Source of the DNA: Enhygromyxa salina
GTDB taxonomy: Bacteria > Myxococcota_A > Polyangia > Nannocystales > Nannocystaceae
Length of the DNA stretch: 54,364 nucleotides
Direction of reading: 5' to 3'
NCBI RefSeq assembly: GCF_002994635.1
Contig: NZ_PVNL01000139.1
Span: 146,055 to 200,418, forward strand
Shown: piece after piece, positions 1 through 54,364 of the stretch
How the letters are laid out: each line of letters opens with the position of its first letter
Position numbering within the stretch: position 1 is the first letter of the stretch
Made by a program: the position numbers and the translations under genes
Notes under the pieces: model-generated
Seen by the model: the letters and a program-made list of their open reading frames with translations, nothing else
What the model was told of the DNA's origin: nothing
The model's database searches: none

Positions 1-238
1 CGCGCTGTTCAGCTTCACGGCCCCATCCGACGCGAGCTTCTCGTTCTCGCTCAGCAACGCCGAGTTCGAGGGCGTCATCTACCTCGCGGGCCCGACCTGC
101 CTGCCGCTCGAAGAGCTCGACTGCCAGCCCGAGGGTCAAGACATCGTCTACCCCATGCTCACCGACGAGGTCGTCTACGTGATCGTCGACTCGTCCATGG
201 ATCCAGGCGCCGCGACCGTGACGATCACCGCCCTCTGA
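1..238 (+). CDS. 3' partial CDS of a hypothetical (probably secreted, Cys-containing) protein, ending ...TVTITAL*
   Basis: Open frame from the window edge to TGA at 236-238 with high GC3; no start in window; no recognisable motif. Confidence 0.4.
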   Translation, partial: ALFSFTAPSDASFSFSLSNAEFEGVIYLAGPTCLPLEELDCQPEGQDIVYPMLTDEVVYVIVDSSMDPGAATVTITAL

Positions 239-270
239 TCACCCCAAGCCCTCGCACAGGGGATCTACAC

Positions 271-3051
<2,781 letters not shown>

Positions 3052-3068
3052 GCGGCTGCTCAAAATCT

Positions 3069-3311
3069 CTAGGCTTGCCTGGCCCGGCTCACGAACGCGA
3101 TGAGCACGCCCAACGCGAAGGGGCTCACGAGGATCGCGGCCAACGCGAACAGCCCGAGCAGGCAAGCCCCGCCCCACATCAATCCGCAGGCCCGTCCGAG
3201 CAGGATGACGCCGGGGACGACGAGCCACCACCGCCTTGCGGCCAGGTAGACTGTCTCACGAACGCGGACCAGCCACGGGGGCGCGACGCTCGGATCGAAA
3301 TCTGTATCCAT
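3069..3311 (-). CDS. small hypothetical membrane protein (~80 aa, two predicted TM helices)
   Basis: ATG at 3311 (internal M of ORF 3069..3431) gives MDTDFDPS...WWLVVPGVILLGRACGLMWGGACLLGLFALAAILVSPFALGVLIAF; high GC3. Confidence 0.4.
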   Translation of the reverse strand: MDTDFDPSVAPPWLVRVRETVYLAARRWWLVVPGVILLGRACGLMWGGACLLGLFALAAILVSPFALGVLIAFVSRARQA

Positions 3312-3357
3312 TGGAGTGAGTGTGCTCCGTGCGGGGCTTCCGCGCAATCGCGAGCTT

Positions 3358-4179
<822 letters not shown>

Positions 4180-4279
4180 GTCAGCCGAATAGCACACCCT
4201 AGAGCACCGATCGCCTCTACTAATTTGCGCTCGCAAACCCTGTGACACGCAGACTCGCCGCTTGGCGAGCCCCTCGCCG

Positions 4280-5833
4280 CTACAGCGCGTCCAGGATCTG
4301 CTTGATCTCGTCGAGATCCGCGTCTCCCGGCAATACCGCCTGCGCCGCCGCGATCGCTGCATACGCCGCGTCAATCGCGACGCCTGCTTCCGTGAGTGTG
4401 CCCGACTTGATCGCAATCAATGCGTCCACATACGCGATGATCGCCGCGCCCTTCGCCATCCGACTCGCGTCGCTGTCGAGCAGCTGCGCGAAGCTGTAGC
4501 TCTGCGACACCTCCATGCTCTCGAAGCTGCTCACGTCCTCCCAGGTGGCGGTCACCGTGATCTGTGCGGCCTCGTCGATCAGCTCCGGCGCGCAGGTCAC
4601 CAGCTCCTGCAAGAACACCATCGAGTCATTCGGCGCGAGGTGCTGCGGCTCGACCTCCTTGGGATCCGACGACAGCTCCTCCCCAGAGAATTTCACGATC
4701 TCGAACCCAGGCGGCAAGCTCAGCTCGACCTGAACGTTGCGCGCCGCCAGCCCCATCGTGCTGATGAAGTTGGTGTTGAAGGTGTCCCAGGCCTCAGCCT
4801 CGTTGGTGATGAACACCGAGGCGCCCTTGCCCGCGTCGGTGACCACGTCCATCAGATCGTCGTTGTAGGTGCCGACCAGATCGACCCCCGCGCCGACCAG
4901 GTAGATCCCGTCCGAGCCCCCGTAGTTGGCGCTCTCGGCGATCAGCTCGATGTCCGTCACGCCCGCGTTGGCGCCACCGTCCGAGATCAACACCAGGCGA
5001 TTGAGCGCGTTGATGTCCCAGGTCTGCTGGGCCAGCTCGTAGCCCGAGGTCAGCCCGCCGTGGAGATCGGTCCCACCGCCAGCGGTGAGCGCCTCGATCT
5101 TGTCGAGCAGCTGCGGATCATTGGGCCCGGTGACCGCGTAGCCGGCCAGCGTCCACGAGTTTTGGGTGTCCCACTCGACCATCGAGACCTTGTCGCCCTC
5201 GCGCAGGCTGGCCGCGATCGCCCGGCAGCTGTGCTCGAGCAGCTCGATCGGCTCGCCCGACATCGACCCCGAGGTGTCGAGCACCAGCGTGATGTTCATC
5301 GGCGGCCGCTCGGCGTCGGTCATCTCCTCGCTGGTGACCCCGAGCTGCAGTTGGTAGTGCGGCGCGTCCTCCGGGAACCCTTCGAGCATGCGCAGCTCAG
5401 CGCTCAGCGCCAGGCTGCCGTCGTCGGCGGGGGCATAGTCGAACGAGTAGTAGTTCATGAACTCCCACGGCCGGATCGCCACGGGCCCGAGCCCGAGCCC
5501 ATCGACCAGGACTCGCTCGCGCACCTGCACCGGGGAGCTCATCGAGTTCGAGTCGTCGGGCGAGAGGTACAAGATCACGTCGTCGACGTCGTTGCACAGC
5601 GGCTCGCCAGTGTCGGTCTCGGTCTCGGTCTCCTCTGTGGGACCCTCCTCGTCGGGGATCACGGGTTCGTCGCCTCCCTCGGCGCCGCCGTCCTGCCCGC
5701 CGCCGCTCTCGCCCCCATCGCCCGACGTGTAGTAGCCCTCGTCGCCGAACGAGGAGCCGTCGTCACCGCAGCCGGCGAGGCTGACGGTCAGGGTCACGAG
5801 AGCGAGGGCACAGGGAAGCTCGATACGTTTCAT
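4280..5833 (-). CDS. von Willebrand factor type A (vWA) domain lipoprotein, YfbK-like architecture (N-terminal VIT-like region + vWA)
   Basis: Signal peptide and lipobox MKRIELPCALALVTLTVSLAGC; acidic Gly/Glu-rich linker; MIDAS motif LDTSGSMSGEP; paralog of 6291..7946. Confidence 0.8.
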   Translation of the reverse strand: MKRIELPCALALVTLTVSLAGCGDDGSSFGDEGYYTSGDGGESGGGQDGGAEGGDEPVIPDEEGPTEETETETDTGEPLCNDVDDVILYLSPDDSNSMSSPVQVRERVLVDGLGLGPVAIRPWEFMNYYSFDYAPADDGSLALSAELRMLEGFPEDAPHYQLQLGVTSEEMTDAERPPMNITLVLDTSGSMSGEPIELLEHSCRAIAASLREGDKVSMVEWDTQNSWTLAGYAVTGPNDPQLLDKIEALTAGGGTDLHGGLTSGYELAQQTWDINALNRLVLISDGGANAGVTDIELIAESANYGGSDGIYLVGAGVDLVGTYNDDLMDVVTDAGKGASVFITNEAEAWDTFNTNFISTMGLAARNVQVELSLPPGFEIVKFSGEELSSDPKEVEPQHLAPNDSMVFLQELVTCAPELIDEAAQITVTATWEDVSSFESMEVSQSYSFAQLLDSDASRMAKGAAIIAYVDALIAIKSGTLTEAGVAIDAAYAAIAAAQAVLPGDADLDEIKQILDAL

Positions 5834-5911
5834 GGCAAGGTCGCGTTCGGGGTACGGTTTGGATGTATCCCCAGCGGCACGTTTGGATCATCTTGGGTTA
5901 TCGTCCCGCCC

Positions 5912-6211
5912 ATGCCCCTGCCCGATGGAGACTCCAAGCTCGCCCACAAGCTCGTCGAGGACGGCGCGCTGCTGCTCGACGTGCGCACCGAGGCGGAGTA
6001 CGCCGAGCGCCACCTCGACGGCTCGCTGCTGATCCCCCACACCGAGCTGCCTGCGCGCATCGCCGAGGTGCTAGATGCCCAGGGCGGGGACAAGAGCAAG
6101 CCGATCGTGGTGTTCTGTCGCCGCGGCGGCCGGGCGGAGGTCGCCAAGGCGGCGCTGCTCGCGAGCGGGTTCACCGAGGTGACCAACCTCGGCTCGATCG
6201 ACGCCTGGTGA
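5912..6211 (+). CDS. single-domain rhodanese (sulfurtransferase)
   Basis: ATG at 5912 within long spurious ORF 4262..6211; rhodanese active-site loop VVFCRRGGRAEVA with catalytic Cys; about 99 aa. Confidence 0.8.
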   Translation: MPLPDGDSKLAHKLVEDGALLLDVRTEAEYAERHLDGSLLIPHTELPARIAEVLDAQGGDKSKPIVVFCRRGGRAEVAKAALLASGFTEVTNLGSIDAW

Positions 6212-6233
6212 GGGGGTCTCAAACAAACGAAAA

Positions 6234-6264
6234 CACACAACCCCCGCCGAACGGGAGTTGTGTG
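6234..6264. terminator. GC-rich hairpin (CACACAAC...GTTGTGTG with inner CCCG/CGGG) between convergent genes; possible bidirectional terminator
   Basis: 8-bp perfect inverted repeat plus 4-bp inner stem directly after the rhodanese stop and 27 nt before the convergent vWA gene stop; no U-run (common in high-GC genomes). Confidence 0.35.
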
Positions 6265-6290
6265 CTCGGTGCAGCCACCGTTGCTGAGCT

Positions 6291-7946
<1,656 letters not shown>

Positions 7947-7996
7947 GGGTCTTACCGAAGGGAGGTTCCTTCCCCTGGTACCCCGACGACCCTGAT

Positions 7997-8075
7997 CCGA
8001 TCACTCCCGATCACTCCCGATCACTCCCGATCACTCACGATCACTCACGATCACTCCGATCACTCCCGATCACGC
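7997..8075. repeat. tandem repeat of 10-bp unit CCGATCACTC (about 8 copies, last ones degenerate)
   Basis: Direct reading: ccgatcactc x4, acgatcactc x2, cgatcactc, ccgatcacgc; lies between the rpoD stop (8084) and the start of vWA gene 6291..7946 (ATG at 7946), i.e. in the latter's promoter/5' region. Confidence 0.85.
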
Positions 8076-8083
8076 CAAACAGC

Positions 8084-9853
<1,770 letters not shown>

Positions 9854-9881
9854 GCGATGCTGGACCTCTTGCGGGCTCAAG

Positions 9882-11723
9882 TCAGTTGGGGCGGGAACGA
9901 GACGGGGGCTCGAGCTTGCCCTTGATCTCGTAAAGTTCGGCGAGTAGCTCGCGGGCGCGGTCTTGATCGCCGCGGGCCATGGTCTGGGAAATTTGTTGCT
10001 CGAGCCGGTGGCGGGTGGCGAACAACACTTCGCGCTCACACAGGGCGAGCGCGGCCTGCAGCGCGGCCTTGGGATCTTCTTCGTCGGAGAAGCTCGGGCT
10101 GCGGCGATCCGGGGTGAACAACAGGTGCAGCGCGTGGCGCTGGCTGGGATCGACGAGCTCGAGCAGCTCGCCTGCGCTCGGGCGAGGCTCGCCGTTCTTG
10201 GCGGCCTCGATGGTCCGGCGAACGATCGGACCGAGGCGGTCATCGGTGACGTGATTCAAGACTCCCTCGCGCTCGGCCACGCGCGCGAGCTCCGGGCGAT
10301 CGACCAACAACGCGGTGACGCTCGCCTGTCCGCTCGGCAAAGGCTTGACCGGGCGCATGGCCGCGGAGTGTTGCATATCCGCCAAAAAATGCGACCTCTG
10401 GCCATTCTCGATCGACCCCCTGATCTTCGCGACAGGTACGTTGAGCATGTCCGCCGCGAGGTCGGCGTAGGTCTCTCGGGCCGATTGCCGGCGCACATGT
10501 CGTAATAGCGGCAACAGCGCATCGAGCGCTTTTTCTTTGGCCTCGACTGATCGCAGCGCCCCCTTGGCGATCATGCGGTCGACGAACCACAAGATGGCCG
10601 GGCGGGGACGAGCGAGCAGGTTGTCGAGCAACTCGGCCGAGGTGCTGTCGGGGTCCTCCCCCGGTTCGAGCGCCGCAATACGGACATCCATGCCGATCTC
10701 GAGCAACAGCGGGAGCGCAGCGTAGGCGGCCTTGGCCCCGGCCCGGTCACCGTCGAAGCACAGCACGATCGTGTCGGTGAACCGGGCCAGCAGCTCGCAT
10801 TGCTGCTTGGTCAGGGCGGTGCCCAACGCCGCGACGGTCTCGATGTAGCCGCGCTGGTGCATGGCGACCACGTCGATCTGGCCCTCCACGAGGATCCCGC
10901 GCTCGCGCTCACGCATGTTCGATCCGGCGGCGTGCAGACCGAACAACGTTTTCGACTTTTTGTAGAGCAGCGACTCTGGCGAGTTGATGTACTTGGGTGC
11001 CTTTTGTCCGTCGTCGGTCTCGGCGAACGCGGGCAGGACCCGACCCGAGAACCCGAGCACCCTTCCGCCTGGCGCGAGGATCGGGAACATCAGGCGACCC
11101 CGAAATCGATCGTAGTAGCTGCCGCTCCGCTGGCTGCGCGCGACCAGGCCGAGCTGCTCGGCGACATCGAGCGACAGTTGCTTGGATTGCAGCTCTCGCG
11201 CCAGCGTGTCCCAGCCGCCCTCCTCGGGCGCCGGGGCGTAGCCGACGCGGAAGCTCTCGCTGGTCTGGGCATCGATCCCGCGCTGCTGCTGGTACGCGCG
11301 CCCGGCCTCGCCGACCGGCTCGTCGGTCAGGACCCGGCGGAACAGCTCGGCGGCGCAGGCATTGACCTGATAGGCGTCCTCGCGCTCGCGCTCGCGCTGC
11401 TCGGCCCGCCGCACGTCGCCCGTGCTCTGATCCGGCATCGCCACGCCGACCCGCGCGCCCAGGGTTCGAACCGCCGCCAAGAACCCGATGCCCTCGACCT
11501 TCTGGATGAAGTCGAACACGTCCCCCCACGCGCCGCAGCCAAAGCACTTGAAGCTGCGCCGGACCGGGTCGACGTAGAAGCTTGGGCTCTTCTCGTCGTG
11601 AAACGGGCACAGGCCCTTGAATTGCTTGCCGGAGCGCTTGAGCCCGACGTGTCCGCCGACGACATCCGCGATGTCAGTCTGCTCGCGGATCCGCTCGATG
11701 ATCTGCTCTGGGATCGCCGCCAT
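9882..11723 (-). CDS. dnaG: DNA primase
   Basis: ATG at 11723 ([22 protein letters not shown]); zinc-ribbon [11 protein letters not shown]...[15 protein letters not shown]; TOPRIM region [14 protein letters not shown]...CFDGDRAG; lies 28 nt upstream of rpoD (classic dnaG-rpoD operon). Confidence 0.95.
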
Positions 11724-11994
11724 CGGTGAACGAGCGCCGACGCGACGCCCAGGGCAAGCATCCCCACAATCTCGAAAATCGCAAGTCGGCGAGCGCCACG
11801 TCGGTCTGGCGGCGTCGTTGGATGCGTCCGCGGGTCGCCGCCCCCACGCCCCACGACGCACCGGTCAGCGCCTGCAAACACCGTGCGCGAGCGCGGCCAC
11901 CCGAACGGTTGGGGGCGCGGACCCACGCCAGCGCCACCGCGCTGAACCGTCGAAAATTTGCTGAGGCCGGGCGACCCATGCAACGGGTCTGGGC

Positions 11995-12387
11995 ATGGTC
12001 CACGTCACCAGTTCCGCCGCCCACGCTCCGCACACCGAGGACACCGAGGCGAACCGACGCGGTAGCGGTCGGCGCGCGCGTTCGCGCGATCGTCTGATGG
12101 ATCGGGCTAGCCAGCCCTACGCGCCCAACCCCGAGCTGGCCAAGATCCGCCACGTCGAGAACCTGATGATGTTCATCGACGACGACCTGCGCGAGACGGC
12201 GCTGTCGATGGAGCGAATCGAGCGCTACCTGATCTCCACCCTCGAGATGCTCGAGGCCGACCACCTGGTGCGCGCCGACGTCCACGCGTTGGCCACGGAC
12301 GTCGACGTGCTGGATCAGATCGACCTGCTCAACGAGAACCTCGAGAGCTTGCGGCGGCGAGTCGCCCGGCTCGCGCACGTGCTCTGA
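11995..12387 (+). CDS. hypothetical protein (possible coiled-coil), divergent from dnaG
   Basis: ORF with high GC3; alternative start at ATG 12097 (MDRASQPY...); no recognised family. Confidence 0.4.
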   Translation: MVHVTSSAAHAPHTEDTEANRRGSGRRARSRDRLMDRASQPYAPNPELAKIRHVENLMMFIDDDLRETALSMERIERYLISTLEMLEADHLVRADVHALATDVDVLDQIDLLNENLESLRRRVARLAHVL

Positions 12388-12475
12388 GGGCGGGCGCCGC
12401 TCGACTGTCCATGAGATCAATCGTGAGCGCGGCGACCCTTTCCCTGGGCGGCCGCTTCACGTAGACCGCACACAG

Positions 12476-13333
12476 GTGAGCGAGCCGGCCCAGCCAGTCG
12501 AGGTGTCTCCCGAGCAGGCGCGGACACTCGCCCGCAAGGCGCTGCTCGCGACCGTCGGGCTCTACGGCGGCTACGCGCTGGTCCGACAGATCCCGGCGCC
12601 GCCGCTGATCGCCGAGTCGCTCGGCGTCGTGCTGATCGCGGGGTTCTACTTTCTGCCCGGCTTCATGCTGCGCAACCAGCCCGAGCTGGCCAAGCGCTGG
12701 CAGGTCGGCCCGGACGTCCCGATCCCGCCGTGGCGGCGCAGCGGCTGGCGCTGGGCCCTGTACGCTGCGCTGGCGATCTTTCCCCTGTTCGCGCTGCTGA
12801 CCTGGGGCTTTTATTGGCAGGTCTGCCAGGGCGATCTCTCGCTGCTCTCACCCGTGCTCGCGGTCGAGCGCCTGACCCCCGCCGACGGCAGCCTCGCGCG
12901 GTTCTTGGGCCGACAGTGCCGCGCCCACCCCGGCGGGTTCTGGCCGCGGGGCTTCTACGTGCCGATCGCGTGGGTCGAGTACTACGGGCTGGGGTTCGTG
13001 CAGGCCGTGGCGGTGGGGCTGTTCGCGATCGCGCTGCCCGAAGAAGTGTTTCATCGCGGCTACCTGATGAGCGCGCTGGAGCAACGCTGGCCGCCCACGC
13101 GCAAGCTGTTCGGGGTCCCGTTTGGCTGGGCCGCGATCATTTCGAGCGTGCTGTTTGCTCTTGGCCACCTGGTCGCCTCGCCGAGCACCGCCCGCCTCGC
13201 GACCTTCTTTCCCTCGCTGGTGTTCGCGTGGCTGTGGCGGCGAAGCGACAGTCTGTGGGCCCCGGCGCTGTTCCACGTGGCCTCCAACCTGTTGATGGAT
13301 GTGCTGCTCGCGAGTACCTTCGCGCCACGGTGA
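12476..13333 (+). CDS. CPBP family intramembrane metalloprotease (CAAX protease / Abi-like)
   Basis: Polytopic membrane protein with CPBP motifs EEVFHRGYL (EExxxR), FALGH (FxxxH) and HVASNLLMD (HxxxN/D). Confidence 0.75.
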   Translation: MSEPAQPVEVSPEQARTLARKALLATVGLYGGYALVRQIPAPPLIAESLGVVLIAGFYFLPGFMLRNQPELAKRWQVGPDVPIPPWRRSGWRWALYAALAIFPLFALLTWGFYWQVCQGDLSLLSPVLAVERLTPADGSLARFLGRQCRAHPGGFWPRGFYVPIAWVEYYGLGFVQAVAVGLFAIALPEEVFHRGYLMSALEQRWPPTRKLFGVPFGWAAIISSVLFALGHLVASPSTARLATFFPSLVFAWLWRRSDSLWAPALFHVASNLLMDVLLASTFAPR

Positions 13334-13353
13334 GCGCTGTCGTGAACTCGAAC

Positions 13354-14115
13354 ATGGACGCGGACCCCACTCCCAGTCAGGTCGCGGCCTTCTTCGACGT
13401 CGATCACACGCTGCTTGCCTGCAACTCGGCGCGCAAGTGGGTCGAGTACTTGTGGCGCAATGGCAAGATCTCGGTCGCCGCGACGCTGCGCTCGGTCTGG
13501 TGGCTGGCCAAGTACCGGCTGAGCGTGCTCGACTACGAAGACGTCACCAAGAAGGTGCTCGCCGACTACGCCGGGCAGTCCGTCGCAGAGCTCCGCGCCG
13601 AGATCGAAGCCTGGTTTCACAGCGACGTCGAGCCGTGGATCTGCGTGGAGGGGCGCGAGCGCGTCGAGTGGCACCGGGCCCAGGGCCACGTGTTGGTGCT
13701 GCTGACCTCGGGTACCTTCTTCTCGGTCGAGCCGCTGCAAGAGATCCTGGGCATCCCACACCTCGTGTGCACCCAGCTCGAAATGGAGGAAGGCAAGCTG
13801 ACGGGCAACTACTACCCGCCCAGCTGCTTTGGGCCGGGCAAGCTCCGGGCCGGTCTCACGTTCGCCGAGCAGCACGGCATCGATCTGGATCGCTCGTACT
13901 TCTACACCGACAGCTACTCCGACCGGCCGATGCTCGACCGGGTCGGGCACCCCAAGATCACCAACCCCGACCCGCGGCTCAAGGCCTGGGCGCAGCGGCG
14001 CGGCATGGCCTGGGAGCAGTGGCATCCGCAAGGGGTGGACCCCACGCAAGCGGTGCCGCCAGGTGGCGCCGCCAGCAAGCCTTCGGCGCCCAAGACTGTC
14101 GGGGGACAGGCGTGA
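13354..14115 (+). CDS. HAD-superfamily hydrolase, subfamily IB (phosphoserine-phosphatase-like)
   Basis: Motif I FFDVDHTLL; subfamily IB cap; motif IV YTDSYSDRPML; alternative GTG start at 13330 overlapping the upstream stop. Confidence 0.75.
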   Translation: MDADPTPSQVAAFFDVDHTLLACNSARKWVEYLWRNGKISVAATLRSVWWLAKYRLSVLDYEDVTKKVLADYAGQSVAELRAEIEAWFHSDVEPWICVEGRERVEWHRAQGHVLVLLTSGTFFSVEPLQEILGIPHLVCTQLEMEEGKLTGNYYPPSCFGPGKLRAGLTFAEQHGIDLDRSYFYTDSYSDRPMLDRVGHPKITNPDPRLKAWAQRRGMAWEQWHPQGVDPTQAVPPGGAASKPSAPKTVGGQA

Positions 14116-14975
14116 GCGGTCGGGGTGAGCTCGCCGAGCTCGGCGACATCGATCGGATCATCGCGGCCGCGCTCCACGAAGATCTCGCGTCGGGCGACAT
14201 GACCTCGCGGCTGACGGTCCCGGCGCTGGCGCCGGCCAATGGCCGGATCATCGCCAAGCAAGCGCTCAGCTTCTGCGCCGGGCCCGTGGTCGTGCGGACC
14301 TTCGAGCAGGTCGACCCCGCGGTCACGGTCGAGCTGTGTGTCGGCGAGGGCGATCGCGTGAAGCCGGGCACCGAGCTGGTCCGCCTCGCCGGGCTCGCCC
14401 GCTCGCTGCTGGCTGGCGAGCGCACCGCCCTGAACTTGCTCGGCCGCGCCTGCGCGGTCGCGACCCTCACCCACGCCTACGTCGAGGCCGCCGGGCCCAC
14501 CCTGCGGGTCGTCGACACCCGCAAGACCATGCCGGGCCTGCGCGCGCTCGACCGCTACGCCGTGCGCATGGGCGGCGGCCACAACCACCGCAACGACCTT
14601 GGCGCCGGGCTGTTGATCAAAGAAAACCACATCCGCTGCGCCGGCTCGGTCGACGCCGCGGTTCGGGCCGCCCGCGAGCACGCCTCACACGCCGTCCGCG
14701 TCGAGTGTGAGGTCGAGACCCTGGCCGAGGTCCGCCAGGCGATCAGCGCAGGCGCCGACGTCTTGTTGCTCGACAACATGGACGACCAGACCCTGCGCGA
14801 GGCCGTCGAAATCGCCCGCCAACAAAATGATCGCGTGCTGCTCGAGGTCAGCGGCGGGATCACCCTCGCGCGGCTGCCGACCCTGGCCACGATCGGCCTC
14901 GACCTGGTCAGCGTCGGCGCGATCACCCACTCCGCCCCAAGCGTGGACATGTCTTTGCTGTTCGAGCTGCCCTGA
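14112..14975 (+). CDS. nadC: nicotinate-nucleotide pyrophosphorylase (carboxylating), quinolinate phosphoribosyltransferase
   Basis: GTG at 14112 overlaps the upstream TGA (GTGA); conserved QPRTase blocks VVDTRKTMPGLRALDRYAV, MGGGHNHRNDLGAGLLIKENH, LLDNM. Confidence 0.85.
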   Translation: MSGRGELAELGDIDRIIAAALHEDLASGDMTSRLTVPALAPANGRIIAKQALSFCAGPVVVRTFEQVDPAVTVELCVGEGDRVKPGTELVRLAGLARSLLAGERTALNLLGRACAVATLTHAYVEAAGPTLRVVDTRKTMPGLRALDRYAVRMGGGHNHRNDLGAGLLIKENHIRCAGSVDAAVRAAREHASHAVRVECEVETLAEVRQAISAGADVLLLDNMDDQTLREAVEIARQQNDRVLLEVSGGITLARLPTLATIGLDLVSVGAITHSAPSVDMSLLFELP

Positions 14976-15004
14976 CCCGCTGTAAATGACCCCCACAGAG
15001 AGCT

Positions 15005-15300
15005 TGCCCTTCGCCGACTGCAGCCGCTGGCGCGTCTGGTCGCTTCGCTCCTCGGGACCGTTTGCTCGCAGGCGCATGTGTGGCCCCCTGGGAGGGGGCT
15101 CTGAGCACATTTTCCGCTACGCAAAAATCTAGCCAAAGGTTCGCGCGCGCTGCGCGGCCCATGGACGCCGGCAAACAAGGTTCCGAGCCCCCTCATAGGG
15201 GGCCACACATACCCATGCGCACAGCTAGCCCCGAGGAGCGAAGCGACCAGACGCGCCAGCGGCTGCAGTCGGCGAAGTGCCAAGCTCTCTGTGGGGGTCT
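15005..15300. repeat. composite palindromic intergenic repeat element (REP/MITE-like), copy A; second copy at 46125-46335
   Basis: Inverted arms 15011-15106 and 15186-15283 built from a 45-bp unit CCCCGAGGAGCGAAGCGACCAGACGCGCCAGCGGCTGCAGTCGGCGAA plus the palindromic module GAGCCCCCTC(C/A)(C/T)AGGGGGCCACACAT; ends in TGTGGGGGTCTAAAAA immediately 5' of the ATG at 15305. Confidence 0.8.
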
Positions 15301-15304
15301 AAAA

Positions 15305-15901
15305 ATGCTACGCTCCCGCACCTTGCGAACCCGGACACAGCCGCCACGCAGGCCCCTGTTCGCGGTGGCCATGAGCTTGCTGACCGTGGTGCCCTTGCTC
15401 GTCGGCGGCTGCATCGAGCCGCCCGAGCGCGAGGCCGACGCCGACAGCACCCACGCCAAGGCCGACGCGCCGACCAGCGCCAAGCGACAGGCCACGATCC
15501 CCGCCGACGGCTGGAACGACAACATCGCCTGGCGTGGATTCGAAGAGGGCCTCAAAGAAGCCAAGAGCTCGGGCATGCCGGTCATGATGGTCGTCCACAC
15601 CGACTGGTGCGGGAACTGCCAGAAGCTCAAGCGCACCTTCAACGCCGACGCCAAGCTCGAGCAGCTGTCCGAGCGCTTCGTCATGGTTCACGTCAACCAA
15701 GACGACAACCCCGAGGCCACGCTGTATGGGCCAGACGGCCAGTACATCCCCCGGGTGATGTTCCTCGACGCCAACGGCAACGTCGATCAGGGCCTGCAAA
15801 ACCCCAACCGGCCGAGCAGGTTCCGCTACTTCTACACGCCGCAGGAAGACCTTGTCGCGACCATGCGACGGGCCCTGGACCAGCATGGCAACAAGTCCTG
15901 A
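15305..15901 (+). CDS. thioredoxin-fold lipoprotein (thiol:disulfide oxidoreductase-like, WCGNC motif)
   Basis: ATG at 15305 right after the repeat element; signal and lipobox ...LLTVVPLLVGGC; redox motif HTDWCGNCQKL; alternative start at ATG 15371. Confidence 0.7.
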   Translation: MLRSRTLRTRTQPPRRPLFAVAMSLLTVVPLLVGGCIEPPEREADADSTHAKADAPTSAKRQATIPADGWNDNIAWRGFEEGLKEAKSSGMPVMMVVHTDWCGNCQKLKRTFNADAKLEQLSERFVMVHVNQDDNPEATLYGPDGQYIPRVMFLDANGNVDQGLQNPNRPSRFRYFYTPQEDLVATMRRALDQHGNKS

Positions 15902-17837
15902 TCGCACCTCGAATCTCCGCCGCCTGCTGCGGCCCGTGCTCGCGCCAGTCGCGGCCTTGGCAACCCTCTACGGGGGCTTTTGGCTGGCTGGCGACGCGAT
16001 CGCGGGTGACGGCTCGGGCACCGAGAGCGCCCGGCCCGGCAAGCGCAGCAAAGACGCGAACATCATCCCGATCGACGACATCAAGCCCGGCATGAAGGGC
16101 TACGCGCTGACGGTGTTCGAGGGCGAGGTCCCCGACAAGTTCGAGATCGAGGTCGTCGACGTGGTCCGCGACTACGTCACCGGGCAAGACGCCGTCCTGT
16201 TTCGCTCGCCGGATCCACGCCTGGTTCACACCGGGATCGTCGGCGGCATGTCCGGCAGCCCGATCTACATTCAAGACAAGCTCGCGGGCGCGCTCGCCTA
16301 CGGCTACCGGTTCGGCAAGGACCCGCTCGGCGGCATGACCCCGATCGAGAACATGCTCGAGGTCGCGGATCTACCCTATCGGCCCGAGGTGTTCCCCAAG
16401 ACCGCGCGCGCGAGCGGCCGGACCGGGACCGCGGCGTGGGCCGATCAAATGCTCGCGCTCGGGACCGATCAGCTGCCCGCGCGCCAGGTCCCCGAGCAGA
16501 TCCCGGGGCCCAACGGCATGCCCTCGGGCGGTCTTGCGCCGATCGGCGCGCCGATGTCGGTCGCCGGGCTCAGCCCGCACGCTGCGCAATTCTTGGCCGA
16601 CGCGACCGGCCTGGTCCCGGTGCTCGGCGGCGGCTCCATGCGCTCGGCGCCGTCTTCGGGACAAGAAGCCAGCGCCGGTACCCGCCACAAGTGGACCCCG
16701 GGCGACTCGGTCTCGGTCGTGCTGATCGCCGGGGACAACGGCGCCGCGCCCAACGGCACGGTCACGTGGGTCGGCGGCGCCCAGCAAGAAAAATTACTCG
16801 CGTTCGGCCACCCCATGTACGGCGAGGGGCCGTCCAAGTACCCGATCGCCAACGGCCACGTGCACACGATCCTCGCCAGCGTCGAGCGCTCGGTCAAGCT
16901 GTCGAGCCCGCGCGACATCCAGGGCACCATGATCCAGGATCGCCAGCCGGCGATCTCGCTGCGGACGGACATCCACACCCCGATGATCCCGGTCACGACC
17001 AGCGTGACCGGCCCCGATCCCGAGTTCAAGACCCGCAGCTACCACAGCGCCGTCGCCGACTCCGAGGTGCTCACGCCGCCGCTGGTCACCACCTTGATGC
17101 TCGACGCGATCGAGGAGGCCGGCAGCGACGCGGTCGAGGTCGTGCTCGAGACCCGGCACGAGATCCTGCTCGAGACCTCGCAGGGTCCGCGCACGCTCGT
17201 GCTCGACGAAGAGACCTACTACCCGCGCGGGATCGTGCGCGGGCTCGCGGCCCGCAGCCGCGCGCTGCTGATCATGATGGCCGCGCTCGACAACCCGTTC
17301 GAGCTCGCCAGCATCAAGTCGGTCAAGCAGAGCGCGGTCGTGCACTACGGCGCCGAGGTCGAGACCATCGATCGGATCCGCATCACCAATGAGGTGGTCC
17401 GCGCGGGCGACCTGCTCGAGATCCTCGTCGACCTCAAGCCCCCGCGCGGGCCCACGCGAACCCAGACCGTCAGCGTGCGGATCCCCGCCGACGCCGGCGG
17501 GGAGCGGGTCGTGCTCGAGCTCGGCGGCGGCGAGTGGATCACGCCCTACGCCCCGCTGCCCGGCAACCTCGACGACCTGCTCGACAACCTGGCCGCGAGC
17601 TACCCGGCGCGCAGCATCATCGGCACGATCTATCGCCCCGGCGAGGGCCTCGCGACCGAGCATGGCCTGGTTCAAGAGCTGCCCGAGAGCGTGCTGCAGA
17701 CCCTCAGCCCGGGTGGCAGCAACCGCAAGGCTGTCCACTTCAAGCAGGCCGCGCGGCGGGTGATCCGAACCAACTCGATCATCCGGGGCGAGGCCAGCCT
17801 GGAGATCGACGTGCGGCCCGCCAAGGCGATCGACTGA
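15885..17837 (+). CDS. peptidase S55 (SpoIVB-like serine peptidase) family protein
   Basis: N-terminal TM/signal (LRPVLAPVAALATLYGGFWLA); GMSGSPIY matches the GxSGSP catalytic-serine motif of SpoIVB-type peptidases; ATG at 15885 overlaps the upstream gene end by 17 nt. Confidence 0.6.
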   Translation: MATSPDRTSNLRRLLRPVLAPVAALATLYGGFWLAGDAIAGDGSGTESARPGKRSKDANIIPIDDIKPGMKGYALTVFEGEVPDKFEIEVVDVVRDYVTGQDAVLFRSPDPRLVHTGIVGGMSGSPIYIQDKLAGALAYGYRFGKDPLGGMTPIENMLEVADLPYRPEVFPKTARASGRTGTAAWADQMLALGTDQLPARQVPEQIPGPNGMPSGGLAPIGAPMSVAGLSPHAAQFLADATGLVPVLGGGSMRSAPSSGQEASAGTRHKWTPGDSVSVVLIAGDNGAAPNGTVTWVGGAQQEKLLAFGHPMYGEGPSKYPIANGHVHTILASVERSVKLSSPRDIQGTMIQDRQPAISLRTDIHTPMIPVTTSVTGPDPEFKTRSYHSAVADSEVLTPPLVTTLMLDAIEEAGSDAVEVVLETRHEILLETSQGPRTLVLDEETYYPRGIVRGLAARSRALLIMMAALDNPFELASIKSVKQSAVVHYGAEVETIDRIRITNEVVRAGDLLEILVDLKPPRGPTRTQTVSVRIPADAGGERVVLELGGGEWITPYAPLPGNLDDLLDNLAASYPARSIIGTIYRPGEGLATEHGLVQELPESVLQTLSPGGSNRKAVHFKQAARRVIRTNSIIRGEASLEIDVRPAKAID

Positions 17838-17844
17838 GCTCCCG

Positions 17845-19944
17845 ATGACCAAATCCAAGTGGTTCCCTCGTAGTTTGTTGTGCGCCTCGCTGATCCTCGC
17901 TGCTGGCTCAGCACAGGCCGGCGGCACCAAGACCCACAAGCTCGACGAGTTCGACGAGTTCGACGACGGTGAGGTCGTCGGCGCCGCGATCGAGACCAGC
18001 GGCCGGGTCACCCGGGGCTACGCCAGCGAGCGCGCCGATCTCGAGCTCAGCTCCGCGTTCACCTGCGTGACCGACGGCAAGCAAGCCTGGGTCGGGACCG
18101 CAGACAACGCCACGATCCAGCAGGTTGACCTGCGCGGCGGGACCCCGGCCGTCAAGCAGCTCGTCGAGCTCGAGGGCGTGGTCGTCAGCGCGATCGCCCG
18201 GCTGCCCAGCCAGGATCTCGTCGTCGCCGTGCTCCCTGGTTCCAAGCTGCTGCGGGTCGACAAGAACGGCGAGGTCAGCGACTTCGCCGAGCTCAAGGAC
18301 GTCGAGCAGATCTGGGCGATCGTCCCCCACAAGGGCAAGCTGCTGGTTGCGACCGGTCCCAAGGGCGAGCTGTGGTCGGTCGGCACCGACGGCAAGGACC
18401 CGAAGGTCGTGCTCGACGTGCCCGAGAAAGACATCTTGTCGGTGCTCGCCGTCGGCGACGAGATCCTAGTTGGGACCTCGCCCAAGTCGCGGCTGTACAA
18501 GCTGGACGCCGCGCTCGAGGGCGTGCTGCTCCACGAGTTCAAGGGCGATGAGATCCGCGCGCTCGCGCTGTCCGGCTCCACGGTGATCGCCGCCGTCAAC
18601 AAGTTCGAGGATCGCAGCGTGTCGAGCCGCGTGGCCCTGACCAAGCAGCTCAACCGCTCGAGCCTGACCGGCGAGAAGCCCGAGGACAACAACACCGCCC
18701 GGTCCCGCGCCGACGCCGACGCCGAGCTGTGGGCCGTGGACCTGGGCAGCAAGCGCGACGTGCTGCGTGCCCAGGACGCGGCGTGGGACAAGTGGTTCGC
18801 CAAGGGCTCGCAGTACTTCATTGATCTGATCGCGCTCGACGACAGCGGCACCGTGCTCGCGGCCAGCTCCGAGGGCGGCAGGATCTATCGGGCCCGCGGG
18901 CGCCGAGACGTCTCGATCGTCGCGGATCTCGAGGAGCGCCAGGCGACCAGCATGTGCCGGACCGACAGCGGCGACATCCTCGCAACCGCCAGCGACGGCG
19001 CGGCCGTGTACCTGCTCTCGCCCAAGGCCGCCAACGCCAAGACCAAGCCGCGCTGGGTGTCCGAGGTGCTCGACGCCGATCACCCCGCCCGCTACGGCAG
19101 CTTCGCGCTCGAGGGCAAGGGCAAGCTCGAGCTGCGCGTGCGCTCGGGGCCGACCGAGGAGGTCGATGATCGCTGGAGCGCCTGGAAGCCCGTCAAGCTG
19201 GCCAGCGAGAACGGTGAGCTGCGTGGGTCCACGGATCTGCCGCAGCGTCGCTACCTGCAGGTCGAGGTCGCGCTTGGGGACGACAGCGCCGAGCTCAGCT
19301 CGATCACTGCCTTTTACGCGCCCGAGAACCTCGCGCCGCTGGTGGAGGAGATCGACGTCAAGATGCCGAGCGTGAGCAGCAGCAGCGACGAAGAGCCCGA
19401 TCCCACGATCACGATCGAGTGGGACGCCGAGGCCCGCGATGATGACGACCTGCTGTACGAGGTTGCGATCCGGCGCACCGGGACCGGGGATGACGCCTGG
19501 GTCAGGCTCAACAAGGACGGGCCGCTCACCAAGAAGGAGATCAAGCTCGACCTCGATACCCTGGCTGACGGGATCTATGAGGTCCAGGTGATCGCCAGCG
19601 ACGAGCCCAGCAACGGCGCTGGCGCGGCGGCGCGGGACTCGTTGATCTCCGAGCCGTTCGTGATCGACCGACGTCGGCCGACGCTGGAGAACGTGCGCGC
19701 CAACGCGGGGCGGATCACCGGGGTCGCCAAGGACCAGGGGAGCTACGTGCGCGACGTGGCGTTCTCGATCGACGGTGGGGCGTTTCGGTCGGCCTCGGCG
19801 AGCGATGGGCTGTATGACTCGAGCACTGAGCAGTTCGAGCTGGTCCTGCCGAGCGAGCTTGGGCCCGGGCTGCACCGCGTGGTCGTGCGCGCGCGAGACG
19901 TGCGGGGCAACCTCACGACCGTGGCGCTCGAAGTCGGCGGCTGA
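17845..19944 (+). CDS. secreted hypothetical protein (signal peptide, repetitive beta-rich body); its 3' end is the duplicated integration site of the downstream island
   Basis: Signal MTKSKWFPRSLLCASLILAAGSAQA; no catalytic motifs recognised; last about 40 codons are duplicated at 30310-30428. Confidence 0.6.
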   Translation: MTKSKWFPRSLLCASLILAAGSAQAGGTKTHKLDEFDEFDDGEVVGAAIETSGRVTRGYASERADLELSSAFTCVTDGKQAWVGTADNATIQQVDLRGGTPAVKQLVELEGVVVSAIARLPSQDLVVAVLPGSKLLRVDKNGEVSDFAELKDVEQIWAIVPHKGKLLVATGPKGELWSVGTDGKDPKVVLDVPEKDILSVLAVGDEILVGTSPKSRLYKLDAALEGVLLHEFKGDEIRALALSGSTVIAAVNKFEDRSVSSRVALTKQLNRSSLTGEKPEDNNTARSRADADAELWAVDLGSKRDVLRAQDAAWDKWFAKGSQYFIDLIALDDSGTVLAASSEGGRIYRARGRRDVSIVADLEERQATSMCRTDSGDILATASDGAAVYLLSPKAANAKTKPRWVSEVLDADHPARYGSFALEGKGKLELRVRSGPTEEVDDRWSAWKPVKLASENGELRGSTDLPQRRYLQVEVALGDDSAELSSITAFYAPENLAPLVEEIDVKMPSVSSSSDEEPDPTITIEWDAEARDDDDLLYEVAIRRTGTGDDAWVRLNKDGPLTKKEIKLDLDTLADGIYEVQVIASDEPSNGAGAAARDSLISEPFVIDRRRPTLENVRANAGRITGVAKDQGSYVRDVAFSIDGGAFRSASASDGLYDSSTEQFELVLPSELGPGLHRVVVRARDVRGNLTTVALEVGG

Positions 19945-19946
19945 GC
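19828..19946 (+). repeat. left copy of 119-bp direct repeat (about 96% identical to 30310-30428); attL-like island boundary formed by the 3' end of gene 17845..19944
   Basis: Direct alignment of both copies: 5 mismatches in 119 bp; both end in ...GAAGTCGGCGGCTGAGC. Confidence 0.85.
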
Positions 19947-20059
19947 GCTCGAACCTGGCCGCGCCCTCGCTGACGCCGCTGGGGTTCGTGCCGCCTGCGG
20001 AGTACGACACTAGCTTGGCCTCGTGACGTCCGCCCGTGGTGTTCACCACGGCCATGAGA

Positions 20060-21244
20060 TCATCGTTCGGTGGTCGCCTGTACACGTGCCACCAGTCGCT
20101 CGCCCGCCTCCTCCCAGCCCTGAAGGGTGTCCGAATCGGTCGCTAGCTCGACCAAGTGGACCGTGATCCGCGAGCCGTCGACGTTGCGGTATCGGAACGG
20201 CCGGAGGTCGCTCAGCATCCCCTTGGGGAACACCAGCACGGCCTGTCGCGCGCCGGTCATCCAGCAGTAGGTCAGCGTCTGTTGGAGGTTCGCCGACGCG
20301 GGGGTGGTCTTGTACTTGGCGTCGACGATCACGGGGCGGTCACCGTCGCAGCGCTCGAGCAATACGTCGATCTCCATGCTGCCCCCGTGGACCGAGGCGT
20401 CCACCGGGCCGCGTCGGTACGGGAGCTGAACCTTCGCGCGCGCGCCGGGCAATGACCGGGTGAGCGCGCGGGCGACCGAGCGCTCGAACAAGTTGGCGAG
20501 GTTGATCAGAAACGAGAGCCCGCGGACGCCCGTGCCCTCTGTCAGGCCGTGGGCGTGAGCCAGCAACAGGGCCAGGGCGACGCTCGGCTCGAACGGACGC
20601 TCGAGTCGGGTCAAGGGCAGCTTGCCGCTGACCAGCGCAGGTTCGACGCGGGGCTGGACCTCGGCGAACAGCGCGGTCAGGGGACCGAGGGCCGGCCCTG
20701 CGGCGGCGCGCATGACGGACACTCGTTGGATCGACGCCAGCGCGGCCGCGAGCAGCCCGTTCAAAGGCGTGTTCGGGAGCCTCGAGAACACGATGCAGGG
20801 GACTTGGGCCAGGTTCGCGCCCATCCGAGACATCCGGGCGAAGTCGATACGACCGCGTACGACCGACGAGACCTGCTCTTGCCGGCGATAGTGGCGGAGC
20901 AGCCCCGTCGCCTGGATCGCGCGACTCAGCTCGTCGCAGAACACCCGCGCGAGCGCGGCCGCGACGTCGCCCTGTTCACCGCCGTGGTCGCTGCGACTCA
21001 CGTGCCGCAGAGCCGACAGCTCCGGGTAGGCATAGGCGGCCCAAGTTAGCAGACACGCGAGCGGAGCCTTGCGCGAGCGTATGCACAGGGTCGATCCATC
21101 CGGCATGCGCAGCGAGCCTGCGACCCGCACGATTCGCATGCCATCGGCGCTGACCCCAAAGTTCCCACCCAGCAGTCGCCCGAGGTGACTGGCATGCTCT
21201 GGCGACGCAGCGAAGGGCTCGTTCTCGTAGACGACCCGAACCAT
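20060..21244 (-). CDS. mcrC: McrC-like endonuclease subunit (PD-(D/E)xK) of an McrBC-type modification-dependent restriction module
   Basis: C-terminal nuclease motif PVIVDAKYK (PD...D-A-K) typical of McrC; ATG at 21244 overlaps the McrB stop (TGATG); in-frame TTG at 21247 is an alternative start. Confidence 0.75.
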   Translation of the reverse strand: MVRVVYENEPFAASPEHASHLGRLLGGNFGVSADGMRIVRVAGSLRMPDGSTLCIRSRKAPLACLLTWAAYAYPELSALRHVSRSDHGGEQGDVAAALARVFCDELSRAIQATGLLRHYRRQEQVSSVVRGRIDFARMSRMGANLAQVPCIVFSRLPNTPLNGLLAAALASIQRVSVMRAAAGPALGPLTALFAEVQPRVEPALVSGKLPLTRLERPFEPSVALALLLAHAHGLTEGTGVRGLSFLINLANLFERSVARALTRSLPGARAKVQLPYRRGPVDASVHGGSMEIDVLLERCDGDRPVIVDAKYKTTPASANLQQTLTYCWMTGARQAVLVFPKGMLSDLRPFRYRNVDGSRITVHLVELATDSDTLQGWEEAGERLVARVQATTER

Positions 21245-22965
21245 CAAGGCTCCGCCACCTGGCCCTCCTCGAGCTCGTCATCCTCGTCTTGGAGGGTCTG
21301 GCGGTCGGAGAGCTCGCGCGAGACGATCGCCCGCCAGATTCCGTCGGCCTCGGCCAAGGCCTGCTCGTCACCGAAGAAGTACTCCTCGAGCAGCGGCCGG
21401 ATGTCCATCGCCCATAGCTGCCCGAACGGGTCGCCGTCCTCGACCAGCGCTGGGGACAGGAAGTAGCTGTGGCCGATCTGATGGTCCCGGTCGAGACGCT
21501 TGGCGATCCACTGGTTGAACGCATCGAGGATGCCCGGACCCACTTCGGCGATCAGCCCGGGCACACGGGCCGCCCCAACGACCTCTGGGTTGGGGTCGAC
21601 GCGGACGAACCCGAACCGACGACGCAGTGCGTAGTCGACCAACGCCACGCTGCGATCGACCGAGTTCATCGTGCCGATCACCACGAGGTTGGGCGGAACG
21701 ACCAGCTTGCCCCCGAGCGCGAGGGTCACGGACTCACCACGGTACTCGAGCGCGTAGAGCAGCTCGCCAAAGATCCGCGCTGGGTCACCACGGTTGATCT
21801 CGTCGATCACCAGCACGTAAAAATTGTCGGGGTCCTCGCCCGCCGCCTCGGCGATCTGCACGAACGGCCCCTTGGTCTGCTCGTAGCGCAGCGTGGTCTG
21901 CTTGATGTCTGGACGCAGGCCCTGGATGAAGTCCTCGTAGGCGTAGCTGGGGTGGAACTGGACCAGGCGAAACCGTCCGTCCTCGTCGGCCGCGTCCTCG
22001 CCTGTGAGCGCGCGAGCGACCTGCTTGGCGACGTGGGTCTTGCCGGTGCCGGGTGGGCCGTAGAAGATCAGGTTGCGGGGCGGGGCGAGGTCCGGGGACG
22101 CGCCGAGCTGAGGGGCGAGACGGAGGGTCAGGGCGTCGTGGATGGGCTTGCCGAGCTTGGGCCGGAGGCGTTGCCAGGTGTCGAGCACCCGATGGGCGGG
22201 GGCATTGGCGGTCGGTGGCGGCCACACGGGGGCGCCTCCACTCCCGTCGGCCCGCACCTTGGCGCTGGCGGGCGCAAACCCGTTGGGATCCCAGCCGTCG
22301 CGCTCTTGCTCGAGGTGCAGGCGCCCGGCAGGAGTGATCTTCCACTGGCCGGTCTGGGGGTTCTCGGCGAGCCCTCGCTTCCCGAGGTTCGAGAGCGCCC
22401 AGGCGGCTCGGAACTCGAACACCCGGACACCGCCAGGCATGAGACGAAGGTCGCCCGGTCGGAGTCGGTCGCCGAGGTGTCGCTCGACGCGCTCGAGGAT
22501 CTCCCCGCGATCGGTGAGGTTGAGGGCCAGCGCTTCGAGTATGGGGACCTCATAGGCTTTGAATGCCGTGACCTCGACGGTGTCGGTCTGGACCTTGCGC
22601 GCGATTGGCTCGGTGGCCTCGGGGATGGCGAGGTCGACGGAGAGTGGATCGCTCTCGTGAGCACGGGCGTGGGCACGGCCGAGCTCGGTGAGCTCCCACC
22701 AGCCGTACTCGCCGACGATGAGGCCTGCGTGCTTGAGGTCGTGTCGAGCCCAACCGAATCGGTTCTTTGACTCGAGGTAGTCGAGCTGCCCCTCGGTGAG
22801 CTCTCCCGCCAAGAGCTCTCGGATCCTGATCACGACCCTCTGCTTGCGAGCACGGCCGCCGAGCTGGCTCAGCGCACGTGTGACCGGGACGAAGAATGGG
22901 CGGTGGGAGCTCGAGGTCGCAGCCAAGCTCGCTTCGGCCGCTTCGAGGGTGGGGTCGTTGGTCAT
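21244..22965 (-). CDS. mcrB: McrB-like AAA+ GTPase subunit with N-terminal tandem Mrr_N-like winged-helix (DNA-reader) domains
   Basis: Walker A NLIFYGPPGTGKTH; Walker B/McrB box FYVLVIDEINRGDPARIFGELLYALEYR; McrB signature IGTMNSVDRSVALVDYALRRRF (the MNTADRS motif); N-terminal repeats resembling Mrr N-terminal wHTH (GWARHDLKHAGLI..., ...WALSNLGKRGLAE...WKITPAGR); ATG overlaps helicase stop (ATGA). Confidence 0.85.
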   Translation of the reverse strand: MTNDPTLEAAEASLAATSSSHRPFFVPVTRALSQLGGRARKQRVVIRIRELLAGELTEGQLDYLESKNRFGWARHDLKHAGLIVGEYGWWELTELGRAHARAHESDPLSVDLAIPEATEPIARKVQTDTVEVTAFKAYEVPILEALALNLTDRGEILERVERHLGDRLRPGDLRLMPGGVRVFEFRAAWALSNLGKRGLAENPQTGQWKITPAGRLHLEQERDGWDPNGFAPASAKVRADGSGGAPVWPPPTANAPAHRVLDTWQRLRPKLGKPIHDALTLRLAPQLGASPDLAPPRNLIFYGPPGTGKTHVAKQVARALTGEDAADEDGRFRLVQFHPSYAYEDFIQGLRPDIKQTTLRYEQTKGPFVQIAEAAGEDPDNFYVLVIDEINRGDPARIFGELLYALEYRGESVTLALGGKLVVPPNLVVIGTMNSVDRSVALVDYALRRRFGFVRVDPNPEVVGAARVPGLIAEVGPGILDAFNQWIAKRLDRDHQIGHSYFLSPALVEDGDPFGQLWAMDIRPLLEEYFFGDEQALAEADGIWRAIVSRELSDRQTLQDEDDELEEGQVAEP

Positions 22966-25910
22966 GATGCGGCCGTCAACGTACGAGGCCCGGGCCCGAG
23001 ATCAATCGCGAGCGACTCCGCCAACCGCGACGGCAGCTCCGGAGGCTCGACATCGTGAAGTTCGTACTCGTTGAACTGAGGTTGGGCGCCGAGCAAGAAC
23101 TCGAGCCACTTCTCGCGTAGCTTCACCGTGCGGAACATGCGTTCGTCGATGGTCCCCCTGATCACCGGGTAGAGTACATCGAGCTTCGCGTCCGGCGTCT
23201 CGCTACGGACGCGAACGAGCTTGGATCCGAGTCGGTCGATCCGGCCGATTCGTTGCTCAATCTGCGCCGGGTTCCAGACGAGGTCATGGTGGACCACGCG
23301 ACGACAATGTCGATGGAGGTCGAGGCCCTCTTGCATGACTTCGTTCGCGACCAGGACCATTGGAAACAGCGGGGTGTTGAAGGCCTCGCGCAGGCGATCG
23401 CGCCCCTCGGGGCTCTTGGTGTGTCGGACAAAGCTGCCCGACCGGATCGGTCCCTCGAGGATCATCGCCTGCTGCCGATCGTCCCGATCGATGAAGTACT
23501 CGAGGAAGCTCCGCACGAGCTCGAGCCAATGCCGGCCTTCGGGCAGCGTCCAATACTGATCGAGGAACGCCAAGCTCGGGGCGGAGTGGACAGGGTCGAC
23601 GGAGAGACCATGGTCAATGGCCGCGTGGAGGAACTCCGGCACGAACGGGACCTGTCGATAGGTGAGGTACCGGCTCAGCTGCTCGACGACGCGGACCCGC
23701 AGCTTCAGCGCCAGCCGATCCAAGAGCCCGGTCACCGACTCCCAGAGATTTCCGTGCTCTCCGATCACCAGGCGGGCAATCGATTCACTGACGGTCCAAG
23801 TGGGGCGCTGATCGCCTACCGAGTCATTCTCAAATTCGTCTTTCTCGAGATCGAGCCCGAGGGTCAGGAAGTCGGCGCGCAAGATGGCGTGGATCGCTTC
23901 CGGGTTTGCGGCCGCTGCGACCGGCCGACCGGCGTGTTCCCACAAGCGAACCGCAGCCTGCTCGACACATCGCTTGGCGACCTGGTAGCTGATGTCGCTC
24001 GCAGCGGAGCTTGCGACGGTCACCGACCGCAGGAGCCGATTCGCCTCCTCCGCGATCGGCCCAACGTTGACCAGGGCCCAGCCGGAGATCGGTACGACGG
24101 TGCGAAGGTATCGCTCGCGCAGCGCCAGGTATAGCGAATCCTGAGCTCGGTGAAACCGTTGCTGAAGTCGGGTGTGCTTGCCACGGACTCGGCTGGGGTC
24201 TTCGCCTTCACCCTTGCGGTCAAAGATCTCGTCGGCGGTCGCGCCGGGATAGACCCGCTGCCAGCGAGCGAGCATCCGCTGATCCCAAGCGGCTCGAATC
24301 TCGCGTCGCAGCTGCTCGAGGGTGGCGACACGCGAGCAGAAGATGAGGGTCTTCTCTCCGCCTTCGGCAGCCGTCAACGCGTCAGCGATCCCGAATTCGA
24401 GCTTGGGGTGGCTCTCTGCGCTGGCGTCGATGTGACCAAGCACGCTTTTGAGCAGCTCGCGGTAGACCTCGGCCTGCGGCGGCAGGGGGGTGCCTTCAGT
24501 CGTCATGATCGCGCCACCCGACGCGGCCGCATAGGAGGACACCATGTTGATCTCGACGGCGGCCTTGTGCGTGGGGCGGTGACGTCGAAACATCTCGGCG
24601 GTCAGGCGCTCGTAGATCAGGAAGGGCAAGACCGAGTCACCCTTGGCGTCGAGGGTCTTGGGCTGGTGGTCCCGGTACTGGCGCTTGTCCTCGCGCAGAC
24701 TGCGGATCATCCACTTGCGAAACCCGGGTTCGATGACGTCGTTCTTCAGTCGTCGGAGGTTCTTCACCTGCGCCAGCACGATCTGAAGGCTCTCATCCTC
24801 GGGTGCGTAGCGCTCCGGGTCAGCGTCGTAGTCGCGCGAGAACTCGGCCGCGACGAATGGTTCGAGGTTGGTCCAGGTGGTTTGAAACGCGTCGTAGGCG
24901 TGTTGGTACTCGCGGACTTTGGACAACAGGGCGTCGATCTCGTCGAGCAGGCCCCTCGGTGCTGACTTGGCCAAGCTAAACAGGCCGAAGACCTCGCGGA
25001 GCTCGCCGATGTCGAGCTGGAAGGGCGTCGCGGTCAGGAACACGGCCTTGTGAAAGCCGTTGTGGAAGATGGTTCTCATGCCCTGAGAGCGCAAAGAGCC
25101 CGAGTTCTTTAGCTTGTGGGCCTCGTCGACGATCAGCAGGTCGATGGCGGGGAGTAGGCGGCCGGCGAGGATGAAGCGCGCTCGATACAGGGCGTTGCGG
25201 ACGGCGTAGGGTCGTTCGAAGCCAGCCAGACCTTCGGCTTCATAGATGTCATCGAGTCCAGCCCAGCCTTTGCTGCCTTCACCCTCACCCTTCTTCCCTC
25301 GATGGAATGCCGACCGCAAGTGTCGCTCGAGATCTCCGAGACCGAAATGTCCGAGGAAGCGCTCGTGCGTGACGTCGACGCGCTCGTGCTTCCCCTCCCT
25401 GAACCTGGCCATGATCGCGTTCGCGGTCCTGCCGTGGAGACCCTTCCAGTGAAAGAACAAAGACAGCAGGTAGGTCTGTGCGCCTCCGCCCTTGCCCCCC
25501 TGGAACATGGTCACCGGAGAGACGACGATCGGGTGTTCACGAACCAGACGGATGAACCCCGAGAGGCTGGTCGCCGACTGCACCTCCCCCCCGAAGTCGT
25601 ACATCTGCTTGAAGCGCGCAAATTCTTCGACCCACTTCGTGTTGAGGTCGGGCCCGGGCGTGACGACGACGATCCGCGCCTTGGGCTTGCGATGTCGGAC
25701 GGCCGCGGCGAGGCCGAGCGCCTCGAAGGTCTTCCCCATCCCGACCTCGTCAGCCAAGATGACGCCCGGGCGATCTTCGAGCGTATGCAGGGCGCGAAGG
25801 ACAGTGTCCTCCTGCCGACGCACATCCCGAGACGGGATCCCGTCCTGCGCTCGCCGAGCGCCCAGCTGCAAGAAACACCGAAGCCAATCTAGGGTCGCCG
25901 TGTCAGTCAT
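22962..25910 (-). CDS. SNF2-family (SF2, DEAH-box) helicase/ATPase
   Basis: Motif I ILADEVGMGKTFEA, motif II LLIVDEAHKLKN, motif III FLTATPFQ, helicase-C motifs LVANEVMQEGLDLHRHCRRVVHHDLVWNPAQIEQRIGRIDRLG; ATG at 25910 overlaps the stop of the upstream PLD gene (ATGA); the 5' extension of the raw ORF (to 26627) is out-of-frame read-through. Confidence 0.85.
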   Translation of the reverse strand: MTDTATLDWLRCFLQLGARRAQDGIPSRDVRRQEDTVLRALHTLEDRPGVILADEVGMGKTFEALGLAAAVRHRKPKARIVVVTPGPDLNTKWVEEFARFKQMYDFGGEVQSATSLSGFIRLVREHPIVVSPVTMFQGGKGGGAQTYLLSLFFHWKGLHGRTANAIMARFREGKHERVDVTHERFLGHFGLGDLERHLRSAFHRGKKGEGEGSKGWAGLDDIYEAEGLAGFERPYAVRNALYRARFILAGRLLPAIDLLIVDEAHKLKNSGSLRSQGMRTIFHNGFHKAVFLTATPFQLDIGELREVFGLFSLAKSAPRGLLDEIDALLSKVREYQHAYDAFQTTWTNLEPFVAAEFSRDYDADPERYAPEDESLQIVLAQVKNLRRLKNDVIEPGFRKWMIRSLREDKRQYRDHQPKTLDAKGDSVLPFLIYERLTAEMFRRHRPTHKAAVEINMVSSYAAASGGAIMTTEGTPLPPQAEVYRELLKSVLGHIDASAESHPKLEFGIADALTAAEGGEKTLIFCSRVATLEQLRREIRAAWDQRMLARWQRVYPGATADEIFDRKGEGEDPSRVRGKHTRLQQRFHRAQDSLYLALRERYLRTVVPISGWALVNVGPIAEEANRLLRSVTVASSAASDISYQVAKRCVEQAAVRLWEHAGRPVAAAANPEAIHAILRADFLTLGLDLEKDEFENDSVGDQRPTWTVSESIARLVIGEHGNLWESVTGLLDRLALKLRVRVVEQLSRYLTYRQVPFVPEFLHAAIDHGLSVDPVHSAPSLAFLDQYWTLPEGRHWLELVRSFLEYFIDRDDRQQAMILEGPIRSGSFVRHTKSPEGRDRLREAFNTPLFPMVLVANEVMQEGLDLHRHCRRVVHHDLVWNPAQIEQRIGRIDRLGSKLVRVRSETPDAKLDVLYPVIRGTIDERMFRTVKLREKWLEFLLGAQPQFNEYELHDVEPPELPSRLAESLAIDLGPGPRTLTAAS

Positions 25911-28063
25911 GATTGCACTCCGTAGAACGAGCGAACCTGCGCGAGCCAGGCCCGAGGCGGCGAGTCCGATACCAGCGTGTCGAGGTCGGACTGAAGCTGC
26001 TCGACAAAGCCGTCGAGGTAGCCCCTCTTCTTGTCGCTGGCGTCGTCGTCGGGCAAGTGAACGGTCGAGAGCTCCCGCAGCAGCTCGGCCCCGTAGAACC
26101 AGATCGTGTCGCGCGAGAACGCCTCCGTGGCGGCCGCCTCGAGCATGCGCTTCCAGACCGCGCGCAGCCCCAACGAGCCGTCGATACCGAGCCGAAAGGC
26201 GGCAACCGAGGTCTCGGGATGAGCGAGTTCGGCCGCCACGCTCCACCACGCCTTGAACACGTCGGTGGGACCGAAGCCGAGCCCAAACAACTCGTCGAGC
26301 GGGGCGTCGGAGTCCGAGCCAGCCACGAGACGCTGTTGCGTCAGATGCTCGAGGCGTTCGCGTCCCAAGCGTCGGCCCAACAGCAGCAAGAGCTCGTAGA
26401 GGCCCAACAATCCTTCGCCGGGACCAACCGGGAGCGCGACGAGGTCGCTGACCAAGATCGGGATCGCGCATGCGAAGTCGCCGACGATCAGCGTGAGCTC
26501 GGCGCTGGATCGGTGGAGGTCGAACTCGTTGATGACCGTGGCCTGCGTGGGGGCCCCGACCCCGCTGGCGACGATGGCGTCGCGGTAGGTGAGTGACCAC
26601 GCAGGCAGCACGACCGCTTGGGTCCACTCGACGACCAGCGTTCGAGCGGCGGCGTCATACACCGCGTCGAGCACCGCCAGCGCGTAGTTGGGGCCCAGGT
26701 CGGGGAACTCGCGCTCGTGCACCGACACCGCGAGGTGTGGGCACGCGACGAGATCAGGGGCGATGTCGTCGAGCGCGAGCGACCCCTCGACCTTTTGCGC
26801 GAAGCACAGCTCGACGTTGCCAGTCTGCGCCGTGGTCAGCAACAACGCCTTGCGCGATGCGTTGGCCGAGCCCACGACGACCAGGGTCTCGCTGCGGCCC
26901 GCGGTCTCGTACGCGAGCACGAGCAGCTTGGCGTGGAGCGGGCGATAGACCAGCCGCCCATCGACCAACTGGGTCGTGGGGTGCAGCCACACCTGCATGG
27001 ACTCGAAGGCGGCGCGGGCGGATTCGAGGGCCGCGGGCGGTGCGTAGGCGCGGGGCTGCTCCAACGGCCAGAGGGTCTGTTTGGCGAGCGCGGCCTCGAT
27101 ACCCTTCAATGGCCACGACTGACGTTCGGCGTGCGCATCGAGGCCGTGGAGTCGGGTCCGCGCGACCTTGGTCGGGACCAGGTAGGTCACGGCCTCGTTC
27201 CCAGCCTCGTCTTTGCCGAGCCACCCCCACAAGCGGCCGAGACCGTCGGCGATGCGTGTGGTGTGTGACTGGGGCCGGACCGCCGGGTTCTCCCAGAGCA
27301 CGCCGACATCGAGGTGCGCGCTCGGACCGGCGAGCTGGTACAGACGGCCAAACACGGAGTCGAGCGACTCGGCGGCGGCTCGATCATCACGCTCGAAGAA
27401 CGGCGCCATGATCCCGACTCGCTCGATGACGGCGTCTGCAGGCAACAGCGCGAGCGCCTGGTCGAGGATGCAGCTATCCAGGGTCGAGTCGAGGCACGCG
27501 ACCGAGCTGTCCACGTCTCCCGTCCGCCCTGGCAGGCGGCGCTCGAACTCCTCCATGAACAAGTGAAGTTGCGTGCCTCGTCGCCGCGCAAACGCTGAAG
27601 CCCGCTCGATGCACCCGACCAGCTCGTGCAGCGTCTGCGCCTCCGACTGGATGTCGTAGCGAAGGTCGAGGGTGAGGAACAGCTCCGCGTTGCTCCCATA
27701 GCCAGCCGAGGTCAGGTTGCCCGATCCGACATGGACCCGAGCGAAGCCCTCGTAGAGCAAGATCGCCAGCTTCGAGTGAAAGACTCGGGCCGACACGTCG
27801 AGGAGGTCGTAGGCCAGGCGGCGTCCACCCTGGCGCACGCCGGCGTCCGCGATCACGGCGATCGGCGTGACTTGCAAGCTGGCGAGCGCCTCGTCGTGGT
27901 AGCGCGTCGGCTGCTCGACGGGGTCTGAGCTGAGCCGGAGGACCGCGCGCAGGACGTGGTTTTCGAAGAACGACGGGTCGAACGCGTAGGTGAGAAACAG
28001 GGCCCCGAAGCACATCTCCTCGGCAGCGAGACGGTCGAGCACCTTGCCGACGGCGACCTTCAC
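25907..28063 (-). CDS. phospholipase D-family (two HKD motifs) nuclease, 718 aa
   Basis: HKD motif 1 HSKLAILLYEGFARVHVGSGNLTSAG and HKD motif 2 HAKLLVLAYETAGRSETLVVVGSANAS; GTG start at 28063 preceded by GGGAGG (5 nt spacing), overlapping the upstream stop (GTGA). Confidence 0.8.
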   Translation of the reverse strand: MKVAVGKVLDRLAAEEMCFGALFLTYAFDPSFFENHVLRAVLRLSSDPVEQPTRYHDEALASLQVTPIAVIADAGVRQGGRRLAYDLLDVSARVFHSKLAILLYEGFARVHVGSGNLTSAGYGSNAELFLTLDLRYDIQSEAQTLHELVGCIERASAFARRRGTQLHLFMEEFERRLPGRTGDVDSSVACLDSTLDSCILDQALALLPADAVIERVGIMAPFFERDDRAAAESLDSVFGRLYQLAGPSAHLDVGVLWENPAVRPQSHTTRIADGLGRLWGWLGKDEAGNEAVTYLVPTKVARTRLHGLDAHAERQSWPLKGIEAALAKQTLWPLEQPRAYAPPAALESARAAFESMQVWLHPTTQLVDGRLVYRPLHAKLLVLAYETAGRSETLVVVGSANASRKALLLTTAQTGNVELCFAQKVEGSLALDDIAPDLVACPHLAVSVHEREFPDLGPNYALAVLDAVYDAAARTLVVEWTQAVVLPAWSLTYRDAIVASGVGAPTQATVINEFDLHRSSAELTLIVGDFACAIPILVSDLVALPVGPGEGLLGLYELLLLLGRRLGRERLEHLTQQRLVAGSDSDAPLDELFGLGFGPTDVFKAWWSVAAELAHPETSVAAFRLGIDGSLGLRAVWKRMLEAAATEAFSRDTIWFYGAELLRELSTVHLPDDDASDKKRGYLDGFVEQLQSDLDTLVSDSPPRAWLAQVRSFYGVQS

Positions 28064-29442
28064 GAGAGCCTCCCGAGATCGTGGAGCAGCCGCTGGACGA
28101 CACCAAGCTTGAACTCCGGAAACTGGGCCCTCGTGCGATAGCCCGTGTAGTTGGTGGCCTGCAAGATGAGCTTGTCGTCCTGCCGACGGATCCACGACCC
28201 TCCACCGCGCCGAGACTGCTGCACGGCCCGGTGAAACGCGAGCAGTCGATCGAGGGCCGTCGAGCTATCGGCAACCGAGAGCTCCACGACGAGCTGCATC
28301 ATGGGAGGCCCGTGGAACACGAGTCGGCGAAAGCGGGCCGAAGCCGGGGCATCGAGGACCTCGCGACACGCAGCACGCAGCTCGTCCATTTGTGCGGCTG
28401 GAAACGCGGCGCTGGCCGTGGCCGCGAAGTCGGCGACCCAGTTGTGGTCGTTGATGAACGCATAGGCGCTGGCGAAGCGATCGAGCACGAGCTGAGCGAA
28501 GCGGCCAAACGCGATCGCGGTCTGGACCAAGTCTCGCAACGGGGGATCGAGCGGGCCCCAACGGCCCTCCAACATCCCTTCGAGCAGCTCGGCGGACGCG
28601 TCCACGCCGTCCCGTCGAGCGGCGATCAGCTGGTGGGCGAGCGACAAGGTCGTGCCGTCGCGGGCGTTGAGGAACAAGGCTTGCCATAGCCGATCCTGCT
28701 GAGCCTTTCGGCCGCGCTCGGTCAGCGACGACAAGCGCGACATCTTCCCGACCTTGGCGAGCGAGATTCTTCCGTGCTTGCGCTCGATCGTGAGCCGCTT
28801 GGGGTCGAGGGCTCGGAGCGCGTACTCCTGGTACTGGCCCACGGCCTGATTTTGGTCGGGTTCGTCCCAGAACGCGTCGATGATCGTCCTGGCTGCCAGC
28901 GATGGTCGCAGCGTGCCAGGGACCACGAGCTTGTATGTCCGCAGCGACGACAGGTAGGCACCAAGGCTCCCCAGCTCGCTCTGACGAGAGATCAGGCTAT
29001 AGTCGAGCCGCAACGGCCTGGCTCCGTCGAACCACGCTCGCGTGGCCCCACGTATGCCTCGCATCCCGTCCGCGTGACCTCGCCCCAGCGACCGACCATG
29101 AGACTCGAGCGTGGCCAGTGCCCAGAACCGTTCCCAGCGCTCGAACAGCTTGGTGCGCGAGACGTCGTCGCTCGGGATGTCATACCGCTGACAAGCGAGC
29201 TCGGCGAGATGCAGCCCGTAAATGACGACGGCGTAGTTCTGTGCCCGGCTCGTACGGGTCGTGAACCCTTCGAACAGCCACAGGCCGACCTGTTGTCCGA
29301 GGTAGTCGAACGCCAGCGGGTCCTCGGGCGTGAAGTCGGAGTCGAGGTCGAGGGGCGCCGACCAGTATAGCGTCTTGGGCAGAGTTTTTTGTGTCAGCAA
29401 CATGAGATCACGACGACGGGTCGGCACGATATCCAAACGCAC
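28060..29442 (-). CDS. hypothetical protein (460 aa), first gene of the five-gene PLD/SNF2/McrBC operon
   Basis: GTG at 29442 with GGGAGA 8 nt upstream; high GC3 throughout; no recognisable motifs; stop overlaps the PLD start. Confidence 0.6.
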   Translation of the reverse strand: MRLDIVPTRRRDLMLLTQKTLPKTLYWSAPLDLDSDFTPEDPLAFDYLGQQVGLWLFEGFTTRTSRAQNYAVVIYGLHLAELACQRYDIPSDDVSRTKLFERWERFWALATLESHGRSLGRGHADGMRGIRGATRAWFDGARPLRLDYSLISRQSELGSLGAYLSSLRTYKLVVPGTLRPSLAARTIIDAFWDEPDQNQAVGQYQEYALRALDPKRLTIERKHGRISLAKVGKMSRLSSLTERGRKAQQDRLWQALFLNARDGTTLSLAHQLIAARRDGVDASAELLEGMLEGRWGPLDPPLRDLVQTAIAFGRFAQLVLDRFASAYAFINDHNWVADFAATASAAFPAAQMDELRAACREVLDAPASARFRRLVFHGPPMMQLVVELSVADSSTALDRLLAFHRAVQQSRRGGGSWIRRQDDKLILQATNYTGYRTRAQFPEFKLGVVQRLLHDLGRLS

Positions 29443-29500
29443 CCGTTTTGTCTCCCATGGGTCTCGCTCCGCGCGGTAGGAAGACTGCTAGATTTCAGCC

Positions 29501-29848
29501 GTGGGAATTCGAACCAAGGGCCGAAGGCGGATCGAGGTCGAGGGTCAGGCCTACCATTGGGACTACCGCGCGAGCGGGCGCGGGCCGGGGCAGATCACGG
29601 CCGACGACATGTACTTCGCGCCGCGGCCAGCGGTGGTTCGCATCATCGCCGAAGACAAGAGCCTCCTCGCGACCTGGGACGGCGTCCACCTCCACGTCGG
29701 CGAGCTGCGCCGGGAGCTGCGGCCCCACCACATCGCCCCGGTCACGCCCAAGCTCGTGCGCCAGCTGATCCAAGAGGCCCTGCGCCTACGCGGCTCGGAC
29801 CGAGATCCACGGATCACCCCAGCGCGGTGGTGGCTGGACTTCGAGTAG
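29501..29848 (+). CDS. hypothetical small protein (115 aa) at the right end of the island
   Basis: GTG start, high GC3, no homology recognised; may be non-coding. Confidence 0.3.
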   Translation: MGIRTKGRRRIEVEGQAYHWDYRASGRGPGQITADDMYFAPRPAVVRIIAEDKSLLATWDGVHLHVGELRRELRPHHIAPVTPKLVRQLIQEALRLRGSDRDPRITPARWWLDFE

Positions 29849-30309
29849 CACCCATACGATTGCAATCAAATCTGCGCGAGCACGTGGACGTCGCGGCCGA
29901 CCTGGCGCACGCAATCCACCAAATCCTCGAGCTCTTTGAGCTGCGCGCGGGTCATGGTGAAGGCGCCGATCGGATCGACAGAAACGAAGATCGTCAGCCA
30001 GCTCCCGGTCCAGCGAAACGTCGCGTTCGCGCGCTCGACCCGGGCGTCGGCGGCGTTGGAGTCGAGCAGGGTCCGGCGCCAGAGCCAGAGCTGGCGGCGT
30101 CGTAGGTGTCTGGATCCCCCTGCCCCGAGCGTCGTCGCGTCGATGAAGCGATCCTCGGAGCACCGGCACGCGGTCGAAGCATTTTTCACGGGGTCGGGCA
30201 CCGCGGGGGATGGTTCGGCTCCACCAGCGTCGAAGATCGGCACGGTGCTGGCAATGCCGCCCCACCAGCATGGCCAACATCAACGATCTCTTCCACGGCC
30301 TCGAGCGCC

Positions 30310-30428
30310 GAGCAGTTCGAGCTGGTGCTGCCGAGCGCGCTCGGGCCCGGGCTGCACCGCGTGGTCGCGCGCGCGCGGGACGTGCGGGGCAACCTCACGA
30401 CCGTGGCGCTCGAAGTCGGCGGCTGAGC
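30310..30428 (+). repeat. right copy of 119-bp direct repeat (attR-like); displaced pseudo-3'-end of gene 17845..19944
   Basis: Encodes ...FELVLPSALGPGLHRVVARARDVRGNLTTVALEVGG*, identical in 37 of 40 residues (5 nt mismatches) to the C-terminus of the 17845..19944 protein; the upstream part of ORF 30106..30426 is unrelated. Confidence 0.85.
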
Positions 30429-30573
30429 CCACGCCGCCCTCACGCCACGGGGCGTGAGTGTCAGCGCCGCTCAGAAGTTCGGCCGGCGGGCCGGCTGACA
30501 ACCCACGCATCCAACACATGCACGCGCCCAAACATCGTGGCACTCTGGGGGCCACACCCCGGGGCGCGGTTTC

Positions 30574-30876
30574 ATGACGGCACAAGCAGAGATCGAAGGC
30601 ATCCTCAGCACACTCGACGAGGCATACGATGAGCTGCGTGCGGCGAGGACACGGCTCGCCGAGCTGCTGCCGATGTCTGCGACCAAGCCGGGCGACAGCG
30701 GCCAAGCGCGAGTCGAATTCGTGGCCGGGCTTCAGCCCGACACCGAGGAAGTGAGCGGCGAAGAGCTGATCCGCAAGATCAACGCGGAGGCGTGGGAGCG
30801 GGCCCAACGGGCGCTCGTCAACGCAGCCGAGAAGGTCGAGCTCGCCCACAAGCACCTGCGCCGCGAGCTGGCGTGA
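30574..30876 (+). CDS. hypothetical small protein (100 aa, predicted helical)
   Basis: ATG start, high GC3; no family recognised. Confidence 0.4.
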   Translation: MTAQAEIEGILSTLDEAYDELRAARTRLAELLPMSATKPGDSGQARVEFVAGLQPDTEEVSGEELIRKINAEAWERAQRALVNAAEKVELAHKHLRRELA

Positions 30877-31540
30877 CAGGCTCGCGTCGAGCTGAACGAC
30901 TCGGCCCCTGGTTCTGCGGTTGTTCGGCTCATCCGTGAGCCAGACCCATGCTCGCTCGGCTGGTCAGGCCAAGAAGCTCAGCGCCTCGGCCCGAAGCCGG
31001 GCGCGCGGTGACTTGCCGCGAACGCGGGCCTTGGGTGGCTCGGCAAATCCGATGAGGTCGAGGCGGCGAACAATCTTAGTGATAAAGCGCATGGTCTTGC
31101 CTTTCTTGGCGGTTTAGCGGCTGGCGCCTCCCTCACGGCTTGTGGGTGGAGGTGATGCCTGACGTGCTTCTGTTTTACAGATACTGAATCTGGAGGTCAA
31201 CCTATTTGATGGAAAATTTTCATGTCACTGGATTTTTGAGGTTAGGCGCTCGGCCCCCTCAGATCGAGCTCCATTGGACCATTAGCTGGTTGAAATCGGC
31301 GTTCAACGTGATTCCAAGGCCGTACTATACGCATTATTTAGTAGTTTTACATACGAAATATGCTGATAATGAGGGCAGAATCGAGCGGCCCGACCAACAG
31401 CCAACCTGGAATTTCTAGCTGGGATTTCCAGCCCCACTGGAATTCTGGATTTTTGGTAGGCCCGCTCTCACCTACGGCAAAGGCCGGCCCCTCGACCGCC
31501 GAACGATCGAAGCACCGGCCTTTGGGGTGGCGAGGAGTTG

Positions 31541-31903
31541 CTAAGCGGACTTCGCGGCCTTGGCGGCCTTGCGAGCGCGTCGCTCTTGCGACTCCACGCG
31601 GTCGAGCAGCCACCCAAGCGTGCGCTTGCTGGTCAGCGCCTGCACGTAGTCCTTGTCGGCGGTCTTGTTCTCGGCCGCGGCGACCTTCTGGACCAGGCCC
31701 TCGCGCCCACCGTGGGCGGCGACCTTGTCGGACAGCGCCTTGAGGTGCAGCAACTTGGCGTTGGAGACCAGCGTCAGGCGCTCGGCCAGCTCGTCCTTGG
31801 ACTCGTCCTCGAGCGGCTCGAGCACGTCGGACAGCTGCTTGGCGAGCTCCTTCTTGGAGCCGTACTTCTCGTTGAGGATCTGGAGGGGTGTTTGCTTGGC
31901 CAT
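31541..31903 (-). CDS. hypothetical protein with Lys/Ala-rich C-terminal tail (possible nucleic-acid-binding)
   Basis: Internal ATG (MAKQTPLQILNEKYG...) with GGGAAGAG SD-like sequence upstream; C-terminus ...RRARKAAKAAKSA; followed on the plus strand by the hairpin AAAGGCCGG-N29-CCGGCCTTT (about 31468-31515). Confidence 0.5.
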   Translation of the reverse strand: MAKQTPLQILNEKYGSKKELAKQLSDVLEPLEDESKDELAERLTLVSNAKLLHLKALSDKVAAHGGREGLVQKVAAAENKTADKDYVQALTSKRTLGWLLDRVESQERRARKAAKAAKSA

Positions 31904-32017
31904 GGTTCTCTTCCCGTTGGGCACCGCCAACAGCAGCTGGCGGGAGGAGGGGGCCGGCATTGAAACTCAGGAACCGGGGCGCGTCCAGGCGCTGGGCGTG
32001 ACTTTTGGGGCGGGCGC

Positions 32018-33001
32018 TCAGGGTGCTGGCGTCGCGTGGGCCGCGGCCGCGAGCGCGGCGAAGTCACCAGCCTGAAGCTCGAGGCCGACCCGCACGCGGT
32101 CGCCGACGTTGCCCACGTTCACGCGCCCGAGCACGCCCGCGAGCGCGGCGGGGAGCTCCGCGGCGGCGTCCTTGCTCAGCAGGCCGTGAAGCCCCGCCGC
32201 GGCGGTCTGAGCTGCGGCGTCGGTCTCGAAGCCAGCCGTGAGCTCGACCCGCGCGCGCTCGCCGAGCTCGACGGCGCCGGTCAAGTTGATGGCCGCGGCG
32301 GCCTCGGGCACGCCCACGAAATTGAAGAGCATCGCAACTTGCGGCGGGAGATCGGCGGCGAGCCACGCAGCGGCGTGGGTGTCGACGGTGGTCAGCAGCT
32401 CGCGCTTGGCGTGCTTGGCCGCCGGCTTGGCTTCGCCCTCTCCGTCGATAAGCTCGCCGACCTGCCCCTGCCACCCGGCCGTGGCGAGCACGAGCAGGTT
32501 CGCGTTGACCAAGAACACCCGACCGTCGGGGAAGTCGATGATCTTCTTGCTGTCGTCGACGCTGATCTCCGCGCTGGGTGCAGCCCCGACCAGCCGCTGC
32601 GCCGCCTCGATCATGCAGAGCGCCCGCGCGTCCTCGCCGAACCCCGAGCCGGTCAGCGCGACCACGAATTCGTCGGCGTGCGTGCCGATCACCACGCTCT
32701 CGAAGCTGCGTAGCTCGAGGCCGCAGCCGTCGAGCGCCTGCTTGGCCTGCTGAAACTGGGGCTCGGCGGCCAGCTCGGCGGCGAACTGGCTGGCGAGCTG
32801 CGAGCTTGCGAACACGGTGGGGGTGAGCCCCGCGATGACGCTGGCCTCGTTGGGGATCAGCTCGATCGGCTGCGGGAAGGCCTCGCGTGCTGGCTGTGCC
32901 GGGGCGACCGCGACGGCGTCCGACTCGGCCTCGCGCCCGCAGCCCGAGCCAACAGCCACCGCCAGACCCAGCGCGAGCCTCACATACAGTCGCCTGGGCA
33001 T
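32018..33001 (-). CDS. hypothetical lipoprotein (tandem paralog 1)
   Basis: ATG at 33001 gives MPRRLYVRLALGLAVAVGSGC (lipobox); homologous to 33099..34007 (for example LIPNEASVIAGLTP vs LIPDEAEFIVGLNP). Confidence 0.6.
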   Translation of the reverse strand: MPRRLYVRLALGLAVAVGSGCGREAESDAVAVAPAQPAREAFPQPIELIPNEASVIAGLTPTVFASSQLASQFAAELAAEPQFQQAKQALDGCGLELRSFESVVIGTHADEFVVALTGSGFGEDARALCMIEAAQRLVGAAPSAEISVDDSKKIIDFPDGRVFLVNANLLVLATAGWQGQVGELIDGEGEAKPAAKHAKRELLTTVDTHAAAWLAADLPPQVAMLFNFVGVPEAAAAINLTGAVELGERARVELTAGFETDAAAQTAAAGLHGLLSKDAAAELPAALAGVLGRVNVGNVGDRVRVGLELQAGDFAALAAAAHATPAP

Positions 33002-33098
33002 GGTGGACGGTCGTTGGCCGGACATTTGTCGGGACGCTAGCACGCAAAAAGGGACCGTCACCGGTCCCTTTTTGAGCGCGAGCCAGTGGCTCGAGAGA

Positions 33099-34007
33099 CT
33101 AGAGCGGCATCTTGTCTTTGCCGGCCTTGATGTCGTCCATGCTGGCCGAGACGCCAACCTTGACGTCGGGGCCGGACGCCTCGATCTTCACGCTCTCGAC
33201 CACGCCCGCGAGCTCCGGGGGAGCCTGGCCCTTGAGGCCGTCGAACATCTCCTGGATCTTGTCGGCGGTCGCCTTGGCCTTGGCCTCGTCGCCGAAGCCG
33301 GCGATGAAGTCGAGCGCGACGCCCTTGCTCAGATCCACGCTGCCCGCGACGGTCTTGACGGCGGTCGCCTCGGGAGCGGCCATCGCGGCCATGCCAGCGA
33401 GTTCGGCGGGGACGTCGGCGATGAACCACACGGCGGCCTTGGCGTCGACCTTGCCGTAGAGGTCCTTCTTGCCGTTCTCGATCGCGGGGGTGCCCTTGCC
33501 GTCGATCAGCTCGCCGACCTTGTCCTCCCACGCGGTCGTGGACAGGGCCATCATGTTCTTGTTGACCAGGTAGGCCCGGCCGTCAGTGAACTGGATGACC
33601 TTCTTGCCGTCCTCTTTGCTGACCTCGGCGGCCTCTTCCTCGCCGCTCATCTTCTGGATGTTCTTGATGACGCACGAGGCGTTGTCGTCCTCGCCGATCC
33701 CGTCACCGACGATGACCGCGACGAAGTCCTCGGTCTGGCTGGCACCGATCACGACCGCGTCGAACTCGGTGGGCTTGAGCCCGCAGTCCTCGAAGGCCTT
33801 CATGGCCTCCTTGAAGTCATCTTCCTTCTCGAACTCCGAGGAGAACTCCTTGTAGAGGTCCGAGCCGGTGATGGTCTTGGGGTTCAACCCAACGATGAAT
33901 TCAGCCTCGTCGGGGATGAGCTTGACTGCGTCGGCGCTCGCTCCCCCCTTGCAGGCGGGAAGAACCAACAGGGAGACAGCCAGCGACGTCGTCCAGATAC
34001 GCTTCAT
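33099..34007 (-). CDS. hypothetical lipoprotein (tandem paralog 2, Lys/Glu-rich, lower GC)
   Basis: ATG at 34007 gives MKRIWTTSLAVSLLVLPAC (lipobox); AAG/GAG-rich codon usage unlike its neighbour. Confidence 0.6.
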   Translation of the reverse strand: MKRIWTTSLAVSLLVLPACKGGASADAVKLIPDEAEFIVGLNPKTITGSDLYKEFSSEFEKEDDFKEAMKAFEDCGLKPTEFDAVVIGASQTEDFVAVIVGDGIGEDDNASCVIKNIQKMSGEEEAAEVSKEDGKKVIQFTDGRAYLVNKNMMALSTTAWEDKVGELIDGKGTPAIENGKKDLYGKVDAKAAVWFIADVPAELAGMAAMAAPEATAVKTVAGSVDLSKGVALDFIAGFGDEAKAKATADKIQEMFDGLKGQAPPELAGVVESVKIEASGPDVKVGVSASMDDIKAGKDKMPL

Positions 34008-34227
34008 GGTCGTCGGCTTATACGCGGGCGCAACTCTCGCGGTCAAGCCGGTGTGCACCCGCTCGCGCACGAAAGATTCTCACTCGGCTGATCGGCGGCT
34101 CGCGCGGCTCGCCGAACAGAGCACCGCTCGCTTCTCTAGGCCGTTCTGCGGCGGCGCGAAGTTAGCGCGGACGGTTTGGAGACGCGATGTGCAGGATCGA
34201 GCCTGCCCGGCTACCATCCCCGCGCTC

Positions 34228-34914
34228 ATGCCCTGGAAGGCCTTCGAATATCGCGGTGAGTCAGTCTGGGTTCGGGTGCTGGAGACCGGCAAGCCGATCG
34301 TGCGGCGCGGGCTCGTGGAGTTTCGCTACAAGCAGGGGGCGATCAAGTCGTACCGCACCCAGCGGGAGAACTTCGAGGAGGCCGGCGAGGGCACGGGCGA
34401 GATCCTCTCGGATGAGGCGTTCGGCGGACAGGCCACCACCCCTTCGACCAAGCTCCGCGAACAGCCGGCGGTCGCCGCCGACGAGCAGACGATCGTGATC
34501 CACACCGACGGCGCGTGCTCCGGCAACCCCGGCCCGGCGGGGATCGGCGTGCACATCGTGCGGCCCGACAAGATCAGCGAGATCAGCGAGTACATCGGCG
34601 AGGCGACCAACAACGTCGCCGAGCTGCGCGCGATCCTCCGCGCGATCGAGGAGCTCCACGAGGACGAGCGCGAGCGGACGATCCACCTCTATACCGACAG
34701 CGGCTGGTCGCTCGGGGTGCTGATCGGCGGCTGGAAGGCCAAGAAGAACGTCCCGCTGATCGACAAGATCAAGGCCAGGCTGCCCGAGTTCCCCAAGCTC
34801 GAGCTGCTCAAGGTGCGCGGCCACGCCGGGCAAGACGGCAACGAAGAGGCGGACGCGCTCGCCACCAAGGCGGTCAGGATCGAAGACTCGACCGTCCGCG
34901 AACGCCCGCGGTAG
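34228..34914 (+). CDS. rnhA: ribonuclease HI with about 75-aa N-terminal extension
   Basis: RNase H catalytic blocks IHTDGACSGNPGPAGIG, NNVAELRAIL, LYTDS, VRGHAGQDGNEEADALA. Confidence 0.8.
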   Translation: MPWKAFEYRGESVWVRVLETGKPIVRRGLVEFRYKQGAIKSYRTQRENFEEAGEGTGEILSDEAFGGQATTPSTKLREQPAVAADEQTIVIHTDGACSGNPGPAGIGVHIVRPDKISEISEYIGEATNNVAELRAILRAIEELHEDERERTIHLYTDSGWSLGVLIGGWKAKKNVPLIDKIKARLPEFPKLELLKVRGHAGQDGNEEADALATKAVRIEDSTVRERPR

Positions 34915-34968
34915 AGCTACCGCTACCGCTGTAAAAAGGTTCGCGCCCGTGCTACCTCCGGCCCCACC

Positions 34969-36069
34969 ATGGCGCTCTCTGTAGGCATCGTCGGCCTCCC
35001 CAACGTCGGCAAGTCCACGCTGTTCAACGCGCTGTCCGACGCGGGCGCGGAGGCAGCCAACTATGCGTTCTGCACGATCGAGCCCAACCACGGGATCGTG
35101 CTGGTCCCCGATCCTCGCCTCGACGCGCTGATCCGGGTGATCACGCCGAAGAGCACCGTCCCGACCACTGTCGAGTTCGTCGACATCGCGGGTCTGGTCG
35201 CGGGCGCGAGCAAGGGTGAAGGGCTGGGCAACCAGTTCCTGGCCCACATCCGCAGCGTCGACGCGATCGCCCACGTGGTCCGCTGCTTCGAAGACGACAA
35301 CATTCAGCACGTCGCCAACAAGGTCAATCCGATCGACGACGTCGAGACGATCGACACCGAGCTGATCTTGCGGGATCTGCAGTCGCTCGAGCGCCGGCTC
35401 GAGCGGGCTCGCAAGCAGAGCAAGAGCGGCGACAAGCAAGAGAAGCTGGCGTTCGAGCTGTGCCCGCGGGTGATCGCCGAGCTCAACGAAGGCAAGGCCG
35501 CGCGCGAGCTCGAGCTCACCCCCGACGAGGCGGCCGTGCTCGCCGAGCTGGATCTACTCACCGCCAAGCCGGTCTTCTATGTGGCCAACGTCGGCGAGGA
35601 TCAGCTCGCGGCCGGGCTCGACGATCCGCTCGTGAAGCGTCTGGTCGATCACGTCACGCCGAGCGGCGCCGAGGTCGTGGTCATCTCGGCCAACAACGAG
35701 GCGGAGATCGCCGCGCTCGAGCCGGACGAGCGCAAGGAGTTCCTGGCCGAGATCGGGTTGGAGGAGCCGGGGCTCAACAAGCTGATCCGCACCGCCTACT
35801 CGCTGCTGGACCTGATCACCTACTTCACCGCCGGCGAGAAAGAGTGCCGCGCGTGGACGATCAAGCGCGGGACCAAGGCGCCCCAGGCCGCGGGGGTGAT
35901 TCACACCGACTTCGAGCGGGGGTTCATTCGCGCCGAGGTCGTGGACTGGGAGACGCTGGTCGAGCTCAAGTCCGACGCGGCGGTCAAGGCCGTTGGGAAG
36001 ATGCGGGTCGAGGGCAAAGAGTATGTGGTCCGCGACGGCGACGTGATGCACTTCCGCTTCAACGTGTAG
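34969..36069 (+). CDS. ychF: ribosome-binding ATPase YchF (Obg-family GTPase)
   Basis: G1 [18 protein letters not shown]3 DIAGLV, typical YchF C-terminal TGS domain ...DVMHFRFNV. Confidence 0.95.
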
Positions 36070-36299
36070 CCAGATGAGCGCGTGGGGCCCAGCGGCCCTG
36101 CCATCACCCGCGGGTTCGCTCGGCCTGCGCTGCGTCGCGGTCGTCTTCTCGTCGCGTGCCTGCAGGTGCGACCTTGAAGATGTTCTGTGTCGAGATCGAC
36201 GCGCGCAGCCACGCTGGCAACGCCTTGACCTGTTCGGCGTTACGATCGAGCGTCTCTCGAAGGAGTTCGCGTGGAGTCTTCTCTGGCATTGGGTAACCC

Positions 36300-37154
36300 T
36301 TACTGCAGGACCTGGTCGAGGGTATCGCAGAGCAGTTGCTCCGCCAACAGGTGAGGATTTCCGAGCGCACGCGCACGTGGGCTCGCCCCCCCGGGGATCC
36401 ACTCCACCGCGTATCCCCGGCCATCCTTGCGTCGGCCAAAACTGAAGAAGTCGAGGTACCGCCGCGGGGCCACACCGGTGAATGCGCGGAAGGCGAGCTT
36501 GCGCTCGTCGCTTCCTCCCAGCGTGATGGCTTCTGGATAGAGATCAACCGCGAGACTCTTCGGGTATGGCTCGATGTACACGACCGCGGCGATCCCCGCG
36601 CCGATGATGTGTCGCGCGCAAACGTGGCAGGGGAAGGTCGTGCAGTAGAGCTGACGCTGGTCGACCTGGATCCCCCGGCGAGCCGCGTAGACGAGAGCGT
36701 TCATCTCCGCATGGACGACCCGACCGAACTCGATGAGGTTGCCGATCCGAGCATCGTTGAACAACTTCGTGCTCTGCGCCTGCTCAACGAGCGCCGCCGT
36801 GCCAAGTTGGGTCTTCTCTTCTGCAAGCCATCCTTCACCGTGAAGCACGTCAAATAGCTCTCGAAGGATCTCGCGACCAAAGATCGCATTTGGATCCGAG
36901 CCGCGCCTGAAGTCGCGTCCGTCCGAGACGTCGCCTTCCCAGTACACGCCACCGCGGGGTTTGGGGACTTCGTTGCACCCACAGGCTAAGACTTCACCTT
37001 CACCGTCAACAATCACGGCGCCGACCTGCCGCGACATGTCAGCGGAGCGCAACGCGACCGCCTGTGCCGAGAACATGGCGTACTCGTCCCGCGTCGGACT
37101 CATCTGTGGGTGGCCAAAGAGAAGCCGGATCAGGCGCTCGATCTGGTTGCGCAA
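36300..37154 (-). CDS. zinc-dependent dCMP/cytidine deaminase-family protein with about 100-aa C-terminal extension
   Basis: Canonical N-terminus TRDEYAMF...RQVGAVIV, zinc motifs HAEMNAL and PCHVCARHII; ORF starts with TTG 2 nt after the stop of the upstream ORF, the first ATG (37103) has no SD. Confidence 0.8.
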   Translation of the reverse strand: MRNQIERLIRLLFGHPQMSPTRDEYAMFSAQAVALRSADMSRQVGAVIVDGEGEVLACGCNEVPKPRGGVYWEGDVSDGRDFRRGSDPNAIFGREILRELFDVLHGEGWLAEEKTQLGTAALVEQAQSTKLFNDARIGNLIEFGRVVHAEMNALVYAARRGIQVDQRQLYCTTFPCHVCARHIIGAGIAAVVYIEPYPKSLAVDLYPEAITLGGSDERKLAFRAFTGVAPRRYLDFFSFGRRKDGRGYAVEWIPGGASPRARALGNPHLLAEQLLCDTLDQVLQ

Positions 37155-37155
37155 A

Positions 37156-37737
37156 TTAACACCGGCATCGAGGAAAAAGTCGGCGAGCGGAAACGCCTTG
37201 CGGACGCTCTGTCCAAAACCTGGAGTGCCCCGCCCTTCCTGGTCGGCTCAAGTGCCGCTCACGCTTCTCCTCCACTTCGTAGACCGCAATCACAACCAGA
37301 GAGGTCCCATAGACGTCTCGCAAGAGCTCAACCTCCTTCGGATGTTTTAGCGACCGGAACAAGAATGCGGTCGCGGGTTGGGCCTCATCGCCGCCTCGGA
37401 TCCGTCGGATCTCGGCAACGGCCAGCGCTGCCAACGCCCCCGCATGACCAAACGTCTCGCGGACCTCGTCGCCAGCGTCCATGTAGGCCTCGATTCGTTC
37501 ATCCTCCGTACCGCTGAAGTCGTGTAGGTGCTCGTGGCCTGGCAGCCCTGCGATCAGCCGGCTGAGTCGTATCGGCTCGCGGAGCTCGTAGTCCACGATT
37601 CCCAGCTCGGCGTCGAGCGCATCCGTGACCCTGTCGAGATCCGTCCCGGTGGGTCCAACCAACGCAAAGAACAGCTCCGGCTGGTCCAAGGGCGACGGCG
37701 GAGTGAATTTGGACATGTTCGTATCAGACAAGATCAC
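37156..37737 (-). CDS. hypothetical protein (193 aa) immediately upstream of, and possibly once fused to, the deaminase
   Basis: High GC3; degenerate P-loop-like LVGPTGTD (no Lys); TAA stop at 37158-37156 abuts the deaminase frame. Confidence 0.5.
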   Translation of the reverse strand: MILSDTNMSKFTPPSPLDQPELFFALVGPTGTDLDRVTDALDAELGIVDYELREPIRLSRLIAGLPGHEHLHDFSGTEDERIEAYMDAGDEVRETFGHAGALAALAVAEIRRIRGGDEAQPATAFLFRSLKHPKEVELLRDVYGTSLVVIAVYEVEEKRERHLSRPGRAGHSRFWTERPQGVSARRLFPRCRC

Positions 37738-37752
37738 TCCACAGCTACTCGA

Positions 37753-38889
37753 TCACTCACGCTCGTCGACGAAGCGATCCTTCAACCCAGCCGACACATA
37801 CAGCGCATCATCAGGCCCAATGATCACAGCCTCCAGCCCAGCGTGGGCCTCGACGAACGCGAGCCCCTGGGCCGGCTCCATCACGCTGACGGCCGTACAA
37901 TAGGCGTCTGCGTCGGTCGCGTTGCTGGCGACCAGGGTCACGCTCTTGGGGCTGCGATCCGTGGGGATCGGCCAGCCCGTGCGCGGGTCGAGGATGTGGG
38001 TGTAGTGCACGCCCTCCCACTCGAAGAAGCGGGCATAGTTGCCCGAGGTGACGACGGCCTCGTCTTTGGCGCTGATGTGGCCAATGCGACCCGCGACTTG
38101 CCTGGGATCCTGAACACCGACGCGCCAGGGCTTGTCACCCTTTTGGCCGCTGACCTGGGTGTCGCCGCCTGCCTCGACGATATGGTTGGCGAACCCACGC
38201 GCTAGCAACACGGCCGAGGCACGGTCGACCGCGTAGCCCTTGGCGATCGCTCCCAGCCCAACCTTCATGCCCGGCTTACCGAGCCGCACGGTGCCGGCGT
38301 TCGGGTCGAGCTCGATCGATCGCCAGTCGACGCTCGGGAGACGCTCGGCGATCCGATCCTTGCTGGGCGGCTCGGCCCCCGGCTCGAACCGCCACAGCTG
38401 GCCGACGCTGTAGAAGCTGACGTCGAACAGGCCCTCGGTCTGGGCCGAGACGGCGGCCGCCCGGGCGAGGATCTCGATCAACTCGGGGGCGACGGTGACC
38501 GGGGCGCCGCCGGCCTCGTTGACGCGGGTCAGATCGCTGGTCGCCCGCCACTCCGAGGCGATGTCCTCGATCCTGGCCATCTCGTGGATCGCGTCGGTCA
38601 TGGCCTCGCTGGCCGCGAGCGCGTCGCCGCCAGGGCCAACCCACAAGTTGATCGAGACCCGCGTGCCCATGAGCTCGGTCTCGGCGAAGATCGTGCCGTC
38701 TTCGCGGATCAAGGACGCGGCCTCGGCTGCGGTCTTGGCCGATTGTTGGGCCTGATCTTCGGCGGCGACTTCCCCAGCTACGGCGGGCTTGTCGGCGGCA
38801 TTGGTGCGAGCCGCCGGGTCGGCGTCGCGCGAGCACGCACCGACCACGACGAGCAGCGCGGCGCCGACCAAGCTCGCGGGCCGCATCAC
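37753..38889 (-). CDS. apbE: FAD:protein FMN transferase (ApbE family) lipoprotein
   Basis: Lipobox LLVVVGAC; ApbE signature AIAKGYAVD and ...SGNYARFFEWEGVHYTHILDPRTGWP. Confidence 0.8.
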   Translation of the reverse strand: MMRPASLVGAALLVVVGACSRDADPAARTNAADKPAVAGEVAAEDQAQQSAKTAAEAASLIREDGTIFAETELMGTRVSINLWVGPGGDALAASEAMTDAIHEMARIEDIASEWRATSDLTRVNEAGGAPVTVAPELIEILARAAAVSAQTEGLFDVSFYSVGQLWRFEPGAEPPSKDRIAERLPSVDWRSIELDPNAGTVRLGKPGMKVGLGAIAKGYAVDRASAVLLARGFANHIVEAGGDTQVSGQKGDKPWRVGVQDPRQVAGRIGHISAKDEAVVTSGNYARFFEWEGVHYTHILDPRTGWPIPTDRSPKSVTLVASNATDADAYCTAVSVMEPAQGLAFVEAHAGLEAVIIGPDDALYVSAGLKDRFVDERE

Positions 38890-40982
38890 TTCTTTTTCCG
38901 GCCAGGAGGCGGCGGCGGGATCGGCCGTGAGCCCGAGCGGCCCGCGGCGGGATCCGGCGAGATGTTTCCGAAGCTGTCGGCGAAGTCGTCGTCTTCATCG
39001 AGCTCGCCCGCGATCAGCGAGCTCTCAATCTCGTCGAGCTCCTCGAACTCGTCCTCGACCTCGTCTTCCATGCTCGCAAACGGGTCGTCCTCGCCGGGCT
39101 GGGTCACGCGGGGCTGCGGTGTTGTCGACACGGCCGGCGGCGTCGCGGTTGCTGGCGGGGGTCCAACCGGTGGGCGCGGGATCGGCTTGACCCCGGACTG
39201 GGTGTCGCCGCGCTTGCCGAGCCTGGCCAGCAGCGCCTTGGTGTCCGTGGGTGTGCGGCGCGACTCGCCGGGCGCCGCGACGTCGGACCGAGTGCCCGGC
39301 GGGGCGGCTGCCGAGGCGGCTGGCGGCGCTGGGATCGGCGGCAGCGGCGTGGACCCGGAGCCGGTCCGGCGGGGCAGCCGGCTCGCGAGGCTACCGCCGG
39401 GCTGGCGCGGTGGCAGCTTGTCGCCGAGCTTGGGCGCGGGCGGCAGCTTGCCCGGGATTGGACCGGTCCCGCTGTCGCCGGGGTTGCGCCCGGGTAGCCG
39501 GCTCGCGAGCGGCACCCGACCGGTGCCTGACGGCTTGGCCACCGATGGCGCCGCCGGAACTGGACCCGAGCCCTTGGCGGCGGGGATCGGCGCGACGCCG
39601 CTCTCGCCGGGCTTGCGCGGGAGCCGGCCCGGCAGCGGAGAGTGCTCGACGCCGCCCAGCGTCGCGGCCCGGCCGGAGGCCTGGTGCTTGCGGGGCTGCA
39701 CGGCGGCCTCGACTTCGGCGTCGGCAGCCGCGATCTCGGCGGCGGCGGCCTCTTCGGCGTCGAGCTCCTCGAGCAGACCGGCGAACATGTCGTCGCTGTC
39801 ACCGCTGAGCGCGACGTCCTCGATCGCGGGCAGCTCGTTGACGCCGCTGAGCTCGATCGCCGAGAAGCCTGCGCCCGCGTCCGCGAACCCGACCTCGTTG
39901 AGGGATGCAGCGAGCGCGGCGCTGTCACCGGCGTCGACCGAGTCCTCACCCGCGTCGTCAGTCAGGGCATCGATCGCGGCCTCGGCCTCGTCGAGATCGA
40001 TGTCGAGGTCGAACTCGAAGTCGTCCTCGGCGGACGCGTCGGCCTCGGCCTCGCCGCCCAGGCCGCCCCAGAGCTTGGCCAGGGTCGGGTAACGGCGCCA
40101 GTAGCTGGTCGAGAACTCGTCTGCGGGGCCGCCTGGCACGCGCACGCGGACCAGCCCGGCGACGACGTTCACGGCCAGCACGTGGCCAGCGTAGTAGGTG
40201 TCGATCGCCTCTTTGAACCGCCAAAACAGCGCCTGCGGCTTCTCGGCCCGGCCGATGATCGCCTTCCACAGGCGCAGCGGCCCGTGCTCGATGACCGGCG
40301 CGAACAGGAACTCGCGACCGCTGCGGAACAGCAGCTCGAAGTGCTCGTGCTCGACGACGACGTCTCGCTCGGTCAAGCCAATGCTCTCGAGCCCCGCGAC
40401 CAGCTGCGAGGGCGAGGGTCGGCGGCGTCGCAGCATCTGCAAGGTCGCGACCTCGCGCCGCATGTCCTCGTCGCGCAGGACCTCCTCGAACATGTCCTCG
40501 ACCTCGCGCCAGGTGCCCGCGAGCGGGAGCGTGGCCAGCACCTGCCCGCCCGGCTTGGTCACTCGGACCAGCTCGGCGAGCGCGGGCAGCCACTCGACGA
40601 CCTGCTCGCCCAGCACCAGGTTGGCGATCGCGAGATCGTAGGTGTCGTCGTTCATGTCGGTGACGTCGTCGATGTCACCGGACTTGAAGTAGACGCGGCG
40701 CTTCCACTCGGGCCGCACGCGGGTCTTGGACACCTGCATCAGCCACGGGTCACGGCCGAGCGCGACGATCCGCGAGCTCTCGTCGAGGCGCTGCAGCAGC
40801 TCGGCGGTGGTGTGGCCCGCGCCGCTGTGGATGTCGAGCGCGAAGGTCTCCGGGGCGCTGGGCAGCTCGCGCATCAGCAGACGCGCGAACCGATCGTGCC
40901 AGATCGGCGCGACCTCCCGGTCGATCACGCGCGCCAGCTTTTGCTCGCGCACGCTGGAGGCTGTGCTCCTCTGGGTGTTCAC
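38886..40982 (-). CDS. class I SAM-dependent methyltransferase with about 400-aa repetitive Pro/Ala-rich acidic C-terminal tail
   Basis: N-terminal Rossmann MTase motifs (DIHSGAGHTT, YDLAIANLVL, VTKPGGQVLAT); tail has about 3 imperfect repeats SRLPxRxPGxSG..PIP and ends in GRKKK; 4-nt overlap with apbE. Confidence 0.7.
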   Translation of the reverse strand: MNTQRSTASSVREQKLARVIDREVAPIWHDRFARLLMRELPSAPETFALDIHSGAGHTTAELLQRLDESSRIVALGRDPWLMQVSKTRVRPEWKRRVYFKSGDIDDVTDMNDDTYDLAIANLVLGEQVVEWLPALAELVRVTKPGGQVLATLPLAGTWREVEDMFEEVLRDEDMRREVATLQMLRRRRPSPSQLVAGLESIGLTERDVVVEHEHFELLFRSGREFLFAPVIEHGPLRLWKAIIGRAEKPQALFWRFKEAIDTYYAGHVLAVNVVAGLVRVRVPGGPADEFSTSYWRRYPTLAKLWGGLGGEAEADASAEDDFEFDLDIDLDEAEAAIDALTDDAGEDSVDAGDSAALAASLNEVGFADAGAGFSAIELSGVNELPAIEDVALSGDSDDMFAGLLEELDAEEAAAAEIAAADAEVEAAVQPRKHQASGRAATLGGVEHSPLPGRLPRKPGESGVAPIPAAKGSGPVPAAPSVAKPSGTGRVPLASRLPGRNPGDSGTGPIPGKLPPAPKLGDKLPPRQPGGSLASRLPRRTGSGSTPLPPIPAPPAASAAAPPGTRSDVAAPGESRRTPTDTKALLARLGKRGDTQSGVKPIPRPPVGPPPATATPPAVSTTPQPRVTQPGEDDPFASMEDEVEDEFEELDEIESSLIAGELDEDDDFADSFGNISPDPAAGRSGSRPIPPPPPGRKKK

Positions 40983-41006
40983 TGGAGAGGGATCAGCCCG
41001 TCGGGG

Positions 41007-42239
41007 TCATGGGTTGCCGAGCACGGGGTACCCGACCACGTCGAAGTGGTACTGGGTCTGCGCGTTCTGGTCGAAGTTGGGGTCGTCAGTGTCGCAGACG
41101 GCCCCGTCGTTGGAGGTGCAGTAGCTCATCTCGAACGAGGCGACGAACGGCCGAGTCGCGAAGCCGGCGCTGGGCGTGGGGCCGGTCGCGGTCAGGCCGT
41201 GGGCCATGCCGGTCATGCTGAGCATGCCGTTGAGCACGAACGGCTCGTCGAAGGGCGAGCAGGTCACGTTGAACCGGAACCCAAAGCTGCTGCACAGCGA
41301 GGGGTCGTTGACGCAGGCCGGATCGTCGATCTTCCACTCGTAGCTGCCGTTGCCGAAGCCCAGCGGCATGCTGGGATCGAACTCGAGCAAGCCCGGCTTG
41401 AGGTCGGACTCGTCGACGTTGTTGGCGGTGACCGTGATGTCGTGGAAGGTGGTGACGTCGTTGCTGGCGCAGAACGGCACGCGGGTCTTGAGCCCGCTCT
41501 GCACGATCTCGACCATCCACACCCAGGTCCCGCGGCGGTTGCCCGTGATGTCGCCCGAGTGCGTGCAGCTCGACTCGTTGAAGCTGATGCCGGGCGGCGG
41601 GCGGCCGTTGCCGTCGCCGAGCGGACACGGCAGGTCGCTGATGTTGAGCGCGCTGCAGCTGATGTCGGACTCGTCACCGCCACCGAGGAACTCGATCATC
41701 TCCGCCTTGGAGGCCGTGTGCGGGATGCAGTGCAGCGGCTCGGTGCGCACCATGTTGGCGTTGAGCCGCTCGTTGACCAGCAGCGGACCGCAGCTGGCGT
41801 CGAACGACTGGCCCTTGCCCTCGTCGAACACGGTGATCGTGATGTCTTGGTACTCGAAATTGCCGGGCTCTTCGGGGACGCCCGTGATCTCACCGGTGTT
41901 CGGGTCGATGCTCAGGCCCGGCGGCAGGTTGCTGGCCATCCAGTTGCTGTAGTTGCCGCTGCCGCCGCCGACTGGCGGCGTGAAGCTGTACTCGGCTCCG
42001 ACCGCGCCGTCTGGGAACATCTCGCAGTCGATCCCCACGGCGGTGCCGCCCGGATCCGGGACCAGACAGATGCCAGTGTCGGGGTCGATCTCGAAGCAGT
42101 CGGGCGCGAGCTCGTCGCGGCTGCAGCCGATCGTGGTCAGCAGCGCCAGCGCGGGCACGCTGAGCCCGACGGTTCGCACGATGCCGCGCAAACTCCCCGG
42201 GCGTGGACGATAATTCTTGGGCTCGAGCATGTAGAACAA
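41007..42239 (-). CDS. Cys-rich secreted lipoprotein with putative Ig-like (He_PIG-type) domain
   Basis: Signal and lipobox ...ALALLTTIGC; YSFTPPVGGGSGNYSNW...LPPGLSIDPNTGEITG resembles putative-Ig-domain repeats; many Cys. Confidence 0.55.
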   Translation of the reverse strand: MFYMLEPKNYRPRPGSLRGIVRTVGLSVPALALLTTIGCSRDELAPDCFEIDPDTGICLVPDPGGTAVGIDCEMFPDGAVGAEYSFTPPVGGGSGNYSNWMASNLPPGLSIDPNTGEITGVPEEPGNFEYQDITITVFDEGKGQSFDASCGPLLVNERLNANMVRTEPLHCIPHTASKAEMIEFLGGGDESDISCSALNISDLPCPLGDGNGRPPPGISFNESSCTHSGDITGNRRGTWVWMVEIVQSGLKTRVPFCASNDVTTFHDITVTANNVDESDLKPGLLEFDPSMPLGFGNGSYEWKIDDPACVNDPSLCSSFGFRFNVTCSPFDEPFVLNGMLSMTGMAHGLTATGPTPSAGFATRPFVASFEMSYCTSNDGAVCDTDDPNFDQNAQTQYHFDVVGYPVLGNP

Positions 42240-42275
42240 TCTCCGCGGACCGGCGGCAGCATATCATGGCCGCTC

Positions 42276-43748
42276 GTGGACGCGCCAGATTCGCAGTCGC
42301 CCGCGGGGACCTCCCGCGATTGGGTGTTCTGGTCGCTGCTCGCAGCTGCCGTGATCAGCCGGCTGGTGTGGGTGGTGTGGGTCCACCCCCCGCGCGACCA
42401 CGTGTTCAGCGACATGGCCCACTACGTCCACCGGGCGCGGCTGGTCGCCAGCTTCGAGGTCCACGCGGGCATGCGCGAGATGGTGTGGCAGGCCTGGGGC
42501 ACGCATGCGCTGTTGGCGATCCCGATGCTGCTCATGGGTCCCGGCGAGTCTGCGCTCGAGTTCGCCGGTCTGGTCTGGGCCGGGTGCTCGGCGGCGACGG
42601 TGGTGCTCGGCTACCAGCTGGGCCTGCGGACGCTCGGTGGCGCGGGCAAGCCGAGTTCGCGCAACACTCGGTGGCTGGCGGCGGGGCTGGGCCTGGTGCT
42701 GCTCGTGTGGATCCCGCTGCTCTCGCACACCGGGTTCTTCATCAGCGAGACGCCGTACACCTGCGTGCTGCTGGCGATGACGCTGGCGATCGTGCGGCTG
42801 ATCCAGGACGGTCGCGGGGCGCTCGGGGCCGGGATCTGGGCTGCGCTGGCGTTCGTCCTGCGGCCGCAGTCGGCGGTGTTCTTGCTGATGCTCGGGGCGG
42901 TGTGGCTGCTCGATCGCCGCCACCATGACGCGCACGGGATCCGCGGCACGTGGTCGCGGCGGGTCGACGGGCGCGCGGCGTTGCTGTTCTCGCTGCCGCT
43001 CGCGCTCGCGCTGGCGATCTCGGTGGTGCGAGTTCGCGTGTACACCGGCTCGTTCGGGGCGATGGCCGAGAACGGCAGCATGAACCTCACGGCCGGGCGC
43101 TGCCACAACATCGTCACGCGCTCGTATCCGAGCCAGGCCGCGCTCGAGTCAGCGCGACAGACCGGCAGCCCTGTCGCTGATCGGCGGATCAGCCTGCCAG
43201 GGTTTCGGGCGCTGGGGCGCGAGGGACCCGACCACCCGCTCGCGCTGCGCCCGGCGCTGGGCGGCGAGAGCATCGATCTGGTCGGCTATATCGGCGACGC
43301 CGCGGTCCATCGCGAGATCCGCCAGCGCTGCTACGCCGCGACGGGCATCGCCGGGCAGCTGCGCTACGCGATCACCAACACGGCGCTGCTGTGGGTCGTG
43401 GCCCGGCCGTGGCCCGAGAGCTCGGACAGGTGGGCGCCGGAGCTGTTGCCGCTGGCGGTCCGCGGTCGTGATCTCGCGGCCCTGCTCGCCCCGCTGTGCG
43501 TGGCCGGAATGATCTTCGCGCTGCTCGGCTGGGGCCTGGCGAGGCCGGCCCGACCGTCCGCCCAACACGAGCGCCAGGCCTGTCTGGGCGTGTGCGCGCT
43601 GCAGTTGCTGTCAATCCTGGTGATCTCGGCCGTGTTCTTCGGCACTCCGCGCCTCCGGGTGCCCTACGATCCCTTCGCTCTATTATTGGCGCTCGCGCTG
43701 GTCTCGTGGGCGACAACACGGCTCGCGCATCGCCTGCGCCAAGATTGA
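42276..43748 (+). CDS. polytopic membrane protein, possibly GT-C fold glycosyltransferase (ArnT/PMT-like)
   Basis: 3' third of the spurious 1368-aa ORF 39642..43748; GTG at 42276 precedes first TM WVFWSLLAAAVISRLVWVVWV; about 10 predicted TM helices with loop motifs; the function call is an inference. Confidence 0.45.
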   Translation: MDAPDSQSPAGTSRDWVFWSLLAAAVISRLVWVVWVHPPRDHVFSDMAHYVHRARLVASFEVHAGMREMVWQAWGTHALLAIPMLLMGPGESALEFAGLVWAGCSAATVVLGYQLGLRTLGGAGKPSSRNTRWLAAGLGLVLLVWIPLLSHTGFFISETPYTCVLLAMTLAIVRLIQDGRGALGAGIWAALAFVLRPQSAVFLLMLGAVWLLDRRHHDAHGIRGTWSRRVDGRAALLFSLPLALALAISVVRVRVYTGSFGAMAENGSMNLTAGRCHNIVTRSYPSQAALESARQTGSPVADRRISLPGFRALGREGPDHPLALRPALGGESIDLVGYIGDAAVHREIRQRCYAATGIAGQLRYAITNTALLWVVARPWPESSDRWAPELLPLAVRGRDLAALLAPLCVAGMIFALLGWGLARPARPSAQHERQACLGVCALQLLSILVISAVFFGTPRLRVPYDPFALLLALALVSWATTRLAHRLRQD

Positions 43749-43803
43749 CAGGCCCCCCAAGCCCGCCCGATGGTCCGCCCAACCAGTTTGGGATCCGTTC
43801 CGC

Positions 43804-44448
43804 ATGTCCGCCGCCCGTCAGCACACCTTCGCGCGCCTGCGCATCGACCCCGACCGACCTGATCCGCGCAAGCTGATCCCAGCCGTCGACGCGCTGCGCC
43901 GCGGTGAGGTCATCATCTATCCAACGGACACCGGCTACGCGTTCGGCTGCGCGCTGTCGAGCAGCAAGGGGATCGCCGAGCTGCGCCAGCTCAAGGGCAT
44001 CCACGCCAAGCATCAAAAACCCCTGACGATGCTGGTCGAGAACCTCAACGACATGGGCCGCTACGGGGTCATGAGCAACACGGCCTTTCGCGTGGTTCGC
44101 CGACTGCTGCCGGGGCCCTACACGATCGTGCTCAAGGCCACCTCGGACGTGCCGCGGGCCATGAAGAACCGGGCCCAGGAGGTCGGCATGCGGCTGCCGG
44201 ATCACAAGGTCAGCACGATGTTGGTCGAGCACCTAGGTGAGCCGCTGCTGACTGGATCGGTGACCCCGGGCGAGGACGCGCCCGAGCTCGAGGATCCACA
44301 GGAGCTCGAGAGTCGCTACTCGCGGGAGATCGCCTTGATGATCGACGCGGGCCACATCTGGCCCGAGCCCTCGACGGTGCTGCGCTTCGACGAGTCCGGC
44401 GACATCGAGGTCCTGCGCGCAGGACAGGGGCCGCTACCGGACTGGTAG
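43804..44448 (+). CDS. tsaC: L-threonylcarbamoyladenylate synthase (YrdC/TsaC family)
   Basis: YrdC motifs VIIYPTDTGYAFGC, KGIHAKHQKPLTMLV, MRLPDH. Confidence 0.85.
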   Translation: MSAARQHTFARLRIDPDRPDPRKLIPAVDALRRGEVIIYPTDTGYAFGCALSSSKGIAELRQLKGIHAKHQKPLTMLVENLNDMGRYGVMSNTAFRVVRRLLPGPYTIVLKATSDVPRAMKNRAQEVGMRLPDHKVSTMLVEHLGEPLLTGSVTPGEDAPELEDPQELESRYSREIALMIDAGHIWPEPSTVLRFDESGDIEVLRAGQGPLPDW

Positions 44449-44474
44449 GGCGGACTTTTAGGGCGGACTGGTAG

Positions 44475-45359
44475 TCAGACGACCGACAGCGAAGCCCGCC
44501 CACCGGAGCTGGGGCTGGGAAACCGCTGCATCTGCATGCGCCAGTCCACGCCGATCATCTCGCCCAGCCGCATCGGCTCCCACACGTTGTCGCCGAGCAG
44601 CGGCTCGCTCGAGAACACCAGGTGGCTGACGAAGCCGTCCTCGACCTTGCGCTCGCACTCGTCGGCCCAATACGGGCAGGTGTCGCGCTCGGGGCAGTGC
44701 TTCTTGTGGGTCGAGCAGTGCAGGATCTTGCCGCCCTGGTGGGCGAGCATGGTCTGGCCGTTGGTGATCACGAAGGTCAAAAAATTGTTGGTCAGCGGAT
44801 CGGCGCTGTCGTCTTCACACAGCTCACCCGCGAGCTCGCTGACCAGGTCGATCGCCTCGCGGGCGGCCGCCGCCAGCTCTTCGAGCGGATAGCCGCGACG
44901 CTCGAGGTCACACCGCTCGGCCATCTTGCCGAGCATCAGATAAAACAGCGCCTCGCTGTCGGTGTGACCCAGGATGAAGCGACGCAACACCGGCGGCACG
45001 CGATCGAGCATCTCGTCGCGGATCGCCGCGAAGTTGGCGATGTTGCCGTTGTGAACCATGACCCAGCTGCCGTACTGAAACGGGTGGGTGTCGAACACCG
45101 TGAGCTGGCCCTGGGTCGCCTTGCGGACGTGCGCGACCACGGTCTCGGAGGTCACGACCCCCGACACGTGGCGAAACATCTCGTCGGACACCGCCGTGGC
45201 CACGCTCTTGACCACGTGCGGGGCCCCGCCCACGTAGTAGGCCACCCCCCAGCCGTCGGGGTTGTGCTCGCTCTGCTGCATGAGCGCATTGTCGGCGCTG
45301 ACCAGGCTGCGATGGACCTGGCTCTGCATCACCGAGCGAAACCCGAAGATCCTGCACAT
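44475..45359 (-). CDS. class II (Ntn-type) glutamine amidotransferase domain protein
   Basis: N-terminal nucleophile MCRIFGF, DGWGVAYY, ...VMVHNGNI typical of GATase class II. Confidence 0.8.
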   Translation of the reverse strand: MCRIFGFRSVMQSQVHRSLVSADNALMQQSEHNPDGWGVAYYVGGAPHVVKSVATAVSDEMFRHVSGVVTSETVVAHVRKATQGQLTVFDTHPFQYGSWVMVHNGNIANFAAIRDEMLDRVPPVLRRFILGHTDSEALFYLMLGKMAERCDLERRGYPLEELAAAAREAIDLVSELAGELCEDDSADPLTNNFLTFVITNGQTMLAHQGGKILHCSTHKKHCPERDTCPYWADECERKVEDGFVSHLVFSSEPLLGDNVWEPMRLGEMIGVDWRMQMQRFPSPSSGGRASLSVV

Positions 45360-45428
45360 GGCTAGGACCCCTTTGTGAGGTGGTTCGAGCGGCTCGGGAC
45401 TTTGACAGACTGGACCACGGGGACCAGA

Positions 45429-45977
45429 TTACCGGTTCTTCCACGCCAGGCGAAACACGACCTGCGACGGTTCGTCGAGCATCCGCTCGAGCAGCTCGAC
45501 CTCGCCGTCGCCCTCGTCTTGGGCGCGACCGCACAGGATCAGCAGCGCGTGCTGGACAGTTGCGACCGCGGCCAGCCACGCGTCTTCGGTCGCGCACGCG
45601 TGCGGCAGCCTCGACAGGCACATCTGAACCTCGCGCCACTCGCGGGCGCGCGCGCGATCGGGATCGAGGCTGCGACTCACGCTCCACTTGCCGCAGTCGC
45701 GGTACAGCAAGCCCCACGCGCGCGGCAGCAAGCGCGCGAACGACCCGGGGTCGAGCCCGAACAGGCCGACGGCGGTCTGCACGACATTTTGTAGGATCGA
45801 CGCGACCATGAACTCGCGCAGGTTGGCGAGCACGAACGCGCGGGTGCGCTCGGCCCCCAGCACCGTGTCGAGCGCGCGCTGCAGCGCGAGGTCGGCCTCG
45901 ATCGGCAACCACACGAGCGGGCCGGCGCACTCGATGCTGGTCTGATGGGTGTCACCGAGCTGCCTGCGGATCTCCAT
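45429..45977 (-). CDS. hypothetical protein (182 aa)
   Basis: ATG at 45977 (MEIRRQLGDTHQ...); the 5' portion of raw ORF 45429..46505 is translation of the repeat element and is not coding. Confidence 0.45.
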   Translation of the reverse strand: MEIRRQLGDTHQTSIECAGPLVWLPIEADLALQRALDTVLGAERTRAFVLANLREFMVASILQNVVQTAVGLFGLDPGSFARLLPRAWGLLYRDCGKWSVSRSLDPDRARAREWREVQMCLSRLPHACATEDAWLAAVATVQHALLILCGRAQDEGDGEVELLERMLDEPSQVVFRLAWKNR

Positions 45978-46124
45978 GGCCGGCGGACCGAACTCATCGC
46001 AAGCGAACAACAGCGCGCGCAGGTAGCTGGCTCGCACCGCAGGGCCCGAGCGGTCTTCGTCCGCGTCACCGCCAGCTCCCTCGTTCACCACACCAAAGCT
46101 AACAGGCCAACACACACCCGCAAA

Positions 46125-46335
46125 GCCTGGACGCCGGCACCCCCGAGGAGCGACCAGACGCGCCAGCGGCTGCAGTCGGCAAACACCCCCGACGTAGGTC
46201 GGGCACGCACCGAGCCCCCTCCCAGGGGGCCACACATGCCACCGCACACAAACAGCCCCGAGGAGCAGAGCGACCAGACCCGCCAGCGGCTGCAGTCGGC
46301 GAACACCCCGACCGATGTGGGGGTCTAAAAAAACC
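46125..46335. repeat. composite intergenic repeat element, copy B (same family as 15005-15300)
   Basis: Two direct copies of the 45-bp unit (46141-46190, 46257-46305) flanking the palindromic module GAGCCCCCTCCCAGGGGGCCACACAT; ends with TGTGGGGGTCTAAAAAAA upstream of the ATG at 46351. Confidence 0.8.
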
Positions 46336-46350
46336 CGTATCCTCGCGGCG

Positions 46351-48885
46351 ATGTCGACGGGCCAAGCCGAGGCAAATCCCCAACCGGCCGACCCACCCGC
46401 GCGCCCGCTGCCGCGCTGGTCGCTGGTCCTGGTCGCCGGGTTGCATGCGCTGATCTTCGCCTGGGCTGGCGCGAAGCTGGCCTGGAGCGAGTGGTCGAGC
46501 TTCACGATCGTCTGCTACTTGCTCGCGCTGGGGCACGCGCTGACAGCCGTGGCGGCTGGCGCGAGGCTGCGGGCGCTGGCCCCGATCTGGCGGGTGAGCT
46601 CGGCGTTTGGGCTGATCGTGCTGGGCTGGCTGGCGTGGGAGCTGACCTCGGCGGCGAGCTACCTCGCGGGGCTGTACGGCTCGCTGGGCGAGGGGATCGG
46701 CGCGGGGTTGCTGGCGGTGATCGGGCTGGTCGCGCTGCTGAGCCTGCCGATCTCGGCGTGGGGCCTCGCGGCCACCTGGCGGCGCGCCTACAACGGTGGC
46801 GCGGCCGCGGCCACGACCGTGCTGCTGTGCGTGTGGACCCTGGGCGCGCTGGGTCAGGCAGAGGACGCCCACGCCGAGCTGGTGCCGCTGCCCGGTGAGT
46901 TCGAGCTGGTCGACCGCCACGACCCTGGCGTCCAAAACAGCGTGGTCGAGGCCCTGCTGTTCGCCGAGATGTCGGGCCGGATCGAGCACTGGGGGGTGCT
47001 GCCCGAGGTCCCGACCGAAGGCCCGATCGAGAAGGTCGAGGGCGGCTACCGCCACGCGAAGCTGCGGGTGCCGTCGCTGTACACGGTCGCGCCGATCGCC
47101 TGCGTCCCCGATCCCGCGTCCGACGAGTCGGTCGCGGTCGTGACCTACATGGTCCTCAGTGAGAAGCCGTCCGCGCGGCCTGACGAGGTCGCCGCCGTCG
47201 AGCCCGTGACCCGCTGCCTCCGCGCCGCCCCCGACCAGATCGTCGCGGAGATCGTCAGCCTGATCGCGTCCGAGGCCCTGCGCGCGCCCGTGAAGATCGA
47301 CGTGATCAGCGGGGTCGCGCCGCTGCGCTCGCGGGTCCCGGCCCTCGACATGTTCTCGCTGCGCCCAGGCTTGGACGGGGTGTGCGACGAGCACCACTGC
47401 CTGATGCCGTGGCAGCTCGTGGCGCTCGACCAGTTCACGGCCAACGAGCCGCTGCCGTTCGTGCCCGACTTTCGCGTGGGGGTGTCGGCCGTCGAGCTGC
47501 GCGCCGCGCTGGGCTTCGAGGTGCCCGAGGACGTGCTCCGCTTTGACCGAGAGCAGCGCAGGCCCGCGCGGCTCGAGCGGCTGATCGAAGCCGGCAAGGC
47601 GACCCCGCGGCCGGCCGACGTCGAGTCCTGGCAGCTGATCGACGGCCTCACGCGGATCGAGACCCTCAGCTACATGGTCACGCGCAACGGCCTGTTCACC
47701 TCGCTGGTGCGCATGCACAAGCGCGAGGTTCGGCTCAGCCAGCGCAGCCTCGATCAGGCCCGCGTCGCCGCCGACATGCACATCGCCAAGGCCCAGCTGA
47801 AGGACGGTCGGTTCCGCTACACCCTCGATCCGTTCACGGGCGCGCAGGAGCTCAACAACTGGAACCTGCCCCGCCAGGCCGGCACCACCTTGGTGATGTG
47901 CGAGCTCGGCAACGACGCTCGCCGGACCCGGCGCGTGGGCGGGCTGTCGCTGAAGTTCATGGCCAGGCACGCGCGGCCGACCGGCGAGCTGATCCCGCTG
48001 ACCAAGCGGCGCCGGGCCGAGCAGGCGGATCTGGGCTCGACCGCGCTGCCGGCGATCGCGTTCGCTAGCTGCCGCGAGCACGTCGGCGACAAGCACGATC
48101 GCACCTTTGCTGGCATGACCCGATTCCTGCTCGCGATGCAGCGCGAAGACGGGAGCTTCTATCCGCTCTACGACCTCGCCGGGGGTCACGTCATCGACGG
48201 TCCCGAGCCGATGTACGCGGGCGGCCAGGCGATCTTTGCGCTGAGCCTGGCCGAGAAGCTCGCGCTCGAGCAACCCGACGCCGCCGCAGCCGCCGGCCTA
48301 CCCAGCGCCGAGGTCCTCAACGAAGCGGTCGAGCGCGCGATGGCGTTCTACACCGGGCCCTACTGGGCGACCTTCGTCCGCGATTTTTTTTGGCTCGAAG
48401 AGAACTGGCACTGCCTCGCGGCCCGGGCCTCACTCGATCACCACCGCAATGACGCGTACGAGCGCTACTGCATCGACTACATGACCTACAAGGCGCGCCT
48501 GGTGCTCGACGAGAGCGCCGACGTGGCCCGCGAGTTCTACGGCGGCTACTCGTTCGGCAACATCCTCACGCCGGTCAACACCCCGGCCGCCGGGTTTGGC
48601 GAGGGCATGGCGGCCGCGATCGCGCTCAAGCGCGCGCGCGGGGAAGACGTCGAGGCCGACATCGAGCAAATGCGTGACGTCATCGAGTTCCTGCTGCGCC
48701 AGCAATGGAACAAGGACAATTGCTTCGCCTGCACGCCCCACCGCACGGTGGTCGGCGGGTTCTCTGAGTCCATGAGCGCGCCCGAGATCCGCATCGACTA
48801 CACCCAGCACGCCTGGTCCGCGCTCGGGCACGGCGGCGATTGGATCTACGATCAGCTGCCAGCGCTGGCCCCGGGCGAAGAGTGA
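46351..48885 (+). CDS. hypothetical membrane protein: N-terminal about 4-TM domain plus about 650-aa soluble domain
   Basis: ATG at 46351 just 3' of the repeat element (in-frame ATG at 46315 lies inside the element); TM helices in the first 200 aa; no family recognised. Confidence 0.6.
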   Translation: MSTGQAEANPQPADPPARPLPRWSLVLVAGLHALIFAWAGAKLAWSEWSSFTIVCYLLALGHALTAVAAGARLRALAPIWRVSSAFGLIVLGWLAWELTSAASYLAGLYGSLGEGIGAGLLAVIGLVALLSLPISAWGLAATWRRAYNGGAAAATTVLLCVWTLGALGQAEDAHAELVPLPGEFELVDRHDPGVQNSVVEALLFAEMSGRIEHWGVLPEVPTEGPIEKVEGGYRHAKLRVPSLYTVAPIACVPDPASDESVAVVTYMVLSEKPSARPDEVAAVEPVTRCLRAAPDQIVAEIVSLIASEALRAPVKIDVISGVAPLRSRVPALDMFSLRPGLDGVCDEHHCLMPWQLVALDQFTANEPLPFVPDFRVGVSAVELRAALGFEVPEDVLRFDREQRRPARLERLIEAGKATPRPADVESWQLIDGLTRIETLSYMVTRNGLFTSLVRMHKREVRLSQRSLDQARVAADMHIAKAQLKDGRFRYTLDPFTGAQELNNWNLPRQAGTTLVMCELGNDARRTRRVGGLSLKFMARHARPTGELIPLTKRRRAEQADLGSTALPAIAFASCREHVGDKHDRTFAGMTRFLLAMQREDGSFYPLYDLAGGHVIDGPEPMYAGGQAIFALSLAEKLALEQPDAAAAAGLPSAEVLNEAVERAMAFYTGPYWATFVRDFFWLEENWHCLAARASLDHHRNDAYERYCIDYMTYKARLVLDESADVAREFYGGYSFGNILTPVNTPAAGFGEGMAAAIALKRARGEDVEADIEQMRDVIEFLLRQQWNKDNCFACTPHRTVVGGFSESMSAPEIRIDYTQHAWSALGHGGDWIYDQLPALAPGEE

Positions 48886-49364
48886 GCGAGGCCGAGATCA
48901 AGCCCGCTCGCGGATCGCTGCGCCGCGCCCCTGCGCTGCTGTTGTGTGCGCTGGTCGTGGCCGCGGTGGTCGCCCCGGCCCTGCGTGACCCCCCGCGCGA
49001 CTCGTTCCCGCTCTCGACCTATCCAATGTTCTCGACCGTGCGCAAGCAGGCGTGGATCCACGTGATCGTCGGATTCGACGCCCAGGACAACGAACGCGCA
49101 ATTCCCCCGCGCCTGGTCGCCAACGTCGAGGTCATGCAGGCAGCCGAGACGATCCGGATCGCGGTCCGGCGACGCCGGCCAAAGCTGCTCTGTGAGCAGG
49201 TCGCCGCGCGCGTCGCAGACGATCCCGAGTTTGCGCAGATCGTGCGCCTCGAGGTCCAGAGCCGCCGCTTTGATCCCCGCACCTACTTCGTCGAGGCCGA
49301 CGGCAAGATCCCGCTAAAGCTGCGTCGGCGGGCGGGGTGCGAGATCCCCGAGGACGGCGCATGA
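48882..49364 (+). CDS. hypothetical membrane-anchored protein (160 aa)
   Basis: GTG at 48882 overlaps the upstream stop (GTGA); N-terminal TM APALLLCALVVAAVVAPAL. Confidence 0.5.
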   Translation: MSEAEIKPARGSLRRAPALLLCALVVAAVVAPALRDPPRDSFPLSTYPMFSTVRKQAWIHVIVGFDAQDNERAIPPRLVANVEVMQAAETIRIAVRRRRPKLLCEQVAARVADDPEFAQIVRLEVQSRRFDPRTYFVEADGKIPLKLRRRAGCEIPEDGA

Positions 49365-50311
49365 GTCGGTTGCTGGATCAGCTCGATCGCTGGTGGTTCT
49401 GCCCGGCGCCCGCGCTCCGCCTCGCGGTCTTGCGCGTGTTGATCATTGGCTATGGGCTGATCTGGCTGGTCGGCTTTGCGCCGCTGTTGCTCGCCAACCT
49501 GCGCTTCGCGCCCGAGCAATTCGCGCCAACCGGGGTCGTCTCGTTGCTCGACGCGCCCGTCTCGTTCGGGCTGGGCGCGGGGATCTGGCTGGTCACCGTG
49601 CTCCTCGGGGTCGCGGCGCTGCTGGGCTGGCGGTTTCGCGTGCTGGGCCCGGTCTACGCGCTCGGGCTGCTGTGGGTCGCGAGCTACCGCAACTCGTGGG
49701 GGATGATCTTCCACACCGAGAATCTGCTGGTCGTCCACACCTTGATTGTCGTGATGCTCCCCGCAAGCGATGCGTGGTCTCTCGACGCGCGCGCGCGCCC
49801 CAGTGACCAGCGCGCGCTCGCGCTGGAGCCGGATGCTCGTTACGGATGGGGTCCCAAGCTGATGGCAACGGTCACCGCGCTCGCGTATGTGCTCGCGGGC
49901 GTGGCCAAGCTCCGCACCGCCGGCTGGGCCTGGCTCGATGGCGATGTATTGCTCAGTCACGTCGGCTGGGACAATCTGCGCAAGCAGGAGCTCGGCAGCA
50001 CCCACTCCCCGCTTGGCGCGGCCCTGTGTGCATTTCCCTCGGTGTTCATCCCGCTGTCCTGGGTCAGCGTCGCGCTTGAGCTGGGCGCCCCGCTCGCGCT
50101 GTTCGGCCGGCGGCTCGCGTGGGTGTGGTCGATTGGCATCTGGTGCTTTCACCTGGGGGTCGTGGCGATCATGTGGATTGTGTTTGCGTATCCCCTGTCC
50201 GGGGTCGCGTTTGCGCCCTTGTTCGCGGTCGAGCGGCCCGTGCTCGCGCTCGCGGCCTGGGCTCGCCAGCGGCGACCCGACTCTCCCCTTTCGCGCCTGC
50301 TGCCAGAGTGA
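49361..50311 (+). CDS. HTTM-domain (vitamin K-dependent gamma-carboxylase-like) integral membrane protein
   Basis: ATG overlaps the upstream stop (ATGA); N-terminal LDRWWFCPAPALRLAVLRVLIIGYGLIWL typical of HTTM domains; multiple TM helices. Confidence 0.65.
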   Translation: MSRLLDQLDRWWFCPAPALRLAVLRVLIIGYGLIWLVGFAPLLLANLRFAPEQFAPTGVVSLLDAPVSFGLGAGIWLVTVLLGVAALLGWRFRVLGPVYALGLLWVASYRNSWGMIFHTENLLVVHTLIVVMLPASDAWSLDARARPSDQRALALEPDARYGWGPKLMATVTALAYVLAGVAKLRTAGWAWLDGDVLLSHVGWDNLRKQELGSTHSPLGAALCAFPSVFIPLSWVSVALELGAPLALFGRRLAWVWSIGIWCFHLGVVAIMWIVFAYPLSGVAFAPLFAVERPVLALAAWARQRRPDSPLSRLLPE

Positions 50312-51006
50312 CCGCCGTGCCTGTTCGCCTGATTCGCGGAGACCAACCACTGCCCGATCCCGAGCAGTCCGACGCCCGGGGGCTCGTCGCAATCGGGGGT
50401 GATTTGCGGCCCACGCGCCTGCTCGACGCCTACAGTCGCGGCATCTTCCCCTGGTACAGCGAGGGCCTGCCGATCCTCTGGCACTCCCCGGATCCCCGCT
50501 TCGTGCTCGAGCCCGGCGCGCTGCGAGTCAATCGCAGCTTGCGAAAGAGCCTTCGTCGTCAGCGCTATCGGCTGAGCTTCGACACCGCCTTTGATCAGGT
50601 GATACGCCGCTGCGCCGAGGTCCCTCGCCACGATCAAGACGGCACCTGGATCACCTCGGAGATGATGGCGTCGTACGAGCAGCTGTCGGCCCTGGGTCAC
50701 GCACACAGCGTCGAAGCCTGGGACGGCGAGCGGCTGGTCGGCGGGATCTATGGCGTCGTCGTCGGCAGCGTGTTTTGTGGCGAGTCGATGTTCGCGCTGG
50801 CGCCCGACGCCTCCAAGGTTGCGTTCGTGCAGCTGGTCGAGCAGCTCGGGCGCTGGGGCTTCGAGCTGATCGATTGCCAGGTCCACACGGATCACCTGCA
50901 GCGGTTTGGGGCGGTCGACTGGCCCCGGTCACGGTTCTTGGCGACCCTCGAGCGCCTGCGCCAGCGCAAAGCTGGCCCGGCCGGTCCGTGGGCGTTCGAG
51001 GCCTGA
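50308..51006 (+). CDS. aat: leucyl/phenylalanyl-tRNA--protein transferase
   Basis: GTG at 50308 overlapping the upstream stop (GTGA); L/F-transferase blocks RGIFPWY, LWHSPDPR, GESMF. Confidence 0.85.
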   Translation: MTAVPVRLIRGDQPLPDPEQSDARGLVAIGGDLRPTRLLDAYSRGIFPWYSEGLPILWHSPDPRFVLEPGALRVNRSLRKSLRRQRYRLSFDTAFDQVIRRCAEVPRHDQDGTWITSEMMASYEQLSALGHAHSVEAWDGERLVGGIYGVVVGSVFCGESMFALAPDASKVAFVQLVEQLGRWGFELIDCQVHTDHLQRFGAVDWPRSRFLATLERLRQRKAGPAGPWAFEA

Positions 51007-51033
51007 GCCGGAGCGTTGGAGCCTGGACGCACC

Positions 51034-51073
51034 AAAGCCCCGAGCGGCGAAGCCACCCGGGGTTTGTACAAAC
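51034..51073. terminator. hairpin AAAGCCCCG...CGGGGTTT followed by palindrome GTTTGTACAAAC between convergent aat and the wHTH gene
   Basis: Inverted repeat with T-run read directly from sequence; intergenic between convergent genes. Confidence 0.3.
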
Positions 51074-51115
51074 GTGAAGAGCTGAGCTGAGCTGACCTGG
51101 GCCGCTCGCGCTGCG

Positions 51116-51649
51116 CTAGGACAGCGAGTAACGGGTGCCGCGAGCCTTGCCGGTGAAGGTCACCAGGCCGCGCTCGATCAGGCGATTGAGGGAAGTACGG
51201 AGTTGGGTCGGATCGGCGTTGAGTGACTGACGCAGCTGGGTCGCCGCGACCGCCTCACCACCGTGCGCGGTAAGCGCCTCGAGGACCTCTTTGTCGAGTG
51301 CCTCGCGACCGGTCTCGGTACGAACATTGCGCTTGTGGGCAGCACCCTTGCGCGGACCGGGCTTGCCGGCCTTGCGTGGGGCAGCGCCAGCAGCCGCTGC
51401 ACCGGGGGCAGCAGCTGCGGCAGCAGCAACGTTGGAACCGGAACCCTTGGGTCGACCGCCGCGGCCCCGCGCGACGCCGCCAACACCGAGCAGACCACCA
51501 AGGGTGATCGAGCCGAGCATGGGGTTGTCACTGACGAGTTGCTTCAGATCCCTGACCGTAGTTCCGGGGTTCTTAGCGATGATCGCAACCAGTGCAGCTT
51601 TGGACTGGTCAGCGAGGGCATCCTGAAAGGCGCTGGAGAGATTGGCCAT
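51116..51649 (-). CDS. small DNA-binding protein with AT-hook-like basic linker and winged-helix domain(s)
   Basis: RGRGGRPKGSG (AT-hook core GRP), KAGKPGPRKG; C-terminal wHTH-like LRTSLNRLIERGLVTFTGKARGTRYSL. Confidence 0.55.
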   Translation of the reverse strand: MANLSSAFQDALADQSKAALVAIIAKNPGTTVRDLKQLVSDNPMLGSITLGGLLGVGGVARGRGGRPKGSGSNVAAAAAAAPGAAAAGAAPRKAGKPGPRKGAAHKRNVRTETGREALDKEVLEALTAHGGEAVAATQLRQSLNADPTQLRTSLNRLIERGLVTFTGKARGTRYSLS

Positions 51650-52118
51650 GGCGGCATTTATGCACGAAAGATCTCGAAATGACAGGGGGCCATGTCAGTT
51701 TTTTTCACGGGATTATGTGCGCTCGATCCGTAACTCGATTCATGAGCATGTGGGTTGCTTTGTGGCCACGCCCAGAATGCGATTCGAAGGGGATCCATCC
51801 GGGCCTGCTTTGCGGCGTTGGCCAACGTGGTATTCGAGTCACAGATATGCCCCGCGATCTCGAATTCGGGCGAATTGACCGTCGTTTGGGCATAGTTGGA
51901 TCCAGACCGTTCGATCGTGGTCAGCCGCGATCACCCCCGCGATCCATGCTAATGGCACACGGTCGATCTCTGTCACCCGCTACACTGAACCTCCGAGCAG
52001 CAGCCACTCACGCCATGCTCAGATGTGTCACGGCGCCGACGACCCCACAATCCTGAACGTCGTTCTTAAACGAGACGCGGCGCCGCACAGAGCGGCGCCG
52101 CGCGCGAACAGCGGATCC

Positions 52119-53534
52119 CTAGCGCCGACGGTTTCCGACGTGGATGGCCTCGCCCAGCGCGTGCTTGGCCGCTTCCATCACCGCCTCACCAAGGGTTGGA
52201 TGTGGGTGAACGGTCAGAGCAATGTCCTCTGCGAAGGCGCCCATCTCGATCGCCAGGGCCGCCTCGCTGATCAGGTCGCTGGCTTCCGGGCCGACGACGT
52301 GAATGCCCAGAACCCGATTGTCCGACTTGTCGATGATGACCTTCACGAACCCGTTGGTCTCGTCGATCGCCATGGCCCGACCGCTGATCGAAAACGGGAA
52401 CTTGCCGATCTCGATGGTGTGACCGGCCTGCTTGGCCTCGGCCTCACCGAGCCCCGCCGAGGCGATCTCCGGCTCGGTAAATACGACGTTGGGGATCGTC
52501 CGGGCGTCGTTGACGGTGTTTTTGCCGGCGATGACCTCGGCCACGACCTCACCCTCGTGGCTGGCCTTGTGGGCCAGCATCGGCTGTCCGCACACGTCGC
52601 CGACCGCATAGACCTTTGCGACGTTGGTCTGCTGGCGGGCGTCGACCTTGATGAAGCCCCGCTCGTCGAGCTCGACGCCGAGCTTGTCGAGGCCAAAGCC
52701 CTTGGCCACGGGGCGGCGGCCAACGGCCACCAGCACGACATCGGCGGGGAACTCTTTGCTCTCACCACCGACCTCGGCGCGGACCCACAGCTTGCCGTCA
52801 CGCTCGCTAAAGCCCTTGGCCATCGCGTTGGTGACGATCTCGCCGCCATCTTGCTTGATCTGGCGGGCGACGACCTGGGCCAGGTCTTTGTCACAGACGC
52901 TCAAGATCCGGTCGAGGCCCTCGAGCACGGTCAGCTTGGTGCCGAGTCGCTGAAAGGTCTGACCGAGCTCCAGGCCAATGATCCCGCCGCCGATGCAGAC
53001 CATGTGCTCGGGGACAAAGTCGAGCTCGAGCGCGCCCGTGCTGTCGCGAACCTTGTCCTGATCGACGCTAAACCCAGGGATCTCGATCGGCACGCTGCCG
53101 GTCGCAATCACCAGGTGCTCGCACTCGACGATGTCGTCGGGCTTGCCGTCGGGGTAGCTGAGCTTGACCCGCCCCGGCCCGAGGATCTCGGCGGTCGCGG
53201 TCACGTATTGGGTGCCCGAGCCCTTGACCAGCTGTTTGACGCCACCGGTCAGCTTGCTGACGATGCCCGCCTTCCAGACCTGCATCTTGGGCATGTCGGT
53301 GGTGGGCGCGCCAAAGCTCAGACCCATGTGCTCGGCGTGCTGGGCCTTGTGGGCCAGCTTGGTCGCCGAGATCAGGGCCTTGCTGGGGATGCACCCCCAG
53401 TTGAGGCACACGCCGCCAGGTTCAGCCTTCTCGACGAGCATGGCGTCGACGCCGAGCTGGCCGAGCCGGATCGCGCAAGGATAGCCGCCAGTGCCGGCGC
53501 CGATGACGAGTGCCTGTTTCTTGATTGTTGGCAT
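52119..53534 (-). CDS. lpdA: dihydrolipoyl dehydrogenase (E3 component of 2-oxoacid dehydrogenase complexes)
   Basis: FAD-binding GAGTGGY, redox-active disulfide GGVCLNWGCIPSK, NAD-binding and interface domains; ATG at 53534 (in-frame GTG at 53561 is an alternative start). Confidence 0.9.
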   Translation of the reverse strand: MPTIKKQALVIGAGTGGYPCAIRLGQLGVDAMLVEKAEPGGVCLNWGCIPSKALISATKLAHKAQHAEHMGLSFGAPTTDMPKMQVWKAGIVSKLTGGVKQLVKGSGTQYVTATAEILGPGRVKLSYPDGKPDDIVECEHLVIATGSVPIEIPGFSVDQDKVRDSTGALELDFVPEHMVCIGGGIIGLELGQTFQRLGTKLTVLEGLDRILSVCDKDLAQVVARQIKQDGGEIVTNAMAKGFSERDGKLWVRAEVGGESKEFPADVVLVAVGRRPVAKGFGLDKLGVELDERGFIKVDARQQTNVAKVYAVGDVCGQPMLAHKASHEGEVVAEVIAGKNTVNDARTIPNVVFTEPEIASAGLGEAEAKQAGHTIEIGKFPFSISGRAMAIDETNGFVKVIIDKSDNRVLGIHVVGPEASDLISEAALAIEMGAFAEDIALTVHPHPTLGEAVMEAAKHALGEAIHVGNRRR

Positions 53535-53588
53535 GGGGAGACTCGATGGGTCGTGAAGCACCCGGAGGTGCCCGGAGAAGCCAGCCGG

Positions 53589-54364
53589 CTAGATTCCCGC
53601 GAGCAGCAGGAGCGTGGGATCTTCGAGAAAGCGCCGAACTTCTTGCAGGAAGCTGGCCCCCTCGAACCCGTCGACGACGCGATGGTCGAACGAGACGGAC
53701 AGGTTCATGATGTGCCCGATCCCGATCTGATCGTCGTCGGTGACGACGGGGACCTTGCGAATTGCGTGGACGCCCAGGATCCCGACCTCGGGGTAGTTGA
53801 GGATCGGCGTGGCGAGCACCCCACCGATCGAGCCGAGGCTGGTGACCGAGAAGGTCGATCCGCTCAGCTCGTCGCGGCTGAGCGACCCGGCCTTGGCGCC
53901 CTCGCCCAATCGCGCGACCTCGCGGGCGATGTCGAGCAAGCTGAGCGTGTCGGCGTCGTGGATCACCGGGACCATGAGGCCCTGCGGCGTCGCGGCGGCG
54001 ACTCCGACGTGATAGCGCTGCTTGAGGATGATCCGACCATTCGCCTCATCGAGCTCGGCGTTGACGATCGGGAACCGCTTGAGCGCGTGGCAGACCGCCT
54101 TGATGATGAACGGCAGATAGCTGAGCGAGACGCCCTGTTGCTGGGCGGCCGCCTTGGCCTGGTTGCGCAGCTCGACGAGGCGGGTGACGTCGATCTGTTC
54201 GACGTAGGTGTAGTGGACCGCCGTCGTGTACGAGCGGACCAGGCCCTCGGCGATCCGTCGACGCATGCCACGAAAGGGAATGGTCTGATCTTCGCGGTCG
54301 GCGACGCGCTGCGCTGGCGCGGGGCGGCTGGGCGCGGGGGCGGGCGCGCGCGCGGCTGGTAGGG
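53589..54364 (-). CDS. 2-oxoacid dehydrogenase E2 (dihydrolipoamide acyltransferase), C-terminal catalytic domain; 5' partial, continues beyond window
   Basis: Catalytic motif DHRVVDG; Pro/Ala-rich linker (PAPAP...) in frame with no stop up to the window edge; immediately upstream of lpdA. Confidence 0.85.
   Translation of the reverse strand, partial: LPAARAPAPAPSRPAPAQRVADREDQTIPFRGMRRRIAEGLVRSYTTAVHYTYVEQIDVTRLVELRNQAKAAAQQQGVSLSYLPFIIKAVCHALKRFPIVNAELDEANGRIILKQRYHVGVAAATPQGLMVPVIHDADTLSLLDIAREVARLGEGAKAGSLSRDELSGSTFSVTSLGSIGGVLATPILNYPEVGILGVHAIRKVPVVTDDDQIGIGHIMNLSVSFDHRVVDGFEGASFLQEVRRFLEDPTLLLLAGI

Follow-up and report, generated by a model that had tools for sequence, protein, structure and literature searches.

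The two intergenic repeat copies in the 54,364-nt stretch of Enhygromyxa salina DNA that we analyzed (the window) most probably represent a lineage-specific, non-coding, modular repeat of MITE/BOX/BIME-like character that has been recently mobile and prefers gene termini. We put the probability of this reading at about 0.75. It rests on the anatomy of the repeat unit, on the placement of one unit end, T, against the boundaries of open reading frames, and on the spacers that the repeat occupies in closely related strains.

Three full units of ~120 nt and one partial unit were present in the window, whose G+C content is 63–75%. Direct reading and a repeat search recovered all of the shared sequences named in the original prediction. 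The core 18-mer CCAGCGGCTGCAGTCGGC of the shared 45-mer had four exact sites, at 15013-15030 (minus strand) and at 15256-15273, 46163-46180, and 46283-46300 (plus strand). When up to three mismatches were allowed, this 18-mer gave five matches compared to 0.37 expected, and five were reached in none of 100 shuffles. The sequence TGTGGGGGTCTAAAAA occurred exactly at 15290-15305 and 46316-46331 (0.05 expected), a third T end (TGTGGGGGTC followed by ATTTA) lay on the minus strand at 14988-14997, and the hairpin module GAGCCCCCTnnnAGGGGGCCACACAT was found three times, once on the minus strand and twice on the plus strand (H in Table 1). The repeat search aligned inverted arms at 15006-15104 and 15182-15280 (99 nt, 86% complementary), segments 15183-15276 and 46210-46303 in direct orientation (86%), and segments 14988-15106 and 46207-46325 in inverted orientation (119 nt, 82%). 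Because this last match extends over 119 nt, the true repeat unit is ~120 nt long. The 45-bp sequence originally taken as the unit is indeed shared by both copies but is only the M1 module of the larger unit, and the left 45-mer of copy B is 5 nt short. The copy boundaries, first placed at 15005-15300 and 46125-46335, moved to 14983-15305 for copy A and 46141-46333 for copy B. A common peptide in spurious open reading frames had also been noted, and RSDQTRQRLQSA is in fact encoded by three open frames among the copies.

Table 1. Parts of repeat copies A and B in the window.
Feature	Position	Strand	Remark
Copy A, left unit: T module (GACCCCCACAGAGAGCTTGCCC on the plus strand) and A/T tail TAAAT (14983-14987)	14983-15009	minus	
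Copy A, left unit: M1 (the originally described 45-mer)	15010-15057	minus	
Copy A, left unit: V (15058-15076) and H (15077-15102; stem 15083-15089/15093-15099)	15058-15102	minus	
Copy A, center: 5' extensions of both units, head to head	15103-15185	.	Compared with L008, L025, L033, L038
Copy A, right unit: H (15186-15211) and V (15212-15228)	15186-15228	plus	
Copy A, right unit: M1	15229-15276	plus	
Copy A, right unit: T (..CTCTGTGGGGGTC) and tail TAAAAA (15300-15305)	15277-15305	plus	
Copy B, 5'-truncated unit: M1 only, 5-nt deletion	46141-46183	plus	
Copy B, diverged J-type linker from M1 to the next H	46184-46211	plus	Arrangement as in tandem arrays
Copy B, full unit: H (46212-46237) and V (46238-46255)	46212-46255	plus	
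Copy B, full unit: M1	46256-46303	plus	
Copy B, full unit: T (..GATGTGGGGGTC) and tail TAAAAAAA (46326-46333)	46304-46333	plus	

Copy A folds as a whole into a long palindrome (z = -20), and it had been described as a composite palindromic element. The two arms share 84% identity, whereas each is 90–92% identical to copies in E. salina DSM 15201. Because the arms resemble the DSM 15201 copies more than each other, copy A is two independent units placed back to back. The center of copy A consists of fragments of a "type 2" extension, ..CTAGATTTTT.. on the minus strand and GCGCGCGCTGCGCGG-CCCATGGACGCCGG on the plus strand.

The window also contains other repetitive sequences. A 10-nt tandem repeat, CCGATCACTC, is present in ~8 copies at 7987-8066, either where the minus-strand gene 8084-9880 begins or immediately upstream of it. 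Two neighboring genes on the minus strand (4280-5833 and 6291-7592; 3965-4063 and 7594-7825) are paralogues with blocks of 72–90% identity at a spacing of 2011-2020 nt; both contain long GTC/GCC-type triplet repeats, with Asp/Gly/Glu-rich runs on the coding strand. Two 134-nt stretches that are 93% identical (19818-19951 and 30300-30433) each comprise the last ~40 codons and TGA of a gene (..LHRVVVRARDVRGNLTTVALEVGG*) and are a C-terminal domain common to two paralogues, outside the repeat family.

Alignments of the copies defined the order of the full unit as one of several alternative 5' extensions, H, V, M1 or M2, T, and an A/T-rich tail. H is GAGCCCCCT-nnn-AGGGGGCC-ACACAT and forms a 7-bp GC hairpin whose loop is free; V consists of 6–9 variable bases and then GCGAACAAACGG; M1 is CCCCGAGGAGCGAAGCGACCAGACGCGCCAGCGGCTGCAGTCGGCGAAG, the 45-mer; and T is tCTAAGGTCTATGTGGGGGTC, which ends in ..AAGGTCTATGTGGGGGTC and is followed by a variable tail (TAAAAA, ATAAAA, TAGAG, ATGAC, and others). 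Apparent conservation of M1 is inflated, as the DSM 15201 loci were retrieved via an exact 22-mer inside this module. A second subfamily retains H and T and has M1 swapped for M2 (CCCGTTGGGAGCGAGCGAAGCGAGTGACCTGCGAAG), and three alternative extensions occur upstream of H. One extension type, the J linker GTACACGTCCGCCGAAGCCAC, connects, in direct arrays, a unit without T to the H that follows, a layout shared by copy B. Sub-modules are also reiterated in tandem, as 7 × 44 nt in L007, 3 × 139 nt in L001, and 3 × ~152 nt in L004. Because the copies differ by indels, the repeat is non-coding. Beside full units, L001 (6090-6420) and L034 (7830-7950) carry short tandem arrays derived from the linker, with repeats of 24 nt (GTCCACCGAAGGCCCCGTACGA) and 19 nt (GCAGTCAGCGAAGCACCC), and L028 has a (CCCT)n run at the matching place. 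In the single metagenome copy (L038 2519-2545), M1 has GCTTCGC, the reverse complement, in place of GCGAAGC, a change that creates a perfect 7-bp inverted repeat with a downstream GCGAAGC; the corresponding sequences are direct repeats in E. salina copies.

The stem of the H hairpin was paired in 99% of cells, with one compensatory change from T-A to C-G, and the loop varied freely. Consensus folding of 39 units on both strands gave weak folds in which the H hairpin alone was recovered repeatedly, and single units folded like shuffled sequences (z = -0.06, +0.06, -0.58, and -0.73). A candidate long-range helix between CCACACAT and ATGTGGGG was rejected, as it was 88% paired, showed no covariation, and had its last pair broken in 14 of 31 copies.

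Scanning one genome per species with a 22-base pattern from the 45-mer, a search whose resulting stretches did not include the window, identified 34 matching stretches, 29 of them in E. salina DSM 15201. NadC encoded in the window is 100% identical to an E. salina protein and 90% identical to NadC of this strain. A profile built from the first 30 copies then gave 85 matches, consisting of 76 in the 29 DSM 15201 stretches, 4 in the window, and 5 that were spurious; the copies were 84–96% alike. The other five stretches, from Amycolatopsis and two MAGs, matched only a short piece of the profile and were dismissed as chance. A scan of metagenomes with the H module returned a single contig with a diverged full unit at its end, the same module had no matches among the viral contigs scanned, and the plasmid and phage collections held no match to the repeat. 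Because matches concentrate in DSM 15201, with almost none elsewhere, the family is high-copy and confined to a narrow clade of E. salina-type genomes. A MITE/REP-like element had been proposed, with further genomic copies as its test, and the DSM 15201 stretches and profile matches support a dispersed, non-coding family of this kind. The repeat also breaks assemblies: at least two DSM 15201 contigs (L018 and L022) end inside a unit.

The position of the repeat relative to genes was assessed using genes called by a third-position G+C heuristic, for which stops are reliable and starts are not. Thirty-five of 38 clusters lay in spacers, and a called gene overlapped the cluster at the remaining three (L006, L008, and L031). 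Among 41 T-bearing cluster edges, 23 faced the stop of a convergent gene and 18 faced a start. All but one of the stop-facing T ends were within 20 nt of the stop (22/23; median -3 nt), and the stop codon was inside the tail or T module in 12. The 18 start-facing T ends lay 0–302 nt from the start, with one outlier and a median of 56 nt. By contrast, the H side was at least 63 nt from any gene in all cases (Mann-Whitney p about 1e-7). Both unit orientations were about equally frequent in spacers between tandem genes on the same strand. All seven inverted pairs had T ends out and none had T ends in, which is the arrangement expected if T ends dock independently at two flanking genes. Copy A has this arrangement: its left unit docks at the nadC stop, with its edge 7 nt past the TGA (14973-14975), and its right unit ends at 15305. 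Copy B stops 4 nt short of GTATCCTC, a host box that is conserved, and 17 nt short of ATG 46351.

The original prediction that these elements consistently sit upstream of start codons therefore fails for the family as a whole, as 23 of the 41 T ends face stops and orientation between tandem genes is mixed. Within the window, T ends had been placed 5–30 nt before an ATG. This placement is correct for ATG 46351, the start codon in the annotation and one that four strains share, but neither public annotation has its start at ATG 15305. The latter codon overlaps the last A of the copy A tail, is in frame, and has a GTG counterpart in DSM 15201; the start of the downstream thioredoxin-like gene (trx) is TTG 15323 in RefSeq and ATG 15371 in GenBank.

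For the question of site choice by small bacterial repeats, the strong docking of the T end at stop codons provides a testable clue. In two of three element-free orthologues of stop-facing sites, a C5-6 run directly follows the stop (TAGCCCCCCTCGACC and TGAACCCCCTCGCACC); the third site, at the sua5 3' end, is without a C run. The background is low, with C5 within 12 nt of the stop at 3 of 166 element-free stops, a frequency that led us to reject C runs after stops as a general host feature. In a separate tally, a C5-6 run right after the stop was seen at three element-free orthologous sites, L035 4862-4876, L042 2915-2930, and window 43746-43760 (TAGCCCCCCTCGACC, TGAACCCCCTCGCACC, and TGACAGGCCCCCC, respectively). 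Such runs could be a target motif or a T-end footprint of the repeat. They hint that the target resembles the T end, although no such run is present at the sua5 3' site. It is conceivable, if improbable, that the T end is a homing determinant that steers insertion to the termini of open reading frames via stop-proximal or ribosome-binding-site-proximal A/T sequence next to a C/G run. The driver would then be an enzyme, possibly domesticated. If true, homing by the T end (..TGTGGGGGTC plus A/T tail) would be a mode of gene-boundary targeting not described for bacterial miniature elements.

Comparison of strains showed that the family has moved. Four orthologous spacers, limited to loci overlapping the window, were compared between the window strain and DSM 15201, with flanks 87–94% identical, and none of the four was occupied in both strains. 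The nadC-trx spacer contains copy A in the window and 138 unrelated bases in DSM 15201; homology between the strains ends with the nadC stop and picks up again precisely at 15306. The spacer before 46351 contains copy B in the window, whereas the corresponding spacers of DSM 15201, GCA_002994615.1, and a Logan contig are 40–122 nt long and without a unit; the box GTATCCTC and the start at 46351 are conserved in all four strains. Upstream of sua5, a two-unit array begins right after the preceding stop in DSM 15201, whereas the window spacer is 57 nt long and free of units; GCA_002994615.1 also lacks the array. Finally, at the 3' end of sua5, the DSM 15201 unit has its T end within the gene, compared to spacers of 26 nt in the window and 19 nt in GCA_002994615.1. 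The last three differences are marked as gains by the outgroups. Because none of the four spacers is shared and three gains are outgroup-marked, the repeat family is recently mobile, with independent gains in sister strains. At the nucleotide level, the compared spacers are too divergent between strains to separate clean insertion from replacement, and the "empty" window spacer 43748-43804 weakly resembles the J linker; some absences could thus reflect decay rather than sites that were never occupied. Sister strains with ~90% identical genes sharing none of four compared insertions makes the family a fast marker of strain divergence, in a lineage of poorly studied marine myxobacteria.

The repeat can also alter gene ends. 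Sua5 of DSM 15201 ends in ..GQGRFLETPT*, and its last four codons and stop (GAG ACC CCC ACA TAG; L043 3214-3228, contig JMCC02000175.1) are the T module; the NCBI annotation ends this sua5/yciO-family gene at the TAG of the element. Both the window and GCA_002994615.1 have the ancestral end, ..GQGPLPDW*. In DSM 15201, the repeat has rewritten the C-terminus encoded by a housekeeping gene, sua5. The end of ndk reads GCT TAA followed by GACCCCC in DSM 15201 versus GCG CGC TGA ACCCCC in the outgroup. Beside the DSM 15201 insertion at sua5 is a 58-aa DUF1328 gene (L043 3562-3738) that is absent from the corresponding spacer of the window (44449-44474) and of GCA_002994615.1; this gene may have been carried along with that insertion or have been gained or lost separately. 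By shifting real gene ends and creating spurious open reading frames with a common peptide, the repeat is a concern for annotation.

We weighed four other explanations for these observations. The most plausible of them, which we regard as possible but doubtful, is that the repeat is a classical MITE, which would have arisen from an insertion sequence by deletion, would be moved by the DDE transposase of that sequence, and would carry inverted repeats at its termini and duplicated target sites. The small size, non-coding nature, dispersal, and recent gain of the units would all fit, as would the A/T richness of the two ends (CTAGATTyTT.. and ..GTCTAAAAA), a short and imperfect inverted similarity between the termini of a single unit (only ~7/9 nt; GAGCCCCCT/GACCCCCAC), and a clear direct repeat of 8–11 bp, CTTGCTAG(A/G)TT, at the flanks of L025. 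L025 was the only such case, however; the best direct repeats at cluster flanks averaged 9.2 nt compared to 8.8 nt in mismatched controls, which argues against a family-wide target duplication. The 5' end is heterogeneous, with its three kinds of extension, internal modules are both swapped (M1/M2) and reiterated, and neither a transposase nor a full-length parent element was found in ~350 kb of fetched sequence, which is a small and biased sample. No solo T ends bounding a gene were found in the fetched sequence. The one gene between oppositely oriented clusters (L001 6521-7411) was considered as a transposase and rejected; from its GDxxN, GNHD, and GHEH motifs, the putative product reads like a metallophosphoesterase. 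We think it unlikely that the units are of the REP/BIME or REPIN type, as hairpin substrates of a single-copy Y1 (RAYT-like) enzyme that are themselves inherited vertically within the lineage. The invariant, compensated stem with its free loop, the extragenic and clustered placement in alternating orientations, and the strictly lineage-restricted distribution favor this assignment, but a ~120-nt unit that has only one hairpin, of 7 bp, and lacks a GTAG-type head does not, inverted partners are no closer to each other than random copies, and sister strains share no occupied spacer among the four. A preprint reports that REPIN populations are for the most part inherited vertically (bioRxiv 10.1101/2022.05.22.493013).

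The remaining two explanations assign the repeat a function. A selected 3'-end element, in which the opposite-strand unit from the stop to the GC hairpin serves as a terminator or exonuclease block for the upstream mRNA, would account for the tight spacing of 22 of 23 stop-facing T ends, the strong and conserved hairpin, and the C-rich character of the would-be transcribed strand just past the stop. The opposite orientation is about as common, however, no U tract follows the hairpin, a terminator scan of both copy regions found no terminator-like site at H, and the orthologous genes of sister strains lack the element; we judge a role of this kind to be improbable. Less probable still is a T end that acts as a portable promoter, ribosome-binding site, or 5' UTR for the downstream gene. 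In its favor, both plus-strand T ends in the window point to plus-strand genes at the same distance (TTG 15323 is also 17 nt away), a G run lies 7 nt before in-frame ATG 15305 at Shine-Dalgarno-like spacing, and several other start-facing copies have a TAnnnT box 4–8 nt further on. The preponderance of stop-facing T ends and the mixed orientation between tandem genes speak against it, and the DSM 15201 orthologues of the downstream genes function without the element. Moreover, -10-like boxes just downstream of copies A and B (TACGCT, 15309-15314; TATCCT, 46338-46343) are host sequence, because strains without the element also carry them. A sigma-70-type promoter scan of both copy regions found no site. 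Rfam covariance models gave no match at the gathering score over the window, with only chance hairpin matches below it (mir-BART17, 29.5 bits versus a gathering score of 70), and a tRNA/tmRNA scan found nothing meaningful. With fold z-scores near 0 and only the 7-bp hairpin kept, the suggestion that the element donates a promoter or 5' UTR structure is not upheld, and the repeat points to no new regulatory system. As a separate observation on host sequence, GTATCCTCnCG is conserved in four strains (window 46337-46353, L039, L040, and L041) and ends 7 nt before the ATG of an 844-aa gene; TATCCT looks like a candidate -10 box of a leaderless mRNA, and a similar box, TACGCT, lies 8 nt before TTG 15323.

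We thus favor a lineage-specific modular repeat that settles at gene termini. The copies show that units occupy spacers with the T end against the boundary of an open reading frame, either a convergent stop or a co-directional start or promoter region, such that two units in one spacer lie with T ends out, as in copy A. They also show that sub-modules undergo local tandem amplification after dispersal, and that the T end and tail, which hold stop codons on the opposite strand, can rewrite gene termini. For the mechanism, the following course can be proposed. Units would be mobilized in trans by an enzyme, with the H hairpin and T end as likely recognition features. The T end may prefer A/T-rich or G/C-run sequence at the ends of open reading frames, and selection would then keep insertions that spare genes. 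Effects on neighboring genes, namely the G run at Shine-Dalgarno distance from in-frame ATG 15305, the displaced sequence upstream of -10 boxes, and a hairpin in the 3' UTR, would be side effects without a common regulatory function.

In the literature searched, we found neither Enhygromyxa repeats nor myxobacterial MITEs described. Several known systems share features with this repeat. Pneumococcal BOX elements (boxA-boxB(n)-boxC) are likewise non-coding, intergenic, and modular, with a variable number of internal modules, and are clustered and sometimes nested; no transposase is known for either. The H..M..T units, reiterated sub-modules, and J linkers resemble BOX in design, not by homology: the two are unrelated in sequence, and the Enhygromyxa repeat swaps M1 and M2, has three 5' extensions, and anchors T at the termini of open reading frames. 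Correia elements of Neisseria have 26-bp inverted repeats and a TA duplication, features that are not general in the Enhygromyxa repeat, and the two families are similar in having units of ~100–200 bp in dozens of copies. The same size and copy number hold for QMITE2 of Coxiella, but its 7–11 nt direct repeats and GTAG REP are again not general here. In its location, the Enhygromyxa repeat is similar to QMITE2, which is reported mainly from the 3' UTRs of open reading frames and from intergenic regions (PMC5896051), and MITEs are able to alter gene ends and expression (PMC10969869). By the strict definition of a MITE, the Enhygromyxa repeat is small, non-coding, and dispersed but lacks a general target-site duplication.

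Like REP, BIME, and REPIN-RAYT systems, the Enhygromyxa units are extragenic, bear hairpins, alternate in orientation, and are restricted to one lineage. They differ in being four times longer, with a single short hairpin, no conserved tetranucleotide head, and no 20–40 nt palindrome with a GTAG-like head; unlike the doublets of REPINs, their pairs do not co-evolve, and sister strains differ in occupancy. Mycobacterial MIRUs form tandem arrays of 40–140-nt units in spacers, with ends that overlap flanking stop or start codons, much as seen here. MIRUs keep to a single orientation with respect to the operon and contain small coupled open reading frames, whereas the Enhygromyxa repeat is of mixed orientation and has no conserved open reading frame. 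Enterobacterial ERIC/IRU sequences are imperfectly palindromic intergenic repeats of ~120–130 nt and resemble our repeat in having a mobilization mechanism that is not known, but a single Enhygromyxa unit is not palindromic, and a long palindrome arises only from two adjacent units, as in copy A. The repeat is a previously undescribed, lineage-restricted member of the bacterial intergenic mosaic repeats, of the ordinary selfish kind, and its docking at gene termini is a noteworthy and unusual preference among such repeats.

Follow-up and report, generated by a model that had tools for sequence, protein, structure and literature searches.

Gene content of the locus

The window analysed here, a stretch of 54,364 nt, belongs to the core chromosome of Enhygromyxa salina SWB007, with rpoD, dnaG, nadC and ychF nearby. 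Within it, a plus-strand gene (17845..19944) encodes a conserved secreted protein of 699 aa, whose N-terminus resembles a signal peptide and whose C-terminus is weakly Ig-like (Big_13). A hypothetical protein of E. salina matches it at 100%, and it has orthologues across the Nannocystaceae. The third-position GC of the gene is 0.91, and its last 42 codons fall inside the left copy of a two-copy direct repeat (19818..19946 and 30300..30428, both on the plus strand), which encloses an island of 10,353 nt (19947–30299) made up of one five-gene operon and ~0.9 kb of debris.

In a seven-locus alignment, the two copies are 129 nt long and identical at 122 positions (94.6%, 7 mismatches), with a start-to-start spacing of 10482 nt. 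A sequence-only reading of this DNA had described a repeat of 119 nt (19828–19946 and 30310–30428) with 96% identity. Direct alignment and a repeat finder confirmed this pair, with exactly 5 mismatches, but the true left limit lies 10 nt further left, at 19818. The left, attL-like copy comprises the last 125 coding nt of the gene with its TGA stop, the right boundary of the repeat lying 2 nt past the stop codon. The right, attR-like copy is a displaced, decaying gene 3′ end that leads into native downstream DNA and encodes in frame the same terminal residues as the gene (...FELVLPSALGPGLHRVVARARDVRGNLTTVALEVGG*), as had been noticed. However, the ORF to which these residues had been assigned behind an unrelated N-terminus (30106..30426) is not a gene, as an in-frame stop (30103–30105) precedes it; its upstream translation is of low complexity and rich in Arg and Pro, and no frame stands out in third-position GC over 30100–30450. 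The stretch of identity between the copies at the 5′ boundary is only 7 nt long, and another of 50 nt lies at the 3′ end. The repeat does not belong to a dispersed family: besides tandem paralogues and a REP-like element, the window contains no other direct repeats of similar length and identity, no second copy of the gene end was found in 12 orthologous loci, and a degenerate pattern of the gene end had no match in IMG/VR.

As already proposed, the GC content of the island (0.663) is similar to that of its flanks (0.67–0.685), with a third-position GC of 0.84 vs 0.89 for host genes. At its left end, a non-coding region of 113 nt (19947..20059) separates the repeat from the stop codon of McrC and is unrelated to the native downstream sequence of the orthologues. 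No significant fold was found in this region, and no promoter or terminator signals stand out. At the other end, the debris begins with an orphan ORF of 115 aa (29501..29848, plus strand), divergent from the operon and gene-like in its third-position GC (0.87). It has a single homologue (69%), on a metagenome contig of 588 nt, and no family match; its AF2 model (pLDDT 45) is unusable. Next to it lies a pseudogene fragment of a baseplate wedge protein (TIGR02243/baseplate J-like; 29878..30210, minus strand), truncated at both ends and with an internal deletion. A segment of 54 aa is 80% identical to residues 649–702 of the 821-aa E. salina protein P0244, and there is a weak further match to P0244 at about 453–520. 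P0244 itself matches TIGR02243 and PHROG baseplate wedge families and has no match among 50,697 phage records, suggesting that the debris is unlike a phage or ICE recombination module.

A predicted anti-phage operon as cargo

The cargo of the island is an intact five-gene operon, predicted to be anti-phage and overlooked in the sequence-only reading; we call it defence-related because of its Pfam and PADLOC matches. All five genes are on the minus strand. The one furthest to the right (28060..29403) is the first of the operon and encodes a protein of 447 aa from a widely distributed family; neither PADLOC nor Pfam matched it to ZacA or DUF6361, and none of 27 family members did so at E<=1. The second gene (25907..28063) encodes a PLD-like protein of 718 aa that is weakly ZacB-like (PADLOC ZacB, 7.1e-13). 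Its Pfam PLDc_2 match (1.6e-4) is below the curated cutoff, and it has two HxK motifs, the full HxKx4D motif not being found. The third (22962..25910) encodes a SNF2/SF2 helicase of 982 aa with Pfam SNF2-rel_dom and Helicase_C domains and a DEAH motif, and is closer in PADLOC to PDC-M27C (8.3e-49) than to ZacC (1.8e-29) or DrmD (2.6e-26). The last two genes encode a McrB-family subunit of 573 aa (21244..22965; Pfam Mrr_N, 6.6e-22, and AAA_5, 2.7e-20), with a Walker A motif GPPGTGKT and a NSVD motif, and a McrC-family subunit of 395 aa (20060..21247; Pfam PF10117 McrBC, 3.5e-21). The McrC start and McrB stop overlap by 4 nt, and the adjacent pair forms a predicted McrBC type IV restriction system.

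The five-gene cassette also occurs on metagenome contigs, at 76% nucleotide identity and with unrelated flanks. In one of them (L008), homology to the window is confined to the interval between 20072 and 29385, which together with the unrelated flanks indicates that the cassette is transferable cargo. The PLD-like gene adjoins the helicase gene in L008–L014 and L021 as well, and no repeats or integrases flank the cassette in these loci.

Search for mobility genes

The absence of an integrase, excisionase or transposase between the repeats had been noted from the letters alone, and our searches agree with it: no such gene, or remnant of one, was found within the island or among the scanned genes of the window. 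The searches covered the operon genes (Pfam, NCBIfam, PADLOC and PHROGs), nearly every ORF of 40 aa or more in any frame of the right-end debris (Pfam at E<=5) and the larger flanking ORFs (Pfam). No tyrosine or serine recombinase was matched in the island genes or in the ORFs of the 0.9-kb right end, and no terminal inverted repeats were found at the island. Cassette protein A was absent from IMG/VR, both alone and as a profile, and from INPHARED phages, and its sole match in plasmids was distant (36%). Scans of the window for tRNA/tmRNA and Rfam families were empty, and we rejected a tRNA-linked island.

Uninterrupted sites in relatives

Comparison with relatives, which included E. salina DSM 15201, gave a positive result in the empty-site test that the sequence-only reading had suggested. 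Six loci (L001, L003, L004, L005, L019 and L020; protein identity 89% to 54%) contain a single copy of the gene end, followed directly by a homologue of the sequence from about 30430 onward; no relative has the repeat. In L001, the sequence after the stop codon aligns with that following the right repeat copy. The native downstream neighbour is a plus-strand gene of 100 aa (30574..30876), which in relatives without the island comes immediately after the target gene. Its identity is 93% in L001, 81% in L004 and L005, and 53% in L003, and in these four loci it is located about 70–360 nt past the stop of the target gene. An antisense ORF (30280..30855) was discarded as a gene, since conservation is limited to its first ~100 codons, which are the opposite strand of 30574..30876.

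Synteny is broken immediately after the target gene in 6 of the 12 relatives. No other insertion at the target site was detected among the 12 relatives, and thus there is no sign of repeated use of the site; a metagenome search for such use added just six loci, all of them lacking a repeat. Strain SWB005 (L002) was considered as a possible second island. Its downstream synteny is different (SUI1, a HAD hydrolase, a tail-collar protein and a FkbM methyltransferase) and no second gene-end copy is present, so that it provides no evidence for a hotspot.

Divergence of the two gene ends

The two copies differ in the kind of substitutions that they carry. Four differences are private to the left copy, all of them synonymous and at third positions. 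The three that are private to the right copy all change the amino acid, at residues that are invariant or nearly so among orthologues, and at each of them the left copy has the residue of the orthologues. The left copy completes the functional gene, and the right copy is a decaying orphan. For the contrast of 4 vs 0 third-position changes, the one-sided p is about 0.06, and a perfect duplication followed by divergence would account for the pattern equally well. Over the last 150 nt of the gene (19795–19944), 6 of the 10 window-specific substitutions are common to both copies, which places the duplication after the lineage separated from its nearest relatives and makes it recent and derived.

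The density of window-specific substitutions is also 2.7 times higher over the final ~450 nt of the gene than over the remainder (33/447 vs 44/1650; chi-square p=2e-4), other lineages being flat. No such excess was seen to the right of the island; the right copy itself has the same density as the left tract (9/129), and the next gene is back at background. Between 19495 and 19794 we counted 15 non-synonymous vs 8 synonymous changes, and 17 and 27, respectively, in the 1650 nt upstream of 19495. When the substitutions of the accelerated gene end were polarised with six deeper outgroups, this region behaved like the remainder of the gene, so that this comparison does not tell a donor tract from local acceleration.

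Origin of the island

In our view, the best reading of the locus is a Campbell-type integration, similar to that of e14 in icd, with subsequent loss of the recombinase; we give it a probability of roughly 0.5. A block of 10,353 nt entered the 3′ end of the secreted-protein gene in the SWB007 lineage only; according to this proposal, it did so by a single Campbell-type crossover between the last ~127 nt of the gene and a near-identical copy on the incoming DNA. As the block of similarity would span from the crossover region to the gene end, the incoming (left) copy would complete the gene and the native (right) copy would be displaced to the far end as an orphan. The crossover would most likely have been catalysed by the site-specific integrase of a larger element. 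Later deletions may then have removed the integrase and most other genes, leaving a putatively translationally coupled five-gene operon and ~0.9 kb of debris. A boundary at the gene end is said, by Campbell and for tRNA genes by Williams in 2002, to be a hallmark of gene-restoring integrations, and in islands that target tRNA genes the block of similarity likewise reaches the gene end.

The sequence-only reading had interpreted the repeats as attL and attR, left by site-specific integration with reconstitution of the gene terminus. Part of this stands, namely that an island was inserted and that one copy restores the terminus while the other was displaced. The assignment to attL and attR is not established, because the island has neither a recombinase nor a remnant of one, its right end looks chromosomal and a recombinase-independent route leaves the same footprint. 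Some further observations speak against an integrase: none of 12 relatives has another insertion at the site, identity at the left boundary is just 7 nt, the cassette family is absent from phage collections and nearly so from plasmids, and a simple integrase event does not predict the 450-nt substitution excess beside the island (p=2e-4). Also against it are the failure to find a recombinase or remnant in the island and scanned window genes, and the chromosomal type of the baseplate fragment in the right-end debris.

The main rival to this reading, less probable in our view, is a gain from a related strain without any recombinase. Here a RecA crossover would have taken place within the gene and the other end would have been joined illegitimately 127 nt before the recipient's stop, the donor being a chromosomal fragment, or a circle derived from one, on which the 3′ part of the gene preceded the cassette and a portion of a contractile-injection-system locus. 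The repeat would then be the stretch in which the gene ends of donor and recipient overlap, produced by what is called homology-facilitated illegitimate recombination or RecA-mediated Campbell insertion. This agrees with the absence of a recombinase or remnant and with a right end that abuts a truncated Enhygromyxa-type baseplate pseudogene, as expected for an arbitrary chromosomal joint. It also predicts a one-sided donor tract, in line with the substitution excess on the left and none on the right, and the synteny break after the gene in half of the 12 relatives makes a donor with other downstream DNA plausible. Moreover, the mechanism has been shown experimentally and invoked for Vibrio T6SS arrays (PMC5361080). 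However, the cassette would have to lie exactly 2 nt past the donor's stop, a coincidence that is left unexplained here and that an integrase explains. Nor is the tract clearly donor-specific, since of the 10 window-specific changes, 6 are also present in the right (supposedly recipient) copy. None of the collections searched contained a donor, and in experiments such events are orders of magnitude rarer than ordinary recombination (PMC5361080).

It is unlikely, in our opinion, that the repeat-bounded island was made earlier, by either of these two mechanisms, in another Enhygromyxa lineage and then imported by ordinary double homologous recombination, with crossovers near 19495 and just beyond 30428. 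The excess of lineage-specific substitutions in the left flank, the "divergent" states common to both copies, and the right copy matching the left tract with the next gene at background would all fit such an import. The counts are nevertheless small, and the excess, rich in non-synonymous changes, could instead be due to faster evolution of the C-terminal Ig-like domain in this lineage; nor would an import explain how the repeat arose, which would only be shifted to another lineage. Precise deletion between direct repeats can occur, and an ancestral island could in principle have been lost from the "empty" relatives in this way. We regard this as very improbable: six empty loci, down to 54% identity, have the same uninterrupted synteny, the third-position GC of the island is slightly below that of the host, and the cassette is found in unrelated contexts elsewhere. 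Both copies also carry changes younger than the split from L001, L004 and L005, and these shared derived states effectively refute an ancestral island. Least credible of all is a transposon target-site duplication or an assembly or chance artefact. The flanking duplication does directly abut the insert, but a DDE transposon or IS composite was rejected in view of the missing terminal inverted repeats and transposase and of the 129-nt duplication, which far exceeds any transposase target duplication known to us. The 7 differences between the copies, in a pattern that appears shaped by selection, likewise argue against an assembly duplication or chance match.

Under the preferred Campbell-type integration, the islet is probably no longer mobile. 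That it is instead a live satellite lacking an integrase of its own, with functional att sites and moved by an integrase elsewhere in Enhygromyxa, and that its sole payload (a previously undescribed accessory protein, PLD-like nuclease, SNF2 helicase and McrBC) is one modification-sensing anti-phage machine, seems quite improbable to us.

Relation to known systems

A close parallel to the arrangement is provided by the defective prophage e14 and by phage 21, which are integrated inside the 3′ end of the E. coli protein gene icd. As in the islet, the replacement end differs by a few percent and the native end persists as a pseudogene, orphaned on the far side. Furthermore, e14 carries the modification-dependent restriction gene mcrA and remnants of tail genes. 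It retains both integrase and excisionase and is still able to excise, whereas the islet has no recombinase and its 10 kb are almost pure cargo; the myxobacterial host and the target gene are different as well. In e14, icdA and icdC differ by 12 SNPs and share an identical core of 11 bp (PMC4759930). Streptococcal CIMEs (cis-mobilisable elements) and decayed tRNA-gene islands resemble the islet in having direct repeats of the target 3′ end and only cargo between them, without recombination genes. Another likeness is to products of homology-facilitated illegitimate recombination, such as the orphan modules of T6SS arrays in Vibrio cholerae and of Rhs/CDI loci, where the one conserved anchor is the 3′ part of the upstream gene and new DNA enters while older sequence is displaced downstream, with no need for a recombinase (PMC5361080). 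Those loci, however, recurrently exchange polymorphic toxin/immunity modules, whereas the islet reflects a single event and is bounded by two near-identical copies of the end of a non-toxin gene.

Regarding the cargo, Azaca (ZacABC) and the PADLOC candidate PDC-M27 share its layout of an accessory protein, a PLD-like protein and a SF2/SNF2 helicase. In Azaca, all three proteins are needed and the modified DNA of T4 is cut (bioRxiv 10.1101/2025.07.10.664194). Azaca contains DUF6361/ZacA, which the first protein of the cargo is not, and, unlike in Azaca, the three genes form one operon with McrBC, also in L008 and L009.

Implications

The islet belongs to a known kind of element, is of modest interest and does not overturn current understanding; it is probably immobile today. 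Its value is that of a cleanly documented, recent gain of predicted anti-phage genes by a myxobacterium from the sea; for this group, we know of almost no work on mobile elements or defence systems. Because the uninterrupted ancestral site survives in relatives, the event and its direction are unambiguous. The locus marks the end of a protein-coding gene as an insertion site, and its two gene-end copies illustrate on a small scale how selection acts on one while the other decays. Finally, an Azaca-like PLD/helicase module is here naturally paired with McrBC, which represents a candidate composite system that may act against phages with modified DNA.

The repeated gene end and its chromosomal setting

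Pairwise alignment and a whole-window repeat scan found a single two-copy direct repeat in the window (family D6), so the observation of the sequence-only reading was correct overall. The 119-nt, 5-mismatch repeat that it described was borne out as the inner part of a 129-nt block with 7 mismatches, whose limits (19818-19946 and 30300-30428) emerged once orthologues were added to the alignment. The left copy comprises the final 125 coding nt of ORF 17845..19944, the TGA stop and 2 further bases. In the alignment with all orthologues, similarity ended abruptly 5' of the right copy and 3' of the left copy, and the DNA 3' of the right copy aligned with the post-stop sequence of Enhygromyxa salina DSM 15201. 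The right copy had been described as lying behind an unrelated N-terminus. The gene end is indeed repeated there, but the ORF (30106..30426) is preceded by an in-frame stop; its upstream translation is Arg/Pro-rich and low-complexity, and third-position GC revealed no standout reading frame across this stretch. An antisense ORF through the right copy (30280-30855, minus strand, 191 aa) was rejected as a high-GC artefact, the real gene being 30574..30876 (plus strand, 100 aa, 93% identity in DSM 15201).

The 699-aa product of the target gene shows 100% identity to an E. salina hypothetical protein, and the ENSA7 locus tags on the island genes correspond to strain SWB007. The surroundings are core chromosome (rpoD, dnaG, nadC, ychF, ApbE, lipoamide dehydrogenase), and tRNA and Rfam scans of the window returned no matches. 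Other repeats were observed in the window. At 7987-8095 the 10-nt unit CCGATCACTC is repeated in tandem about seven times, a run that overlaps the rpoD ORF (8084..10243, minus strand) at its 3' end and extends over the sequence directly downstream. An intergenic REP/MITE-like repeat of ~100 nt occurs at 14988-15106 and 15182-15280, as an inverted pair 77 nt apart and 86% complementary just upstream of thioredoxin/S55 genes, with further copies (82-97%) 31 kb off at 46148-46325. Tandem VWA-domain paralogues (4280-5833 and 6291-7946, minus strand) are 72-90% identical in patches, and both have long low-complexity stretches that encode acidic Asp/Ser/Gly runs (3965-4063, 7594-7824).

Related genomes carry the uninterrupted site

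With each species represented by a single genome, a scan recovered DSM 15201 (89% protein identity), E. salina SWB005 (76%) and a MAG (67%). In the DSM 15201 locus, the gene ends at 12138 and is followed directly by the homologue of window 30430-32980, and positions 12010-12138 form one stretch that aligns to both window copies. The same uninterrupted arrangement was found on two metagenome contigs (L004 and L005, 85-86% orthologues), in the MAG and in two further related loci (L019, L020), at identities down to 54%. The empty-site comparison proposed in the sequence-only reading thus came out in its favour in all six loci, in each of which the target gene is followed, in this order, by a 100-aa gene, a 139-aa gene, a 323-aa gene and RNase H. 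Across 12 related loci the gene end was never duplicated; these comprise the six empty sites and six loci with different synteny downstream of the gene, without the repeat. In SWB005, a cluster a few kb 3' of the orthologous gene (14705-21958 of its locus) encodes a phage tail-collar protein, a 973-aa protein and an FkbM methyltransferase; it showed no similarity to the baseplate fragment of the island. To the right of the island lie two adjacent distant paralogues (32018-33157 and 33099-34070, minus strand; about 34% identical). The first type alone is present in DSM 15201, and the second alone in L004 and L005, so that gene gain or loss has affected this neighbouring locus too.

In the last 150 nt of the target gene (19795-19944, a span reaching slightly to the left of the repeat), 6 of 10 window-specific substitutions are common to both copies. 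The duplication therefore followed the split from DSM 15201, L004 and L005, which excludes the reading that the island is ancestral and was lost in the relatives. Of the seven positions at which the copies differ, four carry synonymous third-position changes confined to the left copy; the remaining three, at first or second codon positions, are confined to the right copy and alter residues that orthologues keep invariant or nearly so. Purifying selection therefore acts on the left copy, and the right one is decaying. The third-position split of 4 vs 0 (about p=0.06) is suggestive and falls short of proof: the left copy may have come in with the element, as in e14/icd, or the two copies may have diverged from a perfect duplication.

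A predicted five-gene defence operon and right-end debris

Five minus-strand genes with start/stop overlaps of 4 nt occupy most of the island (19947-30299). They encode a 447-aa protein (28060..29403, first gene of the operon), a PLD-like protein (25907..28063; PADLOC ZacB, 7e-13), an SNF2 helicase (22962..25910; PDC-M27C, 8e-49, and ZacC, 2e-29), McrB (21244..22965; Mrr_N and AAA_5 domain matches) and McrC (20060..21247; family match). The 447-aa protein had no family match in any of the libraries scanned and is not DUF6361. Its family is strongly conserved and unannotated, with 296 matches at E<=0.001. Among the members that were aligned, from Burkholderia, Bradyrhizobium, Sorangium and Planctomycetes, identity is 50-78%, and between phyla it is 50-58%. 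A confident all-alpha fold was predicted, and this model had no global match in the PDB. The cassette also occurs on metagenome contigs (76% nucleotide identity) with unrelated flanks, including an upstream HNH gene, homology stopping at window 20072 and 29385, and the three-gene core without McrBC is present on other myxobacterial contigs. Azaca is reported to require all three of its proteins and to cut T4 modified DNA (bioRxiv 10.1101/2025.07.10.664194); the pairing of a PLD/SNF2 module with modification-dependent McrBC is therefore suggestive of a functional link.

The remaining 0.9 kb (29386-30299) contains an orphan ORF of 115 aa, for which one homologue is known, and a 54-aa fragment with 80% identity to residues 649-702 of an E. 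salina protein of 821 aa (TIGR02243/PHROG baseplate wedge). A second, weaker piece matches residues ~453-520. The whole is a doubly truncated pseudogene with an internal deletion, reaching to about 30-90 nt from the right junction. A search of 50,697 phage records with the intact 821-aa protein gave no hit. As the sequence-only reading had stated, no integrase, excisionase or transposase was seen: almost all ORFs of at least 40 aa in every frame of 29386-30299 were scanned, and neither a recombinase nor a trace of one turned up; the island has no terminal inverted repeats. Its GC is similar to that of the flanks, as also stated, with slightly atypical composition (0.663 vs 0.67-0.685; third-position GC 0.84 vs 0.89).

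Origin of the island

The feature is a small defence islet, lacking an integrase, that sits in the 3' end of a gene and has the structure of a Campbell-type insertion. Of the sequence-only interpretation, the inserted island and the restored gene end stand; the attL/attR mechanism is inferred. Elements that enter gene 3' ends, such as tRNA-gene islands, must restore the gene end, hence the block of similarity reaches it. Here the block stops at stop+2, the strongest argument for an integrase, and similarity running to the end of the target gene is likewise seen for e14 and phage 21 in icd (PMC4759930). We put the probability that an integrase mediated entry, with later decay of the element, at about 50%; the lack of a recombination module, the chromosomal-type debris and the absence of any sign of repeated site use weigh against it.

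The main rival needs no recombinase: one homologous and one illegitimate crossover with DNA of a related strain. It draws some support from a local excess of substitutions in the target gene next to the island. Substitutions specific to this lineage are 2.7 times denser at 19495-19944 (33/447) than in the rest of the target gene (44/1650; chi-square p=2e-4), and about nine of these changes replace amino acids in the C-terminal Ig-like domain; three related lineages show flat density along the gene, and no matching excess was found in the right flank. This tract may reflect either recombination or local acceleration. In our view the crossover route is possible but rather unlikely. Because the right copy also carries most of these substitutions, the excess is matched just as well by local acceleration of the C-terminal domain or by import of a pre-formed, repeat-bounded island through ordinary flanking recombination. 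Such import would leave the origin of the repeat unexplained, and we regard it as improbable. The most useful things that the locus provides are a natural five-gene operon of PLD/SNF2 and McrBC genes and, for a bacterial group that has received little study, an insertion event of well-established polarity.

Follow-up and report, generated by a model that had tools for sequence, protein, structure and literature searches.

Five overlapping genes on the minus strand of Enhygromyxa salina DNA, lying within a window of 54,364 nucleotides (the whole stretch that was analysed), raise the question of whether they encode one new five-part defence machine or separate systems that share an operon. The reading preferred here, at a probability of about 0.7, is that two autonomous DNA-targeting anti-phage modules, a three-gene triad (genes A, B and C) and an McrBC pair (genes D and E), have been joined into one translationally coupled operon carried by a mobile cassette. 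The features are as follows.

28060..29403, minus strand: gene A, a putatively ZacA/PDC-M27A-like protein of 447 aa, first of the triad; mostly alpha-helical, with winged-helix-like sub-domains
25907..28063, minus strand: gene B, a ZacB-like two-HKD PLD-superfamily nuclease of 718 aa, with a C-terminal beta and helical extension
22962..25910, minus strand: gene C, a ZacC/PDC-M27C-like SNF2-family SF2 ATPase of 982 aa (Pfam, PADLOC, motifs)
21244..22965, minus strand: gene D, McrB, two N-terminal Mrr_N winged-helix reader domains followed by an AAA+ GTPase (Pfam, NCBIfam, PDB, motifs)
20060..21244, minus strand: gene E, McrC, the PD-(D/E)xK nuclease subunit (Pfam, NCBIfam, PDB, motif)
20072..29385, minus strand: the five-gene cassette, probable unit of inheritance or transfer (collinear blastn block and GC3)

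A check of the open reading frame list and its translations located all five frames where a preliminary description had placed them, and the four junctions overlap as it had described, namely GTGA between A and B (28060-28063), ATGA between B and C (25907-25910), ATGA between C and D (22962-22965) and TGATG between D and E at 21244, where mcrB and mcrC have one base in common. The start codon of gene A is most likely the ATG at 29403 and not the GTG at 29442, since the former agrees with the NCBI record and with every homologue; the protein earlier given as 460 aa without a recognisable motif is thus shortened to 447 aa, while the absence of a domain match stands. The component assignments (PLD nuclease, SNF2, McrB and McrC) were borne out by profile searches, the catalytic motifs of all four enzymes are intact, and, again in agreement with the preliminary description, neither the operon nor the flanking ORFs scanned (about 15.8-36 kb of the window) encode a methyltransferase. 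Searches around the operon for tRNA genes and for consensus promoters or terminators returned nothing informative, and the stretch 29404-30309, together with its small ORF at 29786-30283, has no matches and is not conserved with the cassette.

On their domains and motifs, genes D and E are a canonical type IV McrBC pair, for which GTP-dependent cleavage of modified DNA is predicted. Gene D matches Pfam Mrr_N in two stretches (6.6e-22) and AAA_5 (2.7e-20), NCBIfam McrB at 1.4e-43, which lies under the equivalog cut-off, and E. coli McrB (PDB 6hz4) at 2.8e-44; it carries Walker A GPPGTGKT at 303, Walker B VIDE at 385 and the NxxD motif NSVD at 434, and McrB_lid is listed for it in the precomputed Pfam list. 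Gene E covers positions 6-318 of the 318 of the Pfam McrBC profile (3.5e-21), matches NCBIfam McrC (1e-11) and Thermococcus gammatolerans McrC (PDB 6ut5_G, 7e-5), and retains the nuclease motif D...VDAK (residues 308-310). The AAA+ GTPase signature, the N-terminal reader and a PD-(D/E)xK McrC directly downstream are therefore all present, and the pair shares its Walker A/B and NxxD motifs, McrB lid, PD-(D/E)xK McrC and overlapping genes with the McrBC of E. coli and of T. gammatolerans (6ut3/6ut5). It differs from E. coli McrB in its reader, which is a tandem Mrr_N winged helix instead of the McrB-N domain; this tandem Mrr_N variant is itself common. Unlike known McrBC, the pair shows no separate promoter region, since the start of mcrB and the helicase stop codon overlap.

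Gene B has the PLD fold with both HKD motifs intact and matches PADLOC ZacB at 6e-13, so that the ZacB-type nuclease of Azaca is present, while its scores against the PDC-M27 models and against DrmC stand at E 0.012 each. Gene C matches Pfam SNF2-rel_dom (1e-14) and Helicase_C (8e-12) and, among PADLOC models, PDC-M27C (3e-49), ZacC (9e-30) and DrmD (1e-26). Its agreement with PDC-M27C is partial (166 bits, in three stretches of the 892-position model), though it scores above that with ZacC, and the ZacC-type feature is present, with Walker A GMGKT (G57-T61), DEAH (262-265) and motif VI at least 95% conserved among 25 homologues. DpdE also occurs among the top model matches of genes B and C, beside ZacB, PDC-M27C, ZacC and DrmD.

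The pairing of an SNF2 protein (DrmD-like, 1e-26) with a PLD protein (DrmC-like, 0.012) recalls DISARM, as the preliminary description had remarked while ruling that system out for want of DrmA, DrmB and the methylase, and the exclusion holds. No DrmA/YprA helicase, DUF1998/MZB protein or methyltransferase occurs among the five proteins, no DISARM DrmA, DrmB or methyltransferase domain was detected in the flanking ORFs scanned (about 15.8-36 kb of the window), and gene C reaches 112 bits against NCBIfam DrmD, far under the 610-bit cut-off. SauUSI, a single-chain ATP-dependent type IV enzyme, likewise combines a PLD nuclease with an SF2 helicase and adds an SRA-like reader of modified cytosine; the triad, in contrast, is divided among three proteins, and no modified-base reader was identified in A, B or C.

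A closer counterpart is Azaca (ZacA-ZacB-ZacC), reportedly described by Millman et al. in 2022, in which, as in the triad, a gene of unknown function (product of about 400-450 aa) precedes those for a PLD-family nuclease and then an SF2/SNF2-type ATPase, and which is likewise methyltransferase-free. According to a preprint, Azaca gives more than 1e6-fold defence against T4, cleavage of T4 DNA requires all three Zac proteins together with the Walker A motif of ZacC, and modified (glucosyl-hydroxymethylcytosine) T4 DNA is reported to be preferred (bioRxiv 10.1101/2025.07.10.664194). The triad departs from Azaca in several respects: against the Zac models, B and C score as a distant clade would, far under the level of true members; gene B has 718 aa against the 586 positions of the ZacB model; gene A matches neither ZacA nor DUF6361 directly; the hosts are myxobacteria, planctomycetes and proteobacteria, as against Bacillus; and at the E. 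salina locus the triad is joined to McrBC. PDC-M27, an untested multi-gene 'phage defence candidate' in PADLOC-DB that was defined by guilt-by-embedding (bioRxiv 10.1101/2024.01.29.577857), shares the unknown-PLD-SNF2 architecture and supplies the top PADLOC match of gene C; a related triad, more distant still (X-PLD-SNF2), is embedded in a DISARM-like locus, the kind of context that defined PDC candidates. Full membership of PDC-M27 was rejected, as only C matches well (3e-49), with B at 0.012 and A without a match.

Gene A matches no Pfam, NCBIfam or PADLOC model, and neither PADLOC ZacA nor Pfam DUF6361 is matched by it or by its 27 close relatives. A further 37 more distant relatives, which align with the A family at hhalign E 5e-50 across 415 columns, also lack Pfam matches; PADLOC ZacA is matched by 15 of them, weakly (best E 1.9e-8), and PDC-M27A by nine (best 5e-24), some of the distant relatives thus tying the triad to PDC-M27 as well. 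The profile comparisons therefore link gene A to ZacA/PDC-M27A through intermediate relatives with weak matches, and none directly. In a more distant triad (L093), the first gene (432 aa) shows no significant similarity to the A profile; the first subunit therefore diverges past detection across the superfamily. The gene A family comprises about 260 cluster representatives, and no relatives were found in viral contigs. These comparisons place the triad within the Azaca (ZacABC)/PDC-M27 superfamily, as a divergent clade.

The preliminary description had entertained a possible new five-gene system and had named the absence of conserved co-occurrence of the PLD/SNF2 pair with McrBC as the result that would count against it; this is essentially the result obtained. 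The order A-B-C is kept in 35 distinct loci outside the window, in Myxococcota, Planctomycetota, Pseudomonadota and Acidobacteriota, and all-against-all clustering of the flanking ORFs revealed no fourth gene conserved around it, so that the conserved three-gene operon of Azaca is present and self-sufficiency is predicted. Of the 30 distinct loci whose sequence continues for 1.5 kb or more downstream of the triad, one only has McrBC beside it, the closest relative (78% identity), and the other 29 lack it; outside the group of that relative (L030), tblastn detected no McrB or McrC near the triad (E<=10 for genome-contig loci, E<=1e-4 for metagenome loci). The McrB proteins next closest in sequence, at 69% and 64% identity, belong to plain stand-alone McrBC pairs, and solitary McrBC of this type is abundant. 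The claim of a new five-part machine is not supported, since the triad and McrBC each occur independently elsewhere, and the joining of the two is, among the loci compared, confined to a single narrow bacterial lineage.

Within that lineage, the five genes form one collinear blastn block, limited exactly to them, at 76% nucleotide identity with metagenome contigs L030/L031; all four gene overlaps are kept and the flanks are unrelated. GC3 lies at 0.80-0.87 in the five genes, compared with 0.90 +/- 0.02 in 11 other long ORFs of the window. The locus is thus probably a horizontally acquired cassette of about 9.3 kb, as judged from block structure and composition. Mere adjacency, in which the overlap of C with mcrB would have arisen through a chance insertion and neither system would complement or influence the other, accords with the independent occurrence of each module and with the highly variable neighbours of the triad, which are mostly of defence type (OLD/AAA_21, SF1 helicase, ResIII helicase, SMC-like ATPase and integrase); it is nevertheless an improbable account, as the five genes and all their overlaps have been held together through divergence to 76% identity and a changed genomic context, and three further lineages also have type IV neighbours. 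Obligate co-expression, as had been proposed earlier, can be upheld for the E. salina lineage on the overlapping genes, whereas there is no indication of the five-protein physical complex proposed with it.

It is less probable still that the triad is not a defence system but a DNA repair or chromatin-remodelling module that lies beside McrBC by chance. SNF2 and PLD/Tdp1-like folds do occur in repair proteins, and PADLOC models matched none of the flanking window genes; however, the best matches of B and C are models of defence systems (ZacB, PDC-M27C, ZacC, DrmD and DpdE), the distribution of the triad is patchy across phyla and includes decayed copies, restriction, OLD, helicase and integrase genes abound around it, one plasmid-borne copy has a QueC-like gene as its neighbour, and the GC3 of the triad is atypical for the host.

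The recurrent type IV neighbours bear on a further alternative, an integrated five-component system in which McrBC (or Mrr elsewhere) supplies modified-DNA recognition or a second nuclease working with the PLD-SNF2 motor, as one machine or one obligatory pathway. In three of the 35 distinct loci, an Mrr-type gene is the immediate same-strand neighbour of the triad, 6 bp upstream (L012), 16 nt downstream (L016) and 24 bp upstream (L023), so that modification-dependent nucleases adjoin it in five lineages when the McrBC of the window and of L030 are counted; these neighbours, the four junctions conserved at 76% nucleotide identity and the preference of Azaca for modified T4 DNA would all suit such a system. 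It is judged unlikely nonetheless, given the 29 of 30 triad loci that lack McrBC, the Mrr-type neighbour in only three of 35, the abundance of solitary McrBC of the same type and the change of partner in both kind (McrBC or Mrr) and side (upstream or downstream), which resembles defence-island shuffling; moreover, single operons that unite McrBC with other restriction systems are already known (eLife 10.7554/eLife.94800). A functional coupling of the triad with a modification-dependent nuclease, whether a type IV reader directs or licenses the motor or the two act in obligatory sequence on modified phage DNA, is similarly doubtful; were it true, the five-gene operon would be a new composite type IV system rather than a set of neighbours. 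The helicase-mcrB ATGA overlap, kept in both known five-gene loci, forces co-expression, and it is compatible with a functional or physical link too.

Under the preferred reading of two autonomous modules, A, B and C would form one complex, by analogy with Bacillus Azaca, in which the SNF2-type ATPase would engage or translocate DNA at the expense of ATP and license the PLD nuclease, the two-HKD nuclease would cut foreign double-stranded DNA, and the ZacA-like subunit would be needed as a partner that gives structure or contacts DNA. In the second module, the two Mrr_N winged-helix domains of McrB would read modified DNA, the AAA+ GTPase ring with inserted McrC would translocate it and the PD-(D/E)xK site of McrC would cut. 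Co-transcription would then provide restriction in two layers, neither needing a methyltransferase, whose specificities for modified phage DNA would plausibly be complementary, although the substrate preference of the triad is extrapolated from one Bacillus system in a preprint.

The analysis identifies a widespread clade of Azaca-like three-gene systems that PADLOC-DB v2.0.0 models miss as a complete system because the first subunit is too divergent, and censuses relying on these models may therefore under-count the family. The five-gene operon offers a ready-made construct for distinguishing additivity from synergy between its modules. The clade sits repeatedly and directly beside modification-dependent nucleases, and this type IV adjacency, taken with the preference for glucosyl-hydroxymethylcytosine T4 DNA that is reported for Azaca, leads to the testable idea that Azaca-like systems form part of the branch of restriction that targets modified DNA and does without methyltransferases, and that their combination with McrBC or Mrr serves to widen coverage; by analogy, the pairing of an Azaca-like system with a type IV system may give layered restriction of modified phage DNA.

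The five-gene locus of Enhygromyxa salina, a marine myxobacterium, is, to judge from its sequence, a divergent triad resembling the ZacA-ZacB-ZacC (Azaca) system fused with a canonical McrBC, and this two-module reading is held at a probability of roughly 0.7. All five minus-strand open reading frames (ORFs) claimed in the preliminary description are present, namely gene A, gene B (a PLD nuclease with two HKD motifs), gene C (an SNF2 ATPase), gene D (McrB) and gene E (McrC), and their four junctions read exactly as had been given (GTGA, ATGA, ATGA and TGATG). Gene A shares 100% identity with ENSA7_77210, and E. salina records identical to the McrB and PLD proteins also exist. The most probable start codon of gene A is the ATG at 29403, where the database record and all homologues also begin, and its product then has 447 aa; the remainder of the interval first assigned to the operon, 29404-30309, holds a small, unconserved ORF without family matches (29786-30283). 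The surroundings of the operon comprise the following:

29501-29848, plus strand: ORF of 115 aa, divergent from gene A, with gene-like GC3 (0.86) and no family match; not conserved in the five-gene relative
15852-19944, plus strand: two neighbouring genes converging on the mcrC end, with products of 661 aa (weak match to SpoIVB peptidase S55) and 699 aa (no match); neither fits any PADLOC model
33868-34914, plus strand: 348-aa protein with a C-terminal RNase H/RVT_3-like domain (9e-23), its N-terminal ~200 aa lacking any family match

A profile built from homologues of A served to fetch loci related to the triad A-B-C, both from metagenomes and from genomes sampled at one per species. With the five window proteins as tblastn queries, 43 loci show the gene order A-B-C, or 35 distinct ones when A must differ by more than 3%. 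Among the 30 distinct loci whose sequence reaches 1.5 kb or more past the downstream end of C, a single one contains McrB and McrC. It is the nearest relative and lies on a metagenome contig of Nannocystaceae-like character (A 78% and McrB 80% identical), with all four gene overlaps kept. The window and this relative share a single collinear block of 76% nucleotide identity, 20072-29385, which covers exactly the five genes; the flanks are unrelated, and the gene just upstream of A in the relative (L031:53-835) encodes an HNH-endonuclease-domain protein with no counterpart in the window. GC3 is lower in the five genes (0.80-0.87) than in the window's other long ORFs (0.90 ± 0.02). Triad relatives at the next level of identity (65-66%) are without McrBC, and an unrelated small gene occupies its position:

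L033:16438-17421: small gene in the McrBC position
L002/L035:16403-17017: small gene in the McrBC position, overlapping the helicase gene at its stop codon

These small genes are related to each other, encode 204-327 aa of unknown function and belong to no Pfam family. McrB proteins of the Mrr_N type are very numerous. After the five-gene relative, the nearest homologues of McrB, at 69% and 64% identity, each belong to a conventional McrBC gene pair whose genomic context is unrelated. Taken together, the collinear block, the rarity of McrBC beside the triad, the stand-alone McrBC pairs and the lower GC3 show that the arrangement is a real unit, inherited or transferred together, which is restricted to one narrow lineage, both halves being autonomous elsewhere. 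The operon of the preliminary description is thus upheld, and its reading as a possibly new five-gene system finds only partial support, as the conservation of the PLD/SNF2 pair with McrBC across genomes, on which it hinged, was largely wanting. That the five proteins form one integrated system, as the kept overlaps might suggest, is unlikely beside such autonomy.

As a conserved unit of its own, the triad occurs in hosts from Myxococcota, Planctomycetota, Burkholderia, Caballeronia, Bradyrhizobium, Acidobacteriota and others, and all-against-all clustering of flanking ORFs found no further gene recurring with it. Its neighbours are varied and of defence type (OLD/AAA_21, helicases, an SMC-like ATPase, an integrase), and a non-defence role is highly improbable in such company. 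One triad, L039, is carried by a 127-kb plasmid (Methylocystis sp. MJC1, NZ_CP107561.1), where it occupies 123881-127344 and continues past the origin. Upstream of it are a QueC-like '7-cyano-7-deazaguanine synthase' gene and an XRE-family gene, which may represent a Qat-like defence system. At a few loci the triad has decayed, A being intact and B truncated after ~80 residues, followed by unrelated genes:

L060:10001-11619: decayed triad copy
L070:7043-8649: decayed triad copy
L059:2028-4959: decayed triad copy

Among PADLOC models, gene B matches ZacB (6e-13) and gene C, which conserves GMGKT, DEAH and motif VI, matches PDC-M27C (3e-49), ZacC (9e-30) and DrmD (1e-26). Gene A is not directly recognised by these models; an exhaustive profile search turned up more distant relatives of similar length, of which 15/37 match the ZacA model and 9/37 that of PDC-M27A; hhalign places these relatives on the A family across 415 columns (E 5e-50). 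The apparent link from gene A to ZacA is transitive and weak, because Pfam DUF6361, to which the literature assigns ZacA, is matched neither by the A family nor by these relatives. With the Azaca architecture and two of three components recognised, the scores fit a distant relative rather than a member, and the window triad is a putative third, divergent clade of the Azaca/PDC-M27 superfamily; the PADLOC-DB v2.0.0 models leave its ZacA-like subunit unmatched and so miss the triad as a complete system. The 'phage defence candidate' PDC-M27, itself untested, owes its definition to embedding within loci of BREX, DISARM or type I R-M (bioRxiv 10.1101/2024.01.29.577857). In agreement with this 'guilt-by-embedding' origin, a still more distant triad (432-aa protein, PLD, SNF2) lies inside a DISARM-like locus (L095:1-17992, GCA_017884215.1), flanked by an SNF2 gene and an MmeI-type methyltransferase on one side and by a 1207-aa helicase and an MZB/DUF1998 gene on the other.

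In the proposed mechanism, A, B and C would form a complex. Its SNF2 ATPase would use ATP to engage DNA or translocate along it, and would license a PLD active site, built from both HKD halves of a single B chain, for cutting foreign double-stranded DNA; the gene A product would serve as an essential structural or DNA-contacting subunit. A parallel division of labour is found in SauUSI, a type IV enzyme that unites PLD nuclease, SF2 ATPase and reader in one chain and whose nuclease domain is among the top structural matches of gene B. The second module would follow standard McrBC action: McrB combines two Mrr_N winged-helix domains with Walker A, Walker B and the NxxD signature (NSVD) and matches E. 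coli McrB at 2.8e-44, and McrC carries the nuclease motif D...DAK and matches Pfam McrBC at 3.5e-21 (profile positions 6-318 of 318). A methyltransferase is absent from both modules, which agrees with recognition of a foreign-DNA feature and not with self-protection by methylation.

In three other, unrelated lineages an Mrr-family type IV nuclease gene (Mrr_cat, with or without Mrr_N) is the direct same-strand neighbour of the triad:

L012 (another E. salina strain), 8556-9692, triad's strand: Mrr gene 6 bp upstream of A
L016, 16447-17376, triad's strand: Mrr gene 16 nt downstream of C, with an SMC-like ATPase gene after it
L023, 9066-9977, triad's strand: Mrr gene 24 bp upstream of A

With the window included, a modification-dependent nuclease is the immediate same-strand neighbour in 5 of ~36 lineages. 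That triad and McrBC are merely adjacent, without functional complementarity, is about as unlikely as a single integrated system. The classical targets of McrBC-type enzymes are methylated or hydroxymethylated cytosine, not glucosylated DNA. In the sole biochemical study of Azaca, defence against T4 exceeded 1e6-fold, and T4 DNA (glucosyl-hydroxymethylcytosine) was cleaved preferentially in a reaction needing all three proteins and the ZacC Walker A motif (bioRxiv 10.1101/2025.07.10.664194). Given these differing preferences, pairing the triad with McrBC could widen the coverage of modified phage genomes, though the triad's remaining neighbours are simply a mixed set of defence-type genes. The value of the finding rests on two points, an unrecognised triad clade and its recurrent link to type IV nucleases.

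Follow-up and report, generated by a model that had tools for sequence, protein, structure and literature searches.

The window analyzed here, a 54,364-nt stretch of the Enhygromyxa salina genome, harbors a block of five co-directional genes on the minus strand, with all junctions in the operon consisting of 4-nt overlaps. The block opens with gene A (28060..29403; ENSA7_77210), a conserved, ZacA/PDC-M27A-like coding sequence of 447 aa, followed by gene B (25907..28063), encoding a 718-aa PLD-superfamily protein, and gene C (22962..25910), encoding a 982-aa SNF2-family ATPase of ZacC/PDC-M27C-like type. The two remaining genes encode a McrB-like AAA+ GTPase with N-terminal Mrr_N winged-helix domains (21244..22965), whose start overlaps the gene C stop (ATGA), and a McrC-like nuclease subunit (20060..21247; Pfam McrBC, 3.5e-21), which is the last gene of the co-directional block. 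The stop codon of gene A (TGA) and the start codon of gene B (GTG) share the sequence GTGA at 28060-28063, confirming the overlap noted in the initial annotation and implying translational coupling of the two genes. At one related locus (L001) gene A ends at position 11344 and gene B starts at 11341, and comparably tight junctions or overlaps are found at other loci. A T-arm-like sequence (GGTTCGAATTCC, at ~29500) just upstream of gene A was considered as a possible tRNA or integration site and rejected, with ARAGORN identifying no tRNA in the window and Rfam returning nothing in 29300-32200.

On the minus strand, the interval 28060..29442 forms an open frame without interruption that spans 460 aa if read from a GTG start codon. 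Its GC content by codon position (0.67/0.48/0.80) matches that of the four downstream genes, with antisense shadow ORFs differing from this pattern, and its product has 296 homologues (E≤1e-3). Given these homologues, the frame did not simply arise by chance in GC-rich sequence, and the earlier call of a coding gene holds. The GGGAGA sequence proposed as its ribosome-binding signal is present 8 nt upstream of the GTG at 29442. The 460-aa length assigned from that GTG stands as an uninterrupted frame but not as the conserved protein, which begins at M14 of the 460-aa ORF (ATG 29403): alignments with 120 homologues (436-470 aa) begin at the M14 equivalent, and the NCBI annotation of ENSA7_77210 is likewise 447 aa long. 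The closest relative (L004, 78% identity) carries an in-frame stop 8 codons 5' of the equivalent ATG with no intervening start codon, and a second relative (L008) carries one 3 codons upstream; since both have upstream in-frame stops, the 13-residue GTG extension is not conserved. Judging from these comparisons, the true start of gene A is probably ATG 29403 (447 aa) rather than GTG 29442. The GTG at 29442 may serve as an alternative upstream start in this particular strain, yielding 460 aa.

The product of gene B matches the PADLOC ZacB model (6e-13) and, weakly, Pfam PLDc_2, and contains two HKD-like HxK...GSxN motifs, H96-S-K98 ... G113-S-G-N116 (27716..27778, minus strand) and H377-A-K379 ... 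G398-S-A-N401 (26861..26935, minus strand), both of which are kept in 21 orthologues, making it a ZacB-like nuclease candidate. Gene C combines SNF2-rel_dom and Helicase_C Pfam domains with a GMGKT Walker A motif (residues 57-61; 25728-25742, minus strand) and a DEAH motif (residues 262-265; 25116-25127, minus strand), both kept in 20 orthologues. Its best match of all PADLOC models is PDC-M27C (3.2e-49), with ZacC at 9.1e-30, and, among solved structures, RapA and SNF2 remodelers are closest to it.

The A-B-C arrangement recurs across genomes. At each of the 24 related loci whose downstream sequence extends far enough to show the gene order, gene A is directly followed by a ~717-aa double-HKD PLD protein and a ~960-aa SNF2 ATPase, in the same order as in the window. 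The hosts of these loci encompass Myxococcota, Planctomycetota, Burkholderiales, Nevskiaceae, Pyrinomonadaceae and an Enterobacterales MAG, and distant full-length relatives of gene A likewise lie in triads of an uncharacterized protein, a PLD protein and a SNF2 protein. No fourth conserved gene was detected, any one gene family flanking the cassette within 5 kb recurring at no more than 2 of 22 loci; the operon contains no methyltransferase, and none is conserved in the flanks of related loci. McrBC genes were not found at any of 30 related loci, so that the five-gene operon is not one defense system: McrBC is a local add-on, missing from all other loci. Nor is gene A homologous to any family of housekeeping enzymes. 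Since it lacks such homology and none of the homologous operons examined is without it, gene A is an integral lead cistron of a defense-type cassette, as originally suggested. Anti-phage activity of this clade of cassettes is assumed from their architecture and context.

Searches of the gene A protein against Pfam, NCBIfam, PADLOC and, with phmmer, the PDB returned zero sequence matches, and the protein carries no catalytic motif. Neither PADLOC's ZacA model, with the threshold relaxed to E≤10, nor its PDC-M27A model matches the protein. A profile search with the gene A family identified 255 clusters at E≤1e-3, and hhalign aligned the family to distant full-length relatives over 414 columns (probability 100%, E 1e-44). 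PADLOC models run on 65 superfamily members matched ZacA in 23 (best 1.1e-8) and PDC-M27A in 12 (best 5.2e-24), with no match to other PADLOC families; among close relatives (n=57), ZacA was matched by 3 and PDC-M27A by 16, the latter weakly (best 7.5e-4). DUF6361, the family to which ZacA has been assigned (10.1101/2025.07.10.664194), was absent from Pfam scans (E≤10 or 0.01) of 57 family members and 20 distant relatives. Pfam scans of gene A relatives gave scattered noise only, such as COQ9_N, and second and third homologue searches recovered known relatives only, none with a Pfam label. By sequence comparison, the gene A protein is probably a distant relative of ZacA and PDC-M27A within one superfamily. 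This link is transitive, because matches of the window protein itself and matches to Pfam DUF6361 are absent and the connection runs through weak-to-moderate HMM matches of relatives.

The cassette resembles the Azaca system (ZacABC), reportedly from Millman et al. 2022, in its set of three genes, which share orientation and order and encode an uncharacterized protein, a nuclease of the PLD family and an ATPase of SF2/SNF2 type. The ZacB match and two conserved HxK...GSxN motifs of gene B, the ZacC match and the GMGKT and DEAH motifs of gene C, and the A-B-C operon with no modification enzyme are all shared with Azaca. Differences lie in protein length (447 aa for gene A against a 396-position ZacA profile, and 718 aa against 586 for gene B), in the gene A protein itself falling below the ZacA and Pfam DUF6361 models, in the junction with McrBC in one operon, and in host range, with the cassette clade found in GC-rich Myxococcota, Planctomycetota and Proteobacteria whereas Azaca is found in Bacillus or Klebsiella. 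PDC-M27 is, to our knowledge, a PADLOC phage-defense candidate (genes A/B/C) without experimental validation. Its profiles (A 460, B 635, C 892-1217) are similar in length to the window proteins, but gene A has no direct match to it and gene B matches PDC-M27B only at E 0.012, more weakly than ZacB. With A unmatched, B nearer ZacB and C nearer PDC-M27C, the window clade falls between the Azaca and PDC-M27 models.

Other systems pairing PLD and SNF2 proteins are less similar. DISARM pairs the PLD protein DrmC with the SNF2 ATPase DrmD, and gene C shows partial matches to DrmD models, but NCBIfam equivalog cut-offs are far off (DrmD 111.8 vs 610; DrmC 13.7 vs 133). The window operon lacks DrmA, DrmB (DUF1998) and a methyltransferase, none of which is conserved near related loci, and DISARM in turn lacks a ZacA-like gene. 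Membership in DISARM was therefore rejected on the basis of the missed cut-offs and missing components. Gene C also yields partial matches to single-chain HKD-SNF2 fusions (phospholipD_antiphage NF042964; PADLOC PLD_Helicase, C3a139), which likewise join a PLD nuclease to a SNF2 motor; in those, however, nuclease and motor are fused with no A-like partner, whereas in the window clade they are separate and gene A is invariably present. Given the probable ZacA kinship of gene A and the constant company of both partners, the window cassette is most likely a divergent member of a known, Azaca-type system and not a new one.

The most conserved segment of the gene A protein comprises residues 25-125 (29029..29331, minus strand), with invariant columns, a mean column identity of 0.84 in the family and 0.47 over the superfamily, and the signature EDPLAxDYLGQQVGxWLFxGFTTRTxRAQxY ... 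FERWERFWALA ... MRGxRGA. In relatives, it is this part that aligns with the N-terminal portion of PADLOC's ZacA profile (positions ~27-114). Residues invariant throughout the superfamily include D28, P29, L30, T48, E91, W94, G116, Q141, Y150, H391 and W404. The C-terminal half is less conserved (0.63-0.64 vs 0.84). Mean identity to the window proteins across loci is 50% for A, 42% for B and 53% for C; across phyla, gene A is thus conserved about as well as the SNF2 motor subunit, and better than the PLD nuclease. The gene A protein is basic (pI 9.55) and the gene B protein acidic (pI 5.1). No informative domain fusions of gene A were seen among its relatives; one protein with Ig-like domains after a truncated A (P0111) was set aside as probably a chimera or an unrelated fusion.

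An AlphaFold2 model of the gene A protein (pLDDT 89.2, pTM 0.86) qualifies the earlier statement that the protein lacks a DNA-binding motif, which stands at the sequence level but not at the level of fold, where a winged-helix domain is predicted for the N-terminal half. The predicted region covers about residues 80-180 (28864..29166, minus strand; boundaries approximate), with helices at 80-102, 115-123, 148-156 (GAYLSSLR) and 169-176 and a beta hairpin or wing at 159-167. In the model, a three-helix bundle and beta-hairpin wing can be superposed on known winged-helix domains, the best structural matches being transcription repressors such as MntR, MarR, ArsR and PadR. The remote-homology search suggested for this gene, a Foldseek comparison of the model with the PDB, returned nothing at E<0.001. 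When the superfamily alignment was run as a profile against the PDB, only noise came back, from which we infer that no Azaca structure has been deposited. Gene A is confidently predicted to encode a winged-helix module within a fold otherwise without a match.

In the Bacillus Azaca system, ZacA, ZacB and ZacC associate in a complex, and cleavage of phage T4 DNA needs all three, together with the active site of the PLD protein and the Walker A motif of ZacC; phage protection is known only for Bacillus and Klebsiella systems (10.1101/2025.07.10.664194). We consider it moderately likely that the product of gene A is the counterpart of ZacA, the third subunit, in a self-contained and horizontally mobile cassette of Azaca/PDC-M27 type, in which it would act as a non-enzymatic adaptor. 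As an obligatory subunit of a translocase-nuclease complex, this basic, winged-helix protein probably engages DNA and thereby licenses cleavage. Its winged-helix module would engage DNA and/or dock the PLD nuclease onto the ATP-driven translocase, and PLD cleavage would be permitted only once A, B and C have assembled on target DNA. In the window, this cassette would share a transcript with an unrelated restriction module of the modification-dependent McrBC type.

Several of these features could also be expected of the role suggested in the initial annotation, that of an infection sensor or specificity subunit, which here recognizes a variable phage cue (a phage protein, DNA modification or sequence) and sets the target range, as HsdS and Mod subunits do in ATP-dependent restriction. 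The more variable C-terminal half of gene A would suit such a role, as would the lack of a methyltransferase, since without one the complex itself must discriminate its target. The conservation of gene A across phyla, like that of the motor and above that of the nuclease, is an awkward fit, as phage-tracking specificity or sensor subunits usually diversify faster, and no hypervariable block of the target-recognition-domain kind is seen. Bacillus Azaca favors glucosyl-hmC T4 DNA, with ZacA the sole subunit without an assigned activity, but mutating conserved ZacA residues affects neither complex formation nor in vitro cleavage of T4 DNA (10.1101/2025.07.10.664194), a result that weighs against the adaptor reading as well. 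On balance we regard a sensor role as unlikely.

It is less likely still that gene A encodes a pure structural bridge, akin to a kleisin scaffold, whose winged-helix elements dock B and C with no nucleic-acid contact. The complementary charge of A and B, the high and even conservation of the entire A chain, as expected for large interfaces, and the need for all three proteins for activity of the Bacillus complex (10.1101/2025.07.10.664194) are compatible with a bridge; the basic pI of A fits DNA binding equally well, however, and DNA-binding winged helices are in the majority among its structural matches. That these matches are headed by repressors, and that gene A comes first in the operon, could point to a winged-helix transcription regulator or antitoxin-like inhibitor that represses the operon or silences the PLD nuclease. 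We deem this very improbable: at 447 aa with a large additional helical body, the gene A protein far exceeds repressors of 100-200 aa, its conservation is far above that usual for operon-specific regulators, A and B are translationally coupled at all loci, and ZacA is needed for cleavage rather than inhibitory (10.1101/2025.07.10.664194).

A bolder reading is advanced here only as a doubtful proposition. Gene A might found a new target-recognition class for ATP-dependent nucleases, a multi-winged-helix protein with no solved counterpart that would read hypermodified or non-self DNA and gate the SNF2 translocase and PLD nuclease. On this view the cassette would work as a Type IV-like restriction machine that needs no methyltransferase, and its co-expression with McrBC in this genome would be deliberate, the two covering different DNA modifications.

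ZacA-type proteins are the sole unexplained part of Azaca-like nuclease-translocase defense, and are required for cleavage. The analysis of gene A yields a concrete hypothesis for this part, that of a DNA-engaging adaptor licensing the nuclease, and represents an incremental advance rather than a new type of system. The gene A family is much broader than current Pfam and PADLOC models, comprising at least 255 clusters at 50% identity in several phyla, and the sequences identified here could improve detection models. Regarding phage carriage, no relative of gene A was found in IMG/VR contigs. A blastn search of E. coli genomes with the Enterobacterales relative as query returned nothing; a tblastn search of plasmids identified one relative, a Methylocystis "hypothetical protein".

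Gene A, the lead gene under study, is an uninterrupted ORF of 460 aa running from a GTG on the minus strand (28060..29442), and its TGA stop shares GTGA with the GTG start of the downstream PLD-family gene (B), a 4-nt overlap that recurs at each of the remaining three junctions of the co-directional block. Its GC by codon position (0.67/0.48/0.80) follows the pattern of the four downstream genes, unlike that of antisense shadow ORFs such as 18466..20085, and the gene has 296 homologues at E<=1e-3, confirming both the overlap and the genuinely coding character proposed in the initial annotation. The 460-aa product proposed there stands as an ORF, but the conserved protein appears to be 447 aa long and to start at ATG 29403, since homologues (436-470 aa) align from M14 of the ORF and two relatives, the closest one (78% identity) and another, have in-frame stops 8 and 3 codons, respectively, 5' of the corresponding ATG. 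The identical database sequence, ENSA7_77210 of Enhygromyxa salina, is a 447-aa hypothetical protein. Use of the GTG/GGGAGA start, 39 nt upstream of ATG 29403, is possible in this strain.

Downstream of A, the minus strand carries four further genes. B (25907..28063) encodes a 718-aa PLD-superfamily protein with weak Pfam PLDc_2 and PADLOC ZacB (6e-13) matches, and C (22962..25910) a 982-aa SNF2-family ATPase matching PADLOC PDC-M27C (3.2e-49) and ZacC (9.1e-30). The two HxK...GSxN motifs of B and the GMGKT and DEAH motifs of C are all kept in about 20 orthologues. Among solved structures, C is nearest to RapA and the SNF2 remodelers, which translocate on double-strand DNA. A has a basic pI of 9.55 and B an acidic one of 5.1. 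A McrB-like AAA+ protein (21244..22965), in which two N-terminal Mrr_N winged-helix stretches replace the classical McrB DNA-binding domain, and a McrC-like protein (20060..21247) complete the block. Because the McrB-like start overlaps the SNF2-gene stop (ATGA), this McrBC module (20060-22965, minus strand) is probably co-transcribed with A-B-C; a promoter and terminator scan of the operon gave nothing informative.

For the co-occurrence test suggested in the initial annotation, 27 loci from genome searches and three from exact look-ups were compared. A was followed directly by B and C orthologues, in the same order, in all 24 loci with enough downstream sequence, and on short contigs B was present as far as the contig end. 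McrB and McrC were absent from all 30 related loci, and within 5 kb on each side no conserved neighbour gene was found, no family being common to more than 2 of 22 loci. A-B-C is therefore a self-contained, horizontally mobile three-gene cassette, distributed across Myxococcota, Planctomycetota, Burkholderiales, Nevskiaceae, Pyrinomonadaceae (Acidobacteriota) and an Enterobacterales MAG, and McrBC, a distinct module, has here come to share its transcription unit, a pairing of two defence modules particular to this strain. A search of IMG/VR contigs for phage carriage of A relatives gave none. Over 19 complete loci, mean identity to the proteins of the window (A 50%, B 42%, C 53%) shows A to be as constrained as the motor C and more so than the nuclease B. 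Enhygromyxa salina SWB005, a sister strain (locus L015, 9698-16136), carries a second A-B-C cassette, without McrBC and only 54-55% identical, so distinct cassette alleles circulate in one species. A Planctomycetaceae MAG contig (L030, 3954-4043) holds only a 30-residue piece of A (residues 8-37, 77% identity) with no B or C nearby, probably a decayed cassette remnant.

A itself matched nothing in Pfam, NCBIfam, PADLOC or PDB sequences, so that the reported lack of nucleotide-binding, nuclease or DNA-binding motifs holds at the sequence level. A profile built from 57 close relatives recovered 255 clusters (50% identity) at E<=1e-3, 64 of them at E<=1e-30. Distant full-length members carry the same signature (DPL...LPGxTxRTxRxRY...FERxWALA...RGxR...Q...GxLGAY...H..V...W), align to the close family with hhalign at probability 100% (E 1e-44, 414 columns), and have the A-PLD-SNF2 triad at both of the two members looked up. 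Scanned singly against PADLOC, the 57 close relatives matched PDC-M27A weakly (16/57) and ZacA (3/57); 65 superfamily members matched ZacA (23, best 1.1e-8) and PDC-M27A (12, best 5.2e-24) and no other PADLOC family, window A falling below both models. Since A relatives match ZacA and PDC-M27A and its neighbours match ZacB, ZacC and PDC-M27C, sequence comparison would place the cassette in a divergent clade of the Azaca/PDC-M27 superfamily, the link of A being transitive, via its relatives. Pfam DUF6361, assigned to ZacA in a preprint (10.1101/2025.07.10.664194), was never matched in the A relatives scanned; E. coli genome and plasmid look-ups yielded no authentic ZacA sequence, and no informative domain fusions of A were found. 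One distant triad (L031, 1-13586), with a 479-aa A (P0224) and a shorter 733-aa SNF2 protein, lies in a defence-island context: directly upstream of it are BREX type 1 genes for a PglX-like methylase, PglZ, BrxL and, in the BrxC position, an SMC_N/AAA_21 ATPase. In the other (L032, 8001-14825) the helicase is divided between two genes (292 and 786 aa), and the triad rides on a mobile, conjugative element, as it is set between a VirB-type conjugation cluster and a group of Tn7-like TniB/TniQ, SSB and ArdC genes.

An AlphaFold2 model of A from a 57-sequence alignment (pLDDT 89.2, pTM 0.86) is mostly helical with short hairpins, and Foldseek gave no PDB match at E<0.001. The segment GAYLSSLRxYGLVxPGxLRxTPAAxxIxDAF fits a winged-helix recognition helix, wing and next helix; A is predicted to contain a winged-helix fold, the rest of the modelled fold apparently lacking a solved counterpart. 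Judged by secondary structure only, the C-terminal end (helices 365-399, hairpin 405-414) may form a second such element, and it bears a conserved HRxVQxxRRGGGxW. Conservation of A peaks at residues 25-125, and the C-terminal half varies most.

Functional data on ZacA were found in a single source, the preprint on Bacillus Azaca (10.1101/2025.07.10.664194). There, the system protects more than 10^6-fold against T4 and, in vitro, shows a preference for degrading T4 DNA; its three proteins form one complex, and cleavage, at highly degenerate sites, depends on all three as well as on the active site of the PLD protein and the Walker A motif of ZacC, while mutation of conserved ZacA residues leaves complex formation and cleavage unchanged. 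The cassette shares this architecture, with a ZacB match in B, a ZacC match in C and the same gene order, and by analogy would work alike. DISARM was rejected, as the partial DrmD/DpdE matches of C fall far under NCBIfam cut-offs and no DrmA, DrmB or methyltransferase is present; single-chain HKD-SNF2 defence proteins pair the same activities without any A partner. The cassette is accordingly classed as a divergent representative of Azaca-like systems, in a widespread clade that present models miss, and A is likely its ZacA-equivalent subunit.

A always accompanies, and is translationally coupled to, a PLD nuclease and an SNF2 translocase with intact catalytic motifs, and has no enzymatic motif of its own. 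It could act as an adaptor without catalytic activity, its winged-helix module touching DNA, docking B onto C, or both, with the nuclease firing only within an assembled, ATP-driven A-B-C complex. This specific role is tentative, somewhat short of an even chance; the combined reading of a ZacA-equivalent subunit with such a role we consider moderately probable. The sensor or specificity role suggested by the initial annotation, which would make A a fast-evolving subunit, is weakened by the high conservation of A, and a regulator or inhibitor is contradicted by the requirement of ZacA for cleavage and by the protein's size; a pure kleisin-like scaffold is a further rival.

The lower G+C of the SNF2/PLD part (0.63-0.64 at 23000-26000, against largely 0.66-0.71 in most surrounding sequence) and the housekeeping-type flanks, a SpoIVB-like peptidase (15852-17837), YchF GTPase (34969-36069) and ApbE (37753-38889), would fit acquisition of the block by horizontal transfer, for which no boundary integrase, tRNA or repeat was identified. 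The ~2 kb upstream of A (29443-31540) contains no ORF with a Pfam match, and its coding signatures are ambiguous across several overlapping frames. A T-arm-like motif, GGTTCGAATTCC, lies there on the minus strand (~29497-29515); a tRNA/att site was rejected, ARAGORN and Rfam placing it in no tRNA. At 17845-20085, ORFs 17845..19944 (plus strand, 699 aa, no Pfam match) and 18466..20085 (minus strand, 539 aa) overlap in antisense, and their GC by codon position (0.68/0.46/0.91 versus 0.89/0.48/0.69) indicates that only the plus-strand ORF is coding.

Follow-up and report, generated by a model that had tools for sequence, protein, structure and literature searches.

We analysed a 54,364-nt stretch of contig NZ_PVNL01000139.1 (hereafter the window) from Enhygromyxa salina, a marine myxobacterium. 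Translation of the window placed two abutting ORFs on its minus strand, an upstream one at 37737..37156 (-), 193 aa when read from a GTG, and a downstream one at 37154..36300 (-), 284 aa when read from a TTG and ending with the TAA at 36302..36300. A single base separates the TAA of the former (37158-37156) from the TTG of the latter (37154-37152). The upstream ORF in fact begins with the ATG at 37716 (MSKFTPPSP...), in agreement with the N-termini of the homologues and with the public 186-aa annotation. The upstream ORF contains a nucleotide-binding motif, GPTGTD, at 37656..37639, and the downstream ORF contains the deaminase motifs HAEMNAL (36713..36693) and PCHVC (36632..36618). Publicly, the upstream product is named 'hypothetical protein' (PRP94909.1 / WP_146158652.1), and the downstream one 'tRNA-specific adenosine deaminase' (267 aa, from the ATG at 37103) and 'deaminase' (284 aa).

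The sequence-only reading had proposed that the pair might be a split AvcD-type gene. Profile searches bore this out, as the two fragments matched consecutive parts of one family profile, NF041025. The upstream ORF aligned with the N-terminal part of the profile (positions 1-149, 102 bits, E 3e-29) and with the PADLOC dCTPase profile (entry PDLC02373; 123 bits, E 5e-36), and by tblastn the 5' part was 70% identical to residues 5-159 of an intact relative (P0001). The downstream frame aligned with NF041025 positions 171-432 (305 bits, E 1e-90), and the 3' part also matched the Pfam domain dCMP_cyt_deam_1 (E 1e-19). Against NF041025, whose curated equivalog cut-off is 400 bits, the fragments as encoded reach 102 and 284-305 bits; conceptual repair across the junction gives 404.5 bits, and P0001 scores 424. 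The single fused ORF that was to be looked for in related loci was indeed found: each of the best 17 full-length relatives in the database is one protein of 494-529 aa, and one uninterrupted ORF of about 500 aa is present at loci L001, L002, L081/82 and L093. The nearest relatives are 60-66% identical, and none was closer than 66% (65% in the genome scan); a metagenome scan that started from the small downstream protein described below gave four loci, none of them closer. Two features that had been thought unusual proved to be normal for the family. The C-terminal extension of about 100 aa is covered by the profile, with the match of the deaminase frame reaching position 432 of 437, and LVGPTGTD, which had been taken for a degenerate P-loop, fits the family consensus ALVGPxGTDL, including the invariant G26. 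Judged by these profile matches, the two ORFs are the halves of one anti-phage dCTP deaminase gene (AvcD/DcdV; NF041025, PADLOC dCTPase). The 5' part (37246..37716 (-)), from the ATG at 37716 to the codon of S157 (AGC, 37248..37246), encodes the P-loop-kinase-like domain, and the 3' part (36300..37154 (-)) a zinc-dependent dCMP/dCTP deaminase domain, preceded by a linker helix and followed by the C-terminal region specific to the family. The two domains do not lie on one polypeptide here, being encoded as 186 aa and 284 aa in different frames.

The deaminase frame stays open 5' of its TTG up to 37247, the stop of this frame being the TGA at 37250..37248, and contains no ATG, GTG or TTG before the TTG at 37154. 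From its translation and the invariant columns, the frame encodes conserved family sequence, DQEGRGTPGFGQSVRKAFPLADFFLDAGVN, at 37155..37244 (-), a stretch that overlaps the final 30 codons of the upstream ORF. An open, family-conserved frame overlapping the end of the upstream ORF points to a frame break rather than to two abutting genes, and the untranslated stretch of conserved family sequence between the ORFs excludes the genuine two-gene arrangement that had been offered as an alternative. The upstream ORF itself ends in an out-of-frame tail (37156..37245 (-)) of 29 codons, RPGRAGHSRFWTERPQGVSARRLFPRCRC, plus the TAA. The tail has no homology to the family, and the profile match of the upstream ORF stops at the junction. 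Alignment with the DNA of five relatives (L001, L081, L002, L003 and L029) placed the junction at 37244..37246 (-), where 68 nt (22 codons and 2 bases, at 37246/37244) that in the relatives encode 23 residues (P0001 160-182) are missing from the window. Likewise, tblastn changed from frame -2 to frame -3, with P0001 residues 160-182 left without a match. The junction, CACTTGAGCCGACCAGG, reads ...CAC TTG AGC in the frame of the N-terminal part, followed by one base, C (37245), and then by GAC CAG GAA (DQE) in the +1 frame. Since the missing 68 nt are not a multiple of three, the lesion is an out-of-frame deletion and not a one-base error; the small frameshift or indel envisaged from the sequence alone thus gives way to a larger loss with a net frame change. 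A single 68-nt event and an in-frame deletion combined with a small indel both fit and cannot be told apart. At the deletion site, where the window has none, each of the 63 full-length relatives carries 21-35 residues. We found no repeats liable to collapse during assembly in or around the region, and none in the homologous stretch of the relatives.

In the AlphaFold model of P0001 (pLDDT 93), the kinase-like domain resembles the adenylate-kinase-related proteins 3lw7 and 3h0k by fold search, and the missing residues 160-182 fall in helices 151-166 and 172-185. According to this model, the deletion takes away the second half of one helix, a loop and the greater part of the following helix, which belong to a two-helix hairpin within the kinase-like domain. 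Sequence, fold and literature searches gave no solved structure for any full-length member of the family. The kinase domain of DcdV has a two-helix LID (10.1101/2021.03.31.437871), and we infer that the deleted hairpin corresponds to this published 'LID' and the untranslated DQ to the published 'Walker B' D162/Q163.

The gene is otherwise well preserved. Of 116 columns with a conservation of 90% or more, the window keeps 113, and two of the three misses are inside the deletion; outside it, 113 of the 114 most conserved positions are kept and other stops or shifts are absent. This near-intact conservation suggests a recent lesion or, with lower probability, an error of assembly; taken by itself, near-perfect conservation outside the deletion would fit an assembly error, or ongoing selection on the pieces, equally well. 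The HAE and PCxxC motifs and the N-terminal nucleotide-binding motif are present. A complete kinase-like domain, with the hairpin and the D...GQ..R..F.L.D.F segment that follows it, was not found in the window: the invariant D...FGQSVRKAFPLADFF stretch (D...FGQxVRxxFPLADxF) is encoded in the DNA yet missing from both ORF products, and D183, Q194, F200, D204 and F206 (P0001 numbering), invariant in 63/63 relatives, are absent from them. In characterised systems, the kinase-motif mutants G29A and C30A and the zinc-site mutants all abolish defence (10.1101/2021.04.26.441389), and mutants in Walker A (S52K), Walker B (D162A+Q163A) and the deaminase site abolish the activity of DcdV (10.1101/2021.03.31.437871). 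Because both domains are needed in these published mutants of distant family members, the window copy is, by analogy, most likely non-functional, a dead or dying defence gene.

The cassette formed by these two ORFs and a small downstream gene differs in composition from its surroundings, with a GC3 of 0.68-0.73 in its three ORFs versus 0.87-0.95 in the neighbouring genes. The neighbours are housekeeping genes, namely ychF, an rnhA-like gene (RNase H), apbE and a methyltransferase gene; in the window neighbourhood no known defence genes adjoin the cassette, which is not in a defence island. The contexts of the relatives vary, and some are defence-like (HNH and nSTAND in L081). We found no flanking repeats, tRNA genes, promoters or terminators around the cassette. 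The ATG at 37716 follows the apbE stop (37753) after just 36 nt. In Vibrio, the sRNA antitoxin AvcI/DifV, about 170 nt long, is encoded immediately 5' of the deaminase and is co-transcribed with it (10.1101/2021.03.31.437871; PMC10511110). The 36-nt gap leaves no room for a 5' sRNA like AvcI, and the region 35800-38100 has no Rfam match, with the proviso that Rfam may not include AvcI.

The small co-directional gene (36104..36289 (-)) encodes 61 aa (MPEKTPRELLRETLDRNAEQVKALPAWLRASIS...), and begins 10 nt after the deaminase stop. It occupies the same place on the same strand in L001, L002, L003 and L081/82 (E 1e-15 to 1e-37), is present in all members of two deep deaminase clades, and has a deaminase directly upstream in 4/4 metagenome loci found from the small protein. 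With a dN/dS of 0.05-0.38, the gene is under purifying selection. Pfam, NCBIfam and PADLOC assign the small protein to no family, and a database search with it returned 19 proteins, all 'hypothetical'; this conserved partner gene is previously undescribed. We considered whether the small protein is exclusive to the deaminase and rejected this, as P0134, P0135, P0138 and P0140 adjoin other, mostly unknown genes with no deaminase remnant. The protein consists of one amphipathic helix ending in [W/L]-P-x-W-x-[K/R], followed by a disordered tail. We tentatively suggest, from this conserved arrangement, that in this AvcD branch the deaminase and the 3'-encoded protein of about 60 aa might constitute a two-gene module, in which the protein may act as a regulator or antitoxin replacing AvcI. 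In E. salina the partner gene may have outlived the deaminase.

The most plausible explanation of the locus, which we consider probable, is that one horizontally acquired AvcD/DcdV-type gene was broken by an out-of-frame deletion of about 68 nt and is now a most likely inactive, recent pseudogene. The ancestor that was acquired would have joined, in one protein, a P-loop-kinase-like domain at the N-terminus to a zinc deaminase domain at the C-terminus. Upon phage shut-off of host transcription, the characterised intact family members convert dCTP/dCMP to dUTP/dUMP, a deamination that starves the phage of dC nucleotides, and by analogy the intact members of this clade probably defend in the same way. 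The deletion would have cut out the hairpin of the kinase-like domain and then shifted the frame; the first 157 residues would end in the 29-residue nonsense tail, the deaminase domain could be made solely from the internal TTG or ATG, and the invariant segment after the hairpin would be lost from both products, with the downstream partner gene remaining intact.

It is unlikely that the 68-nt gap stems from the draft assembly and that in the organism the gene, of about 490 aa, is intact. The pristine state of the gene outside the gap would be expected of such an artefact, a single assembly in the databases searched contains this locus, and some of the frame breaks in other relatives are from long-read MAGs, which are often error-prone. 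However, a clean 68-nt loss is atypical of base-calling error, collapsible repeats are absent from the region, its surroundings and the homologous stretch of the relatives, and the 200-kb contig continues normally on either side. We regard as rather improbable a working two-piece enzyme, active or under a different regulation, that assembles from the separately made fragments, or retention of the deaminase fragment alone for another role. Neither product can hold the five invariant residues named above, the upstream product carries a nonsense tail, every full-length relative keeps the hairpin, and the published mutants reveal a need for both domains in one protein context. These points outweigh the intact catalytic and nucleotide-binding motifs, the high conservation and the one-base spacing of stop and TTG, which would permit translational coupling. 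Split copies do occur in other lineages (L003/L095, L014, L029 and L092), but the breaks in other lineages lie elsewhere, also in the deaminase half (L015, L028 and L034), and such differing break sites argue against a conserved split architecture. For the same reason we dropped the idea of a break hot spot in the kinase-like domain, which the first five broken copies (the window, L003, L014, L029 and L092) had suggested, once tblastn of 41 loci had revealed the breaks in the deaminase half. Many breaks among the 41 loci lie in long-read MAGs.

Ribosomal +1 frameshifting, for example by slippage at U UUU G (37221-37216), could in principle yield a fused protein, given the +1 offset of the deaminase frame from the upstream frame and the location of the TTTT run inside the 30-codon overlap, with rare AGG and CGA codons close by. 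We consider this very improbable: a conserved slippery site or stimulator is absent, the relatives differ at this place (TAT GGC, CTC GGT), the AvcD/DcdV family offers no precedent, and any shift 3' of 37245 would still drop the invariant D183 and the whole hairpin. Scarcely credible, finally, is the view of the locus as two unrelated genes, a ComEB-like housekeeping dCMP deaminase or tRNA adenosine deaminase next to a hypothetical gene, which the public names imply. The deaminase scores 58-60 bits against ComEB (cut-off 219), which disposes of the housekeeping alternative of the sequence-only reading, and 15-17 bits against TadA (cut-off 150), versus 284-305 bits against the anti-phage family on the fragment; moreover, the upstream ORF matches the N-terminal domain of that family and the relatives carry the fused form. 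On these scores, the public TadA label is a superfamily-level mislabel.

If, as we favour, the locus is one gene broken by a deletion, the 'hypothetical protein' and the 'tRNA-specific adenosine deaminase' should be annotated as one disrupted anti-phage dCTP deaminase gene, and the case would exemplify how one small deletion can eliminate a defence gene that is costly or toxic, with the remaining sequence still perfect. The importance of the split gene is chiefly one of annotation, and the small 3' gene is the more useful lead. Should the small protein prove to be a regulator, the deaminase family would have RNA-controlled and protein-controlled forms, and there would be a testable handle on how these deaminases stay silent until infection.

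The anti-phage dCTP deaminase family is defined by a kinase-like and a deaminase domain and a length of more than 350 aa (10.1101/2021.04.26.441389). The window gene shares the two-domain layout and, by profile, the family with AvcD/DcdV of Vibrio cholerae (VC0175), and it belongs to the same profile family as the E. coli AW1.7 anti-phage dCTP deaminase, which likewise has kinase-like and deaminase domains. The window DNA keeps from the AvcD/DcdV motif set the nucleotide-binding loop, HAE and PCxxC, together with the acidic D-Q that in the family follows the hairpin; unlike AvcD/DcdV, the gene is split, so that no product contains the hairpin or the D-Q segment. The likeness to housekeeping and viral dCMP deaminases is confined to the fold of the C-terminal domain and its zinc motifs, as seen for human DCTD (2w4l) and the enzymes of S. 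mutans (2hvw) and T4 (1vq2), and similarly for the bifunctional dCMP/dCTP deaminase of chlorovirus PBCV-1 (7fh4) and ComEB. Foldseek matches to dCMP deaminases had E values of 1e-8 to 1e-7 and target TM scores of 0.6-0.8, and PDB sequence hits were also obtained, but these enzymes are single-domain proteins of 140-190 aa without the kinase-like domain and the C-terminal region of about 100 aa. TadA shares the fold of the same cytidine/deoxycytidylate deaminase superfamily. Unlike the Vibrio AvcID type III toxin-antitoxin system, the window has no space for an AvcI-like 5' sRNA and instead carries the 61-aa gene immediately 3' of the deaminase.

We analysed two co-directional minus-strand ORFs, which the sequence-only reading had proposed to be a split or frameshifted AvcD-like anti-phage deaminase gene. 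Both were found as described: the upstream ORF (37737..37156) encodes 193 aa from a GTG, and the downstream deaminase ORF (37154..36300) encodes 284 aa from a TTG. The ORFs do nearly abut, with a single base between the upstream TAA (37158-37156) and the TTG (37154-37152). The true start of the upstream ORF is likely ATG 37716 (MSKFTPPSP...), where its homologues begin, in agreement with the public 186-aa annotation. The proposed split is supported by the profile of the NCBIfam equivalog NF041025, "anti-phage dCTP deaminase" (437 positions; curated cut-off 400 bits), successive parts of which are covered by the upstream ORF (N-terminal positions 1-149; 102 bits, E 3e-29) and the downstream frame (positions 171-432; 305 bits, E 1e-90); a pair of unrelated genes is refuted. 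The PADLOC dCTPase model matches both pieces (123 and 355 bits), and Pfam finds only dCMP_cyt_deam_1, in the second piece, with no domain in the first. The housekeeping alternative, a ComEB dCMP deaminase, fails at 58 bits versus a cut-off of 219, and TadA at 15-17 bits versus 150.

A conceptual fusion, with the frames joined at the junction (37246/37244), scored 404.5 bits, narrowly over the NF041025 cut-off (an intact relative scored 424 bits). Each fragment alone falls below it, which explains the generic or wrong public names in the Enhygromyxa salina record: "hypothetical protein" for the kinase-like fragment (PRP94909.1 / WP_146158652.1), and "tRNA-specific adenosine deaminase" (PRP94908.1, 267 aa) or "deaminase" (WP_106094492.1, 284 aa) for the deaminase fragment. 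In that annotation (36300-37716) neither is marked as a pseudogene or defence gene. The evidence supports a disrupted gene, misannotated and ordinary in kind, that belongs to a known defence family.

A database search with the fusion returned 3,404 relatives, the best 17 full-length ones being single proteins of 494-529 aa with 58-66% identity. Comparison of related loci, as had been suggested, likewise revealed one fused ORF of ~500 aa in L001 (a Nannocystis MAG), L002, L081/L082 and L093. In tblastn, residues 5-159 of P0001, an intact full-length relative, matched one frame as far as 37246; the match resumed in the next frame at 37244 with residues 183-495, and residues 160-182 had no counterpart. 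The protein alignment shows that the block xRIxxSxxxxxxAxxxAxxLIxR is absent between ...EEKRERHLS and DQEG.... At the DNA level the junction reads CAC TTG AGC, C, GAC CAG GAA, where L001, L081 and L002 have 68 nt extra (22 codons plus 2 bases), so a one-base sequencing slip does not account for the split. Since a lone base is left between the coding blocks, the net length difference is not divisible by three, whatever the ancestral length. Judged from these alignments, the lesion is either a single deletion of ~68 nt or the combination of an in-frame deletion with a small indel.

We examined what the lesion removes. The deleted segment has 21-35 residues in 63/63 full-length relatives, with A176 conserved in 97% and L179 in 94%. 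In an AlphaFold2 model of P0001 built from 63 sequences (pLDDT 93, pTM 0.91), residues 160-182 form the second half of helix 151-166, a loop and most of helix 172-185, a helical hairpin that comes after strand 142-148 in the N-terminal domain. In the PDB, Foldseek placed this domain near the adenylate-kinase-related 3lw7 and 3h0k (target TM ~0.7), and the C-terminal domain near the dCMP deaminases 2w4l, 2hvw, 7fh4 and 1vq2; sequence and fold searches of the PDB found no solved structure of a full-length relative. Three-frame translation showed the deaminase frame to be open 5' of its TTG back to 37247 (ADQEGRGTPGFGQSVRKAFPLADFFLDAGVN), overlapping the final 30 codons of the upstream ORF, with no ATG, GTG or TTG from the preceding in-frame stop (TGA 37250..37248) until the TTG at 37154. 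For want of a start codon, the segment DQEG...FGQSVRKAFPLADFF (37244..37173) is contained in neither product; it carries D183, Q194, F200, D204 and F206, each invariant in 63/63 relatives. In its place, the upstream product has a C-terminal tail of 29 unrelated residues.

DcdV/AvcD enzymes combine a P-loop-kinase-like domain, described with a two-helix LID, and a deoxycytidylate deaminase domain acting on dCTP and dCMP; Walker A (S52K), Walker B (D162A+Q163A) or deaminase-site mutations abolish DcdV activity (10.1101/2021.03.31.437871). In the E. coli AW1.7 enzyme, nucleotide-binding-motif mutants G29A and C30A each lose defence and dCTP depletion, as do zinc-site mutants (10.1101/2021.04.26.441389). 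We infer that the deleted hairpin is equivalent to the LID and the untranslated D-Q to the published Walker B pair. Whether or not these assignments hold, this copy is probably inactive, as it lacks five invariant residues along with an obligatory hairpin and its two domains are separated.

The gene is otherwise pristine: the fusion retains 113/116 alignment columns with conservation of 90% or more across the 63 relatives (the exceptions being S146A and two deleted positions), and three-frame translation found no further stop or frame shift outside the lesion. The lesion is thus either recent or an artefact. An assembly artefact is unlikely, however, as a 68-nt loss does not resemble a base-calling error and no repeats able to collapse were found. 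A working two-piece enzyme is slightly less likely still, given the lost invariant residues and because no split site is conserved: among about 41 loci, a further seven AvcD-type genes are broken, at varied sites in both domains (L003:2689-4192, equal to L095:2472-3975; L014:8001-9405; L029:8001-9489; L092:559-1978; L015; L028; L034). Many of these breaks come from error-prone long-read MAGs, and the count takes in real lesions and probable errors together. The break of L003 is seen again in L095, a JGI metagenome contig that may share source data with L003. Frequent loss of the AvcD-type gene may lie behind these breaks. Programmed +1 frameshifting is highly improbable, as there is no conserved signal and D183 and the hairpin would be lost even so.

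The two deaminase ORFs and a 61-aa ORF directly downstream (36289..36104, minus strand; "hypothetical protein" WP_106094491.1), ten bases past the deaminase stop, have a GC3 of 0.68-0.73, versus 0.87-0.95 for ychF, apbE, the methyltransferase and the RNase H gene, which points to horizontal acquisition of this cassette. By third-position GC, 36104-37737 is marked out as a ~1.6-kb foreign insert, for which no integrase was detectable. The cassette lies last in a methyltransferase-apbE operon and converges with ychF. Searches around it for tRNA genes, flanking repeats, sites resembling promoters or terminators, and Rfam matches found none. The 698-aa methyltransferase (38886-40982, minus strand) combines a SAM-methyltransferase domain at its N-terminus with a long, low-complexity, Pro/Ala/Gly/Asp-rich C-terminal half, and its stop overlaps the apbE start by 4 nt. 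Elsewhere, 32018-33157 and 33099-34070 (both minus strand) encode adjacent paralogues (36% identity over 272 aa, E 5e-58) with signal/lipoprotein-like N-termini and no Pfam family, differing markedly in base composition (regional GC 0.72 versus 0.64).

Homologues of the small ORF (E 1e-15 to 1e-37) occupy the same place and strand in L001 (9512-9697), L002 (about 8540-8727), L003 (about 4200-4400) and L081/L082 (L081:7518-7724). The proteins, of 50-68 aa, have one helix, a [W/L]P.W.[K/R] motif and a disordered tail, and ORFs with [E/K]V..[W/L]P.W.[K/R] lie after more divergent deaminases in L004, L006, L007, L014, L022, L026, L027, L029, L032, L089 (3055-3228) and L092 (2086-2286). Over a 36-codon core, synonymous differences (0.56-0.85) greatly exceed non-synonymous ones (0.09-0.37; dN/dS 0.05-0.38); by this substitution pattern, the small ORF is a protein-coding gene under purifying selection. 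When deaminase domains were placed on a rough neighbour-joining tree, carriers of the small ORF made up two whole clades (9/9, 5/5) and two singletons, and a metagenome scan from the small protein gave four loci, 4/4 with a deaminase directly upstream. Pfam, NCBIfam and PADLOC hold no family for it, and all 19 database relatives are named "hypothetical". The pairing is not exclusive: the relatives P0134, P0135, P0138 and P0140 adjoin other genes, with no deaminase remnant. Clear relatives lacking a nearby deaminase lie at L083:4001-4183, L085:4001-4183, L086:2763-2948 and L087:2914-3102, so the small protein may have different partners or act by itself. One such relative neighbours a cluster of Eco57I-like, AbiJ and SDH-protease genes, another comes after two unknown genes within an element that carries an integrase, and one lies after unknown 659-aa and 271-aa genes.

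This conserved partner gene is the sole feature here that may merit follow-up. In Vibrio, the sRNA AvcI keeps the enzyme inactive and disappears once transcription is shut off (PMC10511110; PMC12409362). A 5' sRNA would have scant room in this clade, the window having only 36 nt ahead of the gene, making it a reasonable hypothesis that the small protein is a putative protein regulator of the deaminase.
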